Shown piece after piece: positions 1 to 64,000 of a DNA stretch of 64,000 bases. Where the stretch lies: positions 256,001 to 320,000 of the forward strand of contig CAVQUB010000011.1 of NCBI GenBank assembly GCA_963716725.1, in the 5' to 3' direction. How positions within the stretch are numbered: the first letter of the stretch is position 1; each line of letters begins with the position of its first letter. The notes under the pieces were generated by a model. It had not been told where the DNA came from. It did no database searches and worked only from the letters and a program-made list of their open reading frames with translations. The DNA is from an uncultured delta proteobacterium (GTDB taxonomy: Bacteria; Myxococcota_A; Polyangia; Polyangiales; Polyangiaceae). Both the position numbers and the translations under genes were made by a program.

Positions 1-1016
1 AGCCCCATGTCGTCAGCGAGCACACCGCCAACGCCGTGATCGCGGAGGTGGCACAGCCAGGTGAGCCCGTCTTGTTGGTAGGGCCTGAGCTCGGCGTGCA
101 GCACCACGGGGCGCTCGGCGCCGGCGGGCCCGCGCACCAGCATCTTTCCTCGCTCGACGGCGTCGGCGCGGCCAGTCCAGTGCAAGACCCGCCCGTCGCC
201 CTCGAGGGCCTGCTCCAGTCGGCCGACCGCCGCCAGGTTCGCCTCGTGCAAGCGCAGCTTGCGCCCCGTGCCGTCGTACAGCTCGGCCAAGACCGAGAGC
301 ACCGGCTCGAGCCGCTCCCAAGGAATGGCCACGTAGCGGCCCTTGGCCAGCGGGACCGCGCGGCAGCGCGCCACCTGACGGGAGAGCGAAGACAGCCGCG
401 CGCCCTTCGGTGCTTCCTCCAGCAGCTTGATCAGCGACGGCACGAGATCGACCACCTCGCCGTCGACCTCGAGGCCGAGCTCGAGCTGGAACCATTCGGC
501 CTTGTCCCGCACGTCACCGAGACGCGCCACCCAGCGCTCGGAGCTGCCCACGACCTGGAACTGGAACTCGGAGTCGATCTCCACGCTCCAGCCCAGCGCG
601 CGCAGCTCCTCGGCCGCCAGGCCCGAGAACGAGCAGATGGCGTGCACGTTGTCATCCACGTTGATCACGTAGTCGGCCCGTACTCCTACCGGGGCGACCA
701 TGCCTTCGATGTGGTCGAGCTCGACGGCGCCGTAGCGCTCGATTCGGGCCTGCGCGGCCCGCTCCCCTCGCAAATCGCGCTCCAGAGTCGGCTCGGCGAC
801 CTCGGGTTCGTCCCAGTCGTCGTCGCGCAGCGGCCCGACGCAGACGCCCCCGTAGTCGAAGCTGAGGGAAAGCACCGCGCATTCGCGCTCCCGCCAGCGC
901 CCGTCCGGCCCCTCGACGAGCAGACGCTCGGAGAAGACGCGGAGCGCCACCTCGAATGATTTTCCACCTGCCGGGTGAACGGCCCCCGCCGCCTGATCGA
1001 TGTGTTGGGCTTGCAC
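1..1016 (-). CDS. SNF2/SWI2-family (DEAD/DEAH-like) helicase, N-terminal part; runs off the window start
   Basis: Absent from the ORF track because it is open at the edge. Manual minus-strand translation from GTG 1016 ends ...[33 protein letters not shown](L), the SNF2 Q-motif and start of Walker [14 protein letters not shown] is typical of bacterial SNF2 N-terminal regions. Confidence 0.9.
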
Positions 1017-1054
1017 GCTATGCGCTCGAACTCGTTTCTACTCGCGCATGCGTT

Positions 1055-1122
1055 AGATCAAAAAAAAACGATCTTGTCGATCCTCCATCTGAAAAAAGAT
1101 CCCCGATCGGCCGGCCGATCTT
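1055..1122 (-). terminator. Palindrome/T-tract element: probable intrinsic terminator(s) or regulatory region between the hydrolase and SNF2 genes
   Basis: Perfect palindrome GATCGGCCGGCCGATC (1105-1120) and AGATC-N10-GATCT (1055-1074). The A6 and A9 runs read as U-tracts on the minus strand. Confidence 0.45.
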
Positions 1123-1166
1123 CTGCAATGGAACCTACATGGACTCACACGCGGTCGCCGCGAGCG

Positions 1167-3173
1167 TCACGGCGCGGGGACCTTGCCCTTCGGATCGTCC
1201 ATCAAGTTGCGCACGAAGCCCGCCGCCTGGGCCATGGCCGCGGGGATGTCGTAGATCACGAAGTGGCCATCGCTGGCGTCAGAGGCCTTCCACTGCACGA
1301 GCACGCCGCTGGCGGCGCCGCCGGCGAGGTTTCCCGAGAGCCCCCCGGCGGGGATGGTCACCGGCGTGAGATCCGACCACTCGAGCTCTTCGATGGGGTG
1401 GATCAACGGAGCCTGCGGCGGCAGCCCCAGGGCCACGGCTTGGACCTCCATGCCGTGCGGCGGGGTGTAGTTGTCTCCCGATCCGTCGGCGTTGACGCCC
1501 TCGGTCATCATCGTCGATTTCGGCGCAAAGCCGGCGCGGGGGCGCCGCACGATCATGGGCACGTAGTGGATCGGATCGGTCGGATCCACGATGCTCTGCG
1601 CCAGTGAGATGGCCGGGTGCAGCAGGTTCAGCTCCTCGACCTCGTCGCCCAAGAGGCCGACGAACACGAGCTTGACCAGACCGGCGATGTCCACGGGCTT
1701 GGTCTTCTCGAGCAGCGCGATGCTGATCATGCTGCCCGAGCCGCTGAGCATGCCGCCCCGCGCTTGATCGTCGACGGCCAGAAACATGGGACCGTTGATG
1801 CCGCCCTGCGAGTGCCCGAAGAACGCCAGCTTGTCGGGGTCGAAGCGGATCTCGGAGCCGCCGGTCACCGCCGCCGGGATCACGATCTTGGTCTCGGTGA
1901 ACAGGCGCGCCTGCTGCACCACGTCAATGGCGGACTGCGGGCCGTTGGCGCGCGCAGCAATCGGGTTCTGGATGTTGAAGAACAAGATCTCGGGAGAACC
2001 CGCCGTCGCCCCAGGGCGATCGCCGTGGAAGATTTGGTCGATGCCCATGGTCGCAACGCAGCGCGTCGCCAGGGCCGGACCCTCGTCGGCAGGACCGATG
2101 AAGCTCCGGTAGTTGCCGCCGGTGCCGTGGGCGTAAACGACGATGGGGTAGCCACTGGCTGGCATCGGGCAGGCGGCAGCGAGCGGCACCGTAATGGCAA
2201 AACGCAGGTCGAACTCGCTCTGCAGCTCGGGCTGCCCGTTCGCGTCGAAGGCGAGCATGCCGCCGTCACCATATTTCACGAAGGGCAGCTTTCCCTTCTG
2301 GTAGTTCGGCGACGGGCCGTAGCGCCCCTCGTAGGTCTCGTAGCCGCTGGTCTGATCCGTCTTCTTCAGCGTGCCGTCGATGATCTTGGGCGCGGCGGTG
2401 CTCTTCAGCACATGATCGCGGATCTTCGCGGTCTCGCCCACCGGATCGTTGGTGGTGAACACCGTGAGGTGCACGATGGACCTCTTGGCGATGCCCGCCG
2501 TCTCGAGCTCGGTGATGGCGTCGGCCCAGGCGGCCTTCGCCGACGACGTCGGACCGCTGGCGCCGCCGGTGCCGAGCACGGCCCGCAGAGCCTTCGCCGG
2601 AGCGAGACTCGCCCCGCTCTCGGCCCGCACGCGATCGGTCACGACCAGCGCGTAGCGGGTGTTCGGCCGGAGTGGGAAGCCGAGCGCCGGCATGAACGCC
2701 AGGGTGTTCGGTCGCCAGTAGGCGCCCTCTTCGGCGCGGAAGAAGGTCGTGACGCGCTGGCGAGCGCCGTGGTCGGGCGAAGCAGGATCGACGTCGATGA
2801 GCTGCACGCTCGCGTCCGTCTCCAGCGATCCCTTCGGCGTGGGCAAGCTGGTCGGATCGAGGCCGACGGTGAAGCGCAGAAAGCCCGACGCGGCCGGCGA
2901 GAAGCCGGTCAACACGCCTTTCATCGAATTGATGTAGTCGATGAGGATCGGCTTCTCTCTCGGGTTCGGGTAGCCCTCGAAGCGTACGGTGCCATCGCTC
3001 TCTTTGCGCAGATCGCTGGGCCACGGCTGATCGAAGAAGGTCTCCTCCGAGAGTTCGGAGAGATCCGCAGGCACGACGAAGATGCTCTGGCCACCCGCTG
3101 ACGAGCCTCCCTCGTCCGTCGAGCCACACCCCAAGGTCAACACGAGCCCCAGCGTCCACCAGCACCCACGCAT
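1167..3173 (-). CDS. Lipoprotein with N-terminal Ig-like region and alpha/beta-hydrolase (lipase/esterase-like) domain
   Basis: Lipobox LTLGC; oxyanion-type YAHGTGG; nucleophile elbow GHSQGG; C-terminal DGHF. Confidence 0.75.
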   Translation of the reverse strand: MRGCWWTLGLVLTLGCGSTDEGGSSAGGQSIFVVPADLSELSEETFFDQPWPSDLRKESDGTVRFEGYPNPREKPILIDYINSMKGVLTGFSPAASGFLRFTVGLDPTSLPTPKGSLETDASVQLIDVDPASPDHGARQRVTTFFRAEEGAYWRPNTLAFMPALGFPLRPNTRYALVVTDRVRAESGASLAPAKALRAVLGTGGASGPTSSAKAAWADAITELETAGIAKRSIVHLTVFTTNDPVGETAKIRDHVLKSTAAPKIIDGTLKKTDQTSGYETYEGRYGPSPNYQKGKLPFVKYGDGGMLAFDANGQPELQSEFDLRFAITVPLAAACPMPASGYPIVVYAHGTGGNYRSFIGPADEGPALATRCVATMGIDQIFHGDRPGATAGSPEILFFNIQNPIAARANGPQSAIDVVQQARLFTETKIVIPAAVTGGSEIRFDPDKLAFFGHSQGGINGPMFLAVDDQARGGMLSGSGSMISIALLEKTKPVDIAGLVKLVFVGLLGDEVEELNLLHPAISLAQSIVDPTDPIHYVPMIVRRPRAGFAPKSTMMTEGVNADGSGDNYTPPHGMEVQAVALGLPPQAPLIHPIEELEWSDLTPVTIPAGGLSGNLAGGAASGVLVQWKASDASDGHFVIYDIPAAMAQAAGFVRNLMDDPKGKVPAP

Positions 3174-3242
3174 GGCGGCGTTCTATCATCATGCGAGGAA
3201 CGCCGCGAGGACGGCCGCCGCAAAACCGGCTAGAAGCTCCCC

Positions 3243-4325
3243 GTGAGCTGGGTGCTCGTGCTCGACCCTCCCCCAGGAGACGCCGCTCGGAAGGTCGGCG
3301 GCCTCGCGCTCGCGCTGCGCCTCGCTCTGGACGCCCAAGCCGGCGGCGCCAGCGCCGTCGTGGTCGCCTCCGAACTCGCCCCGCTCGTGCCCGTGCTGCA
3401 AGACTCCCGCCTGAAGATCCCGGTGGTCTCCGAAGCTCCCGCAGACGCCCGGCGAGTGAGGGTCCCAGCGAGCTTCGTGCTGCACCGTCAGCTCTTCAAG
3501 CTGCTCGCGAGCACCCTCGACTCAGATCGCGATCTCGCTCGCGACCCCTTCCCCATCGACGCGCCCTTCGGCTTCGAGCCCATCGACGTGGTCGACGCTC
3601 CCAGCGCCCGCCGCGCCGAGCGCGCGCTGTTCCGCGCGCTGCGCAAGCCTCAAGACGGCTGGACCAGCCGCTGGCTCAACCGCTACCTGAGCCTCACCCT
3701 CTCGCGACTTCTCGTGAAGACTCCGCTCCGACCCAATCAACTGTCGGTGGGCATCTTGGCCGTCGGTCTGATCGGGGCATGGCTCGCGTCTCGCGGCGAC
3801 TGGGCGTCGATGGCCGCGGGCGCTTTCCTGTTCCAAATGCAGAGCATCCTCGACGGCTGCGACGGCGAGATGAGCCGCATTACCCACCGCGGCTCGCTGA
3901 TGGGCCAGTGGCTCGACACCGTCGGGGACGATCTGACCAACTACAGCTTCTTCGGCGCCACGGGTTGGGGGCTGTACGCCGCGACCGGCAGCTGGGTGTA
4001 TCTGATCGCCGGCATCGTGACCGTGGTGTGCGGACTCATCACCAGCGGCATCGAGTATCGGTACCTGATCAGGATCGGCTCCGGAGATCTGCTCGCGTAT
4101 CCGCTCAGCGCGCCGGGCTCCGAGGCCAAGGGTGGGTGGTTCGACGCCATCCAGCCGCTGTTCAAGCGCGACACCTTCGTCTTTCTCACCCTGCTGGCCG
4201 CCCTCGCCGGGCTGCTCGGACCGATGCTGGTGGTGTTCTCCCTCGGGGGCGTCGGCATCTTGCTGTCGGTCATCGGCGCCGAGCTGCGCATGGCACGGGA
4301 GCGCCGGCAGGCCGCGACGCGCTGA
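3243..4325 (+). CDS. CDP-alcohol phosphatidyltransferase family protein with N-terminal extension
   Basis: Signature LDGCDGEMSR...G..LDTVGD; PNQLS motif; several transmembrane segments. Confidence 0.9.
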   Translation: MSWVLVLDPPPGDAARKVGGLALALRLALDAQAGGASAVVVASELAPLVPVLQDSRLKIPVVSEAPADARRVRVPASFVLHRQLFKLLASTLDSDRDLARDPFPIDAPFGFEPIDVVDAPSARRAERALFRALRKPQDGWTSRWLNRYLSLTLSRLLVKTPLRPNQLSVGILAVGLIGAWLASRGDWASMAAGAFLFQMQSILDGCDGEMSRITHRGSLMGQWLDTVGDDLTNYSFFGATGWGLYAATGSWVYLIAGIVTVVCGLITSGIEYRYLIRIGSGDLLAYPLSAPGSEAKGGWFDAIQPLFKRDTFVFLTLLAALAGLLGPMLVVFSLGGVGILLSVIGAELRMARERRQAATR

Positions 4326-4331
4326 CCCCGG

Positions 4332-5867
4332 TCACTCGCAAGCGCACTGCGACGACCACTGGTCCTGAAAGACGTCGCTGCACGATCCGGTCTTCACCGG
4401 CTTCGCGGGCAGGCAGGCGTCGAAGCTCGACTGCGCCGCCCGGTGGGAGCAGCCCGCGAATCCGAACACGCAACACACTTCGGCGCAGGTGACCCCGGCG
4501 GCGGGAGCGACCTGCCCGAGGTGCTTGCCGTCCGGGCACGGCAGGAAGTGCGCCTTGATCAGCGATTCGTCGACGCCGCCACAGGTCGAGAGCGGGCAGC
4601 CCGTCTTGACCGGGACCTTCGACGACTCGCTGGTGCCGTTGCCGAGTTGGCCCTTCGAGTTCGCGCCCCAGCACACGAGCCCTTGGGATTGGCTCAGGGC
4701 ACAGGTGTGTTCTCCGCCCGCCGACACGCGCGTCGCGTCCGCGATGCCGACCACCGTGACGGGCGCGTTGTGGTCCACGGTCGTGCCGTCACCGAGTTGG
4801 CCAGAGTAGTTGCGCCCCCAACAGCTCAGCGTGCCGCCCTTGCGCACGACGCAGACGTGGCTCTGGCCACCGCTGATCCAGATCGCATCGAAGATCCCCT
4901 CCACGGGGGCGGGCAGCGGGGAATTTTCTACGTTCGAACCGATCCCGAGCTGTCCCGACCCGTTGTACCCCCAGCACTGCACGGCGCCGCTGGCCAATCG
5001 GGCGCACGCGTAGTGATTGCCTGCGACGACTTGCACGGCGTTCGACACACCGCTCACGTTCACGGGCTTGGCGTAGATCTGTGCATCGAGGTTGCCGATG
5101 CCGAGCGCTCCGCTCGCGTTCCAGCCCCAACACTTCACCTTGCCGTTCCACTCCACGGCGCATGAGAAGATGTAGCCGACGCTCACGGCGACGGCGTCTT
5201 CGAGCCCGATCACCTGCTTCGGCGTGAGGCTCGGCGACGTGTCGCCGGTGCCCAACTCGCCCTGGGAATTCTGGCCCCAACAGGTCACCGCGCCATTCGC
5301 GTGCACGGCGCACGCATGCGAGAGGACCATGCCCTGCGAGATGGCCACCGCGTCGCCTGGGCCTTTGACCGCAGACGGCACGGCTTGATCGACGGTGGTG
5401 CCATCGCCCAGCACTCCGAGCGGATTGTGTCCCCACCCCAGGATGTCACCGCTGCCGCGAATGCCCGACGAGTGGTACTCCCCGGCACCGAGCGCCACGA
5501 AGTCGCCCGGGCCCGCGACGGGCTGTGGCGTCGTCGCGCTCTTGCCCGGCTTTCCGTTGCCCAGTTGGCCGAACTGGTTCGACCCGAAACACAGCACCGC
5601 CCCGCTCGAATCGAGGGCGCAGGTGTGATTGCCTCCGAGCACCACGTCCGAGTAGGCGCAGGTCAGCGATCCGCCGACCCCGCCGCTGCCCGCCAGGCCG
5701 CCCGCTCCACCGCCCACGGTGCCGCCGCTGCCGGTGCCGCCGCCACCGAGACCGCCGCCACCGAGACCGCCCGCGCCCGCGCCGGATCCCGGCTCGAGCA
5801 GCCGCGATCGCGAACCGCACGCGAGGATCGTGCTCGCAACTGCGACCGCGAACACCCAACGCAACAT
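4332..5867 (-). CDS. RCC1/BLIP-II repeat beta-propeller lipoprotein with Cys-rich C-terminal domain
   Basis: Start reassigned to ATG 5867 (MLRWVFAVAVASTILAC lipobox); Gly linker; about 7 HTCA...CWGxNxxGQLG repeats. Confidence 0.9.
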   Translation of the reverse strand: MLRWVFAVAVASTILACGSRSRLLEPGSGAGAGGLGGGGLGGGGTGSGGTVGGGAGGLAGSGGVGGSLTCAYSDVVLGGNHTCALDSSGAVLCFGSNQFGQLGNGKPGKSATTPQPVAGPGDFVALGAGEYHSSGIRGSGDILGWGHNPLGVLGDGTTVDQAVPSAVKGPGDAVAISQGMVLSHACAVHANGAVTCWGQNSQGELGTGDTSPSLTPKQVIGLEDAVAVSVGYIFSCAVEWNGKVKCWGWNASGALGIGNLDAQIYAKPVNVSGVSNAVQVVAGNHYACARLASGAVQCWGYNGSGQLGIGSNVENSPLPAPVEGIFDAIWISGGQSHVCVVRKGGTLSCWGRNYSGQLGDGTTVDHNAPVTVVGIADATRVSAGGEHTCALSQSQGLVCWGANSKGQLGNGTSESSKVPVKTGCPLSTCGGVDESLIKAHFLPCPDGKHLGQVAPAAGVTCAEVCCVFGFAGCSHRAAQSSFDACLPAKPVKTGSCSDVFQDQWSSQCACE

Positions 5868-5937
5868 CCCGGCGATGATACGCGACAAGCCTCGAGTCGG
5901 CGATCGTCCTCGCGTTCGTTGGGGTATCCTGCCGCCA

Positions 5938-7416
5938 GTGCCCCGCCGCCGCCTCTTCTCAATTGGTGCTTGGCTCGCTCTGCTCACCAGCGCCTCGGTG
6001 GCCCGCGCGGCTGGACCGCTGGGACCGGAGGGGTCGCCGATCGCCACCAGCAACTACCGCATCGATCTGACCCAAGGCGTCGTGCTCGCGGGGACCCGGG
6101 TGCTCGGGCTCGCCGGCGCCTACGTCGCCATCGCCGAAGGGGTCGACGGCAACTCCGCGAACCCGGTGGCGCCGGCCATGCGCTCCCCACACTCGCTCGA
6201 CAACTTCGACTACGACGTCGGCTTTGGGTTCACTCTGCCCGCGGCCGTCGGCGGCACCGACCTGTTCAACAGCGGAGACCGCACCGACGTATCGACCTCC
6301 CAAGATGCCGCGCTCTTCCTCGATCTGGCAGGGAACCTACAGTTCGGCCGCTGGGGAACGGGCGTCTCGCTGCACTACACCACCTTCGAAGTCGCGGATC
6401 CCAGCGGCCAGAGCCTCGGACTCAACGCGCGCTTCGGCGGCATTCGACTGCAGGTCGCCCGCGCCTGGCTCGATGGCCAGTTCGTCCTGGGGCTCGGCAG
6501 CCGCGGGACCGGCCTGGTCATTCAGAACAAAGATCCCGAACCGGGCGAGCCGGCTCAGCTCTTCGACATCGCGGGTGCGGCCGCGGAGATTGGCGCGCTC
6601 GTGCGTCCCAACGGAGCGCCCTACCGTATCGGAGTGGCGGTGCGCTCGGCGGTGGTGACCAACGCCCTCTCGAGTGACGTCGCGGCCAACGCCGACGGCG
6701 ACCTCGTCATCTCGCGCAACGGCACCGACCTCTACCTTCCCAACGAGGTGACGCTGCCGTGGGACATCGACCTGGGACTGGCAGTTCAGCTCGGTCCGCG
6801 TCCGCTCAATCCGCGGTGGGTCGATCCCGACGAGGCTATCCGGCGCCTCGACCGCTACTTGGCTTGGAAGGCCCGCGAGCGCCGACGCCGCGCAAGCGCA
6901 ATCTCGCGGGGAGCGACGCCCGCCCGCAACGCAGCCCTCGAGGCCGAACGCGTGGGCGACGAGGCGCTCGACCAAATCCACCGCGAGCGTTCCGCCCGCG
7001 CGATCCGCACCGAACTCAAACGGCGAGCGCGGCAGCTCGAGCGCTTCTACGTGCTCGTCTCCAGCTCGCTTCAGCTCACCGGTCCGGTCGACAACAGCGT
7101 CGGCGTCGAGTCGTTCATCGAGCGCCGGGTCCAGCGCTCCGGCCGCAAGGCGACCTACACGCCGCGGCTCGGTGCCGAGACCGAGCTCGTGCCCAGTTGG
7201 GTGCGATTCCGCGCGGGAACCTACCTGGAGCCCACCCGCTTCGAGTCCCAAGGCGCGAGAGCGCGCTTGCACGGCACGGTGGGTTTCGACCAAAAGCTAT
7301 TCCCGTGGACAGTATTCGGTATCTTCGACGAAGGCACGGAGTGGAAGTTGTCGGCCGCGCTCGACGGCGCACGGCACTACCTGAGCTGGGGCGCCAGCGT
7401 GGGGATCTGGCGATGA
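5938..7416 (+). CDS. Outer-membrane beta-barrel protein, FadL-like
   Basis: Signal peptide from GTG 5938; LGLAGAYVAIAEG...NP resembles the FadL hatch; amphipathic strands; C-terminal SWGASVGIWR. Confidence 0.6.
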   Translation: MPRRRLFSIGAWLALLTSASVARAAGPLGPEGSPIATSNYRIDLTQGVVLAGTRVLGLAGAYVAIAEGVDGNSANPVAPAMRSPHSLDNFDYDVGFGFTLPAAVGGTDLFNSGDRTDVSTSQDAALFLDLAGNLQFGRWGTGVSLHYTTFEVADPSGQSLGLNARFGGIRLQVARAWLDGQFVLGLGSRGTGLVIQNKDPEPGEPAQLFDIAGAAAEIGALVRPNGAPYRIGVAVRSAVVTNALSSDVAANADGDLVISRNGTDLYLPNEVTLPWDIDLGLAVQLGPRPLNPRWVDPDEAIRRLDRYLAWKARERRRRASAISRGATPARNAALEAERVGDEALDQIHRERSARAIRTELKRRARQLERFYVLVSSSLQLTGPVDNSVGVESFIERRVQRSGRKATYTPRLGAETELVPSWVRFRAGTYLEPTRFESQGARARLHGTVGFDQKLFPWTVFGIFDEGTEWKLSAALDGARHYLSWGASVGIWR

Positions 7417-8255
7417 AGCTCTGGTGGCTCGCCCTGCTGCTCACCGTCTGCTCGTGCTCCAAGAAGGAGCCCGCGCAGGTCGAGCGCACCGAGCCCTGGC
7501 TCGCCAACCCGCCCGACGCCACCACTGCCTTGCGCGCAAAGTTCGTCGTCACCGACCGGTGTGAAGCGAACCTGCTTCTCAAGGCAAAGGAGGGCTCACT
7601 GCGCGGCGTAGCGCGCGTCTGTAGAGGCGAGCTCGATCTGAACCTGAGCGATCTGAGCGACAGCCGCGGCACCCTCTCGGTGGACATCGCGAGCATCGAA
7701 ATGCGCGGTGACGGCGACGCGGGGCGCGGCGAAGAGCAAACTCGGGAGGCGCAGAACTGGCTCGACGTCGGCGCGAGCCGACCCGAGGCCGAGCGGGAGC
7801 GACTGCGCTGGGCGACGTTCACCATCACCGGGATCACGAACACGAGCCACCCGAACGCAAACGCGGGCCGACGTGAGCGGGTCGAGCCGGAGGCCGAAGA
7901 GCCGCCGTCCCTGCCCGACGACGACGCCGACGGCGCAGCGCCGAACCCCCGCGAGCGCCGCTCCGTGACCATGACCGCACGCGGGCACATGGTGCTGCAC
8001 AAGGTGCGCGTGGACGTCGAGGTCCCCCTCCGCGCAACCTTCCACTACCGCGGCCGCGCCACCGACGACTCGACCCCGAACAAAGTGCAAATCACCACCC
8101 GTCGGCCCTTCTTGGTCTCCCTCGCGGCTCACGACATCAAGCCGCGAGACGCCGCGGGGGTGTTTCAGGCGCAGGGCATGAAACTCATGGGCACCACGGT
8201 GGGAGCCGACGCACGGGTCAGCCTGTCGGCCAGCGCGGTGCTGCAGCAACCCTGA
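7413..8255 (+). CDS. YceI-like lipid/polyisoprenoid-binding lipoprotein
   Basis: ATGA overlap with the upstream gene; MKLWWLALLLTVCSC; GTLSVDIASI, ATFTIT and GHMVLHKV match YceI-type barrel strands. Confidence 0.65.
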   Translation: MKLWWLALLLTVCSCSKKEPAQVERTEPWLANPPDATTALRAKFVVTDRCEANLLLKAKEGSLRGVARVCRGELDLNLSDLSDSRGTLSVDIASIEMRGDGDAGRGEEQTREAQNWLDVGASRPEAERERLRWATFTITGITNTSHPNANAGRRERVEPEAEEPPSLPDDDADGAAPNPRERRSVTMTARGHMVLHKVRVDVEVPLRATFHYRGRATDDSTPNKVQITTRRPFLVSLAAHDIKPRDAAGVFQAQGMKLMGTTVGADARVSLSASAVLQQP

Positions 8256-8297
8256 GAGGTCTGGTTAGGGGCTTCGATCGGGGTATCCTTTGACCAG

Positions 8298-8804
8298 ATG
8301 CCTCCCGCCCAGCGTCGATTCCGCCTGGCGCCCATGTCCCGCGTGTTCTGGGTGATCACGCTGCTCGTCATCGGTCTGTTGCCGTTGTTCGTGATCTTGT
8401 CGCTCTGGGGCGCGCCGCTCTGGACCGGCGCGGCGATCGTCGCCGCGACCTGCGTGGGCACCTGGTTCTGCATGCGGCCCACTGGTTTCGTGGTCGCCCA
8501 CGACTCCATCGAAATCGTCTGGCCACTCCGGCGCTGGCAGATCCAGAAAAGCGCACTGTCCAGCGTGCGCCTGGTTGGATCACCGGAACTCAAGTCGATC
8601 TTGGGGCTGGCGCTGCGCGTGGGCGTTGGCGGCCTGTGGGGCACCTTCGGCCTGCTCTGGACCAGCAAACGCGGCTGGGTCTCCTGCTACGTCTCGCGGG
8701 TCGACGACCTGGTTTGGATCGAGCGGCGCGGCGCCCGTCCGCTGCTGCTCTCGCCGGAGAATCCCCGGGAAGTCGTGCGTTTGCTTTGGCCCTCGGCGGA
8801 GTAG
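8298..8804 (+). CDS. Membrane protein with bacterial PH-like domain
   Basis: Two N-terminal TM helices; LRVGVGGLWGTFG and LLLSPENP are typical of bPH-type proteins. Confidence 0.65.
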   Translation: MPPAQRRFRLAPMSRVFWVITLLVIGLLPLFVILSLWGAPLWTGAAIVAATCVGTWFCMRPTGFVVAHDSIEIVWPLRRWQIQKSALSSVRLVGSPELKSILGLALRVGVGGLWGTFGLLWTSKRGWVSCYVSRVDDLVWIERRGARPLLLSPENPREVVRLLWPSAE

Positions 8805-8819
8805 GATTGCGGGGTCGGC

Positions 8820-10076
8820 TCACTTGACCGACTGCGCGAGCTTCGCGAGGGCCGCGTTGAGCGCGGCCTGCGAGTCCACGTTGGTGTCGTTCCAGCTCGC
8901 GACCAAGTCCAGGCTCTTGATGAAGACCGCCACGCGCTTGCCCCAGTGACCCGACGCCAGCACGGTGTCCTTCGGCGCGTCCTTCCAGTTCAGCTGACCG
9001 CTCTTGTCGGCGCCGTTGGTCCACCACAAGAAGCTGTAGCTGCCAAAGTGATCGCTTTGATCATCAGGGATTTGCGTGGATCCGATGCTGCGTTGCCCGG
9101 GCAACATGTTCGCCTTCACGGCTTTCGTGCGGGGGATCGAGTTGGGCAGCGGGCTCTCGGTGATGGTCTTCGCGACGGCAGCGGGCAACAGCGCGTTGCC
9201 GTTCCAAGTGCCGTCGTTGCGGAACAGCCAGGCGAAGCGCGCGAAATCCCGCGGCGAGATCGCCACCCGACCGGCGCGGTCTCCGGCCCCGAAGGCGAGA
9301 AAGGTCGGCTGATCCTCGCAACCGATGGCGTCGCACAAGCCCACTTTCATCGTGTCGGCATCCACCGTCCCCAGGGTCGACCCGTAGACCTTCAGGAACA
9401 GTGAGTCCCAGAACAAGGCCATCTGGAAATCGTTGTAGTCGAAGGCAGATCCAGGGGCCTCCGACACGCCATAGCAAGAGGTCTGCGTCGCCAGGTGGCG
9501 CCAAGCGATCTTGGCGTCTTTGTTGCCAAGGCTCGGGTTGAGGGTGGCGAGGCCCGGCACGACGCTGACGACCAAGTCGTCGATGCTGCCGAGCTTCTTC
9601 TGCTGCACGGCGCGGAACAAGAAGTACGAGTAGAGCGGCTTGGCAGCGGAAGCGACGTCGCCGCGCTTGGCGATATCGCCCCAGCTGTACGCCAAATGCC
9701 CGCCGCGCACGATCACGCCGCGGCCTCCGATGCTCTTCGAGAGCGCGTCGAGCGCCGTCGCGTCGAGTCCTACGTCGGCCGGAGTCTTCTTGGTCCAGCT
9801 CGCGCCCGGGAAGACCGCTCCGGCAGCGGCGCTGCCGCCCGCGCCGCCGACTTGTCCGCCCGCGCCGCCGACTTGTCCGCCCGCGCCGCCGACTTGTCCG
9901 CCCGCGCCGCCGACTTGTCCGCCCGCGCCCGAGCCGGCTTGTCCACCGGCTCCGCCCATCGCCGCGCTGCCACCGCTACCTGCAGAGCCGCCGGTAGCGC
10001 TGCTGCCAGCGGGATCGTCTTCACCGCCGCACGAAGTGACCCAGAGCGCCAGCACGACGACGACGGTTCCGCGCAT
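8820..10076 (-). CDS. Serine hydrolase (beta-lactamase/CubicO-like) lipoprotein
   Basis: Lipobox VTSC; SxxK (SAAK); RHLATQTS; FDYND; SPRDFARF; ASGHWG. Confidence 0.8.
   Translation of the reverse strand: MRGTVVVVLALWVTSCGGEDDPAGSSATGGSAGSGGSAAMGGAGGQAGSGAGGQVGGAGGQVGGAGGQVGGAGGQVGGAGGSAAAGAVFPGASWTKKTPADVGLDATALDALSKSIGGRGVIVRGGHLAYSWGDIAKRGDVASAAKPLYSYFLFRAVQQKKLGSIDDLVVSVVPGLATLNPSLGNKDAKIAWRHLATQTSCYGVSEAPGSAFDYNDFQMALFWDSLFLKVYGSTLGTVDADTMKVGLCDAIGCEDQPTFLAFGAGDRAGRVAISPRDFARFAWLFRNDGTWNGNALLPAAVAKTITESPLPNSIPRTKAVKANMLPGQRSIGSTQIPDDQSDHFGSYSFLWWTNGADKSGQLNWKDAPKDTVLASGHWGKRVAVFIKSLDLVASWNDTNVDSQAALNAALAKLAQSVK
9835..9929. repeat. About 4.5 x 21-bp tandem repeat encoding the GGAGGQV linker
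   Basis: Unit CCGCCCGCGCCGCCGACTTGT repeated exactly. Confidence 0.95.
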
Positions 10077-10151
10077 GGCGAACACTATTCACCGGCAGGC
10101 GCCGGGGCGCGACGGCTTTACTCCAGCGAGCGCCTGCGAAACCATGACTCA

Positions 10152-11579
10152 ATGACGTTTCGGCGAGCGGCTGGGGTGATGATCGCGTGCGGCCTGCTGT
10201 GTTTTGCCTGTGGGGGCGAGGACGAAAGCCGGGGCAACGGTGGCGCGGGAGGCAGCGGCGGAAGCGGCGGAAGCGTCACCGGAGGAAGTGCCGGAGTTGG
10301 AAGCGGCGGGCAGAGCGGCGGAAACGGAGGCGGCGCAGGAGCGGGCGGCAGCGCCGGCAGCAGTGCTACCGGGGGCAGCGGCGGAAGCGGCGGAAGCGGT
10401 GGAAGCGGTGGCGGCACAGCTGGCAAGGGCAGCCTGATCGTGAGCCCGAAGTCTGCGGCGTGGTTTGCGCACTCGGGCGGCGCGCGGCACTTCTTGTGCG
10501 CTGCAGGAGATCCCGAAGGCTTCTTGTACCGCGGCACGCGCCAGCCCGACGGATCACGCGACGGCGATCAATCGGCGTTGATCCAGAAGCTGGCCCCCAC
10601 CGGAGCCAACGGCATCTACCTCATGGCCGTGCGCTCCCATGGCGGCGATGGTGGTCCGAGCGAAAACCCTTTCGTCGACTCCGATCCGGCCAAGGGACTC
10701 GACAACGACATCCTCGACCAATGGGAAACCTGGTTTTCGGCCATGGATGCCGCCGGCATCGTCATCTACTTCTTCTTCTACGACGACTCGGCCAGCATCT
10801 GGGGCGGCAATCAGGTCCAAGGGCCCGAAAAGGCCTTCGTCGAAGCGCTGGTCAACCGCTACGAGCACCACGACCACCTGGTCTGGGTGGTGGCCGAGGA
10901 GTACAGCGAGAAGCTCTCGAAGGCGCGCGTCAGCTCCTTGGCGGCAACGATCCGCGCAGCCGATGCCAAGCAGCACCCGATCGGTGTGCACCAGCTCAAC
11001 GGGCTCGTCTTCGACTTCTCCGGCGACCCCAACGTCGATCAGTTCACGATCCAGCACAACGTGGGGACCGCAGGCGCGTTGCACTCGGGCATGGTGCAGA
11101 CCTTCCAAGCCGCGGCCGGCAAATACAACCTGAACATGAGCGAAGCGGCGGGCTACGGCGCCGGCACCACTGCCCGACGCAAGAGTTGGGCAACGGCCCT
11201 CGGCGGCGCCTACGTGATGATTCTGGGAATGGACATCGCCAGCACCGCCGTCAGCGATCTCCAAGACTGCGGACGCCTGCGCGGCTTCATGGAGAAGACC
11301 CGCTTCGACGAGATGTCGCCTCACGACGAGCTGGCGCATGCCGGCAGCCAATACGTGCTCGCGAAGCCGGGCGAGGCGTACATCGCCTACAGCGCAAGCG
11401 CCGGTGGCGCCCTCGGATTGAAGGCGTTGCCCGCAGGCAAGTACGATCTGACTTGGCTGGACGCGGCGACGGGCACCGAGGTCGTCGAGAGCGGCAAGAC
11501 GTTGCCCGGAGGCGACTCCGCCTTGCCGAAACCGAGCGGCATCGGCGCTGAAGCTGTCATGTACGTCGAGAAGAAGTGA
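10152..11579 (+). CDS. Lipoprotein with putative clan GH-A glycoside hydrolase TIM barrel (DUF4038/GH140-like) and C-terminal beta-sandwich
   Basis: Start ATG 10152; lipobox CFAC; Gly/Ser linker; candidate catalytic Glu in WVVAEEY and NMSE; C-terminal LAKPGEAYIAY...GKYDLTWLD. Confidence 0.6.
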   Translation: MTFRRAAGVMIACGLLCFACGGEDESRGNGGAGGSGGSGGSVTGGSAGVGSGGQSGGNGGGAGAGGSAGSSATGGSGGSGGSGGSGGGTAGKGSLIVSPKSAAWFAHSGGARHFLCAAGDPEGFLYRGTRQPDGSRDGDQSALIQKLAPTGANGIYLMAVRSHGGDGGPSENPFVDSDPAKGLDNDILDQWETWFSAMDAAGIVIYFFFYDDSASIWGGNQVQGPEKAFVEALVNRYEHHDHLVWVVAEEYSEKLSKARVSSLAATIRAADAKQHPIGVHQLNGLVFDFSGDPNVDQFTIQHNVGTAGALHSGMVQTFQAAAGKYNLNMSEAAGYGAGTTARRKSWATALGGAYVMILGMDIASTAVSDLQDCGRLRGFMEKTRFDEMSPHDELAHAGSQYVLAKPGEAYIAYSASAGGALGLKALPAGKYDLTWLDAATGTEVVESGKTLPGGDSALPKPSGIGAEAVMYVEKK

Positions 11580-11688
11580 TCCATCGGCTCTGTGCCACCA
11601 AGACAGCGCCGGGCGCACCCAGACAGGATCCCGGCCACGCCCAGATCGTGCCCGCGATGGGCTGCCGCGAGCTATAGTGACCGTCGGC

Positions 11689-12579
11689 ATGAACAGACAA
11701 TTGGCCGTGGCCGTGGCGCTGTTCGCCCTGGGTTGCGGAGAAGATCCGGAAGACGTCGAGCTGCTCCCACCCAAGCCGCTCAACGTGATGACCTTCAACG
11801 TGCTCTGCTCGGTGTGCAACCCGAGCGAGTACGATCCCTGGGACGAACGCCTCAGCTACTTCGCGGACATCTTCCAGCGACACGATCCCGATCTGATCGG
11901 CGTCCAAGAGCTGACTCCGCTAGCCGGCGAGGTCGACTCGCTGCTCGCCGCGGCCCCGGGGCATGGCGCGCTGTTCTTCCAGCAAGAAGAGTGGCCGCCC
12001 TATCCGGACGCCACGATCTTCTATCGGAAGTCGCGCTTCCGTGTGCTCGAGCAGGGCGAGTACTGGCTGAGCCCAACGCCCGACGTGCCACGTTCGACCG
12101 GCTTCGCCCAGCCGCAGCTGCCCCGCCTGGTGGTCTGGGCGCGCCTGCTCGACAAGGCGGGAGATCGCGAGATGTTCTTCGCCAGCACGCACTTCGACAA
12201 CAACGCACCCAGCCAAGCGCTGAGCGCACCGCTGGTGCTGGAGCGAACCGCGCCCTTCGCGGCGGCGCTGCCAGTGGTGTTCGTCGGCGACTTCAACTCA
12301 CGACCCAACTCCGAGGCTTACAAGACCCTCTCCACGGACGCCTCCCACGGCTTCGTCTTCCAGAACGCCTACGATCTGGCGCCAAACCCCGGTGTTATCG
12401 AAAACCAAGACCCCGATCCCGTCTACGATCCGGCGGATCGCATCGACCACGTGCTTGTCGCCGGCGCCGGCGTGAGCTGGAGCGCAACGAGCTGGGCCGC
12501 AGATCTCAAGGTCTACGGCAGCAAGAACCGCTATCCGTCGGATCACTTCGCGATCGCGACCACGCTGGACCGACCCTGA
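11689..12579 (+). CDS. Endonuclease/exonuclease/phosphatase (EEP) family lipoprotein
   Basis: MTFNV, IGVQE, STHFD, GDFN, RIDH and PSDH motifs; lipobox ALGC. Confidence 0.92.
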   Translation: MNRQLAVAVALFALGCGEDPEDVELLPPKPLNVMTFNVLCSVCNPSEYDPWDERLSYFADIFQRHDPDLIGVQELTPLAGEVDSLLAAAPGHGALFFQQEEWPPYPDATIFYRKSRFRVLEQGEYWLSPTPDVPRSTGFAQPQLPRLVVWARLLDKAGDREMFFASTHFDNNAPSQALSAPLVLERTAPFAAALPVVFVGDFNSRPNSEAYKTLSTDASHGFVFQNAYDLAPNPGVIENQDPDPVYDPADRIDHVLVAGAGVSWSATSWAADLKVYGSKNRYPSDHFAIATTLDRP

Positions 12580-12598
12580 CCGCGGGGCCCTGGCGCGA

Positions 12599-13633
12599 TC
12601 ACTCTTCCGCCTTCTTCCACTCGGCTTGGTAGCTCATGCCGAGGGTCAGCAGTCGCTGCAACAGGTGCGAATAGCGGATCCCCGCGAACTCGGCGCTCTC
12701 GGCAAAGTCCTCACCGTACTTCACCTCGGGGTTCGGGTTGGCCTCCAAGACGAAGACGCGCCCGTCCTCGCGCAGCCGCAGGTCCATGCGCGCGTAGCCG
12801 CTGAGCCCGAGCGCGCGGTAGACGCGCTTGGCGATGTGCGCGATCTCTTTCTCCTGAGCCTCGCCCAGGTCCTTCGCGCGACGGGTCCGGATCTTGTACT
12901 TCTGCTGGTAGTCGATGTCCCACTTCAGCTTGGCGGTGGCAATGTGGTGGGTGCCCTCGGGGAGTTTGTCGAAGGGCAGCTCCCAGACCGGAAGCGTCTG
13001 AAGCCGTTGGTTGCCGAGCACGCCGACGTAGAGTTCACGACCCTCGATGAACTCCTCGGCGATGGCGTCCACGCCGAAGGTCTCGTGCATGAAGGTCACA
13101 CGCTCCACGAGCTTTTCGTCGGTGGTCACCACCGAGGCCTGAGAAATGCCCAGGCTCGCCTCCTCATTCACGCTCTTGACGAGCAGCGGGTAGGCCAGGC
13201 GTCGGGGCTTGCGCGGGCGGCGACCCCGGGGAAATACGTGGAACTTCGGCGCCCGGATCCGGTGCGCCGCCATGATCTGCTTCGACAGCGCTTTGTCGCG
13301 CGCCAGCATCATGCCGCGCGGGTTGCAGCCGGTGTAGGGCCTGCGCAACAGCTCCAGGTAGCTGACGACGTGCATGTCGTAGACAGCGACTCCGTGAAAG
13401 TGCACGAGCAGGTTGAAGGTGACGTGCGGGTCGTGCTGGGTGATGGCCGCGCGGATCACGCCGAGATCACTGCCCACCCCCAAGGTGATCACCTCGTGAC
13501 CGAGCTCTTCGAGCCCGGCCAAGACGTCGTACTCGGTGGCCCACTTTGCGATCTCCTTGTCGGAGTAGCCCTCCACGGTCTCGGGCGGCACGAGATCGTC
13601 GTGCATCAAAACGAGGACGCGGAGCTTCTTCAT
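12599..13633 (-). CDS. D-Ala-D-Ala-ligase-like ATP-grasp protein
   Basis: YTG...DKALSK; LVKSVNEEASLGI; EEFIEGRE; RMDLR...LEANPNP; lacks the canonical Ddl N-terminal GGxSxE. Confidence 0.85.
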   Translation of the reverse strand: MKKLRVLVLMHDDLVPPETVEGYSDKEIAKWATEYDVLAGLEELGHEVITLGVGSDLGVIRAAITQHDPHVTFNLLVHFHGVAVYDMHVVSYLELLRRPYTGCNPRGMMLARDKALSKQIMAAHRIRAPKFHVFPRGRRPRKPRRLAYPLLVKSVNEEASLGISQASVVTTDEKLVERVTFMHETFGVDAIAEEFIEGRELYVGVLGNQRLQTLPVWELPFDKLPEGTHHIATAKLKWDIDYQQKYKIRTRRAKDLGEAQEKEIAHIAKRVYRALGLSGYARMDLRLREDGRVFVLEANPNPEVKYGEDFAESAEFAGIRYSHLLQRLLTLGMSYQAEWKKAEE

Positions 13634-14706
13634 CGCACGAGCCGGTGGTGACCCTCGTGCAGATAGTTCATCGTCTGCACGGTCAACAAGACTAGTGCAT
13701 CTTGCTTGGCAATGTCTTCCGTTCGATCCGTGCGCATGTCCAACTCCTCGCAGCGGAAGATCATTTCTTCGAGCACTTGATCGATCGTGTACTGGTACTC
13801 GCCGGTCCAGCGGGCGACCATGCGACGGATCTCCGGCCGCACCTTGCGCAAGAAGGCCGCGGCGCTCTTTCCCCGCACTCCTTCCGGCAGAGGCGGAAAC
13901 AGTCGCCTCAGGTCGGCATCGTAAAAGTTTGGGTGATCGAGCCCGTAGCGCTTCTTCTTCGCGGCGTAGTGCTCTCCGAGGGTGATTTTGAGCCCGCTGA
14001 GCACCTCGATGCGCGCTCGGGAGCGCAGCACCGGCTTGGCGTCGGCGACGTCTCGCATCAGCTCATCGACGAGCTCGAGCTTCTTCAAAGCGGGCCAACC
14101 GAGGTAGCGCTTGCGCCAGCGCGAGTTGGGGTCGAGCCACACCGCGAAGCTCTCGGCCCAGTCCTCTGCCGGGTGGCTCTGGGCGTACCACATGTCCAAG
14201 TGCTGGACGTAGCTGCGGCTGTAGGGCTTCGGCTTGTAGAATCTGGAGTACGGCGCCGCGAAGCTCCCGAAGGTGTCACGCCAACCTTTTCGGTAGTGCA
14301 AGCGGTACGCTGTGTCGATGGCGTGGGCGGCCTCGTGCCGAAGGAGCCGCATGCACCAGCGCGGCGTGCCGCCCTCCACGTCGAGGATCTGCCGCTGCTC
14401 GAGCTCCATCAGGCGCGGGTGCGCCAGATAGAAAGGGATGGCGATGCCCGGGACGCCATCTGGCGAAAACCACTCGGTCGACAGCCAGACGTGCGGTCGA
14501 AACCCGAGGCCCCGAGCTTCGAGATCGGCGTACAGGCGCTCGACGCGTTCCTCGATCACGGTCCCCTCGATCTCGATGGGCAAATCGCAGAGGCGCATCT
14601 CGAGCAATTTGTCGTCGGCAAGGTCCTTCCAGCGTGACGCTCGGCGTGCCGGTCCCTTGCGACCCGGCGCGGGCGCCGATCGCGAGTTCGTGCGAGGCGA
14701 AGGCAT
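13630..14706 (-). CDS. Putative zinc-binding metallopeptidase (zincin)
   Basis: HEAAH (HExxH); YAQSHPAEDWAESFA; ATGA-coupled to the ATP-grasp gene. Confidence 0.85.
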   Translation of the reverse strand: MPSPRTNSRSAPAPGRKGPARRASRWKDLADDKLLEMRLCDLPIEIEGTVIEERVERLYADLEARGLGFRPHVWLSTEWFSPDGVPGIAIPFYLAHPRLMELEQRQILDVEGGTPRWCMRLLRHEAAHAIDTAYRLHYRKGWRDTFGSFAAPYSRFYKPKPYSRSYVQHLDMWYAQSHPAEDWAESFAVWLDPNSRWRKRYLGWPALKKLELVDELMRDVADAKPVLRSRARIEVLSGLKITLGEHYAAKKKRYGLDHPNFYDADLRRLFPPLPEGVRGKSAAAFLRKVRPEIRRMVARWTGEYQYTIDQVLEEMIFRCEELDMRTDRTEDIAKQDALVLLTVQTMNYLHEGHHRLVR

Positions 14707-14858
14707 CTGGCCACGCTACCACGGCGCTCGGACGCTCCGAGGGCGCGCCAGGCCGACGCGCGGGCTCGGTCGCCGCGCCGGCGTGGCGTGGCTTGGCGGT
14801 GCTGCCTGGACTCGCCGAAAGCTCCGCGCCATAAGCCGGGCAGACCACTGGGGGCCCA

Positions 14859-16440
14859 ATGTTTTCCGAAAAGAACCCTGCCGATCTCTCCCCGCTCTCG
14901 AGGGTCGAAGCGACCAACCTCGAAGAGCTGTCCCGCATCGTCGCTGCTGCCCGGGAGGCGCAGACCGAGTGGGCCGAGCGCTCGGTGGACTCCCGAGCTC
15001 GGGCGTTGCTCTCGCTCGCGCGGACCCTCCTGGAGCGACGGGCGGAGGTCTTGCCGATCTTGTCCGAGGAGACCGGGCGCAGCGAGACCGAGTGCCTGAT
15101 GAGCGAGCTCGCGGGCGCCGTCGAGTTCTTCAAGCAAGCAATTCGCGCGGGCAAGAAGGCCCTCACCCCCGAGAAGATCAAGAATCTCCGCCCTGGACTA
15201 TCCGGGCAAGAAGGCCGTCGTCGAGCTGCTGCCGCGAGGAGTCGTCGGCATCATCGCTCCTTGGAACTACCCCCTCGGCAACTTCATGAAGGCGCTGGTC
15301 CCCGCGCTCTTGAGCGGCAACGCCGTCGTGCTCAAGCCCAGCGAGCAGACGCCGCGCACCGGGGCCTGGCTCGCCAAGGTCGCCGGCGACGTGTTGCCCA
15401 AGAACTTGGTCGGCCTGGTGCAGGGCGCCGGGGACGTCGGCCAGGCGCTGCTCGATGCTCCCATCGACGCCATCGTCTTCACCGGCTCGGTCACGACCGG
15501 CAAGCGCGTCGCGGTGCGCGCCGCTGAGAGACTGATGCCGTACTCGGTGGAGCTGGGAGGCAAGGACGCCGCCATCGTGCTGGCGGACTGCGATCTGGAT
15601 CGCACCGTCGCGGGCATCGCCCAGTGGGGAATGCACAACTCGGGGCAGAACTGCTCGGGTATCGAGCGGGTCTACGTCGAAGCGTCCATCGCCGATGCCT
15701 TCATCGAGAAGCTGGGACGCTTCGTGGCCTCGCTGCGCGTCTCGCCGCAGACCGCGGCGAGCGATCTCGGACCGCTGCAGAACGAGCCGCAACTGCGCAT
15801 CGTCGAGCGCCACGTGAGCGACGCGAAGGAGCGCGGCGCTAGGGTGGTGTGCGGCGGCGAACCGACGGGCAAGGGCTTCGGGTATCGCCCCACCGTGCTC
15901 GACCGCTGCACGCACGAGATGACGGTGATGCGCGAGGAGACCTTCGGTCCGGTGCTGGCCGTGATGCGCGTCGAGGACGCCGAAGAAGCGTTGAAGCTCG
16001 CCAACGACTCGAGCTACGGCCTCAACGGCTCGGTCTGGACGCGGGACATCGCGCGCGGAGCCGCCCTCGCGCGGCGCCTCTCGGTCGGCGTGGCCCTGGT
16101 GAACAACCACTCGATCACCGGCATCCTGCCCGAGACCCCGTGGACGGGAGTCAAGGACACCGGACCTGGCATTGCGTCGAGCCGTCACGCCTACCTGACC
16201 TTCACGCGCCCACGCACGGTGTTCGTGGACACATCGAGCAAGCCGGACCCATGGTGGATGCCCGCGGACGACAACCTGCGCGCGTTCGGCGAAGCGCTGA
16301 TCGAGCGCCAGCTGCACGGCGGATTCGGGGTCCTCCTGCGACTCGGCGGCCTGGTCGGCAAGCGCGTGAAGGCCATACAGGCGGCCGTGAACGCACCGGC
16401 GCCGAAGGCGCTGCCGGCTCCGAAAGATAGGGTGGACTGA
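14859..16440 (+). pseudogene. Aldehyde dehydrogenase interrupted by a +1 frameshift at about 15183 (pseudogene or sequencing error)
   Basis: The N-terminal frame (…ETGRSETE…PEKIK) joins ISALDYPGKKAVVELLPRGVVGIIAPWNYP if one A at 15183 is removed. Downstream LKPSE, FTGS, ELGGK, GQNC and EETFGP are intact. Confidence 0.85.
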
Positions 16441-16459
16441 AGCGGGTTTGTCCCGATCC

Positions 16460-16484
16460 GAAACCATCCGCGCGCCTGGACGTA
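16460..16484 (+). promoter_or_regulatory. Putative ECF sigma-factor promoter for the MNIO cluster
   Basis: GAAAC-N16-CGTA, 50 nt upstream of ATG 16535; RBS AGGAGG at 16520-16525. Confidence 0.55.
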
Positions 16485-16534
16485 GCTATCTGGGCGACTA
16501 TTGGTCCAGAATCGTACATAGGAGGTCCCCGGAC

Positions 16535-16897
16535 ATGCCCCACAAGCTCAGCTTCGCCACCATTGCAGCCACTCTCGCCGCTCTCAGCACCGCGGCCTGC
16601 GGTGGCACGAACGCACCCGCGGAAGCACCCGTCGCTGGGCGAGAAATCCCGGCGGCGTCCGAGTCGGCGCCCGAAGCAGCCGCAGCTGAAGACCAAGCCA
16701 CCCCCACCCCGGCCACGGACGCGACCGCGGACCCACCCGCGGCGGGAACTGCGGACGCCAATCCCACGGATCCTGCGGGCGCCGCGACGGTCGCCCCTCC
16801 CCCCGCTCCGGTGGTGAAGAAGGTCACCCCCAAGAAGGTCACCCCAAAGAAGGCTGCCGGAGCCAAAGCCGCCTGCGGCGCTGGGACCTGCGGCTGA
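16535..16897 (+). CDS. Putative MNIO-modified RiPP precursor lipoprotein (C-terminal KAACGAGTCG)
   Basis: Strong RBS; signal peptide with lipobox-like STAAC; Ala/Pro/Thr-rich disordered linker; KKVTP repeat; terminal CG-x3-CG; 11 bp upstream of DUF692. Confidence 0.8.
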   Translation: MPHKLSFATIAATLAALSTAACGGTNAPAEAPVAGREIPAASESAPEAAAAEDQATPTPATDATADPPAAGTADANPTDPAGAATVAPPPAPVVKKVTPKKVTPKKAAGAKAACGAGTCG

Positions 16898-16908
16898 ACC
16901 GGGGCCGC

Positions 16909-17778
16909 ATGTCGCGCGAGGGGCGTGAACTGGACGGAGTAGGGCTCGGCCTGCGCTGGGAATTCCTCGAGGCGGTGCTCGACGGACCAGAATTGGACGT
17001 CGCATTCTGGGAGGTCTGTCCCGAGAACTACATGCACCGCGGCGGCTACTACCCGGACGCGCTCGCTCGCATCGCCGAGCGCACGCCGGTGGTGACCCAC
17101 GGCCTGTCGCTCTCCGTCGGCGCGAGCGATCCCGCGCCGATGGACTACCTGACCGAACTCCGAACGGAAACCCAGCGCCTCGGCACGCCGTGGCACAGCG
17201 ATCACCTATGCCTCTCGAGCGCAGGCCCGCTCATGTTGCACGAGCTCATCCCGCTGAAGCAGAGCAGCGCGAACGCGATTCGCGCCGCCGAGCGGGTTCG
17301 CCGCGCGCGCGACGTGCTGGGACTCCCGATGTTGGTGGAGAATATCACCTGGTACGCGCACCCAGGCCGGCGCGAGATCCCCGAGGCCGATTTCATCACT
17401 GAGGTCGTCGAGCGCGCCGACGCGAGCCTGCTCCTGGACGTCAACAACGTGTGGGTCAACTCCCAGAACCACGGCTTCGATCCGCGAGCTTTCATCGCGG
17501 CGCTGCCCCTCGGTCGCGTGCGACAGATCCACGTCGCCGGCCATACCAAGACCGACTCCGGCTTGATCCTGGACACCCACGGAGCGCCCGTGGTCGACCC
17601 GGTGGTCGATTTGCTCGAGTGGACGCTGGAGCGGACCGGTCCAATGCCCGTCCTGCTCGAACGTGATCATCAGGTTCCCGAGCTGTCTGAGCTGCTCGCG
17701 GAAGTGCGCCGGCTCACCGAGGCTTACAACCGCGCGCTTGCGCGCCGCAAGGAGGCACCGCTTGCCCGAAGCGCTTGA
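16909..17778 (+). CDS. DUF692 multinuclear non-heme iron oxidative enzyme (MbnB/TglH/ChrH family)
   Basis: GVGLGLR, EVCPENY, HGLSLS, WHSDHL, LVEN, LLLDVNN, QIHVAGH, DTHG and LLERD motifs. Confidence 0.95.
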   Translation: MSREGRELDGVGLGLRWEFLEAVLDGPELDVAFWEVCPENYMHRGGYYPDALARIAERTPVVTHGLSLSVGASDPAPMDYLTELRTETQRLGTPWHSDHLCLSSAGPLMLHELIPLKQSSANAIRAAERVRRARDVLGLPMLVENITWYAHPGRREIPEADFITEVVERADASLLLDVNNVWVNSQNHGFDPRAFIAALPLGRVRQIHVAGHTKTDSGLILDTHGAPVVDPVVDLLEWTLERTGPMPVLLERDHQVPELSELLAEVRRLTEAYNRALARRKEAPLARSA

Positions 17779-18568
17779 GGTCGCCATGGCCAAGCTGGCG
17801 TTCGGCCCGGAGATCGCCGCGGACGACCCGGAAGCCGTGCGCGCCTGGCTCACCGAGAGTCAGGTGAGCGATGACGACGCACGAGCCATGCTGGAAGAGG
17901 GCGTCGAGCGGCTGTTCGTCTATCGCGGGTTGATCCGCTCGACGCTCCGCGAAGCCCTCCGGAGCGCCATCCCACGGACGATGGAGCGCTTGGGCGAGGT
18001 CTTCGACGAGTGCTTCGCTCGCTACCTGCGCGAGGCCGGTCCGCGCTCGCGCTACCTGCGCGACGTCACCACCGAGTTCCTGGACTTCTGCGCTCCGCTG
18101 TGGGCAATCGATCCCCGCGTGCCGGCCTGGGCCATGGACCTCGCGCGGCACGAGGCAGTGCAGATCGTGGTGGCCTCCGAGCGCGCGCGTCTGCCCACGC
18201 GCGAACCGGGCGAGCTCGCGCTCGCCTCCGCCGTCCGCTTCATCGAGGCGACTCGCCTCATGCGCTATGACTACGCGGTGCACCGCCTGAGCGACGCGCT
18301 CGCCGACCGAACTCCGCCCGCAGCAGAGGCGACGGCCCTCTTCGTGTACCGCAGCCCCGAGCACGAGGTGCGCTACCTCGAATTGAGCCCGCTGGCTGCG
18401 GCCATCCTCGAGCGGCTGATCGCAGAAACGCCGCTCGAGAGCGCCATTGTCGGCGCCTGCGACCAACTGGGCGTGGTCCTCGACGACGAGGGCGTGCGAG
18501 GCACGGCGGCCTTGCTCGCCGATCTCGCCGAGCGCGGCGCGCTGCTCGGCGCTCTCGAACCCAGCTAA
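17762..18568 (+). CDS. DUF2063-type MNIO partner protein (HvfC/BufC-like)
   Basis: TTG 17762 with RBS AAGGAGG, overlapping the DUF692 stop; RLFVYRGL...P and DLARHE motifs; C-terminal winged-helix/RRE-like segment (LADLAERGAL). Confidence 0.8.
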   Translation: MPEALEVAMAKLAFGPEIAADDPEAVRAWLTESQVSDDDARAMLEEGVERLFVYRGLIRSTLREALRSAIPRTMERLGEVFDECFARYLREAGPRSRYLRDVTTEFLDFCAPLWAIDPRVPAWAMDLARHEAVQIVVASERARLPTREPGELALASAVRFIEATRLMRYDYAVHRLSDALADRTPPAAEATALFVYRSPEHEVRYLELSPLAAAILERLIAETPLESAIVGACDQLGVVLDDEGVRGTAALLADLAERGALLGALEPS

Positions 18569-18577
18569 GGTGACGAC

Positions 18578-20671
18578 ATGACGGCCCCGAGTTCCCGCGT
18601 CCGCGACTCCCTTGGAATTGCCGGTCTGACCATCGATGGCAAGTACCTGATCGAGCGCGCGGTGGGCGAGGGCGGCTTCGCCATCGTGTACCGGGCCGAG
18701 CACGTGATCTGGAAGCAGCCGGTCGCCATCAAGTTCTTCAGCGAGCTGTCCAGCGTTCACGTCGACCAACGCGACGAGATGCAAAGGGCGTTCATCGAGG
18801 AAGGTCGGCTGCTCACCCAGCTCTCGAGCCAGACCGCGGCGATCGTCCAGGCGCGTGACGTCGGGACCTACACCACGCCCGAAGGCCGCTGGATGCCCTT
18901 CATGGTGCTCGAGTGGCTCGAGGGCCGATCCCTCGAAGACCTGATCGTGACGGAGTCCACGGCGGGACGCTCGCGCTTCACCATGGGAGAGGTGTTGAGG
19001 CTGCTCGGCCCGGTCGCGGCAGCCCTCGACGTCGCCCACAGCCAGGGCATCGCGCACCGAGACGTCAAGCCGCCGAACATCTTCGTGTTGGGCGAAGAAC
19101 CCCGGCACGGCGTCGTCACCATCAAGGTGCTCGACTTCGGCGTGGCCAAGCTGATCACCGACAACACCCAGATGAAGGCCGCAATGGCCAAGACGGGGAC
19201 GAACGTCACGTCGTTCACCCCCCAGTACGGCGCCCCCGAGCAGTTCAGCCGAACCTACGGCGCCACCGGGCCGTGGACCGACGTGTTCGCCCTGGCCCTG
19301 GTGGCCGTCGAGATGCTCTCGGGTCGACCCGCGCTGGACGGGGACGACGTCGTCCAGCTGGCCTTCGCCGCAGGCAATCCCGAGACGCGGCCGACGCCGC
19401 GATCCTTCGGGATCGAGCTCGGCGACGCCGTCGAGCAGGTGCTGCGCAAGGCGCTGTCGGTACAGCCCGCCGCGCGCTACGCCCGCGCGGCCGAGTTCTG
19501 GGCTGCGTTCGAGCTGGCCGCGGGCGGCAGCCGGGCCACCGCCGCGGAGGCCCTCAACGCGACAATGGTGATGCCCGATTCACTGCGTTCGGCCATCACG
19601 CCCGTGCGACCCGCGGGGACCGAGGCCCCGCGTGCCGCGGTCACCGTCGACGCCGCGACCATGACGCCGCGGTCCGCCGCACCGAGCCGCAAAGGGCTGG
19701 CGCTTGCCATCGCTGGGATCTGCGCCGCGGCCATCGCCGCCGGTGCGTTCTTCGCGCTGAGGGGCTCGGGACCGAACTCAGATCCCGCCGGGCCTCCTTC
19801 CTCATCCGCCGCGTCGGCAGCCAGCGTCGCGGCCCCGCTGGGGAGCGCCGAGTCGGCAGCCCCCGCCGCCAAGTGTCCCGACGGCATGTTCACGATCCCT
19901 GCCGGACAGTTCTACATGGGCACCGACGACTCGGCAGCGGCGGACAACCAGAAGCCCGCTCACAACGTCACGCTCGACGCTTTCTGCATGGACGCGACCG
20001 AAGTCACCGTCGCCGCCTACCTCGAGTGCAGCCAGTCGGGCGCTTGCCGGCGTCTGAAGCCCGAAGTGGACTACGCCGGCATGAAGGCGGCCGAAGAGAA
20101 GGCCTTCATGCCGCTGTGCAACGTCGAGGCCAGCGACCGCGGCGATCATCCCATGAACTGCGTCTCGTGGCGGGACGCGGAGACTTACTGTCGCAAGACG
20201 GATAGGCGTTTGCCGACAGAGGCCGAGTGGGAGTACGCCACGCGCGGCCCCGACGGGCGTGTGTTCCCGTGGGGCGACGAGAAACCGACGGTGGCGCACC
20301 TCAACGCCTGCGACGCCGAGTGTCTGAAGTGGTCGAAGCGTGCCGACGTCGGCGTGCTGGTGCTCTTCGAGAAAGAGAGCGACGGCTACTCGGGCACCTC
20401 GCCGGTCGGGAAGTTCCCGGCGGGCAATTCGCGCTTCGGCCCACGCGACGTGGTCGGCAACGTGTGGGAGTGGGTCGCGGATTTCGAAGGCAACTACGCC
20501 GCAACCGAGGCCAAGAACCCCAGCGGCCCGGCTAGCGGCGAGAAGCGAGTGCTGCGCGGGGGCGCGTGGAACGGCGCCCGCGAAGAGTGGTTGCACCCGA
20601 GCTTCCGCTTCGCCGCCGAACCCGACCGCCGCCACCCGGCCATCGGTTTTCGCTGCGCCAAGGGCCTCTAG
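18578..20671 (+). CDS. Membrane Ser/Thr protein kinase fused to an FGE-sulfatase (SUMF1-like) domain
   Basis: GEGGFA, VAIK, HRDVKPPN, DFG and APE; one TM; RLPTEAEWEYA, GNVWEW, RGG and GFRC. Confidence 0.95.
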   Translation: MTAPSSRVRDSLGIAGLTIDGKYLIERAVGEGGFAIVYRAEHVIWKQPVAIKFFSELSSVHVDQRDEMQRAFIEEGRLLTQLSSQTAAIVQARDVGTYTTPEGRWMPFMVLEWLEGRSLEDLIVTESTAGRSRFTMGEVLRLLGPVAAALDVAHSQGIAHRDVKPPNIFVLGEEPRHGVVTIKVLDFGVAKLITDNTQMKAAMAKTGTNVTSFTPQYGAPEQFSRTYGATGPWTDVFALALVAVEMLSGRPALDGDDVVQLAFAAGNPETRPTPRSFGIELGDAVEQVLRKALSVQPAARYARAAEFWAAFELAAGGSRATAAEALNATMVMPDSLRSAITPVRPAGTEAPRAAVTVDAATMTPRSAAPSRKGLALAIAGICAAAIAAGAFFALRGSGPNSDPAGPPSSSAASAASVAAPLGSAESAAPAAKCPDGMFTIPAGQFYMGTDDSAAADNQKPAHNVTLDAFCMDATEVTVAAYLECSQSGACRRLKPEVDYAGMKAAEEKAFMPLCNVEASDRGDHPMNCVSWRDAETYCRKTDRRLPTEAEWEYATRGPDGRVFPWGDEKPTVAHLNACDAECLKWSKRADVGVLVLFEKESDGYSGTSPVGKFPAGNSRFGPRDVVGNVWEWVADFEGNYAATEAKNPSGPASGEKRVLRGGAWNGAREEWLHPSFRFAAEPDRRHPAIGFRCAKGL

Positions 20672-20717
20672 CTGGGGCTTGGGCCGAGCGCCTTCTGTCC
20701 TGTAGACTCCGCGGTTC

Positions 20718-23273
20718 ATGGGCCGAAGCCCCCTCGACCACCCGCGGCTATCCATCATCGATCGCAAGCTCGACGAAGGAGAGCTCGAGGAGGCACAGCA
20801 CCTGCTCGCGCAACTGGGCGACAACTACTTCTTTCGGCACGCCACGACGTACCTGGCGTCGCGCCTGCTGTACTTGCGCGGCACGCTGGACCAGGACGGC
20901 TTGGTCGAGCGTTTGGTCCGAGTCCTCAACGAGACGCACGAATTCCCCGAGGCCGAGGCGCTGCTCGCGCTCGCGCGGAGCGGAACGCTGGAGCGAACCT
21001 CGCACCCGCCGCGAAGCTCGCGCCCTCCCCCGGCGAAGATGACCAGTCAGCCTCCGGGCGCCGAGGTCGAGCTGGCGTTCTCGGGACGCGTCACCGCCGA
21101 AGATCGCAAGCACCTCGTGGCGCCCGAGTTTCCCCGCGCCGGACGCCTTCCGGATCTGGCGGTAGCTCGGGCATCGGATCCGATCCCTGATCTCGAAGTT
21201 CCCGGCTCGGTGCCGCCACCTCCACTCAGTGACGAGCAGCCGGCGCCGCGATCCGCACCGCGACCGGACCGGATGACGCCCGCAGCGCGACCGGACCGGA
21301 TGACGCCCGCAGCCCAACCGGACCGGGTGACGCCCGCAGCGCGACCAGACCGGATGACGCCGGCACACCGACCCAACGACCTGACGCTGGAGCTGCACGA
21401 ACGCAAGGTCCACTCCAAGCGGTCGCAGCCGAACCCCGACGCGAGATATTCGTCACCGACCGGTCTCGAAGAACGCATCCAGCTCACCCGTAAGCCGCAG
21501 GCGAACTCACCTGCGTTCGCGCGACCCGACGCCCGATGCCACACGGAACCGTTGGTCGGCAGCGGAGGGCCGGCGAAGGTCGAGGCCCGCGCCAGTCTGT
21601 TCGAAATCGCCACGTTGCTCGACGCGGGACGAGCCGACGCAGCCCTCGAGGCTTTGTCGGGCCGCTCGGACGCCGACGAGCCGGACCACGCGCTGCTCAG
21701 AGCCCGAGCGCTGGCGCGTCAGGGGCAGACGTTGGAAGCGCTCGCGCTGGCGCGGCGCCTCGGACACGCTCCACTACTGGACCCGACGGTGCGAGCCGGG
21801 GTCGCGCGCCTGGCCATCGAGCTCGACGAGATCGAGCTGGGCCTGGAGCAAGCAGTGCTCGCCCACGAGGATGATCCGACTCAGCCCACCATCAGCCTGA
21901 CCTACGCCTGGGCCGCGCTGAGACGCGCCCGACGAACCGCTGATCCGGAGCTGGTCGCGCGCGCCTCGATGGCCCTGCGCGAGCTGGTCGGAGACGGGGG
22001 TCCCCACGAGGGGCTCCTGCTGGCTCTGCGCGCCTGCGCCGAAGCCCACGCCGGCGATCCGACGCGCGCCCTGAGCTTGGCCGAGCGATCCATCGAGAGC
22101 GAGCCGAGCGCCGACGGACACGCGGCGCTGGCCATGGCTGCCGCGCGCCTCGGCCGACCCAACGACGTGAAGCGAGCGACCGGATGGTTGAAGGCCAATT
22201 GCCCCAAAGAAGCGGCGGCGCTGCAGAAGAGCCTCGACGCTTACGGCGAGCGCTTGTTCGATCTGAGTTCAGCGCCTCATTCGATCCACGCACCGGCGAT
22301 CAACGCCGATCTCGAGGCGTCGATCCTGTGGGGACCGCTCGAACTCGCGGTGTGCGATGGAGACTGGCATCGAGTCTGGGAGACCTTCGCGCAGCTAGCG
22401 GCTGACACCTTCGAACAGATCTCCACGGCGGCCCGCCACGAACCTCCAGCGCTGGCGGCGGTGGCAGCGAGCTTCCTGACCGTCGCGCCGGTCTCCCGCG
22501 ACCTGGCCCCCTATGACCAAACCCCGTGGAGCCTCCGACGCGTCGCGGACCTGCTCGCGCTCTTGGCGCGGGGCGCGTCCGGCGTGCGAGCCACACACCC
22601 GCTGGCGCTCCTGCTGGGCGCCTACGTGGGCGAGACGCTGCGCATGAGCGTGGACGGCCATTGGCAGGGACCGACGAGTGACCCGGTCTCGAGGGAAATC
22701 ATGGGCTCGACTGGGGTCTGGCGTCCCTGCTCGCTGGTCGCCGAGTCGCTCGCGGGCAAGAGCGATCTCGCCGCGGCCGCCGCCGTGGCCGAGCTCGAGG
22801 GCAACCTGCACTCGCTGGCGGCTCATCTGCCCGCGGTGACGCCTATCTGCCCCTGGGATCCGGCGCAATGGCCCGCGCCATCCCGGTTGCCCCACTACGC
22901 GAAGGCCCTGGAGCAATCGGTGATCTCGGTCCTCTGTGCCGGGCGATCGGGGCACCGCCTCGACGGCTCTGTCGCCAGCCTGCTCGCCATCGACGAGCAC
23001 CTCGAGCGAATCTGCCCACGAGCGGCCCCTCCCCAGCCCGACGCGCGATGGTCCCGCCGCGCGACCGTGCTCATCGGTGCCTATCTGGGCGAGACGCTGC
23101 GCCGCGAGACCCCCGGCGAGTGGTCCCGACGCGACGGCCTGGATCTCGGCCCGTCGAGCTACCGGCTCGTGCTGTCGACGGGCCGCGAACTGCGACCCGT
23201 CGAGCACGTCTTCGAACGCCTGAACGCCGGCGCGGATCCGCTTCACGAGTACGCGCTGCGTTCGCTCGGCTGA
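20718..23273 (+). CDS. Hypothetical protein: helical/TPR-like region plus duplicated C-terminal GAYxGExLR domain (DUF3806-like)
   Basis: 851-aa ORF with coding-like codon use; LLGAYVGETLR and LIGAYLGETLR; Pro-rich linker with tandem repeats. Confidence 0.65.
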   Translation: MGRSPLDHPRLSIIDRKLDEGELEEAQHLLAQLGDNYFFRHATTYLASRLLYLRGTLDQDGLVERLVRVLNETHEFPEAEALLALARSGTLERTSHPPRSSRPPPAKMTSQPPGAEVELAFSGRVTAEDRKHLVAPEFPRAGRLPDLAVARASDPIPDLEVPGSVPPPPLSDEQPAPRSAPRPDRMTPAARPDRMTPAAQPDRVTPAARPDRMTPAHRPNDLTLELHERKVHSKRSQPNPDARYSSPTGLEERIQLTRKPQANSPAFARPDARCHTEPLVGSGGPAKVEARASLFEIATLLDAGRADAALEALSGRSDADEPDHALLRARALARQGQTLEALALARRLGHAPLLDPTVRAGVARLAIELDEIELGLEQAVLAHEDDPTQPTISLTYAWAALRRARRTADPELVARASMALRELVGDGGPHEGLLLALRACAEAHAGDPTRALSLAERSIESEPSADGHAALAMAAARLGRPNDVKRATGWLKANCPKEAAALQKSLDAYGERLFDLSSAPHSIHAPAINADLEASILWGPLELAVCDGDWHRVWETFAQLAADTFEQISTAARHEPPALAAVAASFLTVAPVSRDLAPYDQTPWSLRRVADLLALLARGASGVRATHPLALLLGAYVGETLRMSVDGHWQGPTSDPVSREIMGSTGVWRPCSLVAESLAGKSDLAAAAAVAELEGNLHSLAAHLPAVTPICPWDPAQWPAPSRLPHYAKALEQSVISVLCAGRSGHRLDGSVASLLAIDEHLERICPRAAPPQPDARWSRRATVLIGAYLGETLRRETPGEWSRRDGLDLGPSSYRLVLSTGRELRPVEHVFERLNAGADPLHEYALRSLG
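21261..21374. repeat. 4 x 27-bp tandem repeat encoding RPDRMTPAA
   Basis: Unit CGACCGGACCGGATGACGCCCGCAGCG with a few substitutions. Confidence 0.9.
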
Positions 23274-23280
23274 CCCCACA

Positions 23281-23421
23281 CTACGTCTGGCAACAACTCC
23301 GGCACGCACCCGGATGGCAGTACTGGTTCTTGCAGCACGAAAACCCCGAACCACAGGTGGTGTTTCCGCACTTCGCGGTACCGGCATCGACGGTGATGCC
23401 AGCGTCAGGCTGCTGGCACCA
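23281..23421 (-). pseudogene. Cys-rich peptide reading frame with no in-frame start (gene remnant or unannotated microprotein)
   Basis: Translates WCQQPDAGITVDAGTAKCGNTTCGSGFSCCKNQYCHPGACRSCCQT*. Confidence 0.55.
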
Positions 23422-23434
23422 CCGAGAGACAGCA

Positions 23435-25057
23435 TCACGGATGGATGTGAACCAGCGTGCCTTGCCGGAGACTCATGGCGCCGTGCCAGCCGCGAGGCAC
23501 GGGCGGATCGGTCCAGTGGAACAACCAGCGCGCATCACCGGGTGAGAGGTTCACGCACCCGTGGCTCTTCGGTCGCCCGAAGGAGTCGTGCCAGTAGGCC
23601 GCGTGGAAAGCGTACCCTTCCTGGAAGTACTGCACGTAGGGCACGTCGCGAAGATCGAACTGGTCGCCGATCTCGTCGCCGCTCATGGTCGCCGTCACGT
23701 GTTTCGTATGGATTAGAAACTGCCCGCGGGGAGTCGAGTGCGTCTCCTTCGGATCGCCGAGGCCATCCGCTCCCGTGGACACCAAGGTCACGTAGGCCGG
23801 CTTCTGCCCCTCGTAGGCCACCAGGGTCTGCCTCAAGATCGACACATCGACCCAGGTGCGCCCATCGGTTGCCCACCCCGGTCGTTGGCGCATGGGCTCG
23901 ACGCGGACGAGTGACTCCTCTTTGAGCCAGTCCCCGCCGGTGGTCTGAGCGTAGCCGACTCCATTGCGACGAACGCGGATCGCCGTGACCGGCAAGACTT
24001 CTCGAAAGGCCAGCGGTCGCAGCGACGCGAGGCCGGTCGTCCGCGGATCCCCCGAATAGAGGTGCGCCCCTTTGGACATTACGAACACCACCGGCAGCGT
24101 GGTTTCGGCGTCCAGCGACAGCCCGCGGAACGCGCTCGGAGCGACGCGACGCATGCGGTCGAGGGGGATCACGTCGAGATCCACGCTGAGCCCGAACCTG
24201 CGCCCCTCGTGCTCGAAGAAGTCCAAGAACGCGAACCCGCTCTTGGGCACGGCGCGGCCGATATACAGGCTGCCCGGCGAGTGCCGTACGCCGTTCCAGT
24301 TCATCACCTGACGACCCTCGCCGATCATCTCCGGGATGGCCTCGAAGGGAACGTCGTCCCAGGCCGGATCGGGCGTCTTGCGAGCGTGGTGAACCAGGTC
24401 CTGCTCGACGCGCCGCTGCTCGGCAGGGCTGGGCACCTTGGTGTACAGCGGCGGCGACGGAAATGCGGACATGCCGTAGGCGTAGGGCATGGAGTTCTGG
24501 CGATCCGGACGCCGGCGCGATGCCGTAACCAACGGATGCGTGACGTCCAAGGTCGCGTTCTTTCCCACGCAGACGAAGCCCTGCGGCGCGATGCGATACC
24601 AGCCACCGGCGCAGCCGACGTTGCCTACCGGCTCCGGAGAACGCTGAACCACGCCGCCACCCCGGAGGTATCCGATCTTCTTCGCGCGCCAGCTCGGGGA
24701 CGCGTAGACGAAGGTCTCCTTGGCGGTCGCGGCCAGCGCAAGCTCGGAGTCAACGGACGTTTCGGAGTCCGCTATCGGGGCGTCCCCGGGACCCTCCGCC
24801 TCCGAACCACCCGCGAGCACGTCGCCGGTCTGATAGCTCGCCGGCTCCGTCTCCGGCTGGGTCGGCTCCTCGACGATCGGCGCTGGCTCGGCTCGAACGC
24901 GGGCCGCAGCGTCTTGCACCAAAACCCGCGCGTGGGCCGATGGCCGGCGTAGGCGGCGCGGCGGTCCGAGCTCGTCCCCCACGAGGCAGCTCGCGAACGA
25001 CAGCCCGAGCAGGGCCAGCGCGAGCGTGGCGAAGCGGCGGCCAAAACCCATGATCAC
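23435..25057 (-). CDS. L,D-transpeptidase (YkuD) family protein
   Basis: VSTG...TPRG; DVPYVQYF; HAAYWH...SHGCVNL catalytic motif; N-terminal signal. Confidence 0.93.
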   Translation of the reverse strand: MIMGFGRRFATLALALLGLSFASCLVGDELGPPRRLRRPSAHARVLVQDAAARVRAEPAPIVEEPTQPETEPASYQTGDVLAGGSEAEGPGDAPIADSETSVDSELALAATAKETFVYASPSWRAKKIGYLRGGGVVQRSPEPVGNVGCAGGWYRIAPQGFVCVGKNATLDVTHPLVTASRRRPDRQNSMPYAYGMSAFPSPPLYTKVPSPAEQRRVEQDLVHHARKTPDPAWDDVPFEAIPEMIGEGRQVMNWNGVRHSPGSLYIGRAVPKSGFAFLDFFEHEGRRFGLSVDLDVIPLDRMRRVAPSAFRGLSLDAETTLPVVFVMSKGAHLYSGDPRTTGLASLRPLAFREVLPVTAIRVRRNGVGYAQTTGGDWLKEESLVRVEPMRQRPGWATDGRTWVDVSILRQTLVAYEGQKPAYVTLVSTGADGLGDPKETHSTPRGQFLIHTKHVTATMSGDEIGDQFDLRDVPYVQYFQEGYAFHAAYWHDSFGRPKSHGCVNLSPGDARWLFHWTDPPVPRGWHGAMSLRQGTLVHIHP

Positions 25058-25143
25058 CCCCCGTCGCTAGCGTCCCCGACGGCAATTGGCCCACTTTCCG
25101 GCGGGGGCTCCCCTCGCCCGGATGCCGTGATAAACCGCCGCGC

Positions 25144-26328
25144 ATGGCCACCGACCCGATGCCCCTGGATGTCCTCAGCGCCCTCGACGCCCACCTCAGC
25201 GAGGACGAGATCATGGTGCGCGACGCCGTACGCCGCTTCGTGCGCGAGCGGTACCTGCCGCGCGCGGCGCAGCTCTTCGAGGACGAGCAGTTCCCCATGG
25301 ACCTGATCCCCGAGATCGCGGAGATGGGCCTGCTCGGGGCGGGCCTGGAGGGCTACGGCTGCGCCGGCATGAGCCCCGTCCAGTACGGCCTCATCTTGCA
25401 GGAGCTCGAGTACGGCGACAGCGGTCTGCGCAGCTTCGCCAGTGTGCAGGGCTCCCTCGCGATGTACTCGATCTGGGCCTACGGCAACGAGGCGCAGAAA
25501 CAGAAGTACTTACCGAAGATGGCCAAGGGCGAGTTGATCGGCTGCTTCGGCTTGACCGAGCCGGACAGCGGCTCGGATCCGGGATCGATGACCACCCGCG
25601 CGCGACGCGACGGCACTGGCTGGGTGATCAGCGGCACCAAGATGTGGATCACCAACTCGCCGCTGTCGCACCTCGCGGTGGTGTGGGCCAAGGTGGACGA
25701 CGGCGGCGCCGAGTCGATCCGGGGATTCATCGTGGAGCGCGGCACCAAGGGCTTCGAGACGCCGACCATCCACGGCAAGATGAGCCTTCGCGCCAGCTCC
25801 ACCGGCGAGATCGTGCTCGACGAGTGCCGCGTCGCCGAAGACGCGATGCTACCGAACGGCGTATCGCTCAAGGCCCCGCTCGGCTGCCTCACCCAGGCGC
25901 GCTTCGGCATCGCCTGGGGCGCCCTCGGCGCCGCCAAGGCCTGCTTCGACTCGACGGTGGACTACGCGCGCAACCGCGTGCAGTTCGGCGTTCCGATCGC
26001 CTCGAAGCAGCTCATCCAAGAGCAGTTCGCCGAGATGGGCAGCGAGATCGTCAAAGGCGACATCATGGCCCTGCACTTCGGCCGCATGAAGCAGAAGCAC
26101 GGCAAGATCCGCCCTGAGCAGGTCTCGCTCTGCAAGCGCAACAACGTGCGCGTGGCCCTCCAGGTCGCCCGCGCCTGCCGCGGCATCCTGGGCGGCAACG
26201 GCATCCTGCTCGAGTACCCCGCCATCCGCCACATGCTCAACCTCGAGAGCGTCTACACCTACGAAGGCACGCACGAGATCCACACCTTGGTCCTGGGCAA
26301 GGCGTTCACGGGCATCAACGCGTTCTGA
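25144..26328 (+). CDS. gcdH: Acyl-CoA dehydrogenase, glutaryl-CoA dehydrogenase-like
   Basis: CFGLTEPDSGSDP; KMWITN; SLRASSTG; GGNGI; YTYEGTHEIH. Confidence 0.85.
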   Translation: MATDPMPLDVLSALDAHLSEDEIMVRDAVRRFVRERYLPRAAQLFEDEQFPMDLIPEIAEMGLLGAGLEGYGCAGMSPVQYGLILQELEYGDSGLRSFASVQGSLAMYSIWAYGNEAQKQKYLPKMAKGELIGCFGLTEPDSGSDPGSMTTRARRDGTGWVISGTKMWITNSPLSHLAVVWAKVDDGGAESIRGFIVERGTKGFETPTIHGKMSLRASSTGEIVLDECRVAEDAMLPNGVSLKAPLGCLTQARFGIAWGALGAAKACFDSTVDYARNRVQFGVPIASKQLIQEQFAEMGSEIVKGDIMALHFGRMKQKHGKIRPEQVSLCKRNNVRVALQVARACRGILGGNGILLEYPAIRHMLNLESVYTYEGTHEIHTLVLGKAFTGINAF

Positions 26329-26349
26329 CGCGAGGCGCTGGACCGAGAG

Positions 26350-26385
26350 ACGCGAAGCACGCGGAGCACGCGGAGCACGCGGGGA
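26350..26385. repeat. Intergenic 9-bp tandem repeat (ACGCGGAGC)x~4
   Basis: ACGCGAAGC ACGCGGAGC ACGCGGAGC ACGCGGGGA. Confidence 0.8.
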
Positions 26386-26490
26386 GAATTTTCGGGTTCG
26401 GAGGTGAGCTGCGACGCGAGCTCGAGTCCGACGGCGCGGGTTCAGCGCGAGACGGTCGAGCTGTCACAGGACCCGCCTGGCCCACGGCGC

Positions 26491-27003
26491 CTACTTGGGC
26501 GCAACGAGGTTGCTGCATACCCGCGACGCGTACTCGGCACTCTTCCTGTGGATCGTGATGATGCGGCAGCTGAGCCAGGCCTTCGGTGCGCAAGGAATGC
26601 TGCGATCGACGAAGTAGTACTTCCTTCCCTGCCTGTCGAAGTCTCCTTCGAGCGCGTAGCCGTCGTCGGGGAGTTTCTCGTCGACAGTGAATCGAAGGTT
26701 CTCGGCGGAGGGCTCGATCGACTTGTCGTAGATGCTCACGATCCCGTTCACGACGAGCACGCTGGGATCGGTCATCGCACGGCCTCCCTTCACCTTGACG
26801 GTGAAGCCTCCCTTGCTCGCGTCCACCACCTCCGAATCGCTCGGAATGGTGACGGGGCACTGCGCGAACGGAACGGAGATCGGCGCCGACAGCGCCTGCG
26901 TCGAGGCGGAACGCTCGGTGGTGGCGGTCGGCGCGCCATCGGCCTTGCTACAGGCCATGGGGGCGGAGGCCACGAGCACGATCAGGGCTGCGCGAACAAC
27001 CAT
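26491..27003 (-). CDS. Hypothetical lipoprotein
   Basis: Start ATG 27003, MVVRAALIVLVASAPMAC; coding-like composition. Confidence 0.6.
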   Translation of the reverse strand: MVVRAALIVLVASAPMACSKADGAPTATTERSASTQALSAPISVPFAQCPVTIPSDSEVVDASKGGFTVKVKGGRAMTDPSVLVVNGIVSIYDKSIEPSAENLRFTVDEKLPDDGYALEGDFDRQGRKYYFVDRSIPCAPKAWLSCRIITIHRKSAEYASRVCSNLVAPK

Positions 27004-27095
27004 CGCACCGCGGTAGCTGGCTGCCACCTGCCCGTCAAACACGGCGCGGGAGCATGGCCCCGAAACGGGGAAGTTGGCTCCGACGCTGGGCGCGC

Positions 27096-27542
27096 TCACT
27101 TCTTCTCCGCGATCTCGCAGGAGACGATCCAATTCGCGGTGCGCAGGGTGCCCTTGAACGTCACCTTGGTCTTGGCCTTGATCTGGGTCGGCTCCTTCAG
27201 CATGCACTGGATGGAGTTGGTCTTGTTTTCGTCGTCGGCAACGTAGGCGTTGTGCTGCTTCTCGCCGTTGAGCGTGACAGATTCGAAGTGGTACATGACG
27301 CCCTCGCCGGCCACTTGCTTGCCCATCAGCGCGCTGAAGCTCTGCTTGATCGCTCCGGGCGTCAGGTCGGTGGTCTTGACCTCCGGCTTGGCGGTCGCCG
27401 TCGCAGCGGGGGGCGCCTCCGCAGCCGCGCGAACCGTGGCGGATGTTGCCGAGGAGGACGAGGTGGCGTCCAGCTTACTGCAGCCAAAGACGCAGAGAAT
27501 GCACGCCGCCGAAATGGAAACCAGAGTTTGTCGATGGATCAT
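27096..27542 (-). CDS. Lipoprotein with possible OB-fold
   Basis: Start ATG 27542; lipobox VFGC; GKQVAGEG...IQC...KVTFKGT...C pattern like OB-fold lipoproteins. Confidence 0.6.
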   Translation of the reverse strand: MIHRQTLVSISAACILCVFGCSKLDATSSSSATSATVRAAAEAPPAATATAKPEVKTTDLTPGAIKQSFSALMGKQVAGEGVMYHFESVTLNGEKQHNAYVADDENKTNSIQCMLKEPTQIKAKTKVTFKGTLRTANWIVSCEIAEKK

Positions 27543-27761
27543 GGGTGCGTGATACGACGCACGACACGAGTTCTTCCCCGGCAGCAAGGGCCCGCTCCGG
27601 TTCCTCGGCGGCAGCGTCGTGTGGCCGCCCGAGGTCGGCCTGCGCCGGCAGGGATTGCAGGCCCGCGGCTGCACCGCGTGAGCGCCTGCACACCGGCGTG
27701 GACGCCCTGGCACGGGTCGCGTGCAATGCCGTCTTGCCGTCGCAGCCATGGATCCCCAACG

Positions 27762-28819
27762 ATGAGCACGCATTCCAAAGGCAGCTTCGAAGATCTGGAA
27801 GCGATCCTCCGCCACCTGGTCCTCCTCCGCGAGCTACGCGCCGACGCGATGCAGATCGAGTCCGACGTGCAGCGCGCCGGTCGGCTGTGGCCCGAGGTGG
27901 CCTCGGAGCCTGATGCGCTCGAGCGCCAGTGGCCGCCCGAGCTCGTGTCGGCCGCCGAGGAGCTCGGCATCCTGGTCGCGGAGCGGAGCGGAGCGGGAGC
28001 GGCCCCCCGGCAGCGCGCCTTGGCGCGAGCCCCAGCGCGCTCGCGGACGGGGACGCCGGAGCAGCGGCGCAGCGCCAGGCGGGCTATGAGGCCACCGACT
28101 ACGCGGCTCTGTTCGAAGGCGCGGGGCCGTTCCTGGTCACCGTCGCCCCCGGCCGCTTCGCCCTCCGACCGGCAGCGGAGGTCAGCGCAGTCGGCCACCT
28201 TCGTGTCAGGCAGGACCGCCTGTGTACCTTCGACCCCCTGGACTCGGCGCACCGCGACCGGACGGTGATGTCACTGGACCGCGACGTGCCGGCAGGCGAG
28301 CACCCCGTGCACGTGGCCCGCGTCGGCGGCGCTCTGGCGGCGGCCCTGGTGCTTTTTGGCGACGCTCCGGTCCACGCGTGGGCGCCCGTGCGATTCGACG
28401 CGGAGCAAAACCCAATGCCGATCCCGCCCGTCCTGCCGATGGCGCAGGTGCGGTACTCCCTGGGCCTGGGCGATGCGGCCACCATCGAGGAGCTGGTCGC
28501 GGACGCCACCCGGCCGTGGAGCCACGCGCAGGAGAACATTCTGCGCGCGGCGATGGGGGAGGAGCTGCTCGCGGCCGACGACGTCGCGCCCGACGCGGTG
28601 GTCGACGAGATCCCCGACCTGCTGGCTGCCCTGGTCGACGAACTGCGGGGGTCTCAGATCGCCGTGGTAGGCGGCGTGTTCGGGGCGCCGGTGGAGGGCC
28701 CCGCTCCGGCGAGCTGGGGGCTCGATGAGAGCGGCGCGGTGGCGGCCGTGGCTGCCATCCGGCCCGGCGCTGTTTCACTGGGGTTCCGACAAGAGGCGCT
28801 GGAGCGCGCCTCCCGGTGA
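27762..28819 (+). pseudogene. DUF4241-like protein split by a frameshift at a (GCGGA)3 tract
   Basis: The N-terminal frame from ATG 27762 and the C-terminal frame (RLCTFDP...VPAGEHPVHVA...AAALVLFGDAPVHAW) join if one 5-bp unit at 27978-27992 is removed. Confidence 0.55.
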
Positions 28820-29062
28820 GTGGACTCTCGTCCGGCTGCGCTACCCGGCCCCGAGCCGCGCTGGTGTGCTCTTGGAACGGCGGAGCTTGGCGCGGCGGCT
28901 CTGGCAGCAGCAGTCTGCGCCCGATTCGCCCTGGGATCTCGCCGGGCGCCCGAGATCCAGGGCACCGTGATCTACGAGCTCCACCACCCGAAGCTGTCGT
29001 TCTCGCAGGACCTGACCCGAGTCGAGGCGACTTGGTCGAGCCACACCGACACGTCGAGCTGA
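28820..29062 (+). CDS. Short hypothetical protein or gene fragment
   Basis: 80-aa ORF abutting the upstream stop; only the C-terminal half looks coding-like. Confidence 0.3.
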   Translation: MDSRPAALPGPEPRWCALGTAELGAAALAAAVCARFALGSRRAPEIQGTVIYELHHPKLSFSQDLTRVEATWSSHTDTSS

Positions 29063-29120
29063 GGCCGCGGCGTCGGTCTGGCGGCTCGTCGCCGCGGGGA
29101 TCGGCGCCCTCGCGGGGCAG

Positions 29121-29876
29121 CTACGGGTCCTTCAAGAAGGATCGGAGCACCGTCTTGGTCCCAACCTCCGGGAACATCACTTCGACCTTGTCACCTTCGA
29201 CGGTGCGCTCAATGGTCCCGAGTCCGAACTTGGGGTGGCGTACCATGACCTTCGGTCCGGGGGGCGGTGGGCGGTCATCGACGACTCTGACCAAGAAGTC
29301 GTCGGCAATTGGCCTGGTATCGGCCTGCGCCGCGGCGAGGGCCTCCAGCCAGTGGATTCCGTGGGTGGAGTAGCGGCGCGAGAGGCGTCGCTCCAGGAAG
29401 GCGGAGAGCATTTCCGGTGAAGTGGTCTCGGTGCTGTCTCGCGTGCGTACCGCGACATCCGTCGTCCGATCGTGAGTTCCTTCTGCAACGCAGAGCAGGG
29501 AGTCCACTCCCCAGAACGCTGGCGGAGCGTCGTCCTGCATCGAGTGCTCGCCGAACGACGCCACGGCGATCCACCCGCGAGGCGCCCCGAAGGATCCGGC
29601 GCAATCTCGCACCACATTCGCGATCTTTGCCACGCTCAATCCCGTGGCGCGCAACAAGGCGGGAATGCGAAGCACTGCCGTCGCCCAAATGTCATTCGGC
29701 AACGTGGCTCCGATCGCGGCCTCGGTGCTCTCGATGAACGCGACCCCTACTTCTCGCCCGGTCGGCTGAAACTCCTCGGCCTGCGCTGGCAGGTGTTCTC
29801 GTAGAGCGCGTAGCAGGTGCAGCGTCTCATGGAACGCCTTGCTCGTTGGAAGGACTCCGGTCTCGAGCTCGCCCAC
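29121..29876 (-). CDS. Hypothetical protein with C-terminal PcrA/UvrD Tudor-like domain
   Basis: C-terminal VRHPKFGLGTIERTVEGDKVEVMFPEVGTKTVL; start GTG 29876 is tentative. Confidence 0.55.
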   Translation of the reverse strand: MGELETGVLPTSKAFHETLHLLRALREHLPAQAEEFQPTGREVGVAFIESTEAAIGATLPNDIWATAVLRIPALLRATGLSVAKIANVVRDCAGSFGAPRGWIAVASFGEHSMQDDAPPAFWGVDSLLCVAEGTHDRTTDVAVRTRDSTETTSPEMLSAFLERRLSRRYSTHGIHWLEALAAAQADTRPIADDFLVRVVDDRPPPPGPKVMVRHPKFGLGTIERTVEGDKVEVMFPEVGTKTVLRSFLKDP

Positions 29877-29932
29877 GGGGTCAAGTGTGCCGTCGACTTG
29901 CCGATCATCGCAAGCGCCGCGCCCACTCTGGC

Positions 29933-30259
29933 TCAGGCTGCGGACCTCAGCACGAGAGCTCCCAGACAAGGACCAACGATGTCCTCGCAGCAGCGGCGCG
30001 CCAGGGCGCGCAGGGTCGGCGTGCTGGGCACGCCGAAACGCTCGAGCCTGCTGCTCGATTCGGCCTCGAGGCTTGGCAACTTGTAGATCAACCCGGCAAA
30101 GGCCTGCTGCAACGCTGGCAGCACCCCCGGGTCCCGGGCCACGCAAAACGCGAGGACTCGGCACGCCAGCTCGGCGTGGCGCAGTTCGTCAGCGGCGATC
30201 CGCCGCAGCATGCGGCGCAAGGCCCGCGTCTCCGCCACGTTCGCCAGGTGGTCTGCCAT
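29933..30259 (-). pseudogene. C-terminal fragment of a myxobacterial ferritin-like domain protein
   Basis: LRRIAADELRHAELA gives only the last ExxH helix; the N-terminal helices are missing. Confidence 0.6.
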
Positions 30260-30289
30260 TGGGGGGCAGGATGCACCCTAGGGGTGTCT

Positions 30290-31015
30290 TCACTTGCCCG
30301 GCGGCACGCAGGCGCCGGTGTTCGGGTGCTTCGTATACCCGTCCGTGCACACCCGGCACTTGCCCGAGTTGTCGTACGCAGTGCCCTTCGGACACGCGTC
30401 GAGGCATTTGTCGATGACCAGGACCTTGCCGGCGGGGCACGTCACCGGCGGCACGCAGGCGCCGGTCTTCGGGTGCTTCGTGTACCCGTCCGTGCACAGC
30501 GTGCACCTGCCCGTGTTGTCGTGCGCTGTGCCCTTCGGACACGCGTCGAAGCACTTGTCGATGATCAGAACCTTGCCGGCGGGGCACGTCACCGGCGGCA
30601 CGCAGGCGCCGGTCTTCGGGTGCTTCGTGTACCCGTCCGTGCACAGCGTGCACTTGCCCGTGTTGTCGTGCGCTGTGCCCTTCGGACACGCGTCGAAGCA
30701 CTTGCCGACGACCAGGACCTTGCCGGCGGGGCACGTCACCGGCGGCACGCAGGCGCCGGTCTTCGGGTGCTTCGTGTACCCGTCCGTGCACAGCGTGCAC
30801 TTGCCCGTGTTGTCGTGCGCTGTGCCCTTCGGACACGCGTCGAAGCACTTGCCGACGACCAGGACCTTGCCGGCGGGGCACGTCGGTGGCGCCACGCACT
30901 GGCCCTTCCCGTTGGGCACGGTCCCATCCGCACAAGGGGGTCCCGCGTACGCCACGAGCGCCACCAGGGAAGTCAGCACGGCGATGATCAGTAGGCGCAG
31001 AGGTCGTCGGTTCAA
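30290..31015 (-). CDS. Secreted Cys-rich repeat protein (furin-like repeats)
   Basis: Signal peptide; four 49-aa repeats with 6 Cys each (CPAGKVL..KCFDACPKGTAHDNTGKCTLCTDGYTKHPKTGACVPP). Confidence 0.85.
   Translation of the reverse strand: MNRRPLRLLIIAVLTSLVALVAYAGPPCADGTVPNGKGQCVAPPTCPAGKVLVVGKCFDACPKGTAHDNTGKCTLCTDGYTKHPKTGACVPPVTCPAGKVLVVGKCFDACPKGTAHDNTGKCTLCTDGYTKHPKTGACVPPVTCPAGKVLIIDKCFDACPKGTAHDNTGRCTLCTDGYTKHPKTGACVPPVTCPAGKVLVIDKCLDACPKGTAYDNSGKCRVCTDGYTKHPNTGACVPPGK
30293..30880. repeat. 4 x 147-bp near-identical tandem repeat
   Basis: Visible directly in the DNA; the units differ only by scattered substitutions. Confidence 0.95.
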
Positions 31016-31173
31016 GGTATCGCTCCCGGTAGAGTGGGTAAGACGGAGTCCCCGGCCAGGGCATGCAGCGGAGCGCCCGCGGACCGGAAGGTGGCGACTC
31101 TAGCTCAGCGCGGGGCGCCGTGTCAGGACTGAGCCGAGATCCGAAGCGGGATGCCGCCCTGATCGCGCTGCCT

Positions 31174-31779
31174 CTACGGCGATCGCTCGAGCTTGCTGCC
31201 CACCAAGAACACCTCGGAACTCACCGAGCGCGTCCCCGACGGACGGATGGTCTGCTCCTTCTGGTAGGCGGCCTTCAGCGCGGCACGCGCAGCCTGAAAA
31301 TCGCTGCTCATGAACAGCTTGCCGACGAACGCGCTGCCCGGCTTGCCGAGCGCGACGGCGACCTCGAGGGCACGCATGAACAGCTCGAAGGAGAGCGTCT
31401 GATCGCGTGCCTTGGTGCCGCTGGTGTTCGGCGCCATGTCGCTCAACACCACGTCGTAGGGAGCAAACTTCGCGAGATCTTCGTTCGCGAGATCGAGAGC
31501 GTCGCCGCGGATCACGCTGACGTTGTCGGGAAACACCTGGTCGATGGGCGAGAGGTCGACGGCCAGCACGCGCCCCCGGGGACCAACCTTCTGCGCCGCG
31601 TACAGCGTCCAGCTGCCGGGCGCCGAACCCAGGTCGAGCACGCTCTGTCCCGGGGCGAGCAGGCGCACTCGGCGGTCGATCTCTTCGAGTTTGAACACGC
31701 TGCGCGCGGGGTATCCCCTCGCCTTCGCCTCGAGGGTCCGCGCGTCGGGGCGCGCGTACGGGTTCCTGCGCCCTTTCAC
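31174..31779 (-). CDS. rlmE: 23S rRNA Um2552 methyltransferase RlmE (FtsJ/RrmJ)
   Basis: GTG 31779 overlaps the upstream stop (GTGA); GYPARSVFKLEEID, DLGSAPGSW, LSDMAPNTSG and SSEVF motifs. Confidence 0.92.
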   Translation of the reverse strand: MKGRRNPYARPDARTLEAKARGYPARSVFKLEEIDRRVRLLAPGQSVLDLGSAPGSWTLYAAQKVGPRGRVLAVDLSPIDQVFPDNVSVIRGDALDLANEDLAKFAPYDVVLSDMAPNTSGTKARDQTLSFELFMRALEVAVALGKPGSAFVGKLFMSSDFQAARAALKAAYQKEQTIRPSGTRSVSSEVFLVGSKLERSP

Positions 31780-32834
31780 GGCGTGGACCAGACGTAGCCC
31801 GTGATTCCCTCGTCCTTGTAACCGAGCGCGCTGACAGCGTTGTTCTTCTCGGCCAGGCTCGTCGTATAGAAGTGGCTGCTCGTGGGGTGACTGGTGCGAT
31901 ACAGGGGCACCGCACCGCAAACCGCGCTCGGGGCCAGGTAGCCCATGACGCCCTCGAGCGTGCTGCCCGCCGCGCCCTCGCAGCTCGCGCTCGGCGTGTA
32001 GAATCGCTTGCCGTTTGCCAGCAAGCAACGGTGAAAGGGCACGAGCCCGGCAGTCGACGCGACGTAGAGATAGTAGAAGTTCTGGTACTCGACGGTGAAC
32101 CCGCAGCAGCCGGCCTCGGTGAGGTTGGTCGTGTAGAAGTGCTGGCCCGCTTTGGACGAGCGGTGCACGCCGACGCGACAATTCGCAAAGTCGTCGCAGT
32201 TGTTGTCGCAGTTGTCGTCCTTGAGGTTGCAAGTCTCCGCAGGCGCCGTGGGGCAGGTGCACTGCGACTCGTTCTTGCACGTCGAGTAGTTCATGCAGGT
32301 CTTCGGTTGCGGCGCGCTGCACGTTCCCCAAACGCCCGCCGCGCAGGTCTGGCTGCCCGAGCCGCACGCAGTGCTGCACGACTGCGAGAGGCCGTCGTCC
32401 ACGGACCCGTTGCAGTCGTCGTCCTTGTTGTTGCACGTCTCGGGACCGCACTTGCCGCCGCTGCCGCCGCTGCCGCCGCCGCTGCCGCCGACGCCGCCGC
32501 TGCCGCCGCTGCCGCCGCTGCCGCCCATCGCGCCGCTGCCGCCGCTGCCGCCGCTGCCGCCCATCGCGCCGCTGCCGCCGCTGCCGCCGCTGCCGCCCGT
32601 CGCGCCGCTGCCACCGACACCGCCCGTCGCGCCGCTGCCGCCCGTCGCGCCGCCGCCGTCCGGCCAATCGCCGCCGTCCGGGTCGATGAACGTGCCGCCG
32701 GATCCGCCCTTGGCCCCTCCAGAACCCGACCCTCCCCCATTGCCGTCATCAGACGTCGTGGCGGAGCACGCGACGACCGAGCAGCCGACGAATCCGATCA
32801 CCGCGCTCAGCGCGCGGCCTACGTGCGCGACCAT
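31776..32834 (-). CDS. Lipoprotein: Gly-rich linker, two ExCNxxDDxC (MopE-like) Cys motifs, C-terminal DUF5648-like domain
   Basis: Lipobox VVAC; ETCNNKDDDCNGSVDD and ETCNLKDDNCD; repeated HFYT / VPLYR...GY motifs. Confidence 0.8.
   Translation of the reverse strand: MVAHVGRALSAVIGFVGCSVVACSATTSDDGNGGGSGSGGAKGGSGGTFIDPDGGDWPDGGGATGGSGATGGVGGSGATGGSGGSGGSGAMGGSGGSGGSGAMGGSGGSGGSGGVGGSGGGSGGSGGKCGPETCNNKDDDCNGSVDDGLSQSCSTACGSGSQTCAAGVWGTCSAPQPKTCMNYSTCKNESQCTCPTAPAETCNLKDDNCDNNCDDFANCRVGVHRSSKAGQHFYTTNLTEAGCCGFTVEYQNFYYLYVASTAGLVPFHRCLLANGKRFYTPSASCEGAAGSTLEGVMGYLAPSAVCGAVPLYRTSHPTSSHFYTTSLAEKNNAVSALGYKDEGITGYVWSTP
32455..32660. repeat. Low-complexity GCC/CTG repeat encoding the GGSGGSGA(M/T) linker
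   Basis: Imperfect 33-bp and 9-bp periodicity. Confidence 0.85.
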
Positions 32835-32862
32835 ATTTCGAAGCGTACCTCAGCGTCACCGG

Positions 32863-34500
32863 TCACGCGAGGGTGACCAGAACGCTCTTCATGGGCTCCG
32901 GGCCGTCCGGACCGTCAGGGCAATCGAGCGGCGTCGGCAGGTCCTTCATCTGGCGGACACGGACGCCGGCTGCTCGGCCTGCTTCGTGCAATGTGCGGCG
33001 CAGGCGCTCCCGACTCGTCTTCCGATGGTTGGTCACTGCCAGGAGGCGACCGCCGGGCGAGAGCAGCGCCAAGGCGTCCGCAGCCACGGCGCCGTAGTCG
33101 CGATCGATGTCGAAGGTCGCGCGCTTGCCGCGCGTGCCGAAGCTCGGGGGGTCCAAGATCACCAGCTCGTAGCGCTCGCCTCGGCGGCGCGCGCGCCGGA
33201 GCCACTGCACGCAGTCCTCCCGGTAGAAGCGATGCTGCGCAGGATCGAGCCCGTTCGCCTCGAAGGCCGCGCGGCCGCGGGCGAGGGCCGGCTCCGCGAG
33301 GTCGACGCTGACCACCTCGCGGGCCCCACTGCACGCCGCCGCGACGCTGAACGAGCAGGTGTAGGCGAACAGGTTCAGCGTGCGCGTGCCGCCGGCGAGG
33401 CGGCTCACCAGATTTCGGTTGTCACGCTGATCGACGAACAGCCCAGTCGAAGGGCCGTCCCCGAGCCTCACCGGGAACCGCAGGCCGCCTTCGGACACCA
33501 GCAGCTCGGGCGCTGCGGGTTCGCCAGCGATGGGCAGAGGGGGCGCGTTCTTGTCGCGGTCGATGCGGCGTTGATCGGCTCGCTCGCGCAGCTTGAAGTA
33601 GACGCCCCGGCTGCCACGCGAGAGCAGAGCCTCGGCGATCTCCTGCGCTCGCTCTGCTGCTTCGTCGCTGGAGACGGCGAGCACCGAGTAGTCTCCGTAG
33701 CGGTCGACGACCACTCCGGGCAGCTCGTCCCCCGCGCCGTTGATCAACCGGAATGCCGAAGCGACCTCGAAGAGCGGGGCCCGGAGGCAATGCGCATCCG
33801 CGACCCTGCGCACGAGCTCGCCCGGAGAAGGCAGGCCCGCGTCGCCACCATCGAGCCAACTCGACAGCGACTCCGGCACCGGACACTCGAAGCGCCGGCC
33901 GAGCGACGGCAGCTCGAGCGCCCGCGCGTGCAACATCAACCGAGGCGCGCGCGGCCCACCGTACAGGCGGTCGCCCGCAATCGGCGCGCGCACCGCGGCG
34001 AGCTGCGCGCGGAGCTGGTGAGTTCGCCCCGTCTCCGGCGAGAGCTCGACCAGCGCACGACCCTGGCGCCGCTCCATGACTCGATAGCGAGCGACGGCGT
34101 GCTGGCCGCCTCGGCTCACCACCCGCGTGATGCCGCCCTTTTCGTGGACCAGGCGATGCTCCAGCACACCCTCCCGAGCCAAGCCCGAGTCCGCGACCGC
34201 AGCCACGTAGGTGCGGCGTGCGCGGTGCCCTTCCATGTCGCCGGCAACTGCCGCGTTCAGCCCCTTGTTTCGCGTGAAGAGCAGGATCCCCGAGGCGTCT
34301 TTGTCGAGGCGCTGATGCACACCTAGATACGCCGGCTGGCCGCGAGCCTGGAGCCAGGCGCCGAGACGGCTAACCAGGTCATCGCCACGAGCCTCGTCGC
34401 CGCCGTGCACGACGATGCCGCGCGCTTTGTCGACGACCAGCAGGTCGTCGTCGAGCACGACCACACGATCGTCGAGCCAGGTGATCGCCGAAAGCGACAT
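32863..34500 (-). CDS. Fusion: RluA-family pseudouridine synthase + RlmI/RlmK-like SAM-dependent rRNA methyltransferase
   Basis: VDKARG, QRLDKDASG, TGRTHQLR, GDRLYG and LHA; then VDRYG, TGLFVDQR, LNLFAYT and ILDPPSF. Confidence 0.9.
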   Translation of the reverse strand: MSLSAITWLDDRVVVLDDDLLVVDKARGIVVHGGDEARGDDLVSRLGAWLQARGQPAYLGVHQRLDKDASGILLFTRNKGLNAAVAGDMEGHRARRTYVAAVADSGLAREGVLEHRLVHEKGGITRVVSRGGQHAVARYRVMERRQGRALVELSPETGRTHQLRAQLAAVRAPIAGDRLYGGPRAPRLMLHARALELPSLGRRFECPVPESLSSWLDGGDAGLPSPGELVRRVADAHCLRAPLFEVASAFRLINGAGDELPGVVVDRYGDYSVLAVSSDEAAERAQEIAEALLSRGSRGVYFKLRERADQRRIDRDKNAPPLPIAGEPAAPELLVSEGGLRFPVRLGDGPSTGLFVDQRDNRNLVSRLAGGTRTLNLFAYTCSFSVAAACSGAREVVSVDLAEPALARGRAAFEANGLDPAQHRFYREDCVQWLRRARRRGERYELVILDPPSFGTRGKRATFDIDRDYGAVAADALALLSPGGRLLAVTNHRKTSRERLRRTLHEAGRAAGVRVRQMKDLPTPLDCPDGPDGPEPMKSVLVTLA

Positions 34501-34527
34501 GCCGCTCTCGGTGGCACGCGACTCGCG

Positions 34528-35196
34528 TCAGCCCGACTTCTTGTTGCCGCCGTCGCGCTTGACGGCGCCACGCACGAAGACAAGGCAGTTCTTCGCGCCC
34601 GGGATGCCGCCTTCGACGAACAACAAGCTGTCGTCCGCAGCGACCTTCACCACGCGCTGGTTGTGCACGGTGACCTTCGCGTTGCCGTGCTGGCCCGGCA
34701 TGCCCACGCCTTTGAGCACGCGACCCGGAGTCATGTTCGTGCCGATGGATCCGCCGTGTCGCTTGTACTCGTGGGTACCGTGGGTCTGCACCTGGCCGGC
34801 GAAGTTGTGGCGACGCATCACGCCCGTGAAGCCACGACCGCGGCTCATGCCCTGCACGTCGACGAACTGGCCTTCCTGAAAGACGCTGTCGAGCTTGACC
34901 TCGGCACCGAGCTCGAGCCCCGCGGCGAACTCGGCCTCGCAGCGCAGCTCGCGAAGCCAGCGCTTCGGGCTCACGCTCGCCTTTTTGTACATGCCGGCTT
35001 GGGCCTTCGCGGTGTGCTTGTCTTTGCGCTCGGCCAAACCGAGCACCACCGCGTCGTAGCCGTCCTTCTCCTTCGTTCGCTTGCCAACGACGACGGGACG
35101 GGCCTCCACCACGGTGCACGGAATGACGGTGCCGTCGCTGGTGAAGACCTGGGTCATGCCGAGCTTGCGCCCGATGACACCCGGATGCGTGTTCAT
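34528..35196 (-). CDS. rplC: 50S ribosomal protein L3
   Basis: GRKLGMTQVF; DGYDAV; VDVQGMSRGRGFTGVMRRHNF; GSIG..TPGRV; GGIPG. Confidence 0.96.
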   Translation of the reverse strand: MNTHPGVIGRKLGMTQVFTSDGTVIPCTVVEARPVVVGKRTKEKDGYDAVVLGLAERKDKHTAKAQAGMYKKASVSPKRWLRELRCEAEFAAGLELGAEVKLDSVFQEGQFVDVQGMSRGRGFTGVMRRHNFAGQVQTHGTHEYKRHGGSIGTNMTPGRVLKGVGMPGQHGNAKVTVHNQRVVKVAADDSLLFVEGGIPGAKNCLVFVRGAVKRDGGNKKSG

Positions 35197-35309
35197 TGTC
35201 GGTCTCTCTTTCGTCGTCGCAGGGCGGGCCTGGGCCCGCAGAAAATAGGCTCGCCGAAGTAGTGTATTTCCGAGCCTCGCGCAAGCCGGGCGATGAAGTC
35301 CCTCAAGCA

Positions 35310-35337
35310 TTGACGGAGACCCAGGCGCGTGCATAAT
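35310..35337 (+). promoter_or_regulatory. sigma70-type promoter of rplS
   Basis: TTGACG-N16-CATAAT, about 30 nt upstream of ATG 35367. Confidence 0.65.
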
Positions 35338-35366
35338 CCCCGCCCCCAAGCCGGTCGGAGCCTGCC

Positions 35367-35726
35367 ATGTCGATGATTCATCCCAAGATCGAAGCCCACG
35401 AGAACAGCGCTCTCCGCTCGGATCTGCCGAATTTCCGCGTCGGTGACACCCTCGCCGTGCACTACAAGATCGTCGAGGGCGACAAGCTGCGCACGCAGGT
35501 CTTCAAGGGCACGGTGATCAAGCGCCACCGGGCCGGCGCCCGCAGCACTTTCACCGTGCGGAAGGTCAGCTTCAGCGTCGGGGTCGAGCGCGTCTTCGTG
35601 CTGAATTCACCTCGAATCGAGCGGATTGAGCTGGTCTCCCAAGGCGTCGTGCGCCGCGCGCGCCTGGGCTACCTGCGGAACCTCCAGGGCAAAGCCGCGC
35701 GCATCCGAGACGTCAAGGACGTCTGA
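35367..35726 (+). CDS. rplS: 50S ribosomal protein L19
   Basis: [36 protein letters not shown]. Confidence 0.96.
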
Positions 35727-35843
35727 CCCCTCCTGGGGTCGGAAACTATCCTGCTACTCCGCTGCGAGCGGACCGAGTATGCTCGGTGCCGCCCACGAAC
35801 GGCCGGGTTCCTACGGCATTCCCGGGTTTTGGAGGACGCCTCG

Positions 35844-37208
35844 ATGATCTCGTGCCCGCGCTGCGGCATTTCCAATCAGCCCACGAGCAAGTTCTGCGCT
35901 TCCTGTGGCGCACCGCTGCCGGCCTCTGGAGTCGGCGCTCAGGCGGCCACCTTCCCCGGGCCAGGCGGAGCACGCCCGCCCGCTTCGCCGCCAGGATGGG
36001 GCTCGCCGCCAGGCGCACCGTCGCCAGCCGCGCCGCCACCAGCCTACGGAGCGCCCGGCGCACCGCCGGCCGGTCCAGGTGCGCCGCCGCCCGGTTGGGG
36101 CGCGCCACCACCGCAATACCCCGCACCCGGAGCTCCGCCGCCAGGCGCACCCGGCGCGTCGCCCTATGGACCACCGCCTGGTTCGCCGGGCTACGGACCA
36201 CCACCGGGATCACCCGGCTACGGACCACCGCAGGGCTCACCGGGCTACGGACCACCACCGGGATCACCAGGCTACGGACCAGCGCAAGGCTACGGACCGC
36301 CGCAGGGCGCGCCGGGTCAAGGGCCTCCACCGGGCCTTGGCGCACCCCCACCTCCGGGATGGGGCGCCCCGCCCGGCGCTCCCCCGCCGGCAGGGCCCTT
36401 CGGCGCGTTCTCACCCGCCGACGAGCGCCACCGAGTCGGCTCACCGGAGGGGCTGAACCCATTCGGCGCCACCATGGCGCCGGAGTTGGGCGGTGTTCCG
36501 CCGCCGGCGCAGCCGCCGCCTCCTCAGCCGCCGCTTGAAGCCGCGAAGCCGGCGCCGGGTTGGAACGATCCCGCCGCGTTTGCCGCCACGGCGCCACCGC
36601 CCACGGCCGACGAGCACGAAACCGCGAAGCGCGCCGCGCCCCCCGCGGCCCATCCAACTTCTGCGGCTCCGCCCGCACCGGCGGCTCCGCCCGCACCGGC
36701 GGTTCCGTCCGCATCGGCGGCTCCGTCCGCATCGGCGGCTCCGTCCGCATCGGCGGCTCCGCCCCCCGCGCCTTCGGCGCACCCGCCGGCAGAGCCTGAG
36801 CGCCCGAGTGCCCCTCCGCCAACGGGCGTCTCGCGGACGGCTGCGCAGGTCGCCGTCGACCCAATGGAGCTCGCCCCCGATGCACCACGCACGCTCGCGG
36901 GCTTCCTGGTCAGCTTCGAAGGCAACGACCGCGGTACGTTCTGGCCGCTATATCAAGGCAAGAACGTGGTCGGGCGCAAGGCCGCAATGGATGGCCTCGA
37001 CATCGAAATCGATCACCCGACGACGTCGTCGCGGCACGCCGTCATCCACGCCGCGGCCCGCCCCGGCGCCCTCAAGTTGGACGACCCGGGCAGCACCAAT
37101 GGGACCTACTTGAACGAAGAACGCGTGGCCAAGGGCACGCCGGTCGAGCTCCGTGACGGCGACGCGCTGCGTTTCGGCGGCTACGCAACGACGGTGAAGA
37201 TCGTTTGA
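35844..37208 (+). CDS. Zinc-ribbon / Pro-Gly-Tyr-rich / FHA domain protein
   Basis: RBS GGAGG; CPRC..FCASCG; YGPPPGSPG repeats; FHA motifs GR, SSRHA and STNGT. Confidence 0.9.
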   Translation: MISCPRCGISNQPTSKFCASCGAPLPASGVGAQAATFPGPGGARPPASPPGWGSPPGAPSPAAPPPAYGAPGAPPAGPGAPPPGWGAPPPQYPAPGAPPPGAPGASPYGPPPGSPGYGPPPGSPGYGPPQGSPGYGPPPGSPGYGPAQGYGPPQGAPGQGPPPGLGAPPPPGWGAPPGAPPPAGPFGAFSPADERHRVGSPEGLNPFGATMAPELGGVPPPAQPPPPQPPLEAAKPAPGWNDPAAFAATAPPPTADEHETAKRAAPPAAHPTSAAPPAPAAPPAPAVPSASAAPSASAAPSASAAPPPAPSAHPPAEPERPSAPPPTGVSRTAAQVAVDPMELAPDAPRTLAGFLVSFEGNDRGTFWPLYQGKNVVGRKAAMDGLDIEIDHPTTSSRHAVIHAAARPGALKLDDPGSTNGTYLNEERVAKGTPVELRDGDALRFGGYATTVKIV

Positions 37209-37246
37209 GCGCGCTCTGGGCGCCTGCGCAATCGAGATCGAGGGAC

Positions 37247-39601
37247 ATGAAAGTTTCGAAACTGAAACTCGCGCAACACTCGCCGAGCCGTCGCGCTCTG
37301 GCGTGGGTCGTTACCGCTCTGGTTGGGGTGCTCGCGCTCGCGAGTTCGACAGCCCACGCGGCACCCGAGGCCCACATCCTCCGGATCGATCCCCGCACCG
37401 GGCAAGAGAACGGCGCGCCGGTCCTGACCACCGTCATCGAGCTGGTGCAGACCAAGCGCATCAGCGACGCAACGGTCAACTGCACTGACGACCGCGGCAG
37501 CAGCTACTACCGCTGTTTGAGCGACTCACTCGAGAAGCCGCTGGCGCTGTACCAGCCCTTCGGCGCAGCAGGCGCGAACTTCCCCCACGAGAACGCCCTG
37601 TTCACGGTCAAAGTGGAAGGCAGCGACCAACCCGCGAAGTACGTCAGCCACACCAAGTGGGGCGCCAGCCTCGCCCAGCCCGGCGTGGGCACCGCCTGGC
37701 TCATCATGGTGGACGCCGACGCGCGGATCAAAGACGGCTTCGGCGACGCCAAGCAGGTCGCCAGTGCCTTCATCGGCAGCATGAGCGGGAGCGACATCGT
37801 CAACGTGATGTTCTTCAACGACCGCCAGGTCGTGCGAGACAGCAAGTGGATGAGCGCTGCCAAGAAGGGGCAAGCGCAGCAGTTCGTGAACTCGGTTACG
37901 GGCACCTGGGCCTCGCAGGGCCGCAACCGTTCGCTCGGGACCATCATCAAAGAGGCAGCCACCGACGGCTTCAAGTCCCTCGGCAACGTCGGCGAAGGCG
38001 TGAACGTCCCGCTGCATCAAGCCATGGTCGTCATCTCGACCGGCTACGGCGGCGCCGACGCGCTCACCACCGGCCCCGGCGGCATGCAGATCGCCAAGTA
38101 CATGACTGGGGGGCGCTTCCCTGAAGAGAACACCGCGCTGCCGAAGGCGCCGGTGCCCGTCATCAGCATCTTCTTCCCGCCCAAGGTGTACGACGAGTAT
38201 CGCCAGAACTCCCTCGAGTTCATGCGCGGCATGGCCAATACCGAGATCGGTGGGTTCTTCACCGTCGTTCAGAGCGGTGAAGGCGCACGCGGGAACGCGA
38301 TCGTGAGCACGGTGCGCCAGCGCTTCTCGAACATGCACATCGTCAAGTGGCGGGTATCGTGCATCGAGGCCGGCGTGACCCAGACCTTCGGTCTGGTCTT
38401 CAAAGAAGTGAACCCGCCCATCCTCGGCGACAACACCTTCAAGGACGTGCCGGTGGGCATCGACCCCACCACCTGGCCCATCGACGTGGACACTCAGTAC
38501 ACGCAGGACATGGCCAAGCGGCAGGGCGGCGTCTATCCGAACGGCACCTTCAAGGTCTACGGGAACTTCTGCTGGGGCGGCGAAAAAGGGCGGGCGGAGG
38601 TCTATTTTCTCCCCGCCGGCCAGCAGGCCCCCGCGGCGCTCTCCGGCGCAGACGTCGACAAGGCCAAGCGCACGCAGCAACAGCTGATCGCGATGGGAAT
38701 GAAGGGACGCGCCGTCGAGGTCAGCGACACCTACGCGGAGTTCGAGGCGCCAGAGAAAGAGAAGATCCTGCACGGCTCCGGCGAGCAGGCCGTCGTGAGG
38801 TTGGTCCTCTACGACAACAAGGCGCGCCGCACCAGCGGCGTGACTGCAGACAGCATCGTGCAGCTGAAGGGCACCACGCAGCCGTTTCCGATCCTCTGGG
38901 TGCTCGGCGGACTGTTCGGCGTGGTCATCCTGCTGCTGCTGATCGTGGTCATCGTGCGAGGTGGCGGGAAGAAAGGCGGAGCGGCGCCGCCGCCCGCGCC
39001 CATGCCGCCCTACGGTGGCGGCTATGGCGGAGCACCGAGCCCCTACGGAGCCGCGCCCGCGCCGAGCCCCTACGGAGCCGCGCCGAGCCCCTACGGAGCC
39101 GCGCCCGCGCCGAGCCCCTACGGAGCCGCGCCCGCGCCGAGCCCCTACGGAGCCGCGCCCGCACCCAACCCCTACGCGGCGCCACCTGCGCCGGCGCCCG
39201 CAGCGCCGAGCCCCGAGTTCATGTACGGCAACCAACCGGCACCGGCGGCAGCGCCCTTGCCCGCGGCGGCAGCGCCGCCCAACCCCTACGGTGGATCTCC
39301 CGCGGCGGTCTCTCGCGCCACCCTGCAAGGGGCCGCGGGCGTGTTCACAGTGGTGCCCGGCGTCGAGATGCGCGCGGGGCGCGACGGAGCCCAGTGCGGC
39401 ATCTTGCTGACCGAACCGCGGGTCTCCGGCGTGCACGCGACCGTGCGACTCGACGGCGCACAGCTGCTGATTCGCGATGAGACCAGCAACAACGGGACCC
39501 ACGTCAATGGCACGCGACTGACCGGAGGCGTGTGGTCGCCAGCGCCAAATGGCTCACTGGTCCGCTTCGGCCCAGTCGAGTTCACGGTTCGTCTGGAGTA
39601 A
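37247..39601 (+). CDS. Membrane protein: exported vWA-like domain, TM helix, Pro-rich linker, cytoplasmic FHA
   Basis: Signal peptide; WLIMVDADAR...VNVMFF...AMVVISTG vWA topology; TM at about 38890-38955; APSPYGA repeats; FHA GR, SGVHA and NNGT. Confidence 0.8.
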   Translation: MKVSKLKLAQHSPSRRALAWVVTALVGVLALASSTAHAAPEAHILRIDPRTGQENGAPVLTTVIELVQTKRISDATVNCTDDRGSSYYRCLSDSLEKPLALYQPFGAAGANFPHENALFTVKVEGSDQPAKYVSHTKWGASLAQPGVGTAWLIMVDADARIKDGFGDAKQVASAFIGSMSGSDIVNVMFFNDRQVVRDSKWMSAAKKGQAQQFVNSVTGTWASQGRNRSLGTIIKEAATDGFKSLGNVGEGVNVPLHQAMVVISTGYGGADALTTGPGGMQIAKYMTGGRFPEENTALPKAPVPVISIFFPPKVYDEYRQNSLEFMRGMANTEIGGFFTVVQSGEGARGNAIVSTVRQRFSNMHIVKWRVSCIEAGVTQTFGLVFKEVNPPILGDNTFKDVPVGIDPTTWPIDVDTQYTQDMAKRQGGVYPNGTFKVYGNFCWGGEKGRAEVYFLPAGQQAPAALSGADVDKAKRTQQQLIAMGMKGRAVEVSDTYAEFEAPEKEKILHGSGEQAVVRLVLYDNKARRTSGVTADSIVQLKGTTQPFPILWVLGGLFGVVILLLLIVVIVRGGGKKGGAAPPPAPMPPYGGGYGGAPSPYGAAPAPSPYGAAPSPYGAAPAPSPYGAAPAPSPYGAAPAPNPYAAPPAPAPAAPSPEFMYGNQPAPAAAPLPAAAAPPNPYGGSPAAVSRATLQGAAGVFTVVPGVEMRAGRDGAQCGILLTEPRVSGVHATVRLDGAQLLIRDETSNNGTHVNGTRLTGGVWSPAPNGSLVRFGPVEFTVRLE

Positions 39602-39605
39602 CGAG

Positions 39606-40865
39606 GTGCTCGGCTCCGCACACGGCTTGGTCGTCGACTTCGCCGAGCTGAGCGACCCCGGTCGCGATCCGTCGAAGCAGGTCAACGAAGACGCTTCGGG
39701 GTACGCGGAAACCCCCATCGGCCACCTGGCGGTCGTCTGCGACGGCATGGGCGGTCACGAGTCCGGACGCGAGGCGAGCCAGACAGCGGTGCGCTGCATC
39801 ATCGACGCGGCGCGCGCCCAAGCGGCCGACGTCTTACCGGGCCTGGTGCTGAAACAGGCCCTCGAGCGGGCCGGGCGCGCGGTCTACGCCCTCGGGGAAA
39901 GCGCCGCGACGGCCCATCGCCCGGGCTCCACCTGTGTCGCGCTCCTGCTGCACCCCGGCGGCGCTGAAGTGGCCCATGCGGGCGACTCGCGTGCCTACCT
40001 GCTGCGCGCTGGCCAAATCGAGCGCCTGACGCGCGACCACTCGATGGTGCAGGAGCTGGTGGACTCCGGCAGGCTCGCGCCCGAGCACGCGCACGCGCAT
40101 CCCGACGCCAACCAGATCACCCGTGCCTTGGGCATCGATCCAGAGGTGGCCGTCGAGGTGCGACCGGAACCATTGGCGCTGACCCCCGGTGACGTACTCG
40201 TGCTCGCGACGGACGGACTCACGGATCTGGTCGCGGATGCGGAGATCGCCGACATCGTGAGGCGGCGCCTTCAAAACGGAACCGCGGTGGTCTGCCAAGA
40301 CCTCGTCGCACTGGCCAACTCGCGCGGCGGACACGACAACATTACCGCGCTGGTGCTCTCGGTGCTCGAGCTGCCCCAGGTGACCTCTGCGCGGAGCACG
40401 GTGATCGACCGACCGAGTGGGACGCTACTGACCCAACCCCAAGGCACGGTGCTCGACTCCGACGGCGCGCCGGCACCGACCTTGTTCGACGACGGCAGTC
40501 CGCGACCCACCTTGCCCGGCCTCACGCAACTCGACGACGGCGCGCGTCGGACCGAGCCGGGACTATCGACCCAGACGCCCAGCTTTCCGCACGGCGATCG
40601 TGATGACTCTGCGCACCCCCTGGCGCGCCCGGTGAGCTCGTCGCGACTCTTGTTTTGGCTCGCGATCGTGCTCGTGGGCAGCGCGCTCGCGGCGGTCGCA
40701 GCCTGGGCGCTCCGCCAGTCGAGGCATCGAGGCCGCGACCTACAAGAAGAGATGGTGCCCCCTCCTGCCGTCAAAGCCCCGGTCGAGCGCGAAGCGGCGG
40801 CGCCCCCCGAGGACGCAGAAAACCCCGCGAACACCGAGCCCAACGACGTCGACGCGGGCTCGTGA
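39606..40865 (+). CDS. PP2C/PPM-family Ser/Thr phosphatase with C-terminal TM helix
   Basis: NED, VCDGMGG, GST, HAGDSR, TRDHS, ATDGL and GGHDN motifs. Confidence 0.93.
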   Translation: MLGSAHGLVVDFAELSDPGRDPSKQVNEDASGYAETPIGHLAVVCDGMGGHESGREASQTAVRCIIDAARAQAADVLPGLVLKQALERAGRAVYALGESAATAHRPGSTCVALLLHPGGAEVAHAGDSRAYLLRAGQIERLTRDHSMVQELVDSGRLAPEHAHAHPDANQITRALGIDPEVAVEVRPEPLALTPGDVLVLATDGLTDLVADAEIADIVRRRLQNGTAVVCQDLVALANSRGGHDNITALVLSVLELPQVTSARSTVIDRPSGTLLTQPQGTVLDSDGAPAPTLFDDGSPRPTLPGLTQLDDGARRTEPGLSTQTPSFPHGDRDDSAHPLARPVSSSRLLFWLAIVLVGSALAAVAAWALRQSRHRGRDLQEEMVPPPAVKAPVEREAAAPPEDAENPANTEPNDVDAGS

Positions 40866-40919
40866 TTGAGAAGCCAGGTCGGCTTTGTTAGAGCTTCTTC
40901 TCGATTCAAGGCAGGCGCA

Positions 40920-43856
40920 ATGATCCCCGGGTTCGGCAAGCAGAGCATCACCATCGGTAGCGGCCCGCATTGCGAGATCCACGTCGGCGGCCCCGGCGTC
41001 GCCGCCGAACACGCGCGAGTCGTGCACCAGGGCGGCGGGCAACTGGTCTTCGTCGACGGCGGCACCGGGCAGACCTTTGCCAACGGCCAGCCCATCGCGC
41101 CCGGCTCGACGCAGCCCTTCGACTTCCGCACCCAGTTCATGGTCGGCCAGACACCAGTGCCCAACGCGCACCCGGCGCTGGCCCTGATGTTGATGCAGCA
41201 GGGCGCTCTTCCCGCGACGCCCGGTCAGATCGTATTCGGAAGAGAGCCCGCACGCGCCCACGTGGTGATCCAGCACTCGAGTGTGTCCGGGCAACACGCG
41301 ACGGTTTCGCTCAGCCCGCTCTCCATCACCGACCACGGCTCGACCAGCGGCACTTGGATCGCGGGCAATCGCCTGGCCGCCAATCAAGCCACCGCCCTGG
41401 ACCAGAACGCGCTGGTGGCCATCGGTCCGGTGCCGCTCCCGGTACCGCTGGCGCTTCAGCTCGCCCACGCGCTCGGCGGAGGTGCCGCCGCCGCGTCGCC
41501 GCAAGCCGCGGCGCCTGCCGGAGGGCAAGGCGTCGCTCGCCCGAAGCACAAGACGGTGATCGGCCAAGTGGCCATCGGCGGTCCCGGCCAGCCGACGTTC
41601 AAGAGCATCGGTCGAACTCCCGACAACGACATCGTGCTGCCGCACCCGCAGGTCTCCAGCAAGCACGCCTTCCTGCACAAGATCGGGCCGCAACTCTTCC
41701 TCGAAGACCGCGGCGCCGGCAACGGCACCTACGTGCGCGGCCAGCGCATCCCGCCTGGGCAGAAGGTGCCGGTCCAGAACGGCGAAAAGGTCTTCATCGG
41801 ACCGATGCCGCTGCTGATCCAGGTCGACGCGGAAGAGGTCGCCGTCATCGTCGAAGACGTCGCGCAGTGGGCGGGTCGCCCGCTGTACGAGATCGAGGCC
41901 TGGGATCTGGTGATGCAGGTCAACGACCGGGACAACCCCGGCCAGATGAAGACCCTGCTCGATCACATCAGCTTCAAGGCGATGCCGGGCGATCTGATCG
42001 CCCTGATGGGGCCCTCCGGCGCCGGCAAGACCACCCTGCTGCTCGCGCTGAACGGCTACTTGCCGCCCACCGGCGGGCAGGTGCGGATCAACGGCGAGGA
42101 TCTGTACGCCATCTACGACGCCCTGCGCGGCAGCATCGGCTACGTCCCGCAGGACGACATCGTCCACCCCGAGCTGACGGTCTACGAGGCGGTGCGCTAC
42201 TCCGCCAAGTTCCGCCTGCCCTCGGACTACAGCGAAGAAGAGATCAACCGCCGCGTACAAACCACGCTCGCCCAGCTCGGGCTCGAATCTGTCTCGCACC
42301 TTCAGATTGGCAAGCCCGAAAAGAAGATCCTCTCGGGCGGACAGCGCAAGCGCGTCAACATCGCCATGGAGCTGGTGACCGATCCGGTCATCATGTTCTT
42401 GGACGAACCCACCTCGGGTCTGGCCGCCGACGACACCACCGCGCTGGTCGAGTTGCTCGCCGGCCTCGCGCGCACCACCGGCAAGACGATCATCTGCACC
42501 ATTCACCAGCCCGCGAAGGACGAGTACGAGAAGTTCAACCTCGCGCTGGTGCTGGGCCACGGCGGCATGCCCATTTATTACGGCCCCACCAAGGACGGCT
42601 ACAAGTTCTTCGGCAGCTTCCTGGAGCGCATCGGCAAGACGAACACGGTCGACAACCCGCGCGACATGTTCGACATGCTCAACCAGCGCGAGCGCCCGGT
42701 CTGGGACGCTTTGCGCGCGCAGAATCCCCATACGACTCGCTACGCCGCGCGGCAGGCCGCTGCCCGGGAGTGGAACGCGGAGTTCTTCAACCCGCACAAC
42801 CCCATCTTCCAGAAGATGTTCAGCGGCGTGCGTGCGGTCGGCGCCGGCAGCCACCAGCCCGGCGTGCAACGCGGCCGGGGGCGCACCGGCGGGCAGTTTT
42901 TCCTGCTCTTCTCCCGCTACTTCAAGACCAAGGCGCGCGACGTCAGCGGCACCGTGATCATGCTGGCGCAAGCGCCGATCATCGGCATCTTGCTGGCCCT
43001 GGTCTTCGGCGGGCAGAAAGAGGCCATCCCCTACTGGTGTCTCGGCGCGCTGCAAGAACTCGGGCGACGTTCCGGCGGGCTCGGCGCCGGCTCGAACGAG
43101 CTGCTCTCCGGCATGCAGGTGACGACGGACCACTCAGGCGCCGCCTTCTTCTGTGTGGTCGCGGCCGTCTGGTTCGGCACCAGCAACGCCGCCCGCGAGA
43201 TCGTCGCCGAGCGCGCCATCTACATGCGCGAGCGCATGGTGAACCTCAAGCTCTTCAACTACGTGTTCAGCAAGTTCCTGCTGCTCACCTTCATCTGCAT
43301 CATCCAGTGCACCGTGCTCTTGGGCATCGTGTTCTTCGCCCTGGGCTTCCACGGGGGGCCCGTCGCGTTCGCCATCGAGCTCGGCACGCTGATCGTCACC
43401 TCGATGAACAGCGTGGCCATCGGCCTGCTCCTGAGCACCATCGTGACGAGCAGCGAAGCCGCGATGGCGCTGACGCCCATCGCCCTCATCCCCCAGGTGG
43501 TGCTGGGCGGCATCATGGTCCCGATGACCACGAACTCGCTGCTCGAGTGGCCGATGTACCTGGTCCCGGCTCGCTGGGGCTTTCAGGGCGTCGTGGCTCA
43601 AGAGCGCATCGCCATTGCTGCGGATGCGGCCTGGGTCATGGACTTGAAACGGCCCGACACCAACAGCATCGACAACTTCGTCAGCCAAGGGAAGTTCCGC
43701 TGCGCCGAGGCCCAGATCGCCAGCATGGACTTCAACGGCGCCTGGGGCTTCAAGGACTACGAGCTGTTCTGGCTGCCGCCCGCGGTGCTCTCCGCGATGA
43801 TGTTCGCCATCTTGATTTGGATCCTGATCGCGCTCAAGCGGCGCGACTCGATCTGA
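40920..43856 (+). CDS. ABC transporter with three N-terminal FHA domains (Rv1747-like NBD-ABC2 fusion)
   Basis: Three FHA-like repeats; GPSGAGKT; LSGGQRKR; FLDEPTSGL; TIHQP; C-terminal TM helices. Confidence 0.93.
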   Translation: MIPGFGKQSITIGSGPHCEIHVGGPGVAAEHARVVHQGGGQLVFVDGGTGQTFANGQPIAPGSTQPFDFRTQFMVGQTPVPNAHPALALMLMQQGALPATPGQIVFGREPARAHVVIQHSSVSGQHATVSLSPLSITDHGSTSGTWIAGNRLAANQATALDQNALVAIGPVPLPVPLALQLAHALGGGAAAASPQAAAPAGGQGVARPKHKTVIGQVAIGGPGQPTFKSIGRTPDNDIVLPHPQVSSKHAFLHKIGPQLFLEDRGAGNGTYVRGQRIPPGQKVPVQNGEKVFIGPMPLLIQVDAEEVAVIVEDVAQWAGRPLYEIEAWDLVMQVNDRDNPGQMKTLLDHISFKAMPGDLIALMGPSGAGKTTLLLALNGYLPPTGGQVRINGEDLYAIYDALRGSIGYVPQDDIVHPELTVYEAVRYSAKFRLPSDYSEEEINRRVQTTLAQLGLESVSHLQIGKPEKKILSGGQRKRVNIAMELVTDPVIMFLDEPTSGLAADDTTALVELLAGLARTTGKTIICTIHQPAKDEYEKFNLALVLGHGGMPIYYGPTKDGYKFFGSFLERIGKTNTVDNPRDMFDMLNQRERPVWDALRAQNPHTTRYAARQAAAREWNAEFFNPHNPIFQKMFSGVRAVGAGSHQPGVQRGRGRTGGQFFLLFSRYFKTKARDVSGTVIMLAQAPIIGILLALVFGGQKEAIPYWCLGALQELGRRSGGLGAGSNELLSGMQVTTDHSGAAFFCVVAAVWFGTSNAAREIVAERAIYMRERMVNLKLFNYVFSKFLLLTFICIIQCTVLLGIVFFALGFHGGPVAFAIELGTLIVTSMNSVAIGLLLSTIVTSSEAAMALTPIALIPQVVLGGIMVPMTTNSLLEWPMYLVPARWGFQGVVAQERIAIAADAAWVMDLKRPDTNSIDNFVSQGKFRCAEAQIASMDFNGAWGFKDYELFWLPPAVLSAMMFAILIWILIALKRRDSI

Positions 43857-43860
43857 TGCG

Positions 43861-45090
43861 CTAGCGAACCACGACCTTCACGCCGTCGGCGATGCGATCG
43901 CTGGGGTGCAGGACCACGCGTGCTCCGGGCTCGAGACCCTCGGTCACCTCGACGCGGCGCTGGGTTCGAAGGCCAATCTGCACGAGCACGAGCCGCGCCA
44001 GCGGACCGTCCACGCGGAAAACCGCCCACCCCGAGTCGCGCCGGAAGACGGCGCTCGCCGGGACCTGTAGGGCGTCCGCCTTCTCGTGCGTCACGATCTC
44101 CGCCTTCACCCGGTAGCCGTCGCCCAAGTTCGCCCACGCCTGCGACGGGCCCTTGGGGTCCAGCACCACGTTGACCCGTTGTTCCTCCACTCCTAGGGCC
44201 GAGAGCCGCGTGAAGGCCGAGGGCTCGATGATGCGCACGCTGGCGGCCAGCGCGCTCCCTCCCCACTCGGTGATGCGCGCCTCGGAGCCCGGTCGCACGT
44301 GAACCGCGTCGCTGGTCAGCACGTCCACCACGATCTCGAGCGCCGCGGGATCACCGACCTCCACCAGTGGTGTGCCCGCCTGAACCACGCCTTCGCTCTT
44401 GTGCAGCACCTTGAGCACGCGGCCGGCGACGGGCGACACCACCAGGAGCTGCTCTTCGGAGCCCGGCTTCACCTTGCGGCCGAGGCGCCCTAGGGCGGCG
44501 CGGGCCACCTCCACTTCGTAGTCGGCGACCTTGGCTCCGAACTTGGAGGACTCGAAATCCGCGTTCGCGGTCCGCTCCGCGAGCACCGCGCGGTCGACGC
44601 TCTCGCGGGCGGCGATCCCCTTGTCGGCCAGCTCGCGCTGGCGCTCGATGTCCTTCTTCACGAAGTCTTGGTTGGCCTTTGCGCGCTGGACCTGAGAGGT
44701 GGACTGCCGCTGCGCCGCCAGCGCCGCCGCCACGCGCGCCTCGGCGCTCTTCTTGCTGCGCTCGTCGAGCAGCGGGGGAGCGAGAGGAACCAGCCGCGCC
44801 ACGAGCTCGCCCTGCTTGACGGTATCGCCGGGATCGAGCTCGAGCCGGGCCAGGCTCCCATTCAGGGGCGCGGAGACCATGTAGCGGTCCTTCACCCGCG
44901 TCGTGCCGTCTTCATCCACGCTGACGCTGAGCGCGCCCGTCTCCGCCACCGCGACGTCCACCGCCACGGGCTTGGGCATCAGAGCCAAGACCATCATGAC
45001 CACCAGCGTGCCCACCATGGCGAGGGCGAGGCCCCGCTTGACCCAACGTGCAATGCTGCGGCGCCGTTTCTTCGATTCTCGGTCGTTCAT
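43861..45090 (-). CDS. Efflux periplasmic adaptor (HlyD/MacA-like)
   Basis: N-terminal TM; lipoyl motifs SAPLNG and SPVAGRV; coiled-coil hairpin; GLEPG..V. Confidence 0.92.
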   Translation of the reverse strand: MNDRESKKRRRSIARWVKRGLALAMVGTLVVMMVLALMPKPVAVDVAVAETGALSVSVDEDGTTRVKDRYMVSAPLNGSLARLELDPGDTVKQGELVARLVPLAPPLLDERSKKSAEARVAAALAAQRQSTSQVQRAKANQDFVKKDIERQRELADKGIAARESVDRAVLAERTANADFESSKFGAKVADYEVEVARAALGRLGRKVKPGSEEQLLVVSPVAGRVLKVLHKSEGVVQAGTPLVEVGDPAALEIVVDVLTSDAVHVRPGSEARITEWGGSALAASVRIIEPSAFTRLSALGVEEQRVNVVLDPKGPSQAWANLGDGYRVKAEIVTHEKADALQVPASAVFRRDSGWAVFRVDGPLARLVLVQIGLRTQRRVEVTEGLEPGARVVLHPSDRIADGVKVVVR

Positions 45091-45093
45091 CGA

Positions 45094-47457
45094 TCACTCT
45101 CGCGTCTTGAGCACTCCAATCAAATCGAGCTTGTCGAGCCGACGACGCACCAGCAGGCCCGAGATCGCCGCTGAGATCAGCGCGACCAAGAGCGCGATGG
45201 CGTAGCTCCGCACCGTGATCACCACAGGCATGCGCCACTGCTCGGGATCGACGCTCGCCGCCACCCCCTCGACGAGCAGGCGACCGAAGACCAAGCCGAG
45301 AGGCAGGGCCAAGAGCACCTGCAGGGCCATCTCGCCCAGCAAAATGCCGGAGATCTCGCCGCGGGTGAAGCCCAGGACTCTGAGGCTCGCGAGGTCACGC
45401 GCACGAACTGAGAGCGCAACACGCGCGTTGTTGTAGACGACCCCGACGGTGATGGTAGCCGCGAAGAGCATGATGATGGCCGCCATGGTCGTGATCATGT
45501 TGGCGCTCTGGCTCTCGAAGCGCGCCAAGAGGTCGGCGCGGCGTGTGACGCTCACGACGTAGGGCATGTCCTTGAGCCGGGCATCGAGCACCTCGGACTG
45601 AGAGGGATCGACGCGCAAGAGCGCCATGTTCACTTTGGGCGTCTCATTCATGAAGCGCGCCAGCGCCTCCGCGGGCATGTGCCCCAAGAGCCCCATGGCA
45701 TCGTCCACAGTGCCGCTGACCACCAGCTGTCGCTTGCCGCGCTGTCCCTCGTGGATGTCCACTTCGATCCGATCCCCGGGGCGCACCCGCAGGATGTCCG
45801 CCAGCACGTCGGTCAGCACCACGCCGTCGGGCGGCATGGGCGCGAGCTTTGCGTAGCGATCGCGCAGCTGCCGCAGGTCTCCTCCCTCGGGATAACCGAG
45901 GATCGCGGCGTCGCGGTGGGAGTGACCGGAGCGAAACCGCACGGGCACGCTCCTGAGCCCCTCCACACTGAGCACGCCCGGGGTGTGTTGCAAATCGGAC
46001 AGCGCCCGGGCGGGACGCGCCTCGATGAAGGTGACGGTGACGTCCTCGCGCATGACCTCGTGGAACTGCGTGTGAACGAGCTCGCGCACGCCATCGTAGT
46101 ACCAGCCCCCGATCACCATCAGCCCGACGGAGACCGCGATGGCCAGCGCAGAAAAAACGGTGCGGAACGGGCGGCGCTGAAGCTCCCGCACGATCATGTG
46201 CAGCGACGGCCCGACCACCCGGGCGAGCCCCAAGATGTCGATCACGGATCGCCGGTAGCGAGCCGGAGCCGGCGGGCGCATGGCCTCGGCCGGGGGTAGC
46301 GCCACGACCCCCCGCACAGCGCCGAAGGCTCCCACCAGCGCGGAGAAGACACTCACCAGGACCGCGGCGCTCGCGCTCTTTCCATCGAATGTGAACGCGA
46401 GGTTCGGAAATTTGAAGTACGTCGAGTACAGGTCGACCATCACGTCGCCGAAATAGGCTCCCACTCCTACGCCGGTGCCCGCGCCGAGCACCAAGATCGC
46501 GAGCACGAGCTGGAAGAAGTGCAGCCCCACTTCCCAGTCCGAGTAGCCGAGGGCCTTCAAGGTGGCGATTTCGGGTCGCTGGAGGTGGACCAGCCGCGAG
46601 AGCACGACGTTGACCAGGAGCGCGGCGACCAAGAGGAAGATCACCGGCAGGATGGTCGAGAAACTCTCCAGCTGGGCAATCTCCCCGTCGATGGCCCAGT
46701 TCGACGGCTGTCGGCCCGCACCGTAGGCGCCGACGCAGCCGTAGGGCTCGAGCAAGCGGTCGAGCGCGTCGATCACCGCCCTCTCGCTGGCGCCGGGTTG
46801 CAGCTTCACCGACAGCGAGTTGAATGCGCCTTCCATACGGAAGGCGGCTGCCAGCGCTGCTTCGCCCATCCACATCACCGCGAAACGGGCGGGGTCGGGC
46901 GCGACCTCGCCGGCGGCGATGGCAAAGACGTACTCGGGGCTCATCACGATCCCGGCCACGCGCACGTCGCGCTTCTTGCCGTTCAAGACCACGGGCAGCT
47001 GATCGCCCGGCCGAACCTGGCGCGCGACCGCGAAAGACTCGAGCAGCAGCACTTCGTCGCTGCGCCCGGGCTCGAGCCAGCGACCGTCGCGAAGGTGGAG
47101 GCGATTGAGAGTCTGAAGCTCCTCGTCGCCCACTGAGATGACCAGCGCGCGCAGCGGTTCGGCCACTTCGGGCAGCGGCATCATCGCCGGCTCGACCACG
47201 CGCCCGTCCGCCCGGGACACTCCAGGGAGCTGTTCGATGCGAGAAAGCAGCGAGCTCGGCGCCCGCTCGAGGCCGGCGAACACGTCGCCGAAGCGCTGCC
47301 GCTCGTAGTACGCCGCCCGCGCCTCTTGGATCGACGTGTAGGTGCCGCGCAGGGTGACGAAGGCCGCGATGCCTGCCGCGACGACCAGCGCGATGGTCAG
47401 CATTTGGCCCTTGAGCCGCCAGAGATCACGCACGAGCTTGTGGTCCAGGGCCCTCAC
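45094..47457 (-). CDS. ABC permease, duplicated FtsX/MacB type
   Basis: Two FtsX halves ([26 protein letters not shown]). Confidence 0.92.
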
Positions 47458-48197
47458 CAGCGGAGATCCTTGGCGCGCGCTCGCTTCTCGTTCCGCTCTT
47501 CGCTCCCCACAGACCCGTCGTGCAGGGTGACGACTCGGTCGGCCATGGCCGCCACCGGCGCGTTGTGGGTGATGACGGCGGTGGTGGTGCCGAGCTCTCG
47601 GTTCACCGATTCGATGACCTCGAGCACCACGATCCCGGTCTGGTAGTCGAGAGCGCCCGTGGGCTCGTCACACAGGAGCAGGTCAGGACGCTTGGCTACA
47701 GCCCGCGCGATGGCGACTCGCTGCTGCTCGCCCCCGGAGAGCTGAGCGGGAAAGTGATCCAGTCGCTGCCCGAGGCCGACCAGCTCGAGAGCTTCGGCCG
47801 GCGAGAGCGGATCGTCCGAGATCTCGGTGACCAGCGCCACGTTCTCCCGGGCCGTGAGGCTCGGGATCAGATTGTAGAACTGGAATACGAAGCCGACGTG
47901 CTCGCGCCGATACTGGGTCAGCTCCCTACCGCTCGCCGACGTCAGGTCGTGGTCCCGGTAGACGACTGTTCCACTCGTGGGCACGTCGAGGCCGCCCAAG
48001 ATGTTGAGCAGCGTGCTCTTGCCGCTGCCGGAGGCGCCGAGCAAGACCACCAGCTCGCCGGGGTACAGGCTCAGATCCACGCCCCGCAGCGCGTGCACGT
48101 CGACGTCGCCCATGCGGTAGACCTTGGTCAGATTTCGGCCCGCCAGGACGGCGGCTTCACCGGACGTGGGAGCGGGGGGCGAAGCGGGTGCGGCCAC
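47454..48197 (-). CDS. ABC ATP-binding protein (LolD/MacB-like)
   Basis: [37 protein letters not shown]. Confidence 0.95.
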
Positions 48198-48275
48198 CGG
48201 CCCAGCATACCGGGCCGGAGTGCAGCGGCCAGCACCCAGGCGTGAACAACGCCCGAAAATGCTGCGTTGCGGGGA

Positions 48276-48689
48276 TCACCGGCCGTGGATGTGGCGACGT
48301 GCCGGTCGCGGTCGAATGCGCTCCGAGGCCTCGGGCAGTTCGAGCACGAAGGGGTAGACGACCGACCAGTGTTCCGGCTTGCCATCGTGGAGCGAAGTGA
48401 GAGCAGGAAACTGCCCACGCGAGAACGCACGGACGAGGCAGGACTCGGCGGCCCGCCCCAAGGGCGCTGCGCTTCGCTCCAGCGTCACCTCGCGAGCCTT
48501 GCGGTCGAAGATCGCCAGCTTCACGGCGTAACGACCCGCAGGCAGCGCGAAGCGATCCGCGCAGCTTCGAACGGCCGGCGAAGCCCGACGCAGGACGCGC
48601 AACAGCGGCTCTTTGGCGATGCTCGATGCGCCGACAGGAGCCACCCAGAGCGGCACTGTGAGCACCAGGAGGAACGCCGAGACACGCAC
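48276..48689 (-). CDS. Small secreted protein, AgmX/PglI-C/TonB-C-like fold
   Basis: Signal peptide; VRSC...SCL...FP...VVYPF pattern. Confidence 0.45.
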   Translation of the reverse strand: MRVSAFLLVLTVPLWVAPVGASSIAKEPLLRVLRRASPAVRSCADRFALPAGRYAVKLAIFDRKAREVTLERSAAPLGRAAESCLVRAFSRGQFPALTSLHDGKPEHWSVVYPFVLELPEASERIRPRPARRHIHGR

Positions 48690-48728
48690 TCTCTGAGGGA
48701 CAACCGGGAAGCGGCAGAGTTCCTCGAG

Positions 48729-50285
48729 CTAGTGTGGCGGGGTCAGCGGCGGCGCCCGGCGCGGCAATACGACGCGGAACACCGACCCCTCCCCCAGCCG
48801 GCTCGCAACCTCGATTCGGCCTCCGTGGGCGGTCACGATCTGACGCGTGATGTACAGGCCCAAGCCCAGGCCGCTCCGACCGCGGCCGGAAGCCCCACGC
48901 TCGAACTGCTCGAAGATGCGCGAAAGATCCGCTGGGTGGATCCCGATCCCGTGATCCTCGACGCGCAAATCGACCGCATCGTCGCCCTCGCACACCGCGA
49001 CCTCGATGGGCTTGCCTGCGCCGTATTTGAGCGCGTTCGAAACCAGGTTCTCCACGACCTGCTCGAGCCGCATGCCGTCCCAGGTTCCAACGAGGTCGCC
49101 TTCGGTGACGAACTCGAAGACCTGGTTGGTCGCGGCGGAGCCCTCGCGAGCGCGCTCCAGCACCTCTCCCGTCAGCTCGCCCAACGACACCGGGCTGCGG
49201 TCGAGCACCAGGTGCCCTTCCCTGATGCGAGAGGCGTCCAGCAGATGGTCGATCAGGCGCTCCAAGCGCTGGGTCTGGCGCACCGCACCATCCAGCTTGC
49301 GCCGGACATGCTCCTCGGGAGGGGCCGACTGCGAGAGGCTCTCGAGCCGAAGCTTGAGCGCGGTCAGCGGCGTCCGGAGCTCATGAGACGCGATGGAGAG
49401 GAACTCGTCCCGCGCACGGATCGCCTGCTTCAGGTCCTCCGAATCGGAGTAAGTGCAGAGCCAGCCCACGATGGTCCCGCTGGCATCGCGCTCGGGGAGC
49501 GCGCGGCAGGTATGCCAGCGCATCGCGCCGTCGAAGCCGCGCATCAGCCTGCATTCGATTTCGAACGCCTCCCCCGAGGCAACGGCCCGCTCCCAGGCGC
49601 GGACGAAGCGCCGCTTGTCCTCCGGATGCAGAGCGGCGACGAAACCCCGGCCACGCGATCGCTCGAAGCTCAGCCCCGTGTACTCGAGCCAACGACGGTT
49701 GCAGTACTCGAGGGCACCCTCCGGGTCGAGGGTCATCACCGCTTCGGTGATGGCTTGGGTGAGGTTTTCGTAGCGCTTCTCCGCGACCGCGCCGCTCTCT
49801 GCAGCCCGTGCGTGTTGCACCTTCCGGGTTGCGTCTCGGATGATAGCCGCCTGCTGTTCGAGTTGCAGTTCGCTCCGCCGGAGGCCGGCGTTGAGGCGCA
49901 CCTTCGCTCGAAGCACCGTAGGGTCCACGGGCTTCACCACGTGATCGATGGGAAAGGCCGCGGCGCCGCGGTACAGCTCGCCGAGGACCACTTCGCGTCC
50001 GACCAAGCAGATGGTCGGTACCAAGCTGCGACGCCGACGAAGGCCCAGCTGGAGCTCGCGGAGCTCAGAGTGCTGCGCGTCCACGACGATCACCGAACAT
50101 GGGCGCTCGGCCAGGCGTTTCAAGCCGTCTTTTGCCGTGCGCGAGAACACCGTCCGGTGGCGCGGCGCACCCAGGTGCTCGCCGAGCACCTGCTGATCTC
50201 GGCTCCGAGCCGCCACGATCAAGACGTCGATACGCTCGATCGCAGTGCGCAACGCCCTCGCCCGACGCCCTCTCTCCCCATGCAT
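48729..50285 (-). CDS. Sensor histidine kinase: degenerate REC + PAS + HisKA + HATPase
   Basis: SHELRTPL; NLVSNALKY; DHGIGI; GLGLGL; PAS YCNRRW...HPED; start uncertain. Confidence 0.9.
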   Translation of the reverse strand: MHGERGRRARALRTAIERIDVLIVAARSRDQQVLGEHLGAPRHRTVFSRTAKDGLKRLAERPCSVIVVDAQHSELRELQLGLRRRRSLVPTICLVGREVVLGELYRGAAAFPIDHVVKPVDPTVLRAKVRLNAGLRRSELQLEQQAAIIRDATRKVQHARAAESGAVAEKRYENLTQAITEAVMTLDPEGALEYCNRRWLEYTGLSFERSRGRGFVAALHPEDKRRFVRAWERAVASGEAFEIECRLMRGFDGAMRWHTCRALPERDASGTIVGWLCTYSDSEDLKQAIRARDEFLSIASHELRTPLTALKLRLESLSQSAPPEEHVRRKLDGAVRQTQRLERLIDHLLDASRIREGHLVLDRSPVSLGELTGEVLERAREGSAATNQVFEFVTEGDLVGTWDGMRLEQVVENLVSNALKYGAGKPIEVAVCEGDDAVDLRVEDHGIGIHPADLSRIFEQFERGASGRGRSGLGLGLYITRQIVTAHGGRIEVASRLGEGSVFRVVLPRRAPPLTPPH

Positions 50286-50444
50286 GCGTTCCCCCGCCGA
50301 TGCCGCTGAGCCGCCAGACCTGACCGCTCCCCCTTGGCCCAACGCCCAGCATACCCCGGGTCAGCGGCCGGGCGGAAGTGCTGCATGTCTCGGTTTGCAT
50401 CGCTCCGAGCACGCCGCGCACCGAACAAACCCCGGTCCGCGGAC

Positions 50445-50460
50445 CGGCATGCCGCTTGCT
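50445..50460 (+). promoter_or_regulatory. sigma54 -24/-12 promoter (CBS gene 1)
   Basis: CGGCATG-CCGC-TTGCT, GG-N10-GC spacing. Confidence 0.65.
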
Positions 50461-50473
50461 CTTGTTTCGAAGC

Positions 50474-50986
50474 ATGCTGCGCGTACTCGACGTGATGACG
50501 ACGTGGCCGGTCGCGGTGGACGTCAGTCTCGGCGTGATCGACGCCCTCCGCTTGGCTGAATCGTGGGGGGTGCATCACCTGCTGGTGACCTCCGATCAAG
50601 AGCTCGTGGGCGTGGTCTGCCGCTGCGACTTGGCCGAGGCCGGCGACTCCGAGCTCGTTTCCCGACGAATGACCTCGCCTTTTGTCTTCGTGAATCCCCG
50701 CGCGAGCATCGAAGCAGCGGCGGAAACCATGGTTGCCCAAGGGGTGGGCTGCCTACCGGTCCTCGACGACCTGGGGCAGCTCGTGGGGGTGGTCACCCGC
50801 CGCGATCTCAGGGTCGTGGGCGCGCTGCCCGGCTCGCCGGGGTTCGACGCTTGCGCCGCCTGCGGCGAGATGCACAGCCTGCGACGCCCGGCTCGGGGTG
50901 GCTGTGTGGTGTTCTGCGGCGAGTGCCTCGACCGGTCGCTGCCGCGGGACGATCACGCGGTGACTACGCTGGGCGGAAACGGCTGA
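50474..50986 (+). CDS. CBS-pair protein with C-terminal CxxC-CxxC zinc finger
   Basis: DVMT...HLLV...LVGVV; MT...CLPVLD...LVGVVTRRD; CAACG...FCGEC. Confidence 0.85.
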   Translation: MLRVLDVMTTWPVAVDVSLGVIDALRLAESWGVHHLLVTSDQELVGVVCRCDLAEAGDSELVSRRMTSPFVFVNPRASIEAAAETMVAQGVGCLPVLDDLGQLVGVVTRRDLRVVGALPGSPGFDACAACGEMHSLRRPARGGCVVFCGECLDRSLPRDDHAVTTLGGNG

Positions 50987-51074
50987 GGGCCCGACCCCCT
51001 CCCTTGACATCAGGCCCCCGGGACGCGATGTCTGGTCGTTGGAGGGGTGCGGTCCGACGGACCGCCGCCGAGGC

Positions 51075-52439
51075 ATGGCCATTTCACTGCTCTTGTTCGA
51101 CGAAGGCAACCAGGTGGCGCCCGCGGTGTTGAAGGCGCTGATGAGACGCTTCGAGCTGCATCACGCCTCGAGCCTGGACGGCGTCTCGGGCGTATTCAAC
51201 GTCGCGGTGGTCGGTCCCGGTGTGCGCGATGCGAGCGAGGCGTGTCGCCGGATCCGGCAATCCGGACTCGCTGCCCTCGTGGTCGTGCTCTCGGTGGGCG
51301 CGAGCCTGAAAGACGCGCTGGGCGCGATGCGGGCTCGAGCTACGGATTTCGTGCCGGATGGAGACGATCCCGAGAGCGTGATCGAGCGGATTGCTTCCTG
51401 CGTCGAGGACCGCGAGCTCACCCGAGAGCTCTCGCGCCTGCGGGCCGTGCCCGGGGGCGAGGTGTTGACCACCGACCTCATCGGCGAGAGCCCGTCCATG
51501 CGCCAACTGAAGAAACGACTCGACCGCGTGGTCAACTCGGACGTCACGGTGCTGGTCACGGGCGAGAGCGGTACCGGCAAGGAGGTCGTCGCGCGCGCTC
51601 TGCACAACCGCGGGCCTCGCCGGGATCACCCCTTCGTGGCCGTCAATTGCAGCTGCATTCCGCCACACCTCCTGGAGAGTGAGTTCTTCGGTCACGCGAA
51701 GGGTGCTTTCACGGACGCCACGCGGGATCACACCGGGCTCTTGCTGCAGGCTTCCAGCGGCACGCTCTTTCTGGACGAGATCGGCGACATGCCGCTCGAG
51801 CTGCAACCCAAGCTCTTGCGTGCGTTGCAGGAGCGCAGGGTGCGACCTCTGGGACACTCTCGCGAAGTCCCCTTCGATGCCCGGGTGATCGCCGCAACCA
51901 GCAAGAGCCTCGAGCGCGAGGTCATGGCCAAGCGCTTCCGGGAAGACCTCTACTTCCGCCTGAACGTACTCCAGGTCCGCGTGCCGCCCCTGCGCGAGCG
52001 CGGGCTGGACGTACTGCTCTTCGCGCAGCATTGCATCCACCGCGCGTCGAGCAGCTCACGTCCCATCGTTGGGCTCACTCCCGGCGCGGCTCGAGCCCTG
52101 CTCGCGCACTCCTGGCCTGGCAACGTGCGCGAACTCGAGCACTGCATCGTCTCGGCCATCGCCCACGCGACGACGGACCACATCCGAGCCGCAGACCTGC
52201 CAGCAGACCTTCAGCCGGGCCGATCCGAGGCGGATCCGGGCGAGTGCGAGCTCTTGCCGCTCTCCGACGTCGAGCGCGGCTACATCCTGTCGGTGCTCAA
52301 GTCGGTCGGCGGCAATCGCGCCCGGGCCTCCCAGCTCTTGGGGGTCGATCGAAGCACGCTGTACCGCAAGCTCAAGCAGTACGGTGCCGAGGACGAGGGG
52401 CGCCCCGAACCGGACACCCGCACCCACGCCCGCGTCTGA
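51075..52439 (+). CDS. sigma54 enhancer-binding protein with pseudo-receiver domain and Fis HTH
   Basis: GESGTGKE; GAFTDA; FLDEIG; WPGNVRE; GNRARASQLLG; REC has VAVVG where the phospho-Asp is expected. Confidence 0.92.
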   Translation: MAISLLLFDEGNQVAPAVLKALMRRFELHHASSLDGVSGVFNVAVVGPGVRDASEACRRIRQSGLAALVVVLSVGASLKDALGAMRARATDFVPDGDDPESVIERIASCVEDRELTRELSRLRAVPGGEVLTTDLIGESPSMRQLKKRLDRVVNSDVTVLVTGESGTGKEVVARALHNRGPRRDHPFVAVNCSCIPPHLLESEFFGHAKGAFTDATRDHTGLLLQASSGTLFLDEIGDMPLELQPKLLRALQERRVRPLGHSREVPFDARVIAATSKSLEREVMAKRFREDLYFRLNVLQVRVPPLRERGLDVLLFAQHCIHRASSSSRPIVGLTPGAARALLAHSWPGNVRELEHCIVSAIAHATTDHIRAADLPADLQPGRSEADPGECELLPLSDVERGYILSVLKSVGGNRARASQLLGVDRSTLYRKLKQYGAEDEGRPEPDTRTHARV

Positions 52440-52440
52440 G

Positions 52441-53826
52441 TCAGCGCCGCTCGCGCTCGAGATCGAGTCGTTCCAGCTTTCGGTAGAGGGTCGCGCGATC
52501 AATCCCCAGCTTGCGCGCAGCTTGCACCTTGTTGCCGCCGACCGCTCGGAGCACCACCGCGATGTGTCGCCGCTCGACCTCTTGCAACGACGTCACGTCG
52601 ATGAGCTCGATCTGACCGCTCTTCCTGGGAGATCGCACGCTGGTGGGGAGCTCGTCGAAGCCGATGCGTCCGCCGTTGGCCAGCGCCACCGCAGCACCTA
52701 TCGTGTTCTCGAGCTCACGCACGTTGCCGGGCCAGTGATACGCCGTGATCAGGCGCTCTGCCTCGTCGCTCAAGCGATGGCAGGTGCCGTCCGGATTCGA
52801 AAGAAAATGCCGTGCCAACGCCAAGATATCTTCTGCACCGCGCTCTCGGAGCGCCGGCAGATGCACGTGCAGCACGTTGATGCGAAAGTAGAGGTCCTCG
52901 CGGAACTGTCCGACGCGCATCGCGTGCTGGAGGTTCTTGTTGGTCGCAGCCACCACACGCACATCGCACTCACTCTCGTGGGCCGAACCCACCGGGCGAA
53001 TTTTTCGCTCCTCGATGGCGCGTAGGATTTTGGGCTGTAATTCCATCGGCATGTCACCGATCTCGTCCAGCATGAGGGTGCCGCCGTGCGCCTGCTGGAA
53101 CAGCCCGACTCGCGCTTCGGACGCGCCGGTGAACGCGCCGCGCGCGTGGCCAAAGAGCTCCGACTCGACCAACTCCCGAGGAACCGCGGCGCAGCTGAAT
53201 GCCACCAGTGGCGCGTCGCGCCGGTCGCTGCCCAGGTGGATCGCGCGCGTGGCGAGCTCCTTGCCGGTGCCGCTTTCTCCGGTGACCAGCACCGTGGAGT
53301 TGGTCGCTGCCACCCGTGCCAGCTGAGCCCGCACCCCGGCCATGAGCTTGCTGGGACCGATCAGGCCGTGCAGAGCTCCCTCGACGGGTTCGAGGGGTTG
53401 CAGCCTCACGGGAGGCGAACTCACCCGGTCCCGCCCAAGGGTCTTGTTCACGACCTCCGAGAGCTGATCCAGGCCCACCGGTTTGGTGATGAAGTCAAAG
53501 GCTCCCGCTCGGAGCGCGGCCACCGCCGACTCGACGTCGCCGAACGCTGTCATCACGACCACGGGAACGTCCGGGCGGTCCCCCGCCAGCGTGCGGCACA
53601 GTTCGATGCCGTTCATGCCCGGCATCTTGATGTCGGTCAGCACCAGGTCGAGCTCTGCGCGATCGCTCTCGCGGAGGGCGCTCTCGCCGTCGACCATGGG
53701 TACCGGGAGGTAGCCCAAATCGACGAGGGCGTCGCAGAGCGCGAGGCGCGTGTCCTCGTCGTCATCCACCACCAAGATGGTGGCCCCTCCAGCGGCGCCC
53801 GGAACGTGTTGCGTCTCGGGAATCAC
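52441..53826 (-). CDS. NtrC-family sigma54-dependent response regulator
   Basis: LVVDDD, LTDIKMP and ITKP; GESGTGKE; GAFTGA; WPGNVRE; HTH; start GTG 53826 is tentative. Confidence 0.93.
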   Translation of the reverse strand: MIPETQHVPGAAGGATILVVDDDEDTRLALCDALVDLGYLPVPMVDGESALRESDRAELDLVLTDIKMPGMNGIELCRTLAGDRPDVPVVVMTAFGDVESAVAALRAGAFDFITKPVGLDQLSEVVNKTLGRDRVSSPPVRLQPLEPVEGALHGLIGPSKLMAGVRAQLARVAATNSTVLVTGESGTGKELATRAIHLGSDRRDAPLVAFSCAAVPRELVESELFGHARGAFTGASEARVGLFQQAHGGTLMLDEIGDMPMELQPKILRAIEERKIRPVGSAHESECDVRVVAATNKNLQHAMRVGQFREDLYFRINVLHVHLPALRERGAEDILALARHFLSNPDGTCHRLSDEAERLITAYHWPGNVRELENTIGAAVALANGGRIGFDELPTSVRSPRKSGQIELIDVTSLQEVERRHIAVVLRAVGGNKVQAARKLGIDRATLYRKLERLDLERERR

Positions 53827-53894
53827 CGCCGAAACATCGAACGCCAACAATGCAAATGCAACTCCTGTCGCATTCTGCCCCACACGCGTGTTGC

Positions 53895-54266
53895 TCACGC
53901 GGAGCCGGCGGCGTGGGCGAGGAGCGCGAGCAGCGATTGAAGCGCCACGGGCTTGCTCAACGCGCCGGCGATGCGCTCGGGCAGCGCGACACCGGTCGTC
54001 GCTGCGGTCAGCACCACTACCGGGATCCTCTCGAGCTCCGGATCCGCCAGCAGCGCGCTCCGAAGATCCCAACCGTCCATCCGAGGCATCCACAGATCGA
54101 GGATGATGACGTGGGGCCGGTGACCGCGCCGGAGATAGCTCAGCGCCTCCTCACCGCCAGGTCGCGTGACGACCAAGTAGCCCTCGTCGCCCAGCACCTC
54201 CGCTAGGGCATCACGAATTTCGAGGTCGTCGTCGATGACCAGCAGCGTCAGTTGCAGCGCTGTCAC
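53895..54266 (-). CDS. Single-domain response regulator
   Basis: LVIDDD; ILDLWMP; LTA; LSKP. Confidence 0.9.
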   Translation of the reverse strand: MTALQLTLLVIDDDLEIRDALAEVLGDEGYLVVTRPGGEEALSYLRRGHRPHVIILDLWMPRMDGWDLRSALLADPELERIPVVVLTAATTGVALPERIAGALSKPVALQSLLALLAHAAGSA

Positions 54267-54306
54267 TCGGCGCCCCGGTCCCCGGCCACGAGGAGACGAC
54301 GATCCG

Positions 54307-54322
54307 TGCACTGCTCTTGCCG
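54307..54322 (-). promoter_or_regulatory. Possible sigma54 promoter upstream of the REC gene
   Basis: Minus strand CGGCAAG-AGCA-GTGCA, GG-N10-GC. Confidence 0.4.
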
Positions 54323-54328
54323 ATTGCA

Positions 54329-56005
54329 TTACGCCACGTCGATGTCGAGTTCCGCGGGACACAACCTCAACGCGACGATCCCGGGGCGCGCGCCGGAGAC
54401 GAAGCCGAGCGTCCCTGACTTCCAGCGGGTGAGTTCGTGCAAGCGCTCGGTCATCTGGCCGCGAATTTCCCCAAAAACCGTGCGTGCGCTCGCAACGCCC
54501 ATATCCACCAAAGCCTCTCCCACGCTGCAGTCCCAGCGGGCCGCGCGCTCGACGGCGAGCTCGATCGCGGGTCCAGTCGCATGCCCCAAGCGCACCAAGC
54601 GTTCGCCGAGCAACTCGCGTTCGTCGTTCGCTGCCACGAATACCGGCGCGCCGTCATCGAAGAACACCCTCATCTCGCGCTTGCCCGAGCGAGCGATCAG
54701 CAGGCCCGACGCTCGACGGTGCGTGAGCCGCCGCAACAAGTCGCGGGTCGCCGCCGGTGAGAGCGGGGCGCACTGGGGCAGCGAGGCCGGCTCACCGAAT
54801 CGATAGCCTGGCAGTCCGCGCCTGCGTTCGATGCTCGACGGCAGGGCTGGGTCGGCCTCGATCGACGCGCCAATGGCCACCGCCCGGGCAGCCCGCGCGA
54901 CCCGGGTGGCGAATCGGGACTCGAGGCCGGCGCCCGCGGGCAATGCCGCTCGGACCGGAGCAGGTCGACCTCGCGCTCGCGTGATCGAGCGCACGGTCGA
55001 ACGAAGCCCCGGTTGGAACGATTCTTCGTAGTCGCGCAACAGCTTCGCCAGCTGCACCCGACCTGCCGACACGCCGAGCTCTTTGCTCGCGCGCCCCAGC
55101 GCTCGGGCGAAGGCGTGAGCCGACGGATAGCGCTCCTCGCGGCGCTGTGCCAAGGCCCTTCGAAGCACGGCTACCAGGGCGCCCGGCACGCCGGCGTCGA
55201 TGCCCCGCGCGTACCCGCCGTAGTTGGCGGCGAGTGTCGCGAGCTCGTGGTCCCGAGCGAAGGCCCGACGCCCGGACAGGAGTTCGAGCAGCACCACGCC
55301 CGCGGCGAACAGGTCCGCGCGCGCGTCCACCGGTCTGCCAGCGAGCTGCTCCGGGGCCATGTACCCGACCTTGCCCTGGAGGGCCTTGGGCGACGGTGCA
55401 GGGGCGCCGCGGGTGATGCGCGCGATGCCGAAGTCCCCGAGCATCGCGTCGCCGTCGGGCGTGAGCAGGATGTTGTTGGGACTGACGTCCCGATGCACCA
55501 CTCCGAGGGCAGCGCCGTCGTCATCGCAGAGCTCATGCACCGCCGACAGACCGTCGAGCAACTGCTCGACGATGTGCACGGCAGCGGCAGGTCCCAGGGG
55601 AGTCGTCGAGCGATTGAGCAGATCGGAAACCGACGGCCCGGCGACGTATTCCATCACCAAGAAGGGTTCGCCGTCGAAGACGTCGAGCGCCAAGGTGTGG
55701 ATCAGTCGCGGGTGCCGCAGCCGCATGCCCAGCAGCGCCTCGTCCGAGAACATCAGGACGGTCTGCGGATTGGCGGCGAGCACGGGCAACATGCGCTTGA
55801 GCGCGACTTCCGTTCCGTCGGGCGCCGTGGCGTGCCAAACAGTGGCCATCCCGCCCCGCGCGATGATGCCGTGGAGCGAGTAGCCAGCGTAGCGTTCGAT
55901 TCGCTGTCGTCGCGACTCCACCGGCACCGACTCGCTGTCCGGCGGCGGCGGCTCGACGACGCGCAGCGGCGCCAGGCGACGAACTTGGTTTCCCCCAGCT
56001 GACAT
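54329..56005 (-). CDS. Cytoplasmic Ser/Thr kinase with C-terminal DUF4388-like domain
   Basis: RGGMATV, VALK, HRDVSPNN, DFG and YMAPE; C-terminal SGLLI...VFFDDG...LGERLV...WKSGTLGF. Confidence 0.9.
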   Translation of the reverse strand: MSAGGNQVRRLAPLRVVEPPPPDSESVPVESRRQRIERYAGYSLHGIIARGGMATVWHATAPDGTEVALKRMLPVLAANPQTVLMFSDEALLGMRLRHPRLIHTLALDVFDGEPFLVMEYVAGPSVSDLLNRSTTPLGPAAAVHIVEQLLDGLSAVHELCDDDGAALGVVHRDVSPNNILLTPDGDAMLGDFGIARITRGAPAPSPKALQGKVGYMAPEQLAGRPVDARADLFAAGVVLLELLSGRRAFARDHELATLAANYGGYARGIDAGVPGALVAVLRRALAQRREERYPSAHAFARALGRASKELGVSAGRVQLAKLLRDYEESFQPGLRSTVRSITRARGRPAPVRAALPAGAGLESRFATRVARAARAVAIGASIEADPALPSSIERRRGLPGYRFGEPASLPQCAPLSPAATRDLLRRLTHRRASGLLIARSGKREMRVFFDDGAPVFVAANDERELLGERLVRLGHATGPAIELAVERAARWDCSVGEALVDMGVASARTVFGEIRGQMTERLHELTRWKSGTLGFVSGARPGIVALRLCPAELDIDVA

Positions 56006-56539
56006 CTAGTCCCCCGGTCTTGTCGAGGAGTCGGTATTGGCGACTCCAGCTCTCTGGCGCACACTGCGCGCGATCCAGGTCAGGACGGCTCCCGACGTCA
56101 CGACCCCAACCAAGCGCCCGCTCGAGCTGACTACCGCGGCGCGCGCACAACCCGCGCTGGCCATGGCTGCACACGCCTGAGCGATGGTCGCACCAGCTGC
56201 GACCTGGGCGCGGATCGGCACCGTGAGTTCGTCGATTCGTGAGGGCGTGGGGACCGGCAGCGGCCAGCCTTCCGGATCGCTCTGTTCACCCGGCTCGGCG
56301 GTCCGAACAGCCCGCCGACCCTCGGGACACCACTCCGCTGCGACCCGCTCGCCAGCGAAGACGCCCACGGGCCGGCGCCGTGAGTCCACGACGAGGAGTT
56401 CGTCGCCTCCGGTGTCGCTCAGCTCGCGGAGCGCGGCGCGGATCCCAATACCGGTCGGGACAGTGACGGGACGCGTCATCACCCGGTCCACCGGGAGGCC
56501 CGGATCGAGCCAAAACTCGGGAGCAGTCGAGGGTGACAC
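56006..56539 (-). CDS. CBS-pair protein
   Basis: VMTRPV...LLVVD...PVGV; AAVVS..GRLVGVVT; its stop abuts the kinase ATG. Confidence 0.75.
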   Translation of the reverse strand: MSPSTAPEFWLDPGLPVDRVMTRPVTVPTGIGIRAALRELSDTGGDELLVVDSRRRPVGVFAGERVAAEWCPEGRRAVRTAEPGEQSDPEGWPLPVPTPSRIDELTVPIRAQVAAGATIAQACAAMASAGCARAAVVSSSGRLVGVVTSGAVLTWIARSVRQRAGVANTDSSTRPGD

Positions 56540-56551
56540 CCCCGCACATCA

Positions 56552-56567
56552 AGCAGCCTCCGTGCCA
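56552..56567 (-). promoter_or_regulatory. sigma54 -24/-12 promoter (CBS-kinase-REC-NtrC operon)
   Basis: Minus strand TGGCACG-GAGG-CTGCT. Confidence 0.75.
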
Positions 56568-56697
56568 GCGAGGCGAGCGAACTTCGTTGGCCAGATCCAC
56601 GCGTCAGCTCCCGTTGCGAGCGAGGCAATGCGCGTCACTGCGGCGGGCTGCCACGACCAGCGCCAGCCGGCGCGCCGGACAATCGCGTGGACTCGAC

Positions 56698-56713
56698 TGG
56701 AACGCCTCTTGCT
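56698..56713 (+). promoter_or_regulatory. sigma54 -24/-12 promoter (CBS gene 3)
   Basis: TGGAACG-CCTC-TTGCT, 54 nt upstream of ATG 56768; RBS GAGGAGG. Confidence 0.75.
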
Positions 56714-56767
56714 CTCCGTATTCTTTCGTAACCGCCACTCGCACGCTGAAAAACACGAGGAGGGAAA

Positions 56768-57283
56768 ATGATCCACAAAGCCGATTTCGTCCCGCGGGCT
56801 TCGGATAGCCTGATCGCAAGCCTACCCGCCGGGGCTGAAGAACCCGCGGCGTCGATCCTGGTGACCAGCATCACCCGGTTCCCGACGGTGGTGAGCGCCA
56901 AGACCCCGCTGACCCGCGCCGCCGAGCTGCTCGTGCGCCCGGGCTGCGGAGTTCTCGTCGTCGTCGACGAACGGCGACGCCCGCTCGGCGTCGTGACGGC
57001 GGCCGATGCGCTGGCCCTGGCGCGACGCCTCAGCCCCGCGCGCTTCGACTTCGCGACCGCACTGGACGCCGCGAGCTCCGGAGGACGCTTCGTTCCCGAG
57101 TCGTCGACTCTGACCGCGGTACACGCTTCACTGCTGGACGAAAATCGCGAGTTCTTCGTGGTGGTGGATCGGGACGGGCGTCTCAGCGGAATCATCACCG
57201 CGATGGACGTGCTCGAGGCCCTGGCTGAAGCCCCGCCCGTCTCTGGGGTCCGATACGCCGCGCCGATTCAACGCTGCGGTTGA
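56768..57283 (+). CDS. CBS-pair protein
   Basis: LVVVDERRRPLGVVTAAD; FVVVDRDGRLSGIITAMD. Confidence 0.85.
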   Translation: MIHKADFVPRASDSLIASLPAGAEEPAASILVTSITRFPTVVSAKTPLTRAAELLVRPGCGVLVVVDERRRPLGVVTAADALALARRLSPARFDFATALDAASSGGRFVPESSTLTAVHASLLDENREFFVVVDRDGRLSGIITAMDVLEALAEAPPVSGVRYAAPIQRCG

Positions 57284-57295
57284 GTGGGCGCGAGC

Positions 57296-59758
57296 TCAAG
57301 CGGGGACACCCCAGATGTCTCGCGCGTACCCCCGCAGCGTTCGGTCCGACGAGAAGAATCCCATGCGCGCCACGTTGAGGATCGACTTCCGGGTCCATGC
57401 CGCCTGATCCAGGTAGGTGCGCTCGAGTACCTCCTGGGCGCGGGAGTAGCTACGGAAGTCCGCCAGCGTGAAGTACCGGTCTCCGTCCGAGAGCAGCGTG
57501 TCCACTACGGGACGAAAGCAACCCGGGTCCTCCGGAGAGAACATGCCGCTGTTGATGGCGTCGAGGGCTTCGCGAAGATCGGGATCGGCGTGGTAGATCG
57601 GGTAGGGGTCGTAGTCGTGGCGGCGCGCTTCGACCTCTTCGGCGGTGAGGCCGAAGATGAAGATGTTCTCGTCCCCGACCGCGTCCTTGATTTCGATGTT
57701 GGCGCCATCGAGCGTGCCGATGGTCAAGGCGCCGTTGAGCGCGAACTTCATGTTGCCGGTGCCCGAAGCCTCCATGCCGGCCGTCGAGATCTGCTCCGAC
57801 ACGTCACTGGCGGGAATGATCAGCTCGGCTGCGCTGACGGAGTAGTTGGGCACGAACAACACGCGCAAGAAATGCCGTGAGTGCTCGTCGGAGTTCAGCC
57901 TGGCCGCGACCGCGTTGATCAAGTGGACGATGCGCTTGGCCATGGCGTAGCCGGGCGGCGCCTTGCCTCCAAACACGAAGGTGCGAGGCACCGCGGCCAT
58001 CTCCCGCGGCCGCCGATGGCGCAGGTAGAGGGAGACAACGTGCAGCACGTTGAGCAGCTGACGTTTGTACTCGTGGATGCGCTTGACCTGCGAGTCGACG
58101 AGATGGGTCGGATCGAGTTCGAGGCCGTGGGCGCGACGGAGCCAGCGCGCCAAGCGCTCCTTGTTGCGCTGCTTGATGCCCCTCCACTCGGCTTGCAGCT
58201 CCGGATCATCCGCATGCTCCGAGAGGCGCTCGAGCTGATCGAGGTCCGTAGTCCAACCGGGGCCGATGCGACGGGTGATCAACGCGGAGAGGTCGGGATT
58301 GCACTTCATCAACCAGCGACGAGGCGTCACACCGTTGGTTTGATTGACGAACTTGTCCGGCGTGAGGTCCGAGAAGTCTCGGAACAAGGTCTCGCGGAGA
58401 AGCCGAGAGTGCAGCGCGGAGACGCCGTTGACCTTGTGGCTGCCGACGATGGCCAGATGTGCCATGCGCACCTGCGCCTCGCTGCCCTCTTGGATCAAGC
58501 TCATGCGTTGCACGCGCGCCTCGTCTCGGGGAAACGCCCGGCGAACCTGCTCGAGAAAGCGCGCGTTGATCTCGTAGATGATCTGAAGATGTCGCGGCAA
58601 GAGCCGCTCCAAGAGCCACACCGGCCACCGTTCGAGGGCCTCGGGCATGAGCGTGTGGTTGGTGTAGGCGAAGCACTGGCGCGTCACTTCCCAGGCCTGA
58701 TCCCAGCTCAGACCGTGGCGGTCGACCATCAGGCGCATCATCTCCGCCACGGCCAGCGCCGGGTGGGTGTCATTGAGTTGGAAGATCGCGGAGTGGTGCA
58801 GATCGCTCAGGTCCTCGTGACGCGTGAGGTGACGAGCGACGGCGTCCTGGAGCGTCGCGGAGACCAGGAAGTACTCCTGCTTGAGTCGAAGCTCCTTGCC
58901 GGCGAGCTGAGCGTCGTTCGGGTAGAGCACACGCGAAATGGTCTCGGTCGCTGCCTTGTCCTCGACCGCTCGGATGTAGTCGCCCTGATTGAAATAGGAG
59001 ATATCGAAGGCGCGCGTGGCCTTGGCGGACCAGAGGCGCAAGGTGTTGACCACGCCGTTCCGGTAGCCCGGCACCGGCGTGTCGTAAGCGACCGCAAGCA
59101 CCTGATGAGTGTCGACCCACTCATGCACGCGGCGGCCGCGATATCCGGTGTACTGGATCACGCGCCCGCCGAAGTGCACGGCGTAGCGGCGCTCCGGCCG
59201 CTCGAACTCCCAAGGGTTGCCGTAGCGAAGCCAGGGATCGGGTCGCTCGAATTGCTCCCCGCGCACGATGTCCTGAAGGAAGATCCCGTACTCGTAGCGG
59301 ATGCCGTAGCCCACGCCCGGAATGCCCAAGGTCGCCATGGAGTCGATGAAACACGCGGCGAGCCGACCGAGCCCTCCGTTGCCCAGACCCGCGTCATGCT
59401 CCTGGTCCGCAGCCTCGGAGAGCGCGACGCCGCACTCGAGCAGCCCTCGATCGGCGGAGTCGAGGCAGCCGAGGTTCAAGAGGCCGTCTTCGAGCAAGCG
59501 ACCGAGCAGGAACTCCATCGACAGGTAGTACACACGCTTGGGTTGTTCGCTGGCGTAGCGCAGCGAGGTGCGGGTCCAGCGGTCGGCCATGCGGTCCCGC
59601 GCCGCGTGTGCAACGGCCATGAAATGATCCAGCTGGGTCGCAACCCTCGGGTCCTTGCCCTGCGTGTGCCGGACGTGCTTCAAGAAGCTGCGCCGGAGCG
59701 ATTCGGCGTCCAGCGGCAGATCCTCGGGGTGTCCGACGTCGGGATTCCTCTCGGGCAT
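57296..59758 (-). CDS. glgP: Glycogen/maltodextrin phosphorylase
   Basis: YLSMEFL; GLGNGGLGRL; QLNDTHP; YTNHT; KRIHEYKRQ; PLP site EASGTGNMKF; FSSDR. Confidence 0.97.
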   Translation of the reverse strand: MPERNPDVGHPEDLPLDAESLRRSFLKHVRHTQGKDPRVATQLDHFMAVAHAARDRMADRWTRTSLRYASEQPKRVYYLSMEFLLGRLLEDGLLNLGCLDSADRGLLECGVALSEAADQEHDAGLGNGGLGRLAACFIDSMATLGIPGVGYGIRYEYGIFLQDIVRGEQFERPDPWLRYGNPWEFERPERRYAVHFGGRVIQYTGYRGRRVHEWVDTHQVLAVAYDTPVPGYRNGVVNTLRLWSAKATRAFDISYFNQGDYIRAVEDKAATETISRVLYPNDAQLAGKELRLKQEYFLVSATLQDAVARHLTRHEDLSDLHHSAIFQLNDTHPALAVAEMMRLMVDRHGLSWDQAWEVTRQCFAYTNHTLMPEALERWPVWLLERLLPRHLQIIYEINARFLEQVRRAFPRDEARVQRMSLIQEGSEAQVRMAHLAIVGSHKVNGVSALHSRLLRETLFRDFSDLTPDKFVNQTNGVTPRRWLMKCNPDLSALITRRIGPGWTTDLDQLERLSEHADDPELQAEWRGIKQRNKERLARWLRRAHGLELDPTHLVDSQVKRIHEYKRQLLNVLHVVSLYLRHRRPREMAAVPRTFVFGGKAPPGYAMAKRIVHLINAVAARLNSDEHSRHFLRVLFVPNYSVSAAELIIPASDVSEQISTAGMEASGTGNMKFALNGALTIGTLDGANIEIKDAVGDENIFIFGLTAEEVEARRHDYDPYPIYHADPDLREALDAINSGMFSPEDPGCFRPVVDTLLSDGDRYFTLADFRSYSRAQEVLERTYLDQAAWTRKSILNVARMGFFSSDRTLRGYARDIWGVPA

Positions 59759-59873
59759 TGACGGCGGACGCTATCAGACCTCGTCGATCTTTCGATTGGA
59801 TTTTCCGTGGCTTGCCGCTACAGCTTGGGAACAGCGAACCCTCGTCGAGCGTTCTCGGCTCCAACTGTCTTGC

Positions 59874-60374
59874 ATGCCCAGTCGAACCTTCCTCGTTGCC
59901 GCCACGCTCTCGGTCGTGCTCTCCGCGTGCGAACGACGTGCGGACATCGAGGGCGCCGCCACTGCCGCGCCAGCAGCCGCCGCGAGCCCCGCCCAAACCA
60001 CGGCGCAGCGCGTCCGGGCGGTGGGTCAGCTTGGACCCGGTCGAGGCACGCTGGTGATTTCCCTCGCGCCGCCGAAGAGCGGCAAGCTCACGGAGGGCGC
60101 ACCGCTCAGCGTCGAAGCGCGCGGGGCTCACCTGAGTTTTCCTGCTGCAATCCGGGAGAACCTCGACTCCAAGCGCTTGCCGCTCCGACTCCCCATCGAC
60201 GTCACGGACGGCGCCATGGGCCCCGCCGAGGTCAATCTGTCGTACTACTGGTGCGGTCACGAAGAAGGCGCCGCGTGTCGCCCGGAGCGAGTGAAGCTCG
60301 TCGTCGAGTTGGACACGACCGGCGACGCTCCGGGCGGCGAGGCCCACCTCACGCACGTCGCCGCGGGCACTTGA
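59874..60374 (+). CDS. Lipoprotein with Ig-like domain carrying a YYWC-x7-C loop
   Basis: Start ATG 59874; lipobox LSAC; KLTEGAP...YYWCGHEEGAAC. Confidence 0.65.
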   Translation: MPSRTFLVAATLSVVLSACERRADIEGAATAAPAAAASPAQTTAQRVRAVGQLGPGRGTLVISLAPPKSGKLTEGAPLSVEARGAHLSFPAAIRENLDSKRLPLRLPIDVTDGAMGPAEVNLSYYWCGHEEGAACRPERVKLVVELDTTGDAPGGEAHLTHVAAGT

Positions 60375-60443
60375 CCCGGCGGCGCCGAGCCGCGCCGATG
60401 TTATTCGGGGCGGCGAGGGCGTTTTCTAGGTAAGATCACCGCG

Positions 60444-61802
60444 ATGCCCAGACTCGGCGACAGCGATCCCGACTCCGACACGTCGGGCAGCTGGGTTCCC
60501 GAGCCCGGCACCGTCCTCGCGGGTCGGTACCGGGTCGAGGGGTTGCTCGGTGCGGGCGGCATGGCCGCGGTCGTCAGCGCGATCCAGACCGATCTCGGTC
60601 GGAGGGTCGCCATCAAGCTGTTGCCCCCCCGCGCGGCGAAGAGCGCCCTGGGAATCGAACGCTTCCTGCGGGAGGCCCGCGCGGCAAGCGCCATCGACAG
60701 CGATCACGTAGTCAAGGTTTTCGAGGTGGGACGCCTCGAAGACGGGACGCCGTTCATGGTGATGGAGTTCATCGTCGGGGCGCCGCTATCCCGTGTGGTC
60801 GAACAGCGTGGAGCATTGCCGGTTCAGGAGGCCCTCGACTACGTCTTGCAGGCCGCCGTGGCCGTCGCACATTGCCACGCCATCGGCGTGGTGCACCGGG
60901 ATCTGAAGCCCGAGAACATCATGGTGCTCGAGAACCCCGGGCAACGCGGCCACGTGAAGGTACTCGACTTCGGCATTTCAAAGGCCGACTGGTTCGAGCA
61001 AGACCACACGCCGAGCCTGACGGGAACGAGCGAGGTCTTCGGCACCCCGACCCACATGTCTCCGGAACAGGTCCGAAGCGCGAGAAACGTGGACCACCGC
61101 ACCGACATTTGGTCGCTGGGCGTGGTGCTGTACGAGGTCATGACCGGCAAAGAGCCGTTCATCGCCGAGTCACTGCCGGCGCTCTCGGCCATGATCGTGA
61201 GCGACGAGCCGGTGCCGCCCTCCCACCTGCGCCCCGATCTTCCTGCCGAAGTCGAGCGCCTGATCCTGCGCTGCCTCGCCAAACGCCCCGATCAACGCCC
61301 GCAGAGCGTTCACGACCTCGCGCAAGAGGTCGCGCCCTTCACTTCGCCGACCTCCCGAGTTCATCTGGATCGGATCTTCGCCATCGCGCTGGCCAAACAC
61401 CTCTCGATGAGCACCGGCGCCGCTGGCGTCTCCGGGCCATATCCGTCGCAACGCAATACGTCGAACGCTTGGGGAACGACGCACCAGCGCCGGCTGAAGA
61501 CCCGCAACGGGATCGCCGTCGGCGTCGGTCTCGGCCTGGTGCTCTTCTCCGCGATAAGCGTGGCGATCATCGCAACAGCCTGGTTCCGCGAGCGCCCGCT
61601 CCCCCCGGAGGTCGAGGCGACGCCCGCGTCGGAGGGCGCAGCTCACTTGCCTGCGCCAACCGCTGCGCCTGCGGCGAAGCCCAGCGCCGTAGCCCACGCG
61701 CCCGATCTGCCCGAAGCCGGGGCTCTGCCCGACGCGGCCGCGGCGTCACCCAAGTCCCGGCCCCAGAGTGCCGCCCCGGACCCGCTGGGCGGACGGATGT
61801 GA
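60444..61802 (+). CDS. Membrane Ser/Thr protein kinase
   Basis: GAGGMA, VAIK, HRDLKPEN, DFG and MSPE; C-terminal TM and Pro-rich tail. Confidence 0.95.
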   Translation: MPRLGDSDPDSDTSGSWVPEPGTVLAGRYRVEGLLGAGGMAAVVSAIQTDLGRRVAIKLLPPRAAKSALGIERFLREARAASAIDSDHVVKVFEVGRLEDGTPFMVMEFIVGAPLSRVVEQRGALPVQEALDYVLQAAVAVAHCHAIGVVHRDLKPENIMVLENPGQRGHVKVLDFGISKADWFEQDHTPSLTGTSEVFGTPTHMSPEQVRSARNVDHRTDIWSLGVVLYEVMTGKEPFIAESLPALSAMIVSDEPVPPSHLRPDLPAEVERLILRCLAKRPDQRPQSVHDLAQEVAPFTSPTSRVHLDRIFAIALAKHLSMSTGAAGVSGPYPSQRNTSNAWGTTHQRRLKTRNGIAVGVGLGLVLFSAISVAIIATAWFRERPLPPEVEATPASEGAAHLPAPTAAPAAKPSAVAHAPDLPEAGALPDAAAASPKSRPQSAAPDPLGGRM

Positions 61803-62812
61803 TGCCGGTGATCCGATCGATCGCTCGAGCGCTTTTCTGCTTCATCGTCGCGTTTCCGTGGGCAGCCCTAGGCGATTCGACGCCGTCGGATCGGGCCGCC
61901 GCGGAGGCCCTGTTCCGGGACGCCAAGAAATTCTTCGCGAAGAAGCAGTACGCGGAGGCCTGTCGCAAGCTCGAAGAGAGCCAGCGGCTCGACCCTCAGG
62001 GCGGGACGCTGCTGAACCTCGCCGTGTGCCACGCACGCGAGGGACGCACCGCGAGCGCCTGGGTCGAGTTCCAGGAGGCGATGGAGCTGGCCAAACAAGC
62101 CAAACGCACGGACCGCATTCGCCTGGCCAAGCGTGAGATCGCGAAGCTGGAGAAGAACCTCGCGCGACTCACCATCGACGTCCCCGCAGAAGCGCGGGTC
62201 AGCGGGCTTTCGATCCAGCGGGGCGGCGAACGCGTCGGCGAAGGAGCCTGGGGGACCGCGGTGCCGGTCGACCCAGGCATCACGCTCACCATCTCCGCCA
62301 GCGCCGAGGGCCATCGGAGCTGGCGCACGGAGGTGAGTGTCTCTCCCGCGGAGCAGAAGACCCTGATCGTGCCGAGGCTCGAGAAATCACCCCCACGACC
62401 GCCCGAGGCGCCGACCGCGAAGCCTGGGCCGGACACCGGCGGCGAGCAGCGCGACGGTTCGTCGCGCATCGCTGCCTACATCGCCGGTGGCGTCGGCGTC
62501 GTCGCCATCGGAGTCGGGACCTACTTCGGAGTGCGCGCGCTCTCGAAGAAGAACTCGGCGGAGAAGCACTGCAACGGCAGCTTGTGCAACCAAGAAGGCC
62601 TCGACCTGAACGACGATGCCGGCCAAGCCGCCACGGTGAGCAACATCGGCTTCGGGGTGGGCATCCTCGCCATCGGAGTCGGGACTTACTTCTTCCTCAC
62701 CTCGGAGCCCGCGCCGGCTGAGAAGCCGCCGGCCGCGAAAAGCGCGGGAGTTCGCCTGGTGCCTTCGATCGGAGCCCGAACTTCGGGTATCCTCGTGACC
62801 GGTCGATGGTGA
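61802..62812 (+). CDS. TPR + PEGA-like membrane protein
   Basis: TGATG overlap with the kinase; AEALF...AC.KLEES.RLDP..GTLLNLA.C; VPVDPG; C-terminal hydrophobic hairpin. Confidence 0.85.
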   Translation: MPVIRSIARALFCFIVAFPWAALGDSTPSDRAAAEALFRDAKKFFAKKQYAEACRKLEESQRLDPQGGTLLNLAVCHAREGRTASAWVEFQEAMELAKQAKRTDRIRLAKREIAKLEKNLARLTIDVPAEARVSGLSIQRGGERVGEGAWGTAVPVDPGITLTISASAEGHRSWRTEVSVSPAEQKTLIVPRLEKSPPRPPEAPTAKPGPDTGGEQRDGSSRIAAYIAGGVGVVAIGVGTYFGVRALSKKNSAEKHCNGSLCNQEGLDLNDDAGQAATVSNIGFGVGILAIGVGTYFFLTSEPAPAEKPPAAKSAGVRLVPSIGARTSGILVTGRW

Positions 62813-64000
62813 GCCACTCCCGCCTCGCTGCGCTTGGGCCGGCTGCGCTCGCCGTCGCTGTCTCGTGCCAGGTCGTGCTGGGCATCGAGGACAAAGAGCT
62901 CGACCCCAAGCTGGGCTCCGGCGGGACCGCCGGGAGCGGGGGCGCCCCCCCCGATGCGAGCGTGGGGCCCAAGGGCTCGGATGCCGTTCCCCCAGCCCGA
63001 CCCGACGGCGACCCGGTCCCCAAAGGCGGTGCGACTCGCTGGTTCGCCGCAAAGACCATCTTCCTCGGCACGCACGATCCCGAAACCAAGCAGCCGGACA
63101 AGACCGCGTGGAAACGCATTGGCCACGACATCGACGGCGAGTGCACGACGCTGGAAATCTCGAAGAGCAATTCATCCGCGAGCTGCAAGCAGCCGAGCGG
63201 CGCGTCGGTGGACTCCCTCGAGGACGGCGATGACTGCCGCGACAACGCCGCGGGACGCCTGGTGGCAGTGGGAACTCAGGTGGTATCCATCAATTTCGAG
63301 CCAGAGCTCCACGCAGGCCTGCTCACCGCCGAAACCGCAACCTACATCCTGCGATTGGACGACCTGTCCGGCGACGCGGACGATCCCTACGTGCGCGGTG
63401 CGCTCTACGTCAGCGTGCCACGCAACCCGCAGTTCGAGAAGCCGCCGAGCTGGGACGGCGCGGACCAGTTCGCCGTCGATGTCCTGTCGGTCGATGCACC
63501 CGGTCCGAGCGACGCCGGCGATTCGGGCGCCAGCGACGGCGGTGCCAGCGACGCGGGGAACGACGGCAGCGCCGTCGAGGCGAGCGCGCCATCGCCCTTC
63601 ATCGACAAGCCCCTGTTCGTCTTCGACAAGGGCTACTTGTCGAAGAACGTCTGGGTCAGCGGCGAACTCGGCAAATCCCCGACGCGCCTGCCGCTCTTCG
63701 TCTTCGACCGCTTGGCGGTCGTCGACACCCTGAGCGTCACGCTGGCCGTCGAGCTCACGCCCAAACACGACCAAACGGTGAGCTCACAGCTGTCGGCGGT
63801 GGTGGGCACGCCCGAGCTGGAAAAGTACTTTCGCCCCATCGCGCTCGAGCTCGTGGGGTGCATCCCGGCGCTGGGCGGCCTGCTCATGGACAGCTACGTG
63901 CTGCCGGCTCGAGACCTCGGCGCTGGGCCAACGCTGATCACGCCAGCCAGTCCGTGTGACTCTCAGAGCCTCGCCTTCGCCTTCGAATGGAAGCCGGTGA
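62806..64000 (+). CDS. Hypothetical lipoprotein; runs off the window end
   Basis: Absent from the ORF track. ATG 62806 overlaps the upstream stop; MVSHSRLAALGPAALAVAVSCQVVLGIED; WKRIGHDIDGECT; EDGDDCRDN; open to 64000. Confidence 0.8.
   Translation, partial: MVSHSRLAALGPAALAVAVSCQVVLGIEDKELDPKLGSGGTAGSGGAPPDASVGPKGSDAVPPARPDGDPVPKGGATRWFAAKTIFLGTHDPETKQPDKTAWKRIGHDIDGECTTLEISKSNSSASCKQPSGASVDSLEDGDDCRDNAAGRLVAVGTQVVSINFEPELHAGLLTAETATYILRLDDLSGDADDPYVRGALYVSVPRNPQFEKPPSWDGADQFAVDVLSVDAPGPSDAGDSGASDGGASDAGNDGSAVEASAPSPFIDKPLFVFDKGYLSKNVWVSGELGKSPTRLPLFVFDRLAVVDTLSVTLAVELTPKHDQTVSSQLSAVVGTPELEKYFRPIALELVGCIPALGGLLMDSYVLPARDLGAGPTLITPASPCDSQSLAFAFEWKPV

Follow-up and report, generated by a model that had tools for sequence, protein, structure and literature searches.

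Every MNIO-PME1 enzyme pair characterised to date makes products that carry 5-thiooxazoles (Gadgil et al., 10.1101/2025.11.18.689057). The captophorins, among them fontiphorin (FonABC), gonophorin and oxazolin (HvfABC), are encoded in the order precursor, MNIO and PME1 partner, fon being a three-gene cluster, and share a double unit of the 5-mer x-x-x-C-G; there are 6 sites in HvfA, a signal peptidase I substrate, and 7 in FonA (10.1101/2025.11.18.689057, PMC11252979, 10.64898/2026.06.05.730506). Lipidated MNIO peptides are described as DAG-RiPPs. One of them, NedA of Neisseria dentiae, is an EGKCG-type precursor whose signal belongs to the SPII class. The isolated protein was triacylated and MNIO-modified, having lost 4 Da per Cys, and copper sequestration at the membrane has been proposed as its role (PMC13056109). 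Among bufferin-2 precursors, too, a lipoprotein is predicted in about 16% (PMC12452194). In Caulobacter vibrioides two MNIO clusters, buf1 and buf2, are controlled by one ECF/NrsF pair (SigF/NrsF) and induced by copper, and chromium and cadmium also trigger SigF (PMC11626156, PMC3511200).

The locus described here is a real and conserved cassette of three adjoining genes. Rather than a new type of system, it is a myxobacterial member of the peptide class outlined above. It lies in the window, the whole stretch of 64,000 nucleotides that was analysed. The precursor gene is followed on the + strand by an MNIO (DUF692) gene and a DUF2063 partner gene, as tightly as the initial annotation had stated, with an 11-nt gap between the precursor stop and the MNIO start and a partner gene that begins at TTG 17762, overlaps the MNIO stop and ends at 18568. 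The locus coordinate 16460 marks where the -35 element of the promoter begins, and the gene start is 16535. The features are as follows.

7413..8255, + strand: YceI-like lipoprotein gene, its start deduced from the overlap with the previous stop
16460..16484, + strand: ECF-sigma-type promoter, GAAAC (-35), 16 nt, CGTA (-10), a predicted target of the ECF/NrsF pair at G000:C5:392742-394006
16520..16525, + strand: ribosome-binding site AGGAGG of the precursor gene
16535..16897, + strand: precursor gene, 120 aa (P0001), without a Pfam or NCBIfam match
16535..16600, + strand: lipoprotein signal peptide with lipobox T-A-A-C22, from a PROSITE-type pattern and conservation
16601..16864, + strand: linker, disordered by composition and model, an acidic Ala/Pro/Thr half and then a Lys-rich half
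16628..16657, + strand: conserved motif P-V-x-x-x-E-(V/I)-P-A-A, residues 32-41, candidate recognition site for the partner
16817-16852, + strand: Lys-rich stretch KKVTPKKVTPKK
16865..16894, + strand: core KAACG-AGTCG, two 5-mer units, with Cys114 and Cys119 as predicted 5-thiooxazole sites from conservation and the FonBC substrate rules
16909..17778, + strand: MNIO (DUF692) maturase, 289 aa (P0002), matching PF05114
17762..18568, + strand: PME1 partner (DUF2063 and NGO1945_C by profile matches), 268 aa, TTG start
18578..20671, + strand: Ser/Thr kinase with a transmembrane-type stretch and an FGE-sulfatase-like domain, a syntenic neighbour and candidate member of the system

An aldehyde dehydrogenase gene lies upstream of the cassette and the kinase-FGE-like gene downstream, so that, as had been noted, no DoxX, protease or transporter gene adjoins it; the sole DoxX match of the 84%-complete genome sits on a different contig. 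Caulobacter bufferins are alike in this, DoxX being dispensable for them and missing from buf2 (PMC11626156). No copper-handling gene adjoins the cassette either, which weighs against a copper reading. Of 18 clade loci, 17 have the kinase-FGE-like gene 3' of the cassette, and its FGE-like domain has 17 tblastn matches in the genome. The YceI-like gene, which usually stands next to the cassette on its upstream side, is here about 8 kb away and reaches 17 bits against Pfam YceI, under the cut-off. A scan of 16200-21000 found no + strand terminator. Contigs from three metatranscriptome runs of one study cover 16506-16691 with 2-3 differences, and one spans 16833-16979; such contigs show neither transcription nor its level.

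The precursor contains Cys only at positions 22, 114 and 119. Its signal peptide ends in STAAC. Among the 72 residues from 23 to 94 there are 24 Ala, 14 Pro, 8 Thr and 10 Asp/Glu, and this segment is followed by KKVTPKKVTPKK and the terminal KAACGAGTCG. The C-terminal LysC peptide, AACGAGTCG, has 9 residues and a computed mass of 709.25 Da (neutral, reduced). No Pfam or NCBIfam model matches the precursor at E 0.1, and its AlphaFold model (mean pLDDT 58, pTM 0.20) has the signal helix, residues 7-17, as its sole helix and no further fold.

Both the lipobox and the terminal CGxGxC expected from the initial annotation are kept in 26/26 Polyangiaceae-type precursors of the clade. Lipoboxes were scored with a PROSITE-type pattern. 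The pattern is found in 18/18 clade precursors identified via the enzyme, 15/15 other myxobacterial-type CGxGxC precursors and 1/21 others, which serve as controls, and in 52/58 database homologues, a partly circular count. Across 62 aligned rows L14, C22, P39, C114, G115, G117, T118 and C119 are invariant, P32, V38, A40 and A41 are present in at least 90%, and the TLAAL stretch of the signal peptide is unusually conserved; upstream, the central A of AGGAGG is the sole invariant column of 18 aligned regions. Compared with 7 homologues, the terminal codons show 4-7 synonymous and 0-2 non-synonymous changes. Since the changes are mostly synonymous and both motifs are conserved, the terminal motif is more than a chance occurrence. 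The proposal of only two xxxCG units holds as the typical state, with 2 Cys after the lipobox in 16 of 26 clade members, and fails as a fixed rule, the other 10 having 3-5. Among 80 enzyme loci 25 have no precursor call, including L005, where the gene is apparently frameshifted; the call at L027 was false and was dropped. Cassettes of this sort also occur in Corallococcus (loci L056, L066, L067, L073), and Sorangium is listed with MNIO and DUF2063 genes.

The gene order and the PF05114 (292 bits) and DUF2063 matches uphold the assignment as an MNIO RiPP cluster. That its precursor is of lipoprotein type and has a conserved two-Cys terminal core also holds, as neither of two refuting outcomes, a missing lipobox or a terminal Cys that varies among homologues, was observed. 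The maturase also matches 3BWW (E 5.5e-45). It carries the metal-type residues H64, D98, H99, E144, D177, N180, H208, D222, H224 and E251 together with an ERD sequence, the metal-ligand and catalytic Asp positions having been assigned by motif. The partner passes the cut-offs of DUF2063 (39.3 bits, cut-off 27.2) and NGO1945_C (54.2, cut-off 27). The best NCBIfam matches of the two proteins are HvfB and HvfC, but the enzyme stays under the curated cut-offs of HvfB (270.7 of 360) and BufB (263.8 of 310) and the partner under that of HvfC (105.1 of 142), which weighs against a captophorin-type reading. In a tree of 90 rows the enzyme falls in a 50-row, mostly myxobacterial clade (support 100/99), and the bufferin-2 enzymes form a separate clade of 22 rows (100/97); this tree excludes nine duplicate loci and contains neither HvfB, FonB nor NedB, so the clade has no placement among them. 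A complex model of the partner with precursor residues 1-60 scored 0.60 against 0.00 for the best control, with at least 84% of contacts in agreement between runs and a partner pLDDT of at least 62; in the calibration 116/157 solved and 2/215 mismatched pairs reached the mark, 18 of these solved pairs and both mismatches at 0.60 or below. The model thus weakly supports an interaction in which residues 32-41 may serve as the recognition site for the partner.

The locus has the general features of captophorins: an MNIO with metal ligands and catalytic Asp, an adjoining DUF2063 PME1 partner, and directly upstream a Cys-bearing precursor with an export signal and a small residue after Cys. A lipobox with an invariant Cys, on an MNIO precursor within the 50-160 aa size range, agrees with the DAG-RiPPs. 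Narrower assignments fare less well. Neither NF050137 nor NF050188 matches P0001 or 18 clade relatives at E 0.1, and the related precursors L046 and L060 pass NF050137 (KCGExKCG_twice) while P0001 does not, which counts against an EGKCG assignment. The missed HvfB and HvfC equivalog cut-offs speak against oxazolin/Buf_EGKCG, and the missed BufB cut-off, with no DUF2282 or six-Cys Cys-Lys precursor match, against bufferins 1 and 2. The Caulobacter bufferins, folded and soluble with 4 or 6 Cys, are also unlike the precursor here (PMC11626156). With lipo-NedABC the locus shares an SPII-type signal on an MNIO precursor, Cys-Gly units, an MNIO and a partner; by its description NedA has three EGKCG motifs, whereas two units without Glu or Lys-Cys follow a 90-residue linker here, and the loss of 4 Da per Cys and membrane copper sequestration are only predicted for the present peptide (PMC13056109). 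The 'CxxxxC' family, again by description, has the same C-x4-C spacing, signal peptide, MNIO and DUF2063, with cluster X of this type also lipidated (PMC13056109), but it is described together with DoxX and, for 54%, with a Lactamase_B_2 gene, and the cassette adjoins neither (PMC12452194). The strings CGAGTC, CGEGTC, CGAG and SCGEG are absent from the searchable text of two supplements of PMC12452194, which list accessions and of which one was truncated, and a literature search gave no match for MNIO with Polyangi or for YceI with DUF692. The architecture had been thought to differ from characterised members; it is not new, because lipidated MNIO peptides are published, and its main concepts, lipidation and copper chelation, have been published before (PMC13056109, PMC12452194).

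Taken together, we consider it likely that the cassette encodes a RiPP of the captophorin type whose mature form is a lipoprotein, a stress-induced and lipid-tethered peptide with two predicted 5-thiooxazoles that would bind copper. Copper, heavy-metal or oxidative stress would lead the membrane anti-sigma NrsF to free a putative ECF sigma, which would start transcription of the cassette at GAAAC-N16-CGTA and also drive the bufferin-2 cluster, msrA and the YceI-like gene. In the cytoplasm the partner would hold the precursor while the MNIO oxidises Cys114 and Cys119 to 5-thiooxazoles, at -4 Da each; we infer this chemistry because every characterised MNIO-PME1 pair makes it. Sec, Lgt and LspA would then export the peptide, lipidate Cys22 and remove the signal, as the lipobox and the Lgt and LspA genes of the genome suggest. 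The tip with its two rings, borne by a flexible linker some 90 residues long, would bind Cu(I)/Cu(II) in the envelope and lower free copper, with several molecules probably sharing one ion. Known substrate rules allow for such a small core, in that a related enzyme takes Ala-Cys-Gly and Thr-Cys-Gly and one double motif is enough: two repeats were modified by FonBC but one alone was not, EAACGEGACG and a Thr in position 3 were accepted (10.1101/2025.11.18.689057), and HvfA cut back to one double motif showed a loss of 8 Da (PMC11252979). FonBC also turned over an E6A variant poorly and left Arg at position 1 unprocessed (10.1101/2025.11.18.689057), limits that weigh against the core here, with Ala at 6 and Lys at 1, the enzyme retaining the Arg that is read, by motif, as the gatekeeper.

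What the analysis adds is an ECF-type promoter, GAAAC-N16/17-CGTA, before the cassette and other genes. The motif, first spotted in 18 of the regions later counted, lies upstream of 22/26 clade precursors and is missing in 4, against 0/284 control windows and at most 1/26 in shuffles. The same promoter stands 5' of the genome's bufferin-2 cluster, msrA, YceI-like gene and ECF/NrsF pair, the sole such pair found in the genome. In relatives it precedes 11/13 ECF, 5/5 bufferin-2 and 5/5 YceI orthologues, and 6/19 msrA genes (5/7 genomes of the genus, this one included). A sigma-70 promoter scan gave 0 sites. Because a genome-wide count showed no excess at spacer 16 (24 sites, against 7-26 at other spacers), only those of the 43 loose sites that are conserved in relatives were used; a C20 site within an inverted repeat before a MerR-like gene was set aside. 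The promoter of CarQ, an ECF sigma of M. xanthus, presumably resembles that of the cassette; a literature search did not find its sequence in print. CarQ and the DUF1109 membrane anti-sigma CarR are activated by light and copper, with carQRS and crtIb as described targets, unlike the predicted set of the C5 pair (PMC8156234). The Caulobacter SigF promoter reads GTAACC-N16-CGAA (PMC11626156, PMC3511200). In four related loci (L017, L018, L019, L026) ECF and NrsF genes lie inside the cluster, 3' of the partner gene, like SigF/NrsF for the Caulobacter bufferins (PMC11626156), and the L017 sigma finds its best match in this genome in the C5 sigma (42%).

From this promoter a copper or oxidative-stress role gains indirect support, and msrA and YceI would speak for oxidative stress no less than for copper. 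Oxidant defence or sensing could thus be the main job, with the same chemistry and anchor, the thiooxazole thiols acting as an envelope redox sink or relay in the msrA/YceI regulon or binding another soft metal. The shared promoter and the low capacity of two sites per molecule favour this, as do the H2O2 response of DUF1109/NrsF anti-sigmas in Bradyrhizobium (PMC3420878) and that of CarR to light or singlet oxygen (PMC8156234). We nevertheless hold it to be unlikely, given that characterised 5-thiooxazole peptides bind copper (10.1101/2025.11.18.689057, PMC11626156), that copper also switches on carQRS (PMC8156234), and that the co-regulated cluster is of the bufferin-2 type, its MNIO passing the BufB cut-off (341.8 versus 310).

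The linker measures 75-123 aa across the 26 homologues, its first half net negative in 25/26 and its last 25 residues net positive in 26/26. This basic stretch ahead of every core raises the idea that the lipid anchor is a staging post and that a housekeeping protease cuts at the Lys-rich stretch to release a short, soluble two-ring peptide as the active form; host protease cleavage of EGKCG products is left open by Gadgil et al. (10.1101/2025.11.18.689057), and one DAG-RiPP cluster encodes a prolyl oligopeptidase (PMC13056109). Such release seems quite unlikely here. No protease gene adjoins the cassette, a Peptidase_Mx-like gene at 13630-14706 has no match in the 80 loci, no zinc peptidase was seen to travel with the cassette, the basic stretch varies in sequence without a fixed cut site, and from E. 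coli HvfA (PMC11252979) and lipo-NedA (PMC13056109) were recovered uncut after the signal.

A further reading takes the tip, a minimal pair of thiooxazoles whose long linker is polarised in charge, as a signalling probe and not as a bulk sink. Within a regulon joining two captophorins, msrA and YceI-like proteins, it would sense copper or oxidants in the envelope and signal them to a co-travelling membrane partner, either NrsF or the Ser/Thr kinase with its outer FGE-like domain. We regard this as distinctly improbable; if true, the enzyme would define a Glu- and Lys-independent specificity class.

A different modification of the C-x4-C unit, a ChrH-like macrocycle or a C-terminal change, is very unlikely. 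The enzyme does differ at two substrate-choice positions placed by motif: Arg-Trp replaces Arg-Arg, and the residue that follows the catalytic Asp is His or Asn where Phe would stand (RW/ERDH against RR/ERDF in 3BWW). An uncharacterised lipidated CxxxxC group exists as well (PMC13056109). But FonB variants at both positions still gave 5-thiooxazole (10.1101/2025.11.18.689057), a DUF2063 partner is present, and the chryseobasin/ChrH subfamily was rejected, its CPxCGxG motif being absent and its model reaching 41.5 of 600 bits, against 270.7 for HvfB.

We give practically no credence to an unlipidated Cys22, whether through a signal peptidase I cut after Thr-Ala-Ala or because an unrelated lipoprotein merely lies beside the enzyme: T-A-A resembles an A-x-A site, Thr at -3 is weaker than the LVAC, LTGC and AVAC of relatives, and the DAG-RiPP screen met non-RiPP lipoproteins near MNIO genes (PMC13056109), but Cys22 is invariant, relatives have canonical lipoboxes, SPI-type controls lack the Cys, and the MNIO gene follows in 13 of the 14 strongest precursor-profile matches checked in relatives, the remaining locus being at a contig edge.

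As a probable lipid-tethered captophorin, the peptide extends the lipid-anchored captophorins to a conserved myxobacterial precursor family without a Pfam or NCBIfam name. Its two sites within a 9-residue LysC peptide offer a small natural substrate for asking how these enzymes pick Cys without the Glu and Lys of EGKCG. The promoter predicts a testable ECF/NrsF regulon in Polyangiales that would join two MNIO clusters with msrA and YceI-like genes.

The initial annotation was correct in describing a 120-aa precursor gene followed in tight order by MNIO and DUF2063 genes, with no DoxX gene adjoining them; the single DoxX match in the source genome (G000, 84% complete) is sited on another contig.

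16535-16897: precursor ORF, 120 aa, with Cys at positions 22, 114 and 119 only
16909-17778: MNIO, starting 11 nt past the precursor (PF05114, 292 bits)
17762-18568: partner with DUF2063 and NGO1945_C domains, overlapping the MNIO stop

An aldehyde dehydrogenase gene precedes the cassette, and a Ser/Thr kinase-FGE-like gene starts 9 nt after it. The former (14859-16440) is broken by a frameshift near 15200, reflecting either a pseudogene or an assembly error. The latter is found downstream in 17/18 clade loci, but the FGE-like domain is multi-copy and distant cassettes lack the gene, so its position is explained by plain synteny.

A scan with the enzyme yielded 80 loci, and a precursor-calling script that did not require a lipobox made calls in 55, one discarded as false, and none in 25. 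The 54 retained precursors comprised 18 close relatives (mostly labelled Polyangiaceae), 15 other myxobacterial-type CGxGxC proteins and 21 others, among which a PROSITE-type lipobox pattern matched 18/18, 15/15 and 1/21, respectively. With the window gene and seven more from relatives added, the lipobox and the terminal CGxGxC, on which the initial annotation had built its reading, were both retained in 26/26 Polyangiaceae-type (clade) precursors. The two modifiable units that it proposed for the window precursor are typical but not fixed: 16/26 have two Cys after the lipobox and 10/26 have three to five. The precursor is unnamed by any Pfam or NCBIfam model. A profile search returned 58 database proteins, named, where at all, as hypothetical or low-complexity (one is mis-named), and 51/58 carry both features, partly by construction of that search. 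Invariant columns in a 62-row alignment are L14, C22, P39, C114, G115, G117, T118 and C119, and the linker (75-123 aa, acidic part first, basic part last) is predicted to be without structure. Precursor profile matches occurred in 18/24 genomes of the same family, 0/16 of other families of the order, and 8/151 phylum-wide.

Several loci depart from this layout. An IgGFc-binding-domain gene (about 1100-3900) is inserted between precursor and MNIO in L007, L012, L025 and L005, shifting the precursor ~2.3 kb upstream with its promoter moving along. L015 and L003, under one assembly label, are two copies of the cassette; the L015 MNIO has a frame-shifted stretch spanning two metal ligands, with a transposase-like ORF upstream. 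Neither a precursor call nor the promoter motif was found at the related MNIO loci L014, L016, L020-L023, L027, L028, L038 and L039; at L023 a further MNIO-partner pair lies on the opposite strand.

Gadgil et al. (10.1101/2025.11.18.689057) describe 5-thiooxazoles in all characterised MNIO-PME1 products and name the class captophorins, and the oxazolin authors' own revision concurs on 5-thiooxazole (10.64898/2026.06.05.730506). As reported there for FonBC (10.1101/2025.11.18.689057), two 5-mer repeats are required and Ala or Thr preceding Cys is tolerated, and an HvfA fragment carrying a single double motif showed -8 Da (PMC11252979); the KAACG-AGTCG core fits these substrate rules. Counting against the fit, the E6A variant was a poor substrate of FonBC and Arg at position 1 was not accepted (10.1101/2025.11.18.689057), whereas the window core has Ala at position 6 and Lys at position 1. 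The window MNIO has all ten metal-type residues checked, plus the ERD aspartate, but it carries RW and ERDH in place of the RR and ERDF of 3BWW. If these positions, matched by motif, are FonB Arg15-Arg16 and Asp249-Phe250, loss of the second Arg would fit a core without Glu. MNIO and partner score under the HvfB, BufB and HvfC cut-offs: the cassette would work like an oxazolin system, yet it falls outside the EGKCG subfamily in its modelled form.

When the partner was modelled in complex with precursor residues 1-60, the score was 0.60 against 0.00 for the best control (shared contacts at least 84%, partner pLDDT at least 62), where the mark was reached by 116/157 solved and 2/215 mismatched pairs, 18 of those solved and both mismatches at 0.60 or under; the prediction returned no interface, and its training data may include similar complexes. 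The model gives weak support for binding of residues 1-60 by the partner. A third MNIO (G000:C17, L083:1483-2850; 455 aa) has a C-terminal extension and Asp replacing one metal His, and no small Cys precursor was seen at its locus.

The initial annotation had set the lipid-anchored architecture apart from soluble characterised members, a distinction that published work does not support. Chen et al. (PMC13056109) define DAG-RiPPs, lipidated RiPP-lipoprotein hybrids, report NedA made with NedBC as triacylated and at -12 Da, and propose membrane copper sequestration for it. Antoine et al. (PMC12452194) give predicted lipoprotein signals for ~16% of bufferin-2 precursors, leave hundreds of small Cys precursors unclassified, and in their table give MNIO and DUF2063 genes, but no recognised precursor, for Sorangium and Labilithrix. 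G000 encodes LspA and Lgt. A literature search for MNIO in Polyangi- taxa found no paper; the window precursor family may already be in the datasets of PMC13056109, PMC12452194 and Gadgil et al., perhaps as the lipidated CxxxxC group.

Alignment of upstream regions revealed a motif, GAAAC-N16-CGTA, with the window copy at 16460-16484. With a spacer of 16 or 17, it lies upstream of 22/26 clade precursors, a partly circular count, against at most 1 in shuffles, 0/284 control windows and 1/36 other precursors. Because of this circularity, and because the motif showed no genome-wide enrichment in G000, other genes were tested.

G000:C34:123700 (L116:1239-2018): YceI-like lipoprotein gene with the promoter
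Window 7413-8255: YceI-like lipoprotein gene, a displaced cassette neighbour
G000:C32 (L081:2380-2652), minus strand: second MNIO cluster, bufferin-2-type precursor with lipobox-like ACGG and the same promoter
G000:C11:248092 (L115:1630-2226): msrA with the motif, ~8 kb ahead of the window start
G000:C5:392742-394006 (L114): ECF sigma, then the genome's only NrsF match, with the motif upstream

The motif precedes the bufferin-2 precursor of G000 and 5/5 of its orthologues, 5/5 orthologues of the YceI-like gene, msrA in 6/19 loci (5/7 within this genus) and the ECF sigma in 11/13 loci; as kin are not independent, these counts show conservation, not significance. A variant, GTAAC-N16-CGTA, occurs in four more distant loci. 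In the C32 precursor, whose features are kept in 5/5 relatives, AAGAKAC precedes the first core Cys, and this string and KKAAGAKAAC of the window precursor are possibly a shared recognition string. A profile seeded with five YceI-like genes, four of which come from the 80 loci, places such genes within 29/80 enzyme loci. In Polyangiaceae and Corallococcus they stand upstream of the cassette, elsewhere downstream, and the window gene is ~8 kb from the cassette promoter with other genes between. Our literature search found no paper linking YceI to MNIO (DUF692). Inside those 8 kb, a Peptidase_Mx-like gene (below cut-off) overlaps a D-Ala-D-Ala ligase-like ATP-grasp gene (12599-14706, minus strand), the former having no match among the 80 loci. 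Elsewhere, a MerR-like gene (family by eye; G000:C20:243655, minus strand, L151) is preceded by the inverted repeat TAACCCT-N12-AGGGTTA, which looks like an operator.

The C5 ECF/NrsF pair is the likely regulator of the motif-bearing genes. An ECF and an NrsF-type gene directly follow the partner gene in L017, L018, L019 and L026; the Pfam NrsF cut-off is exceeded in L018 and L019, and the L017 sigma has the C5 sigma as its best match in G000. In Caulobacter, both bufferin clusters are described as driven by SigF/NrsF under copper (PMC11626156, PMC3511200), an arrangement mirrored by the promoter/ECF/NrsF pattern of G000. M. xanthus CarR is likewise DUF1109, and carQRS is reported to respond to copper (PMC8156234).

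The cluster is real and conserved in its genes, motifs, promoter and linkage, and it is probably best read as a two-site lipid-anchored captophorin under an ECF/NrsF stress promoter, for which we infer the modification, lipidation, metal and inducer. It would belong to an already known class, the lipidated captophorins; what this analysis newly adds is the predicted regulation of the cassette, through its promoter and likely ECF/NrsF link.
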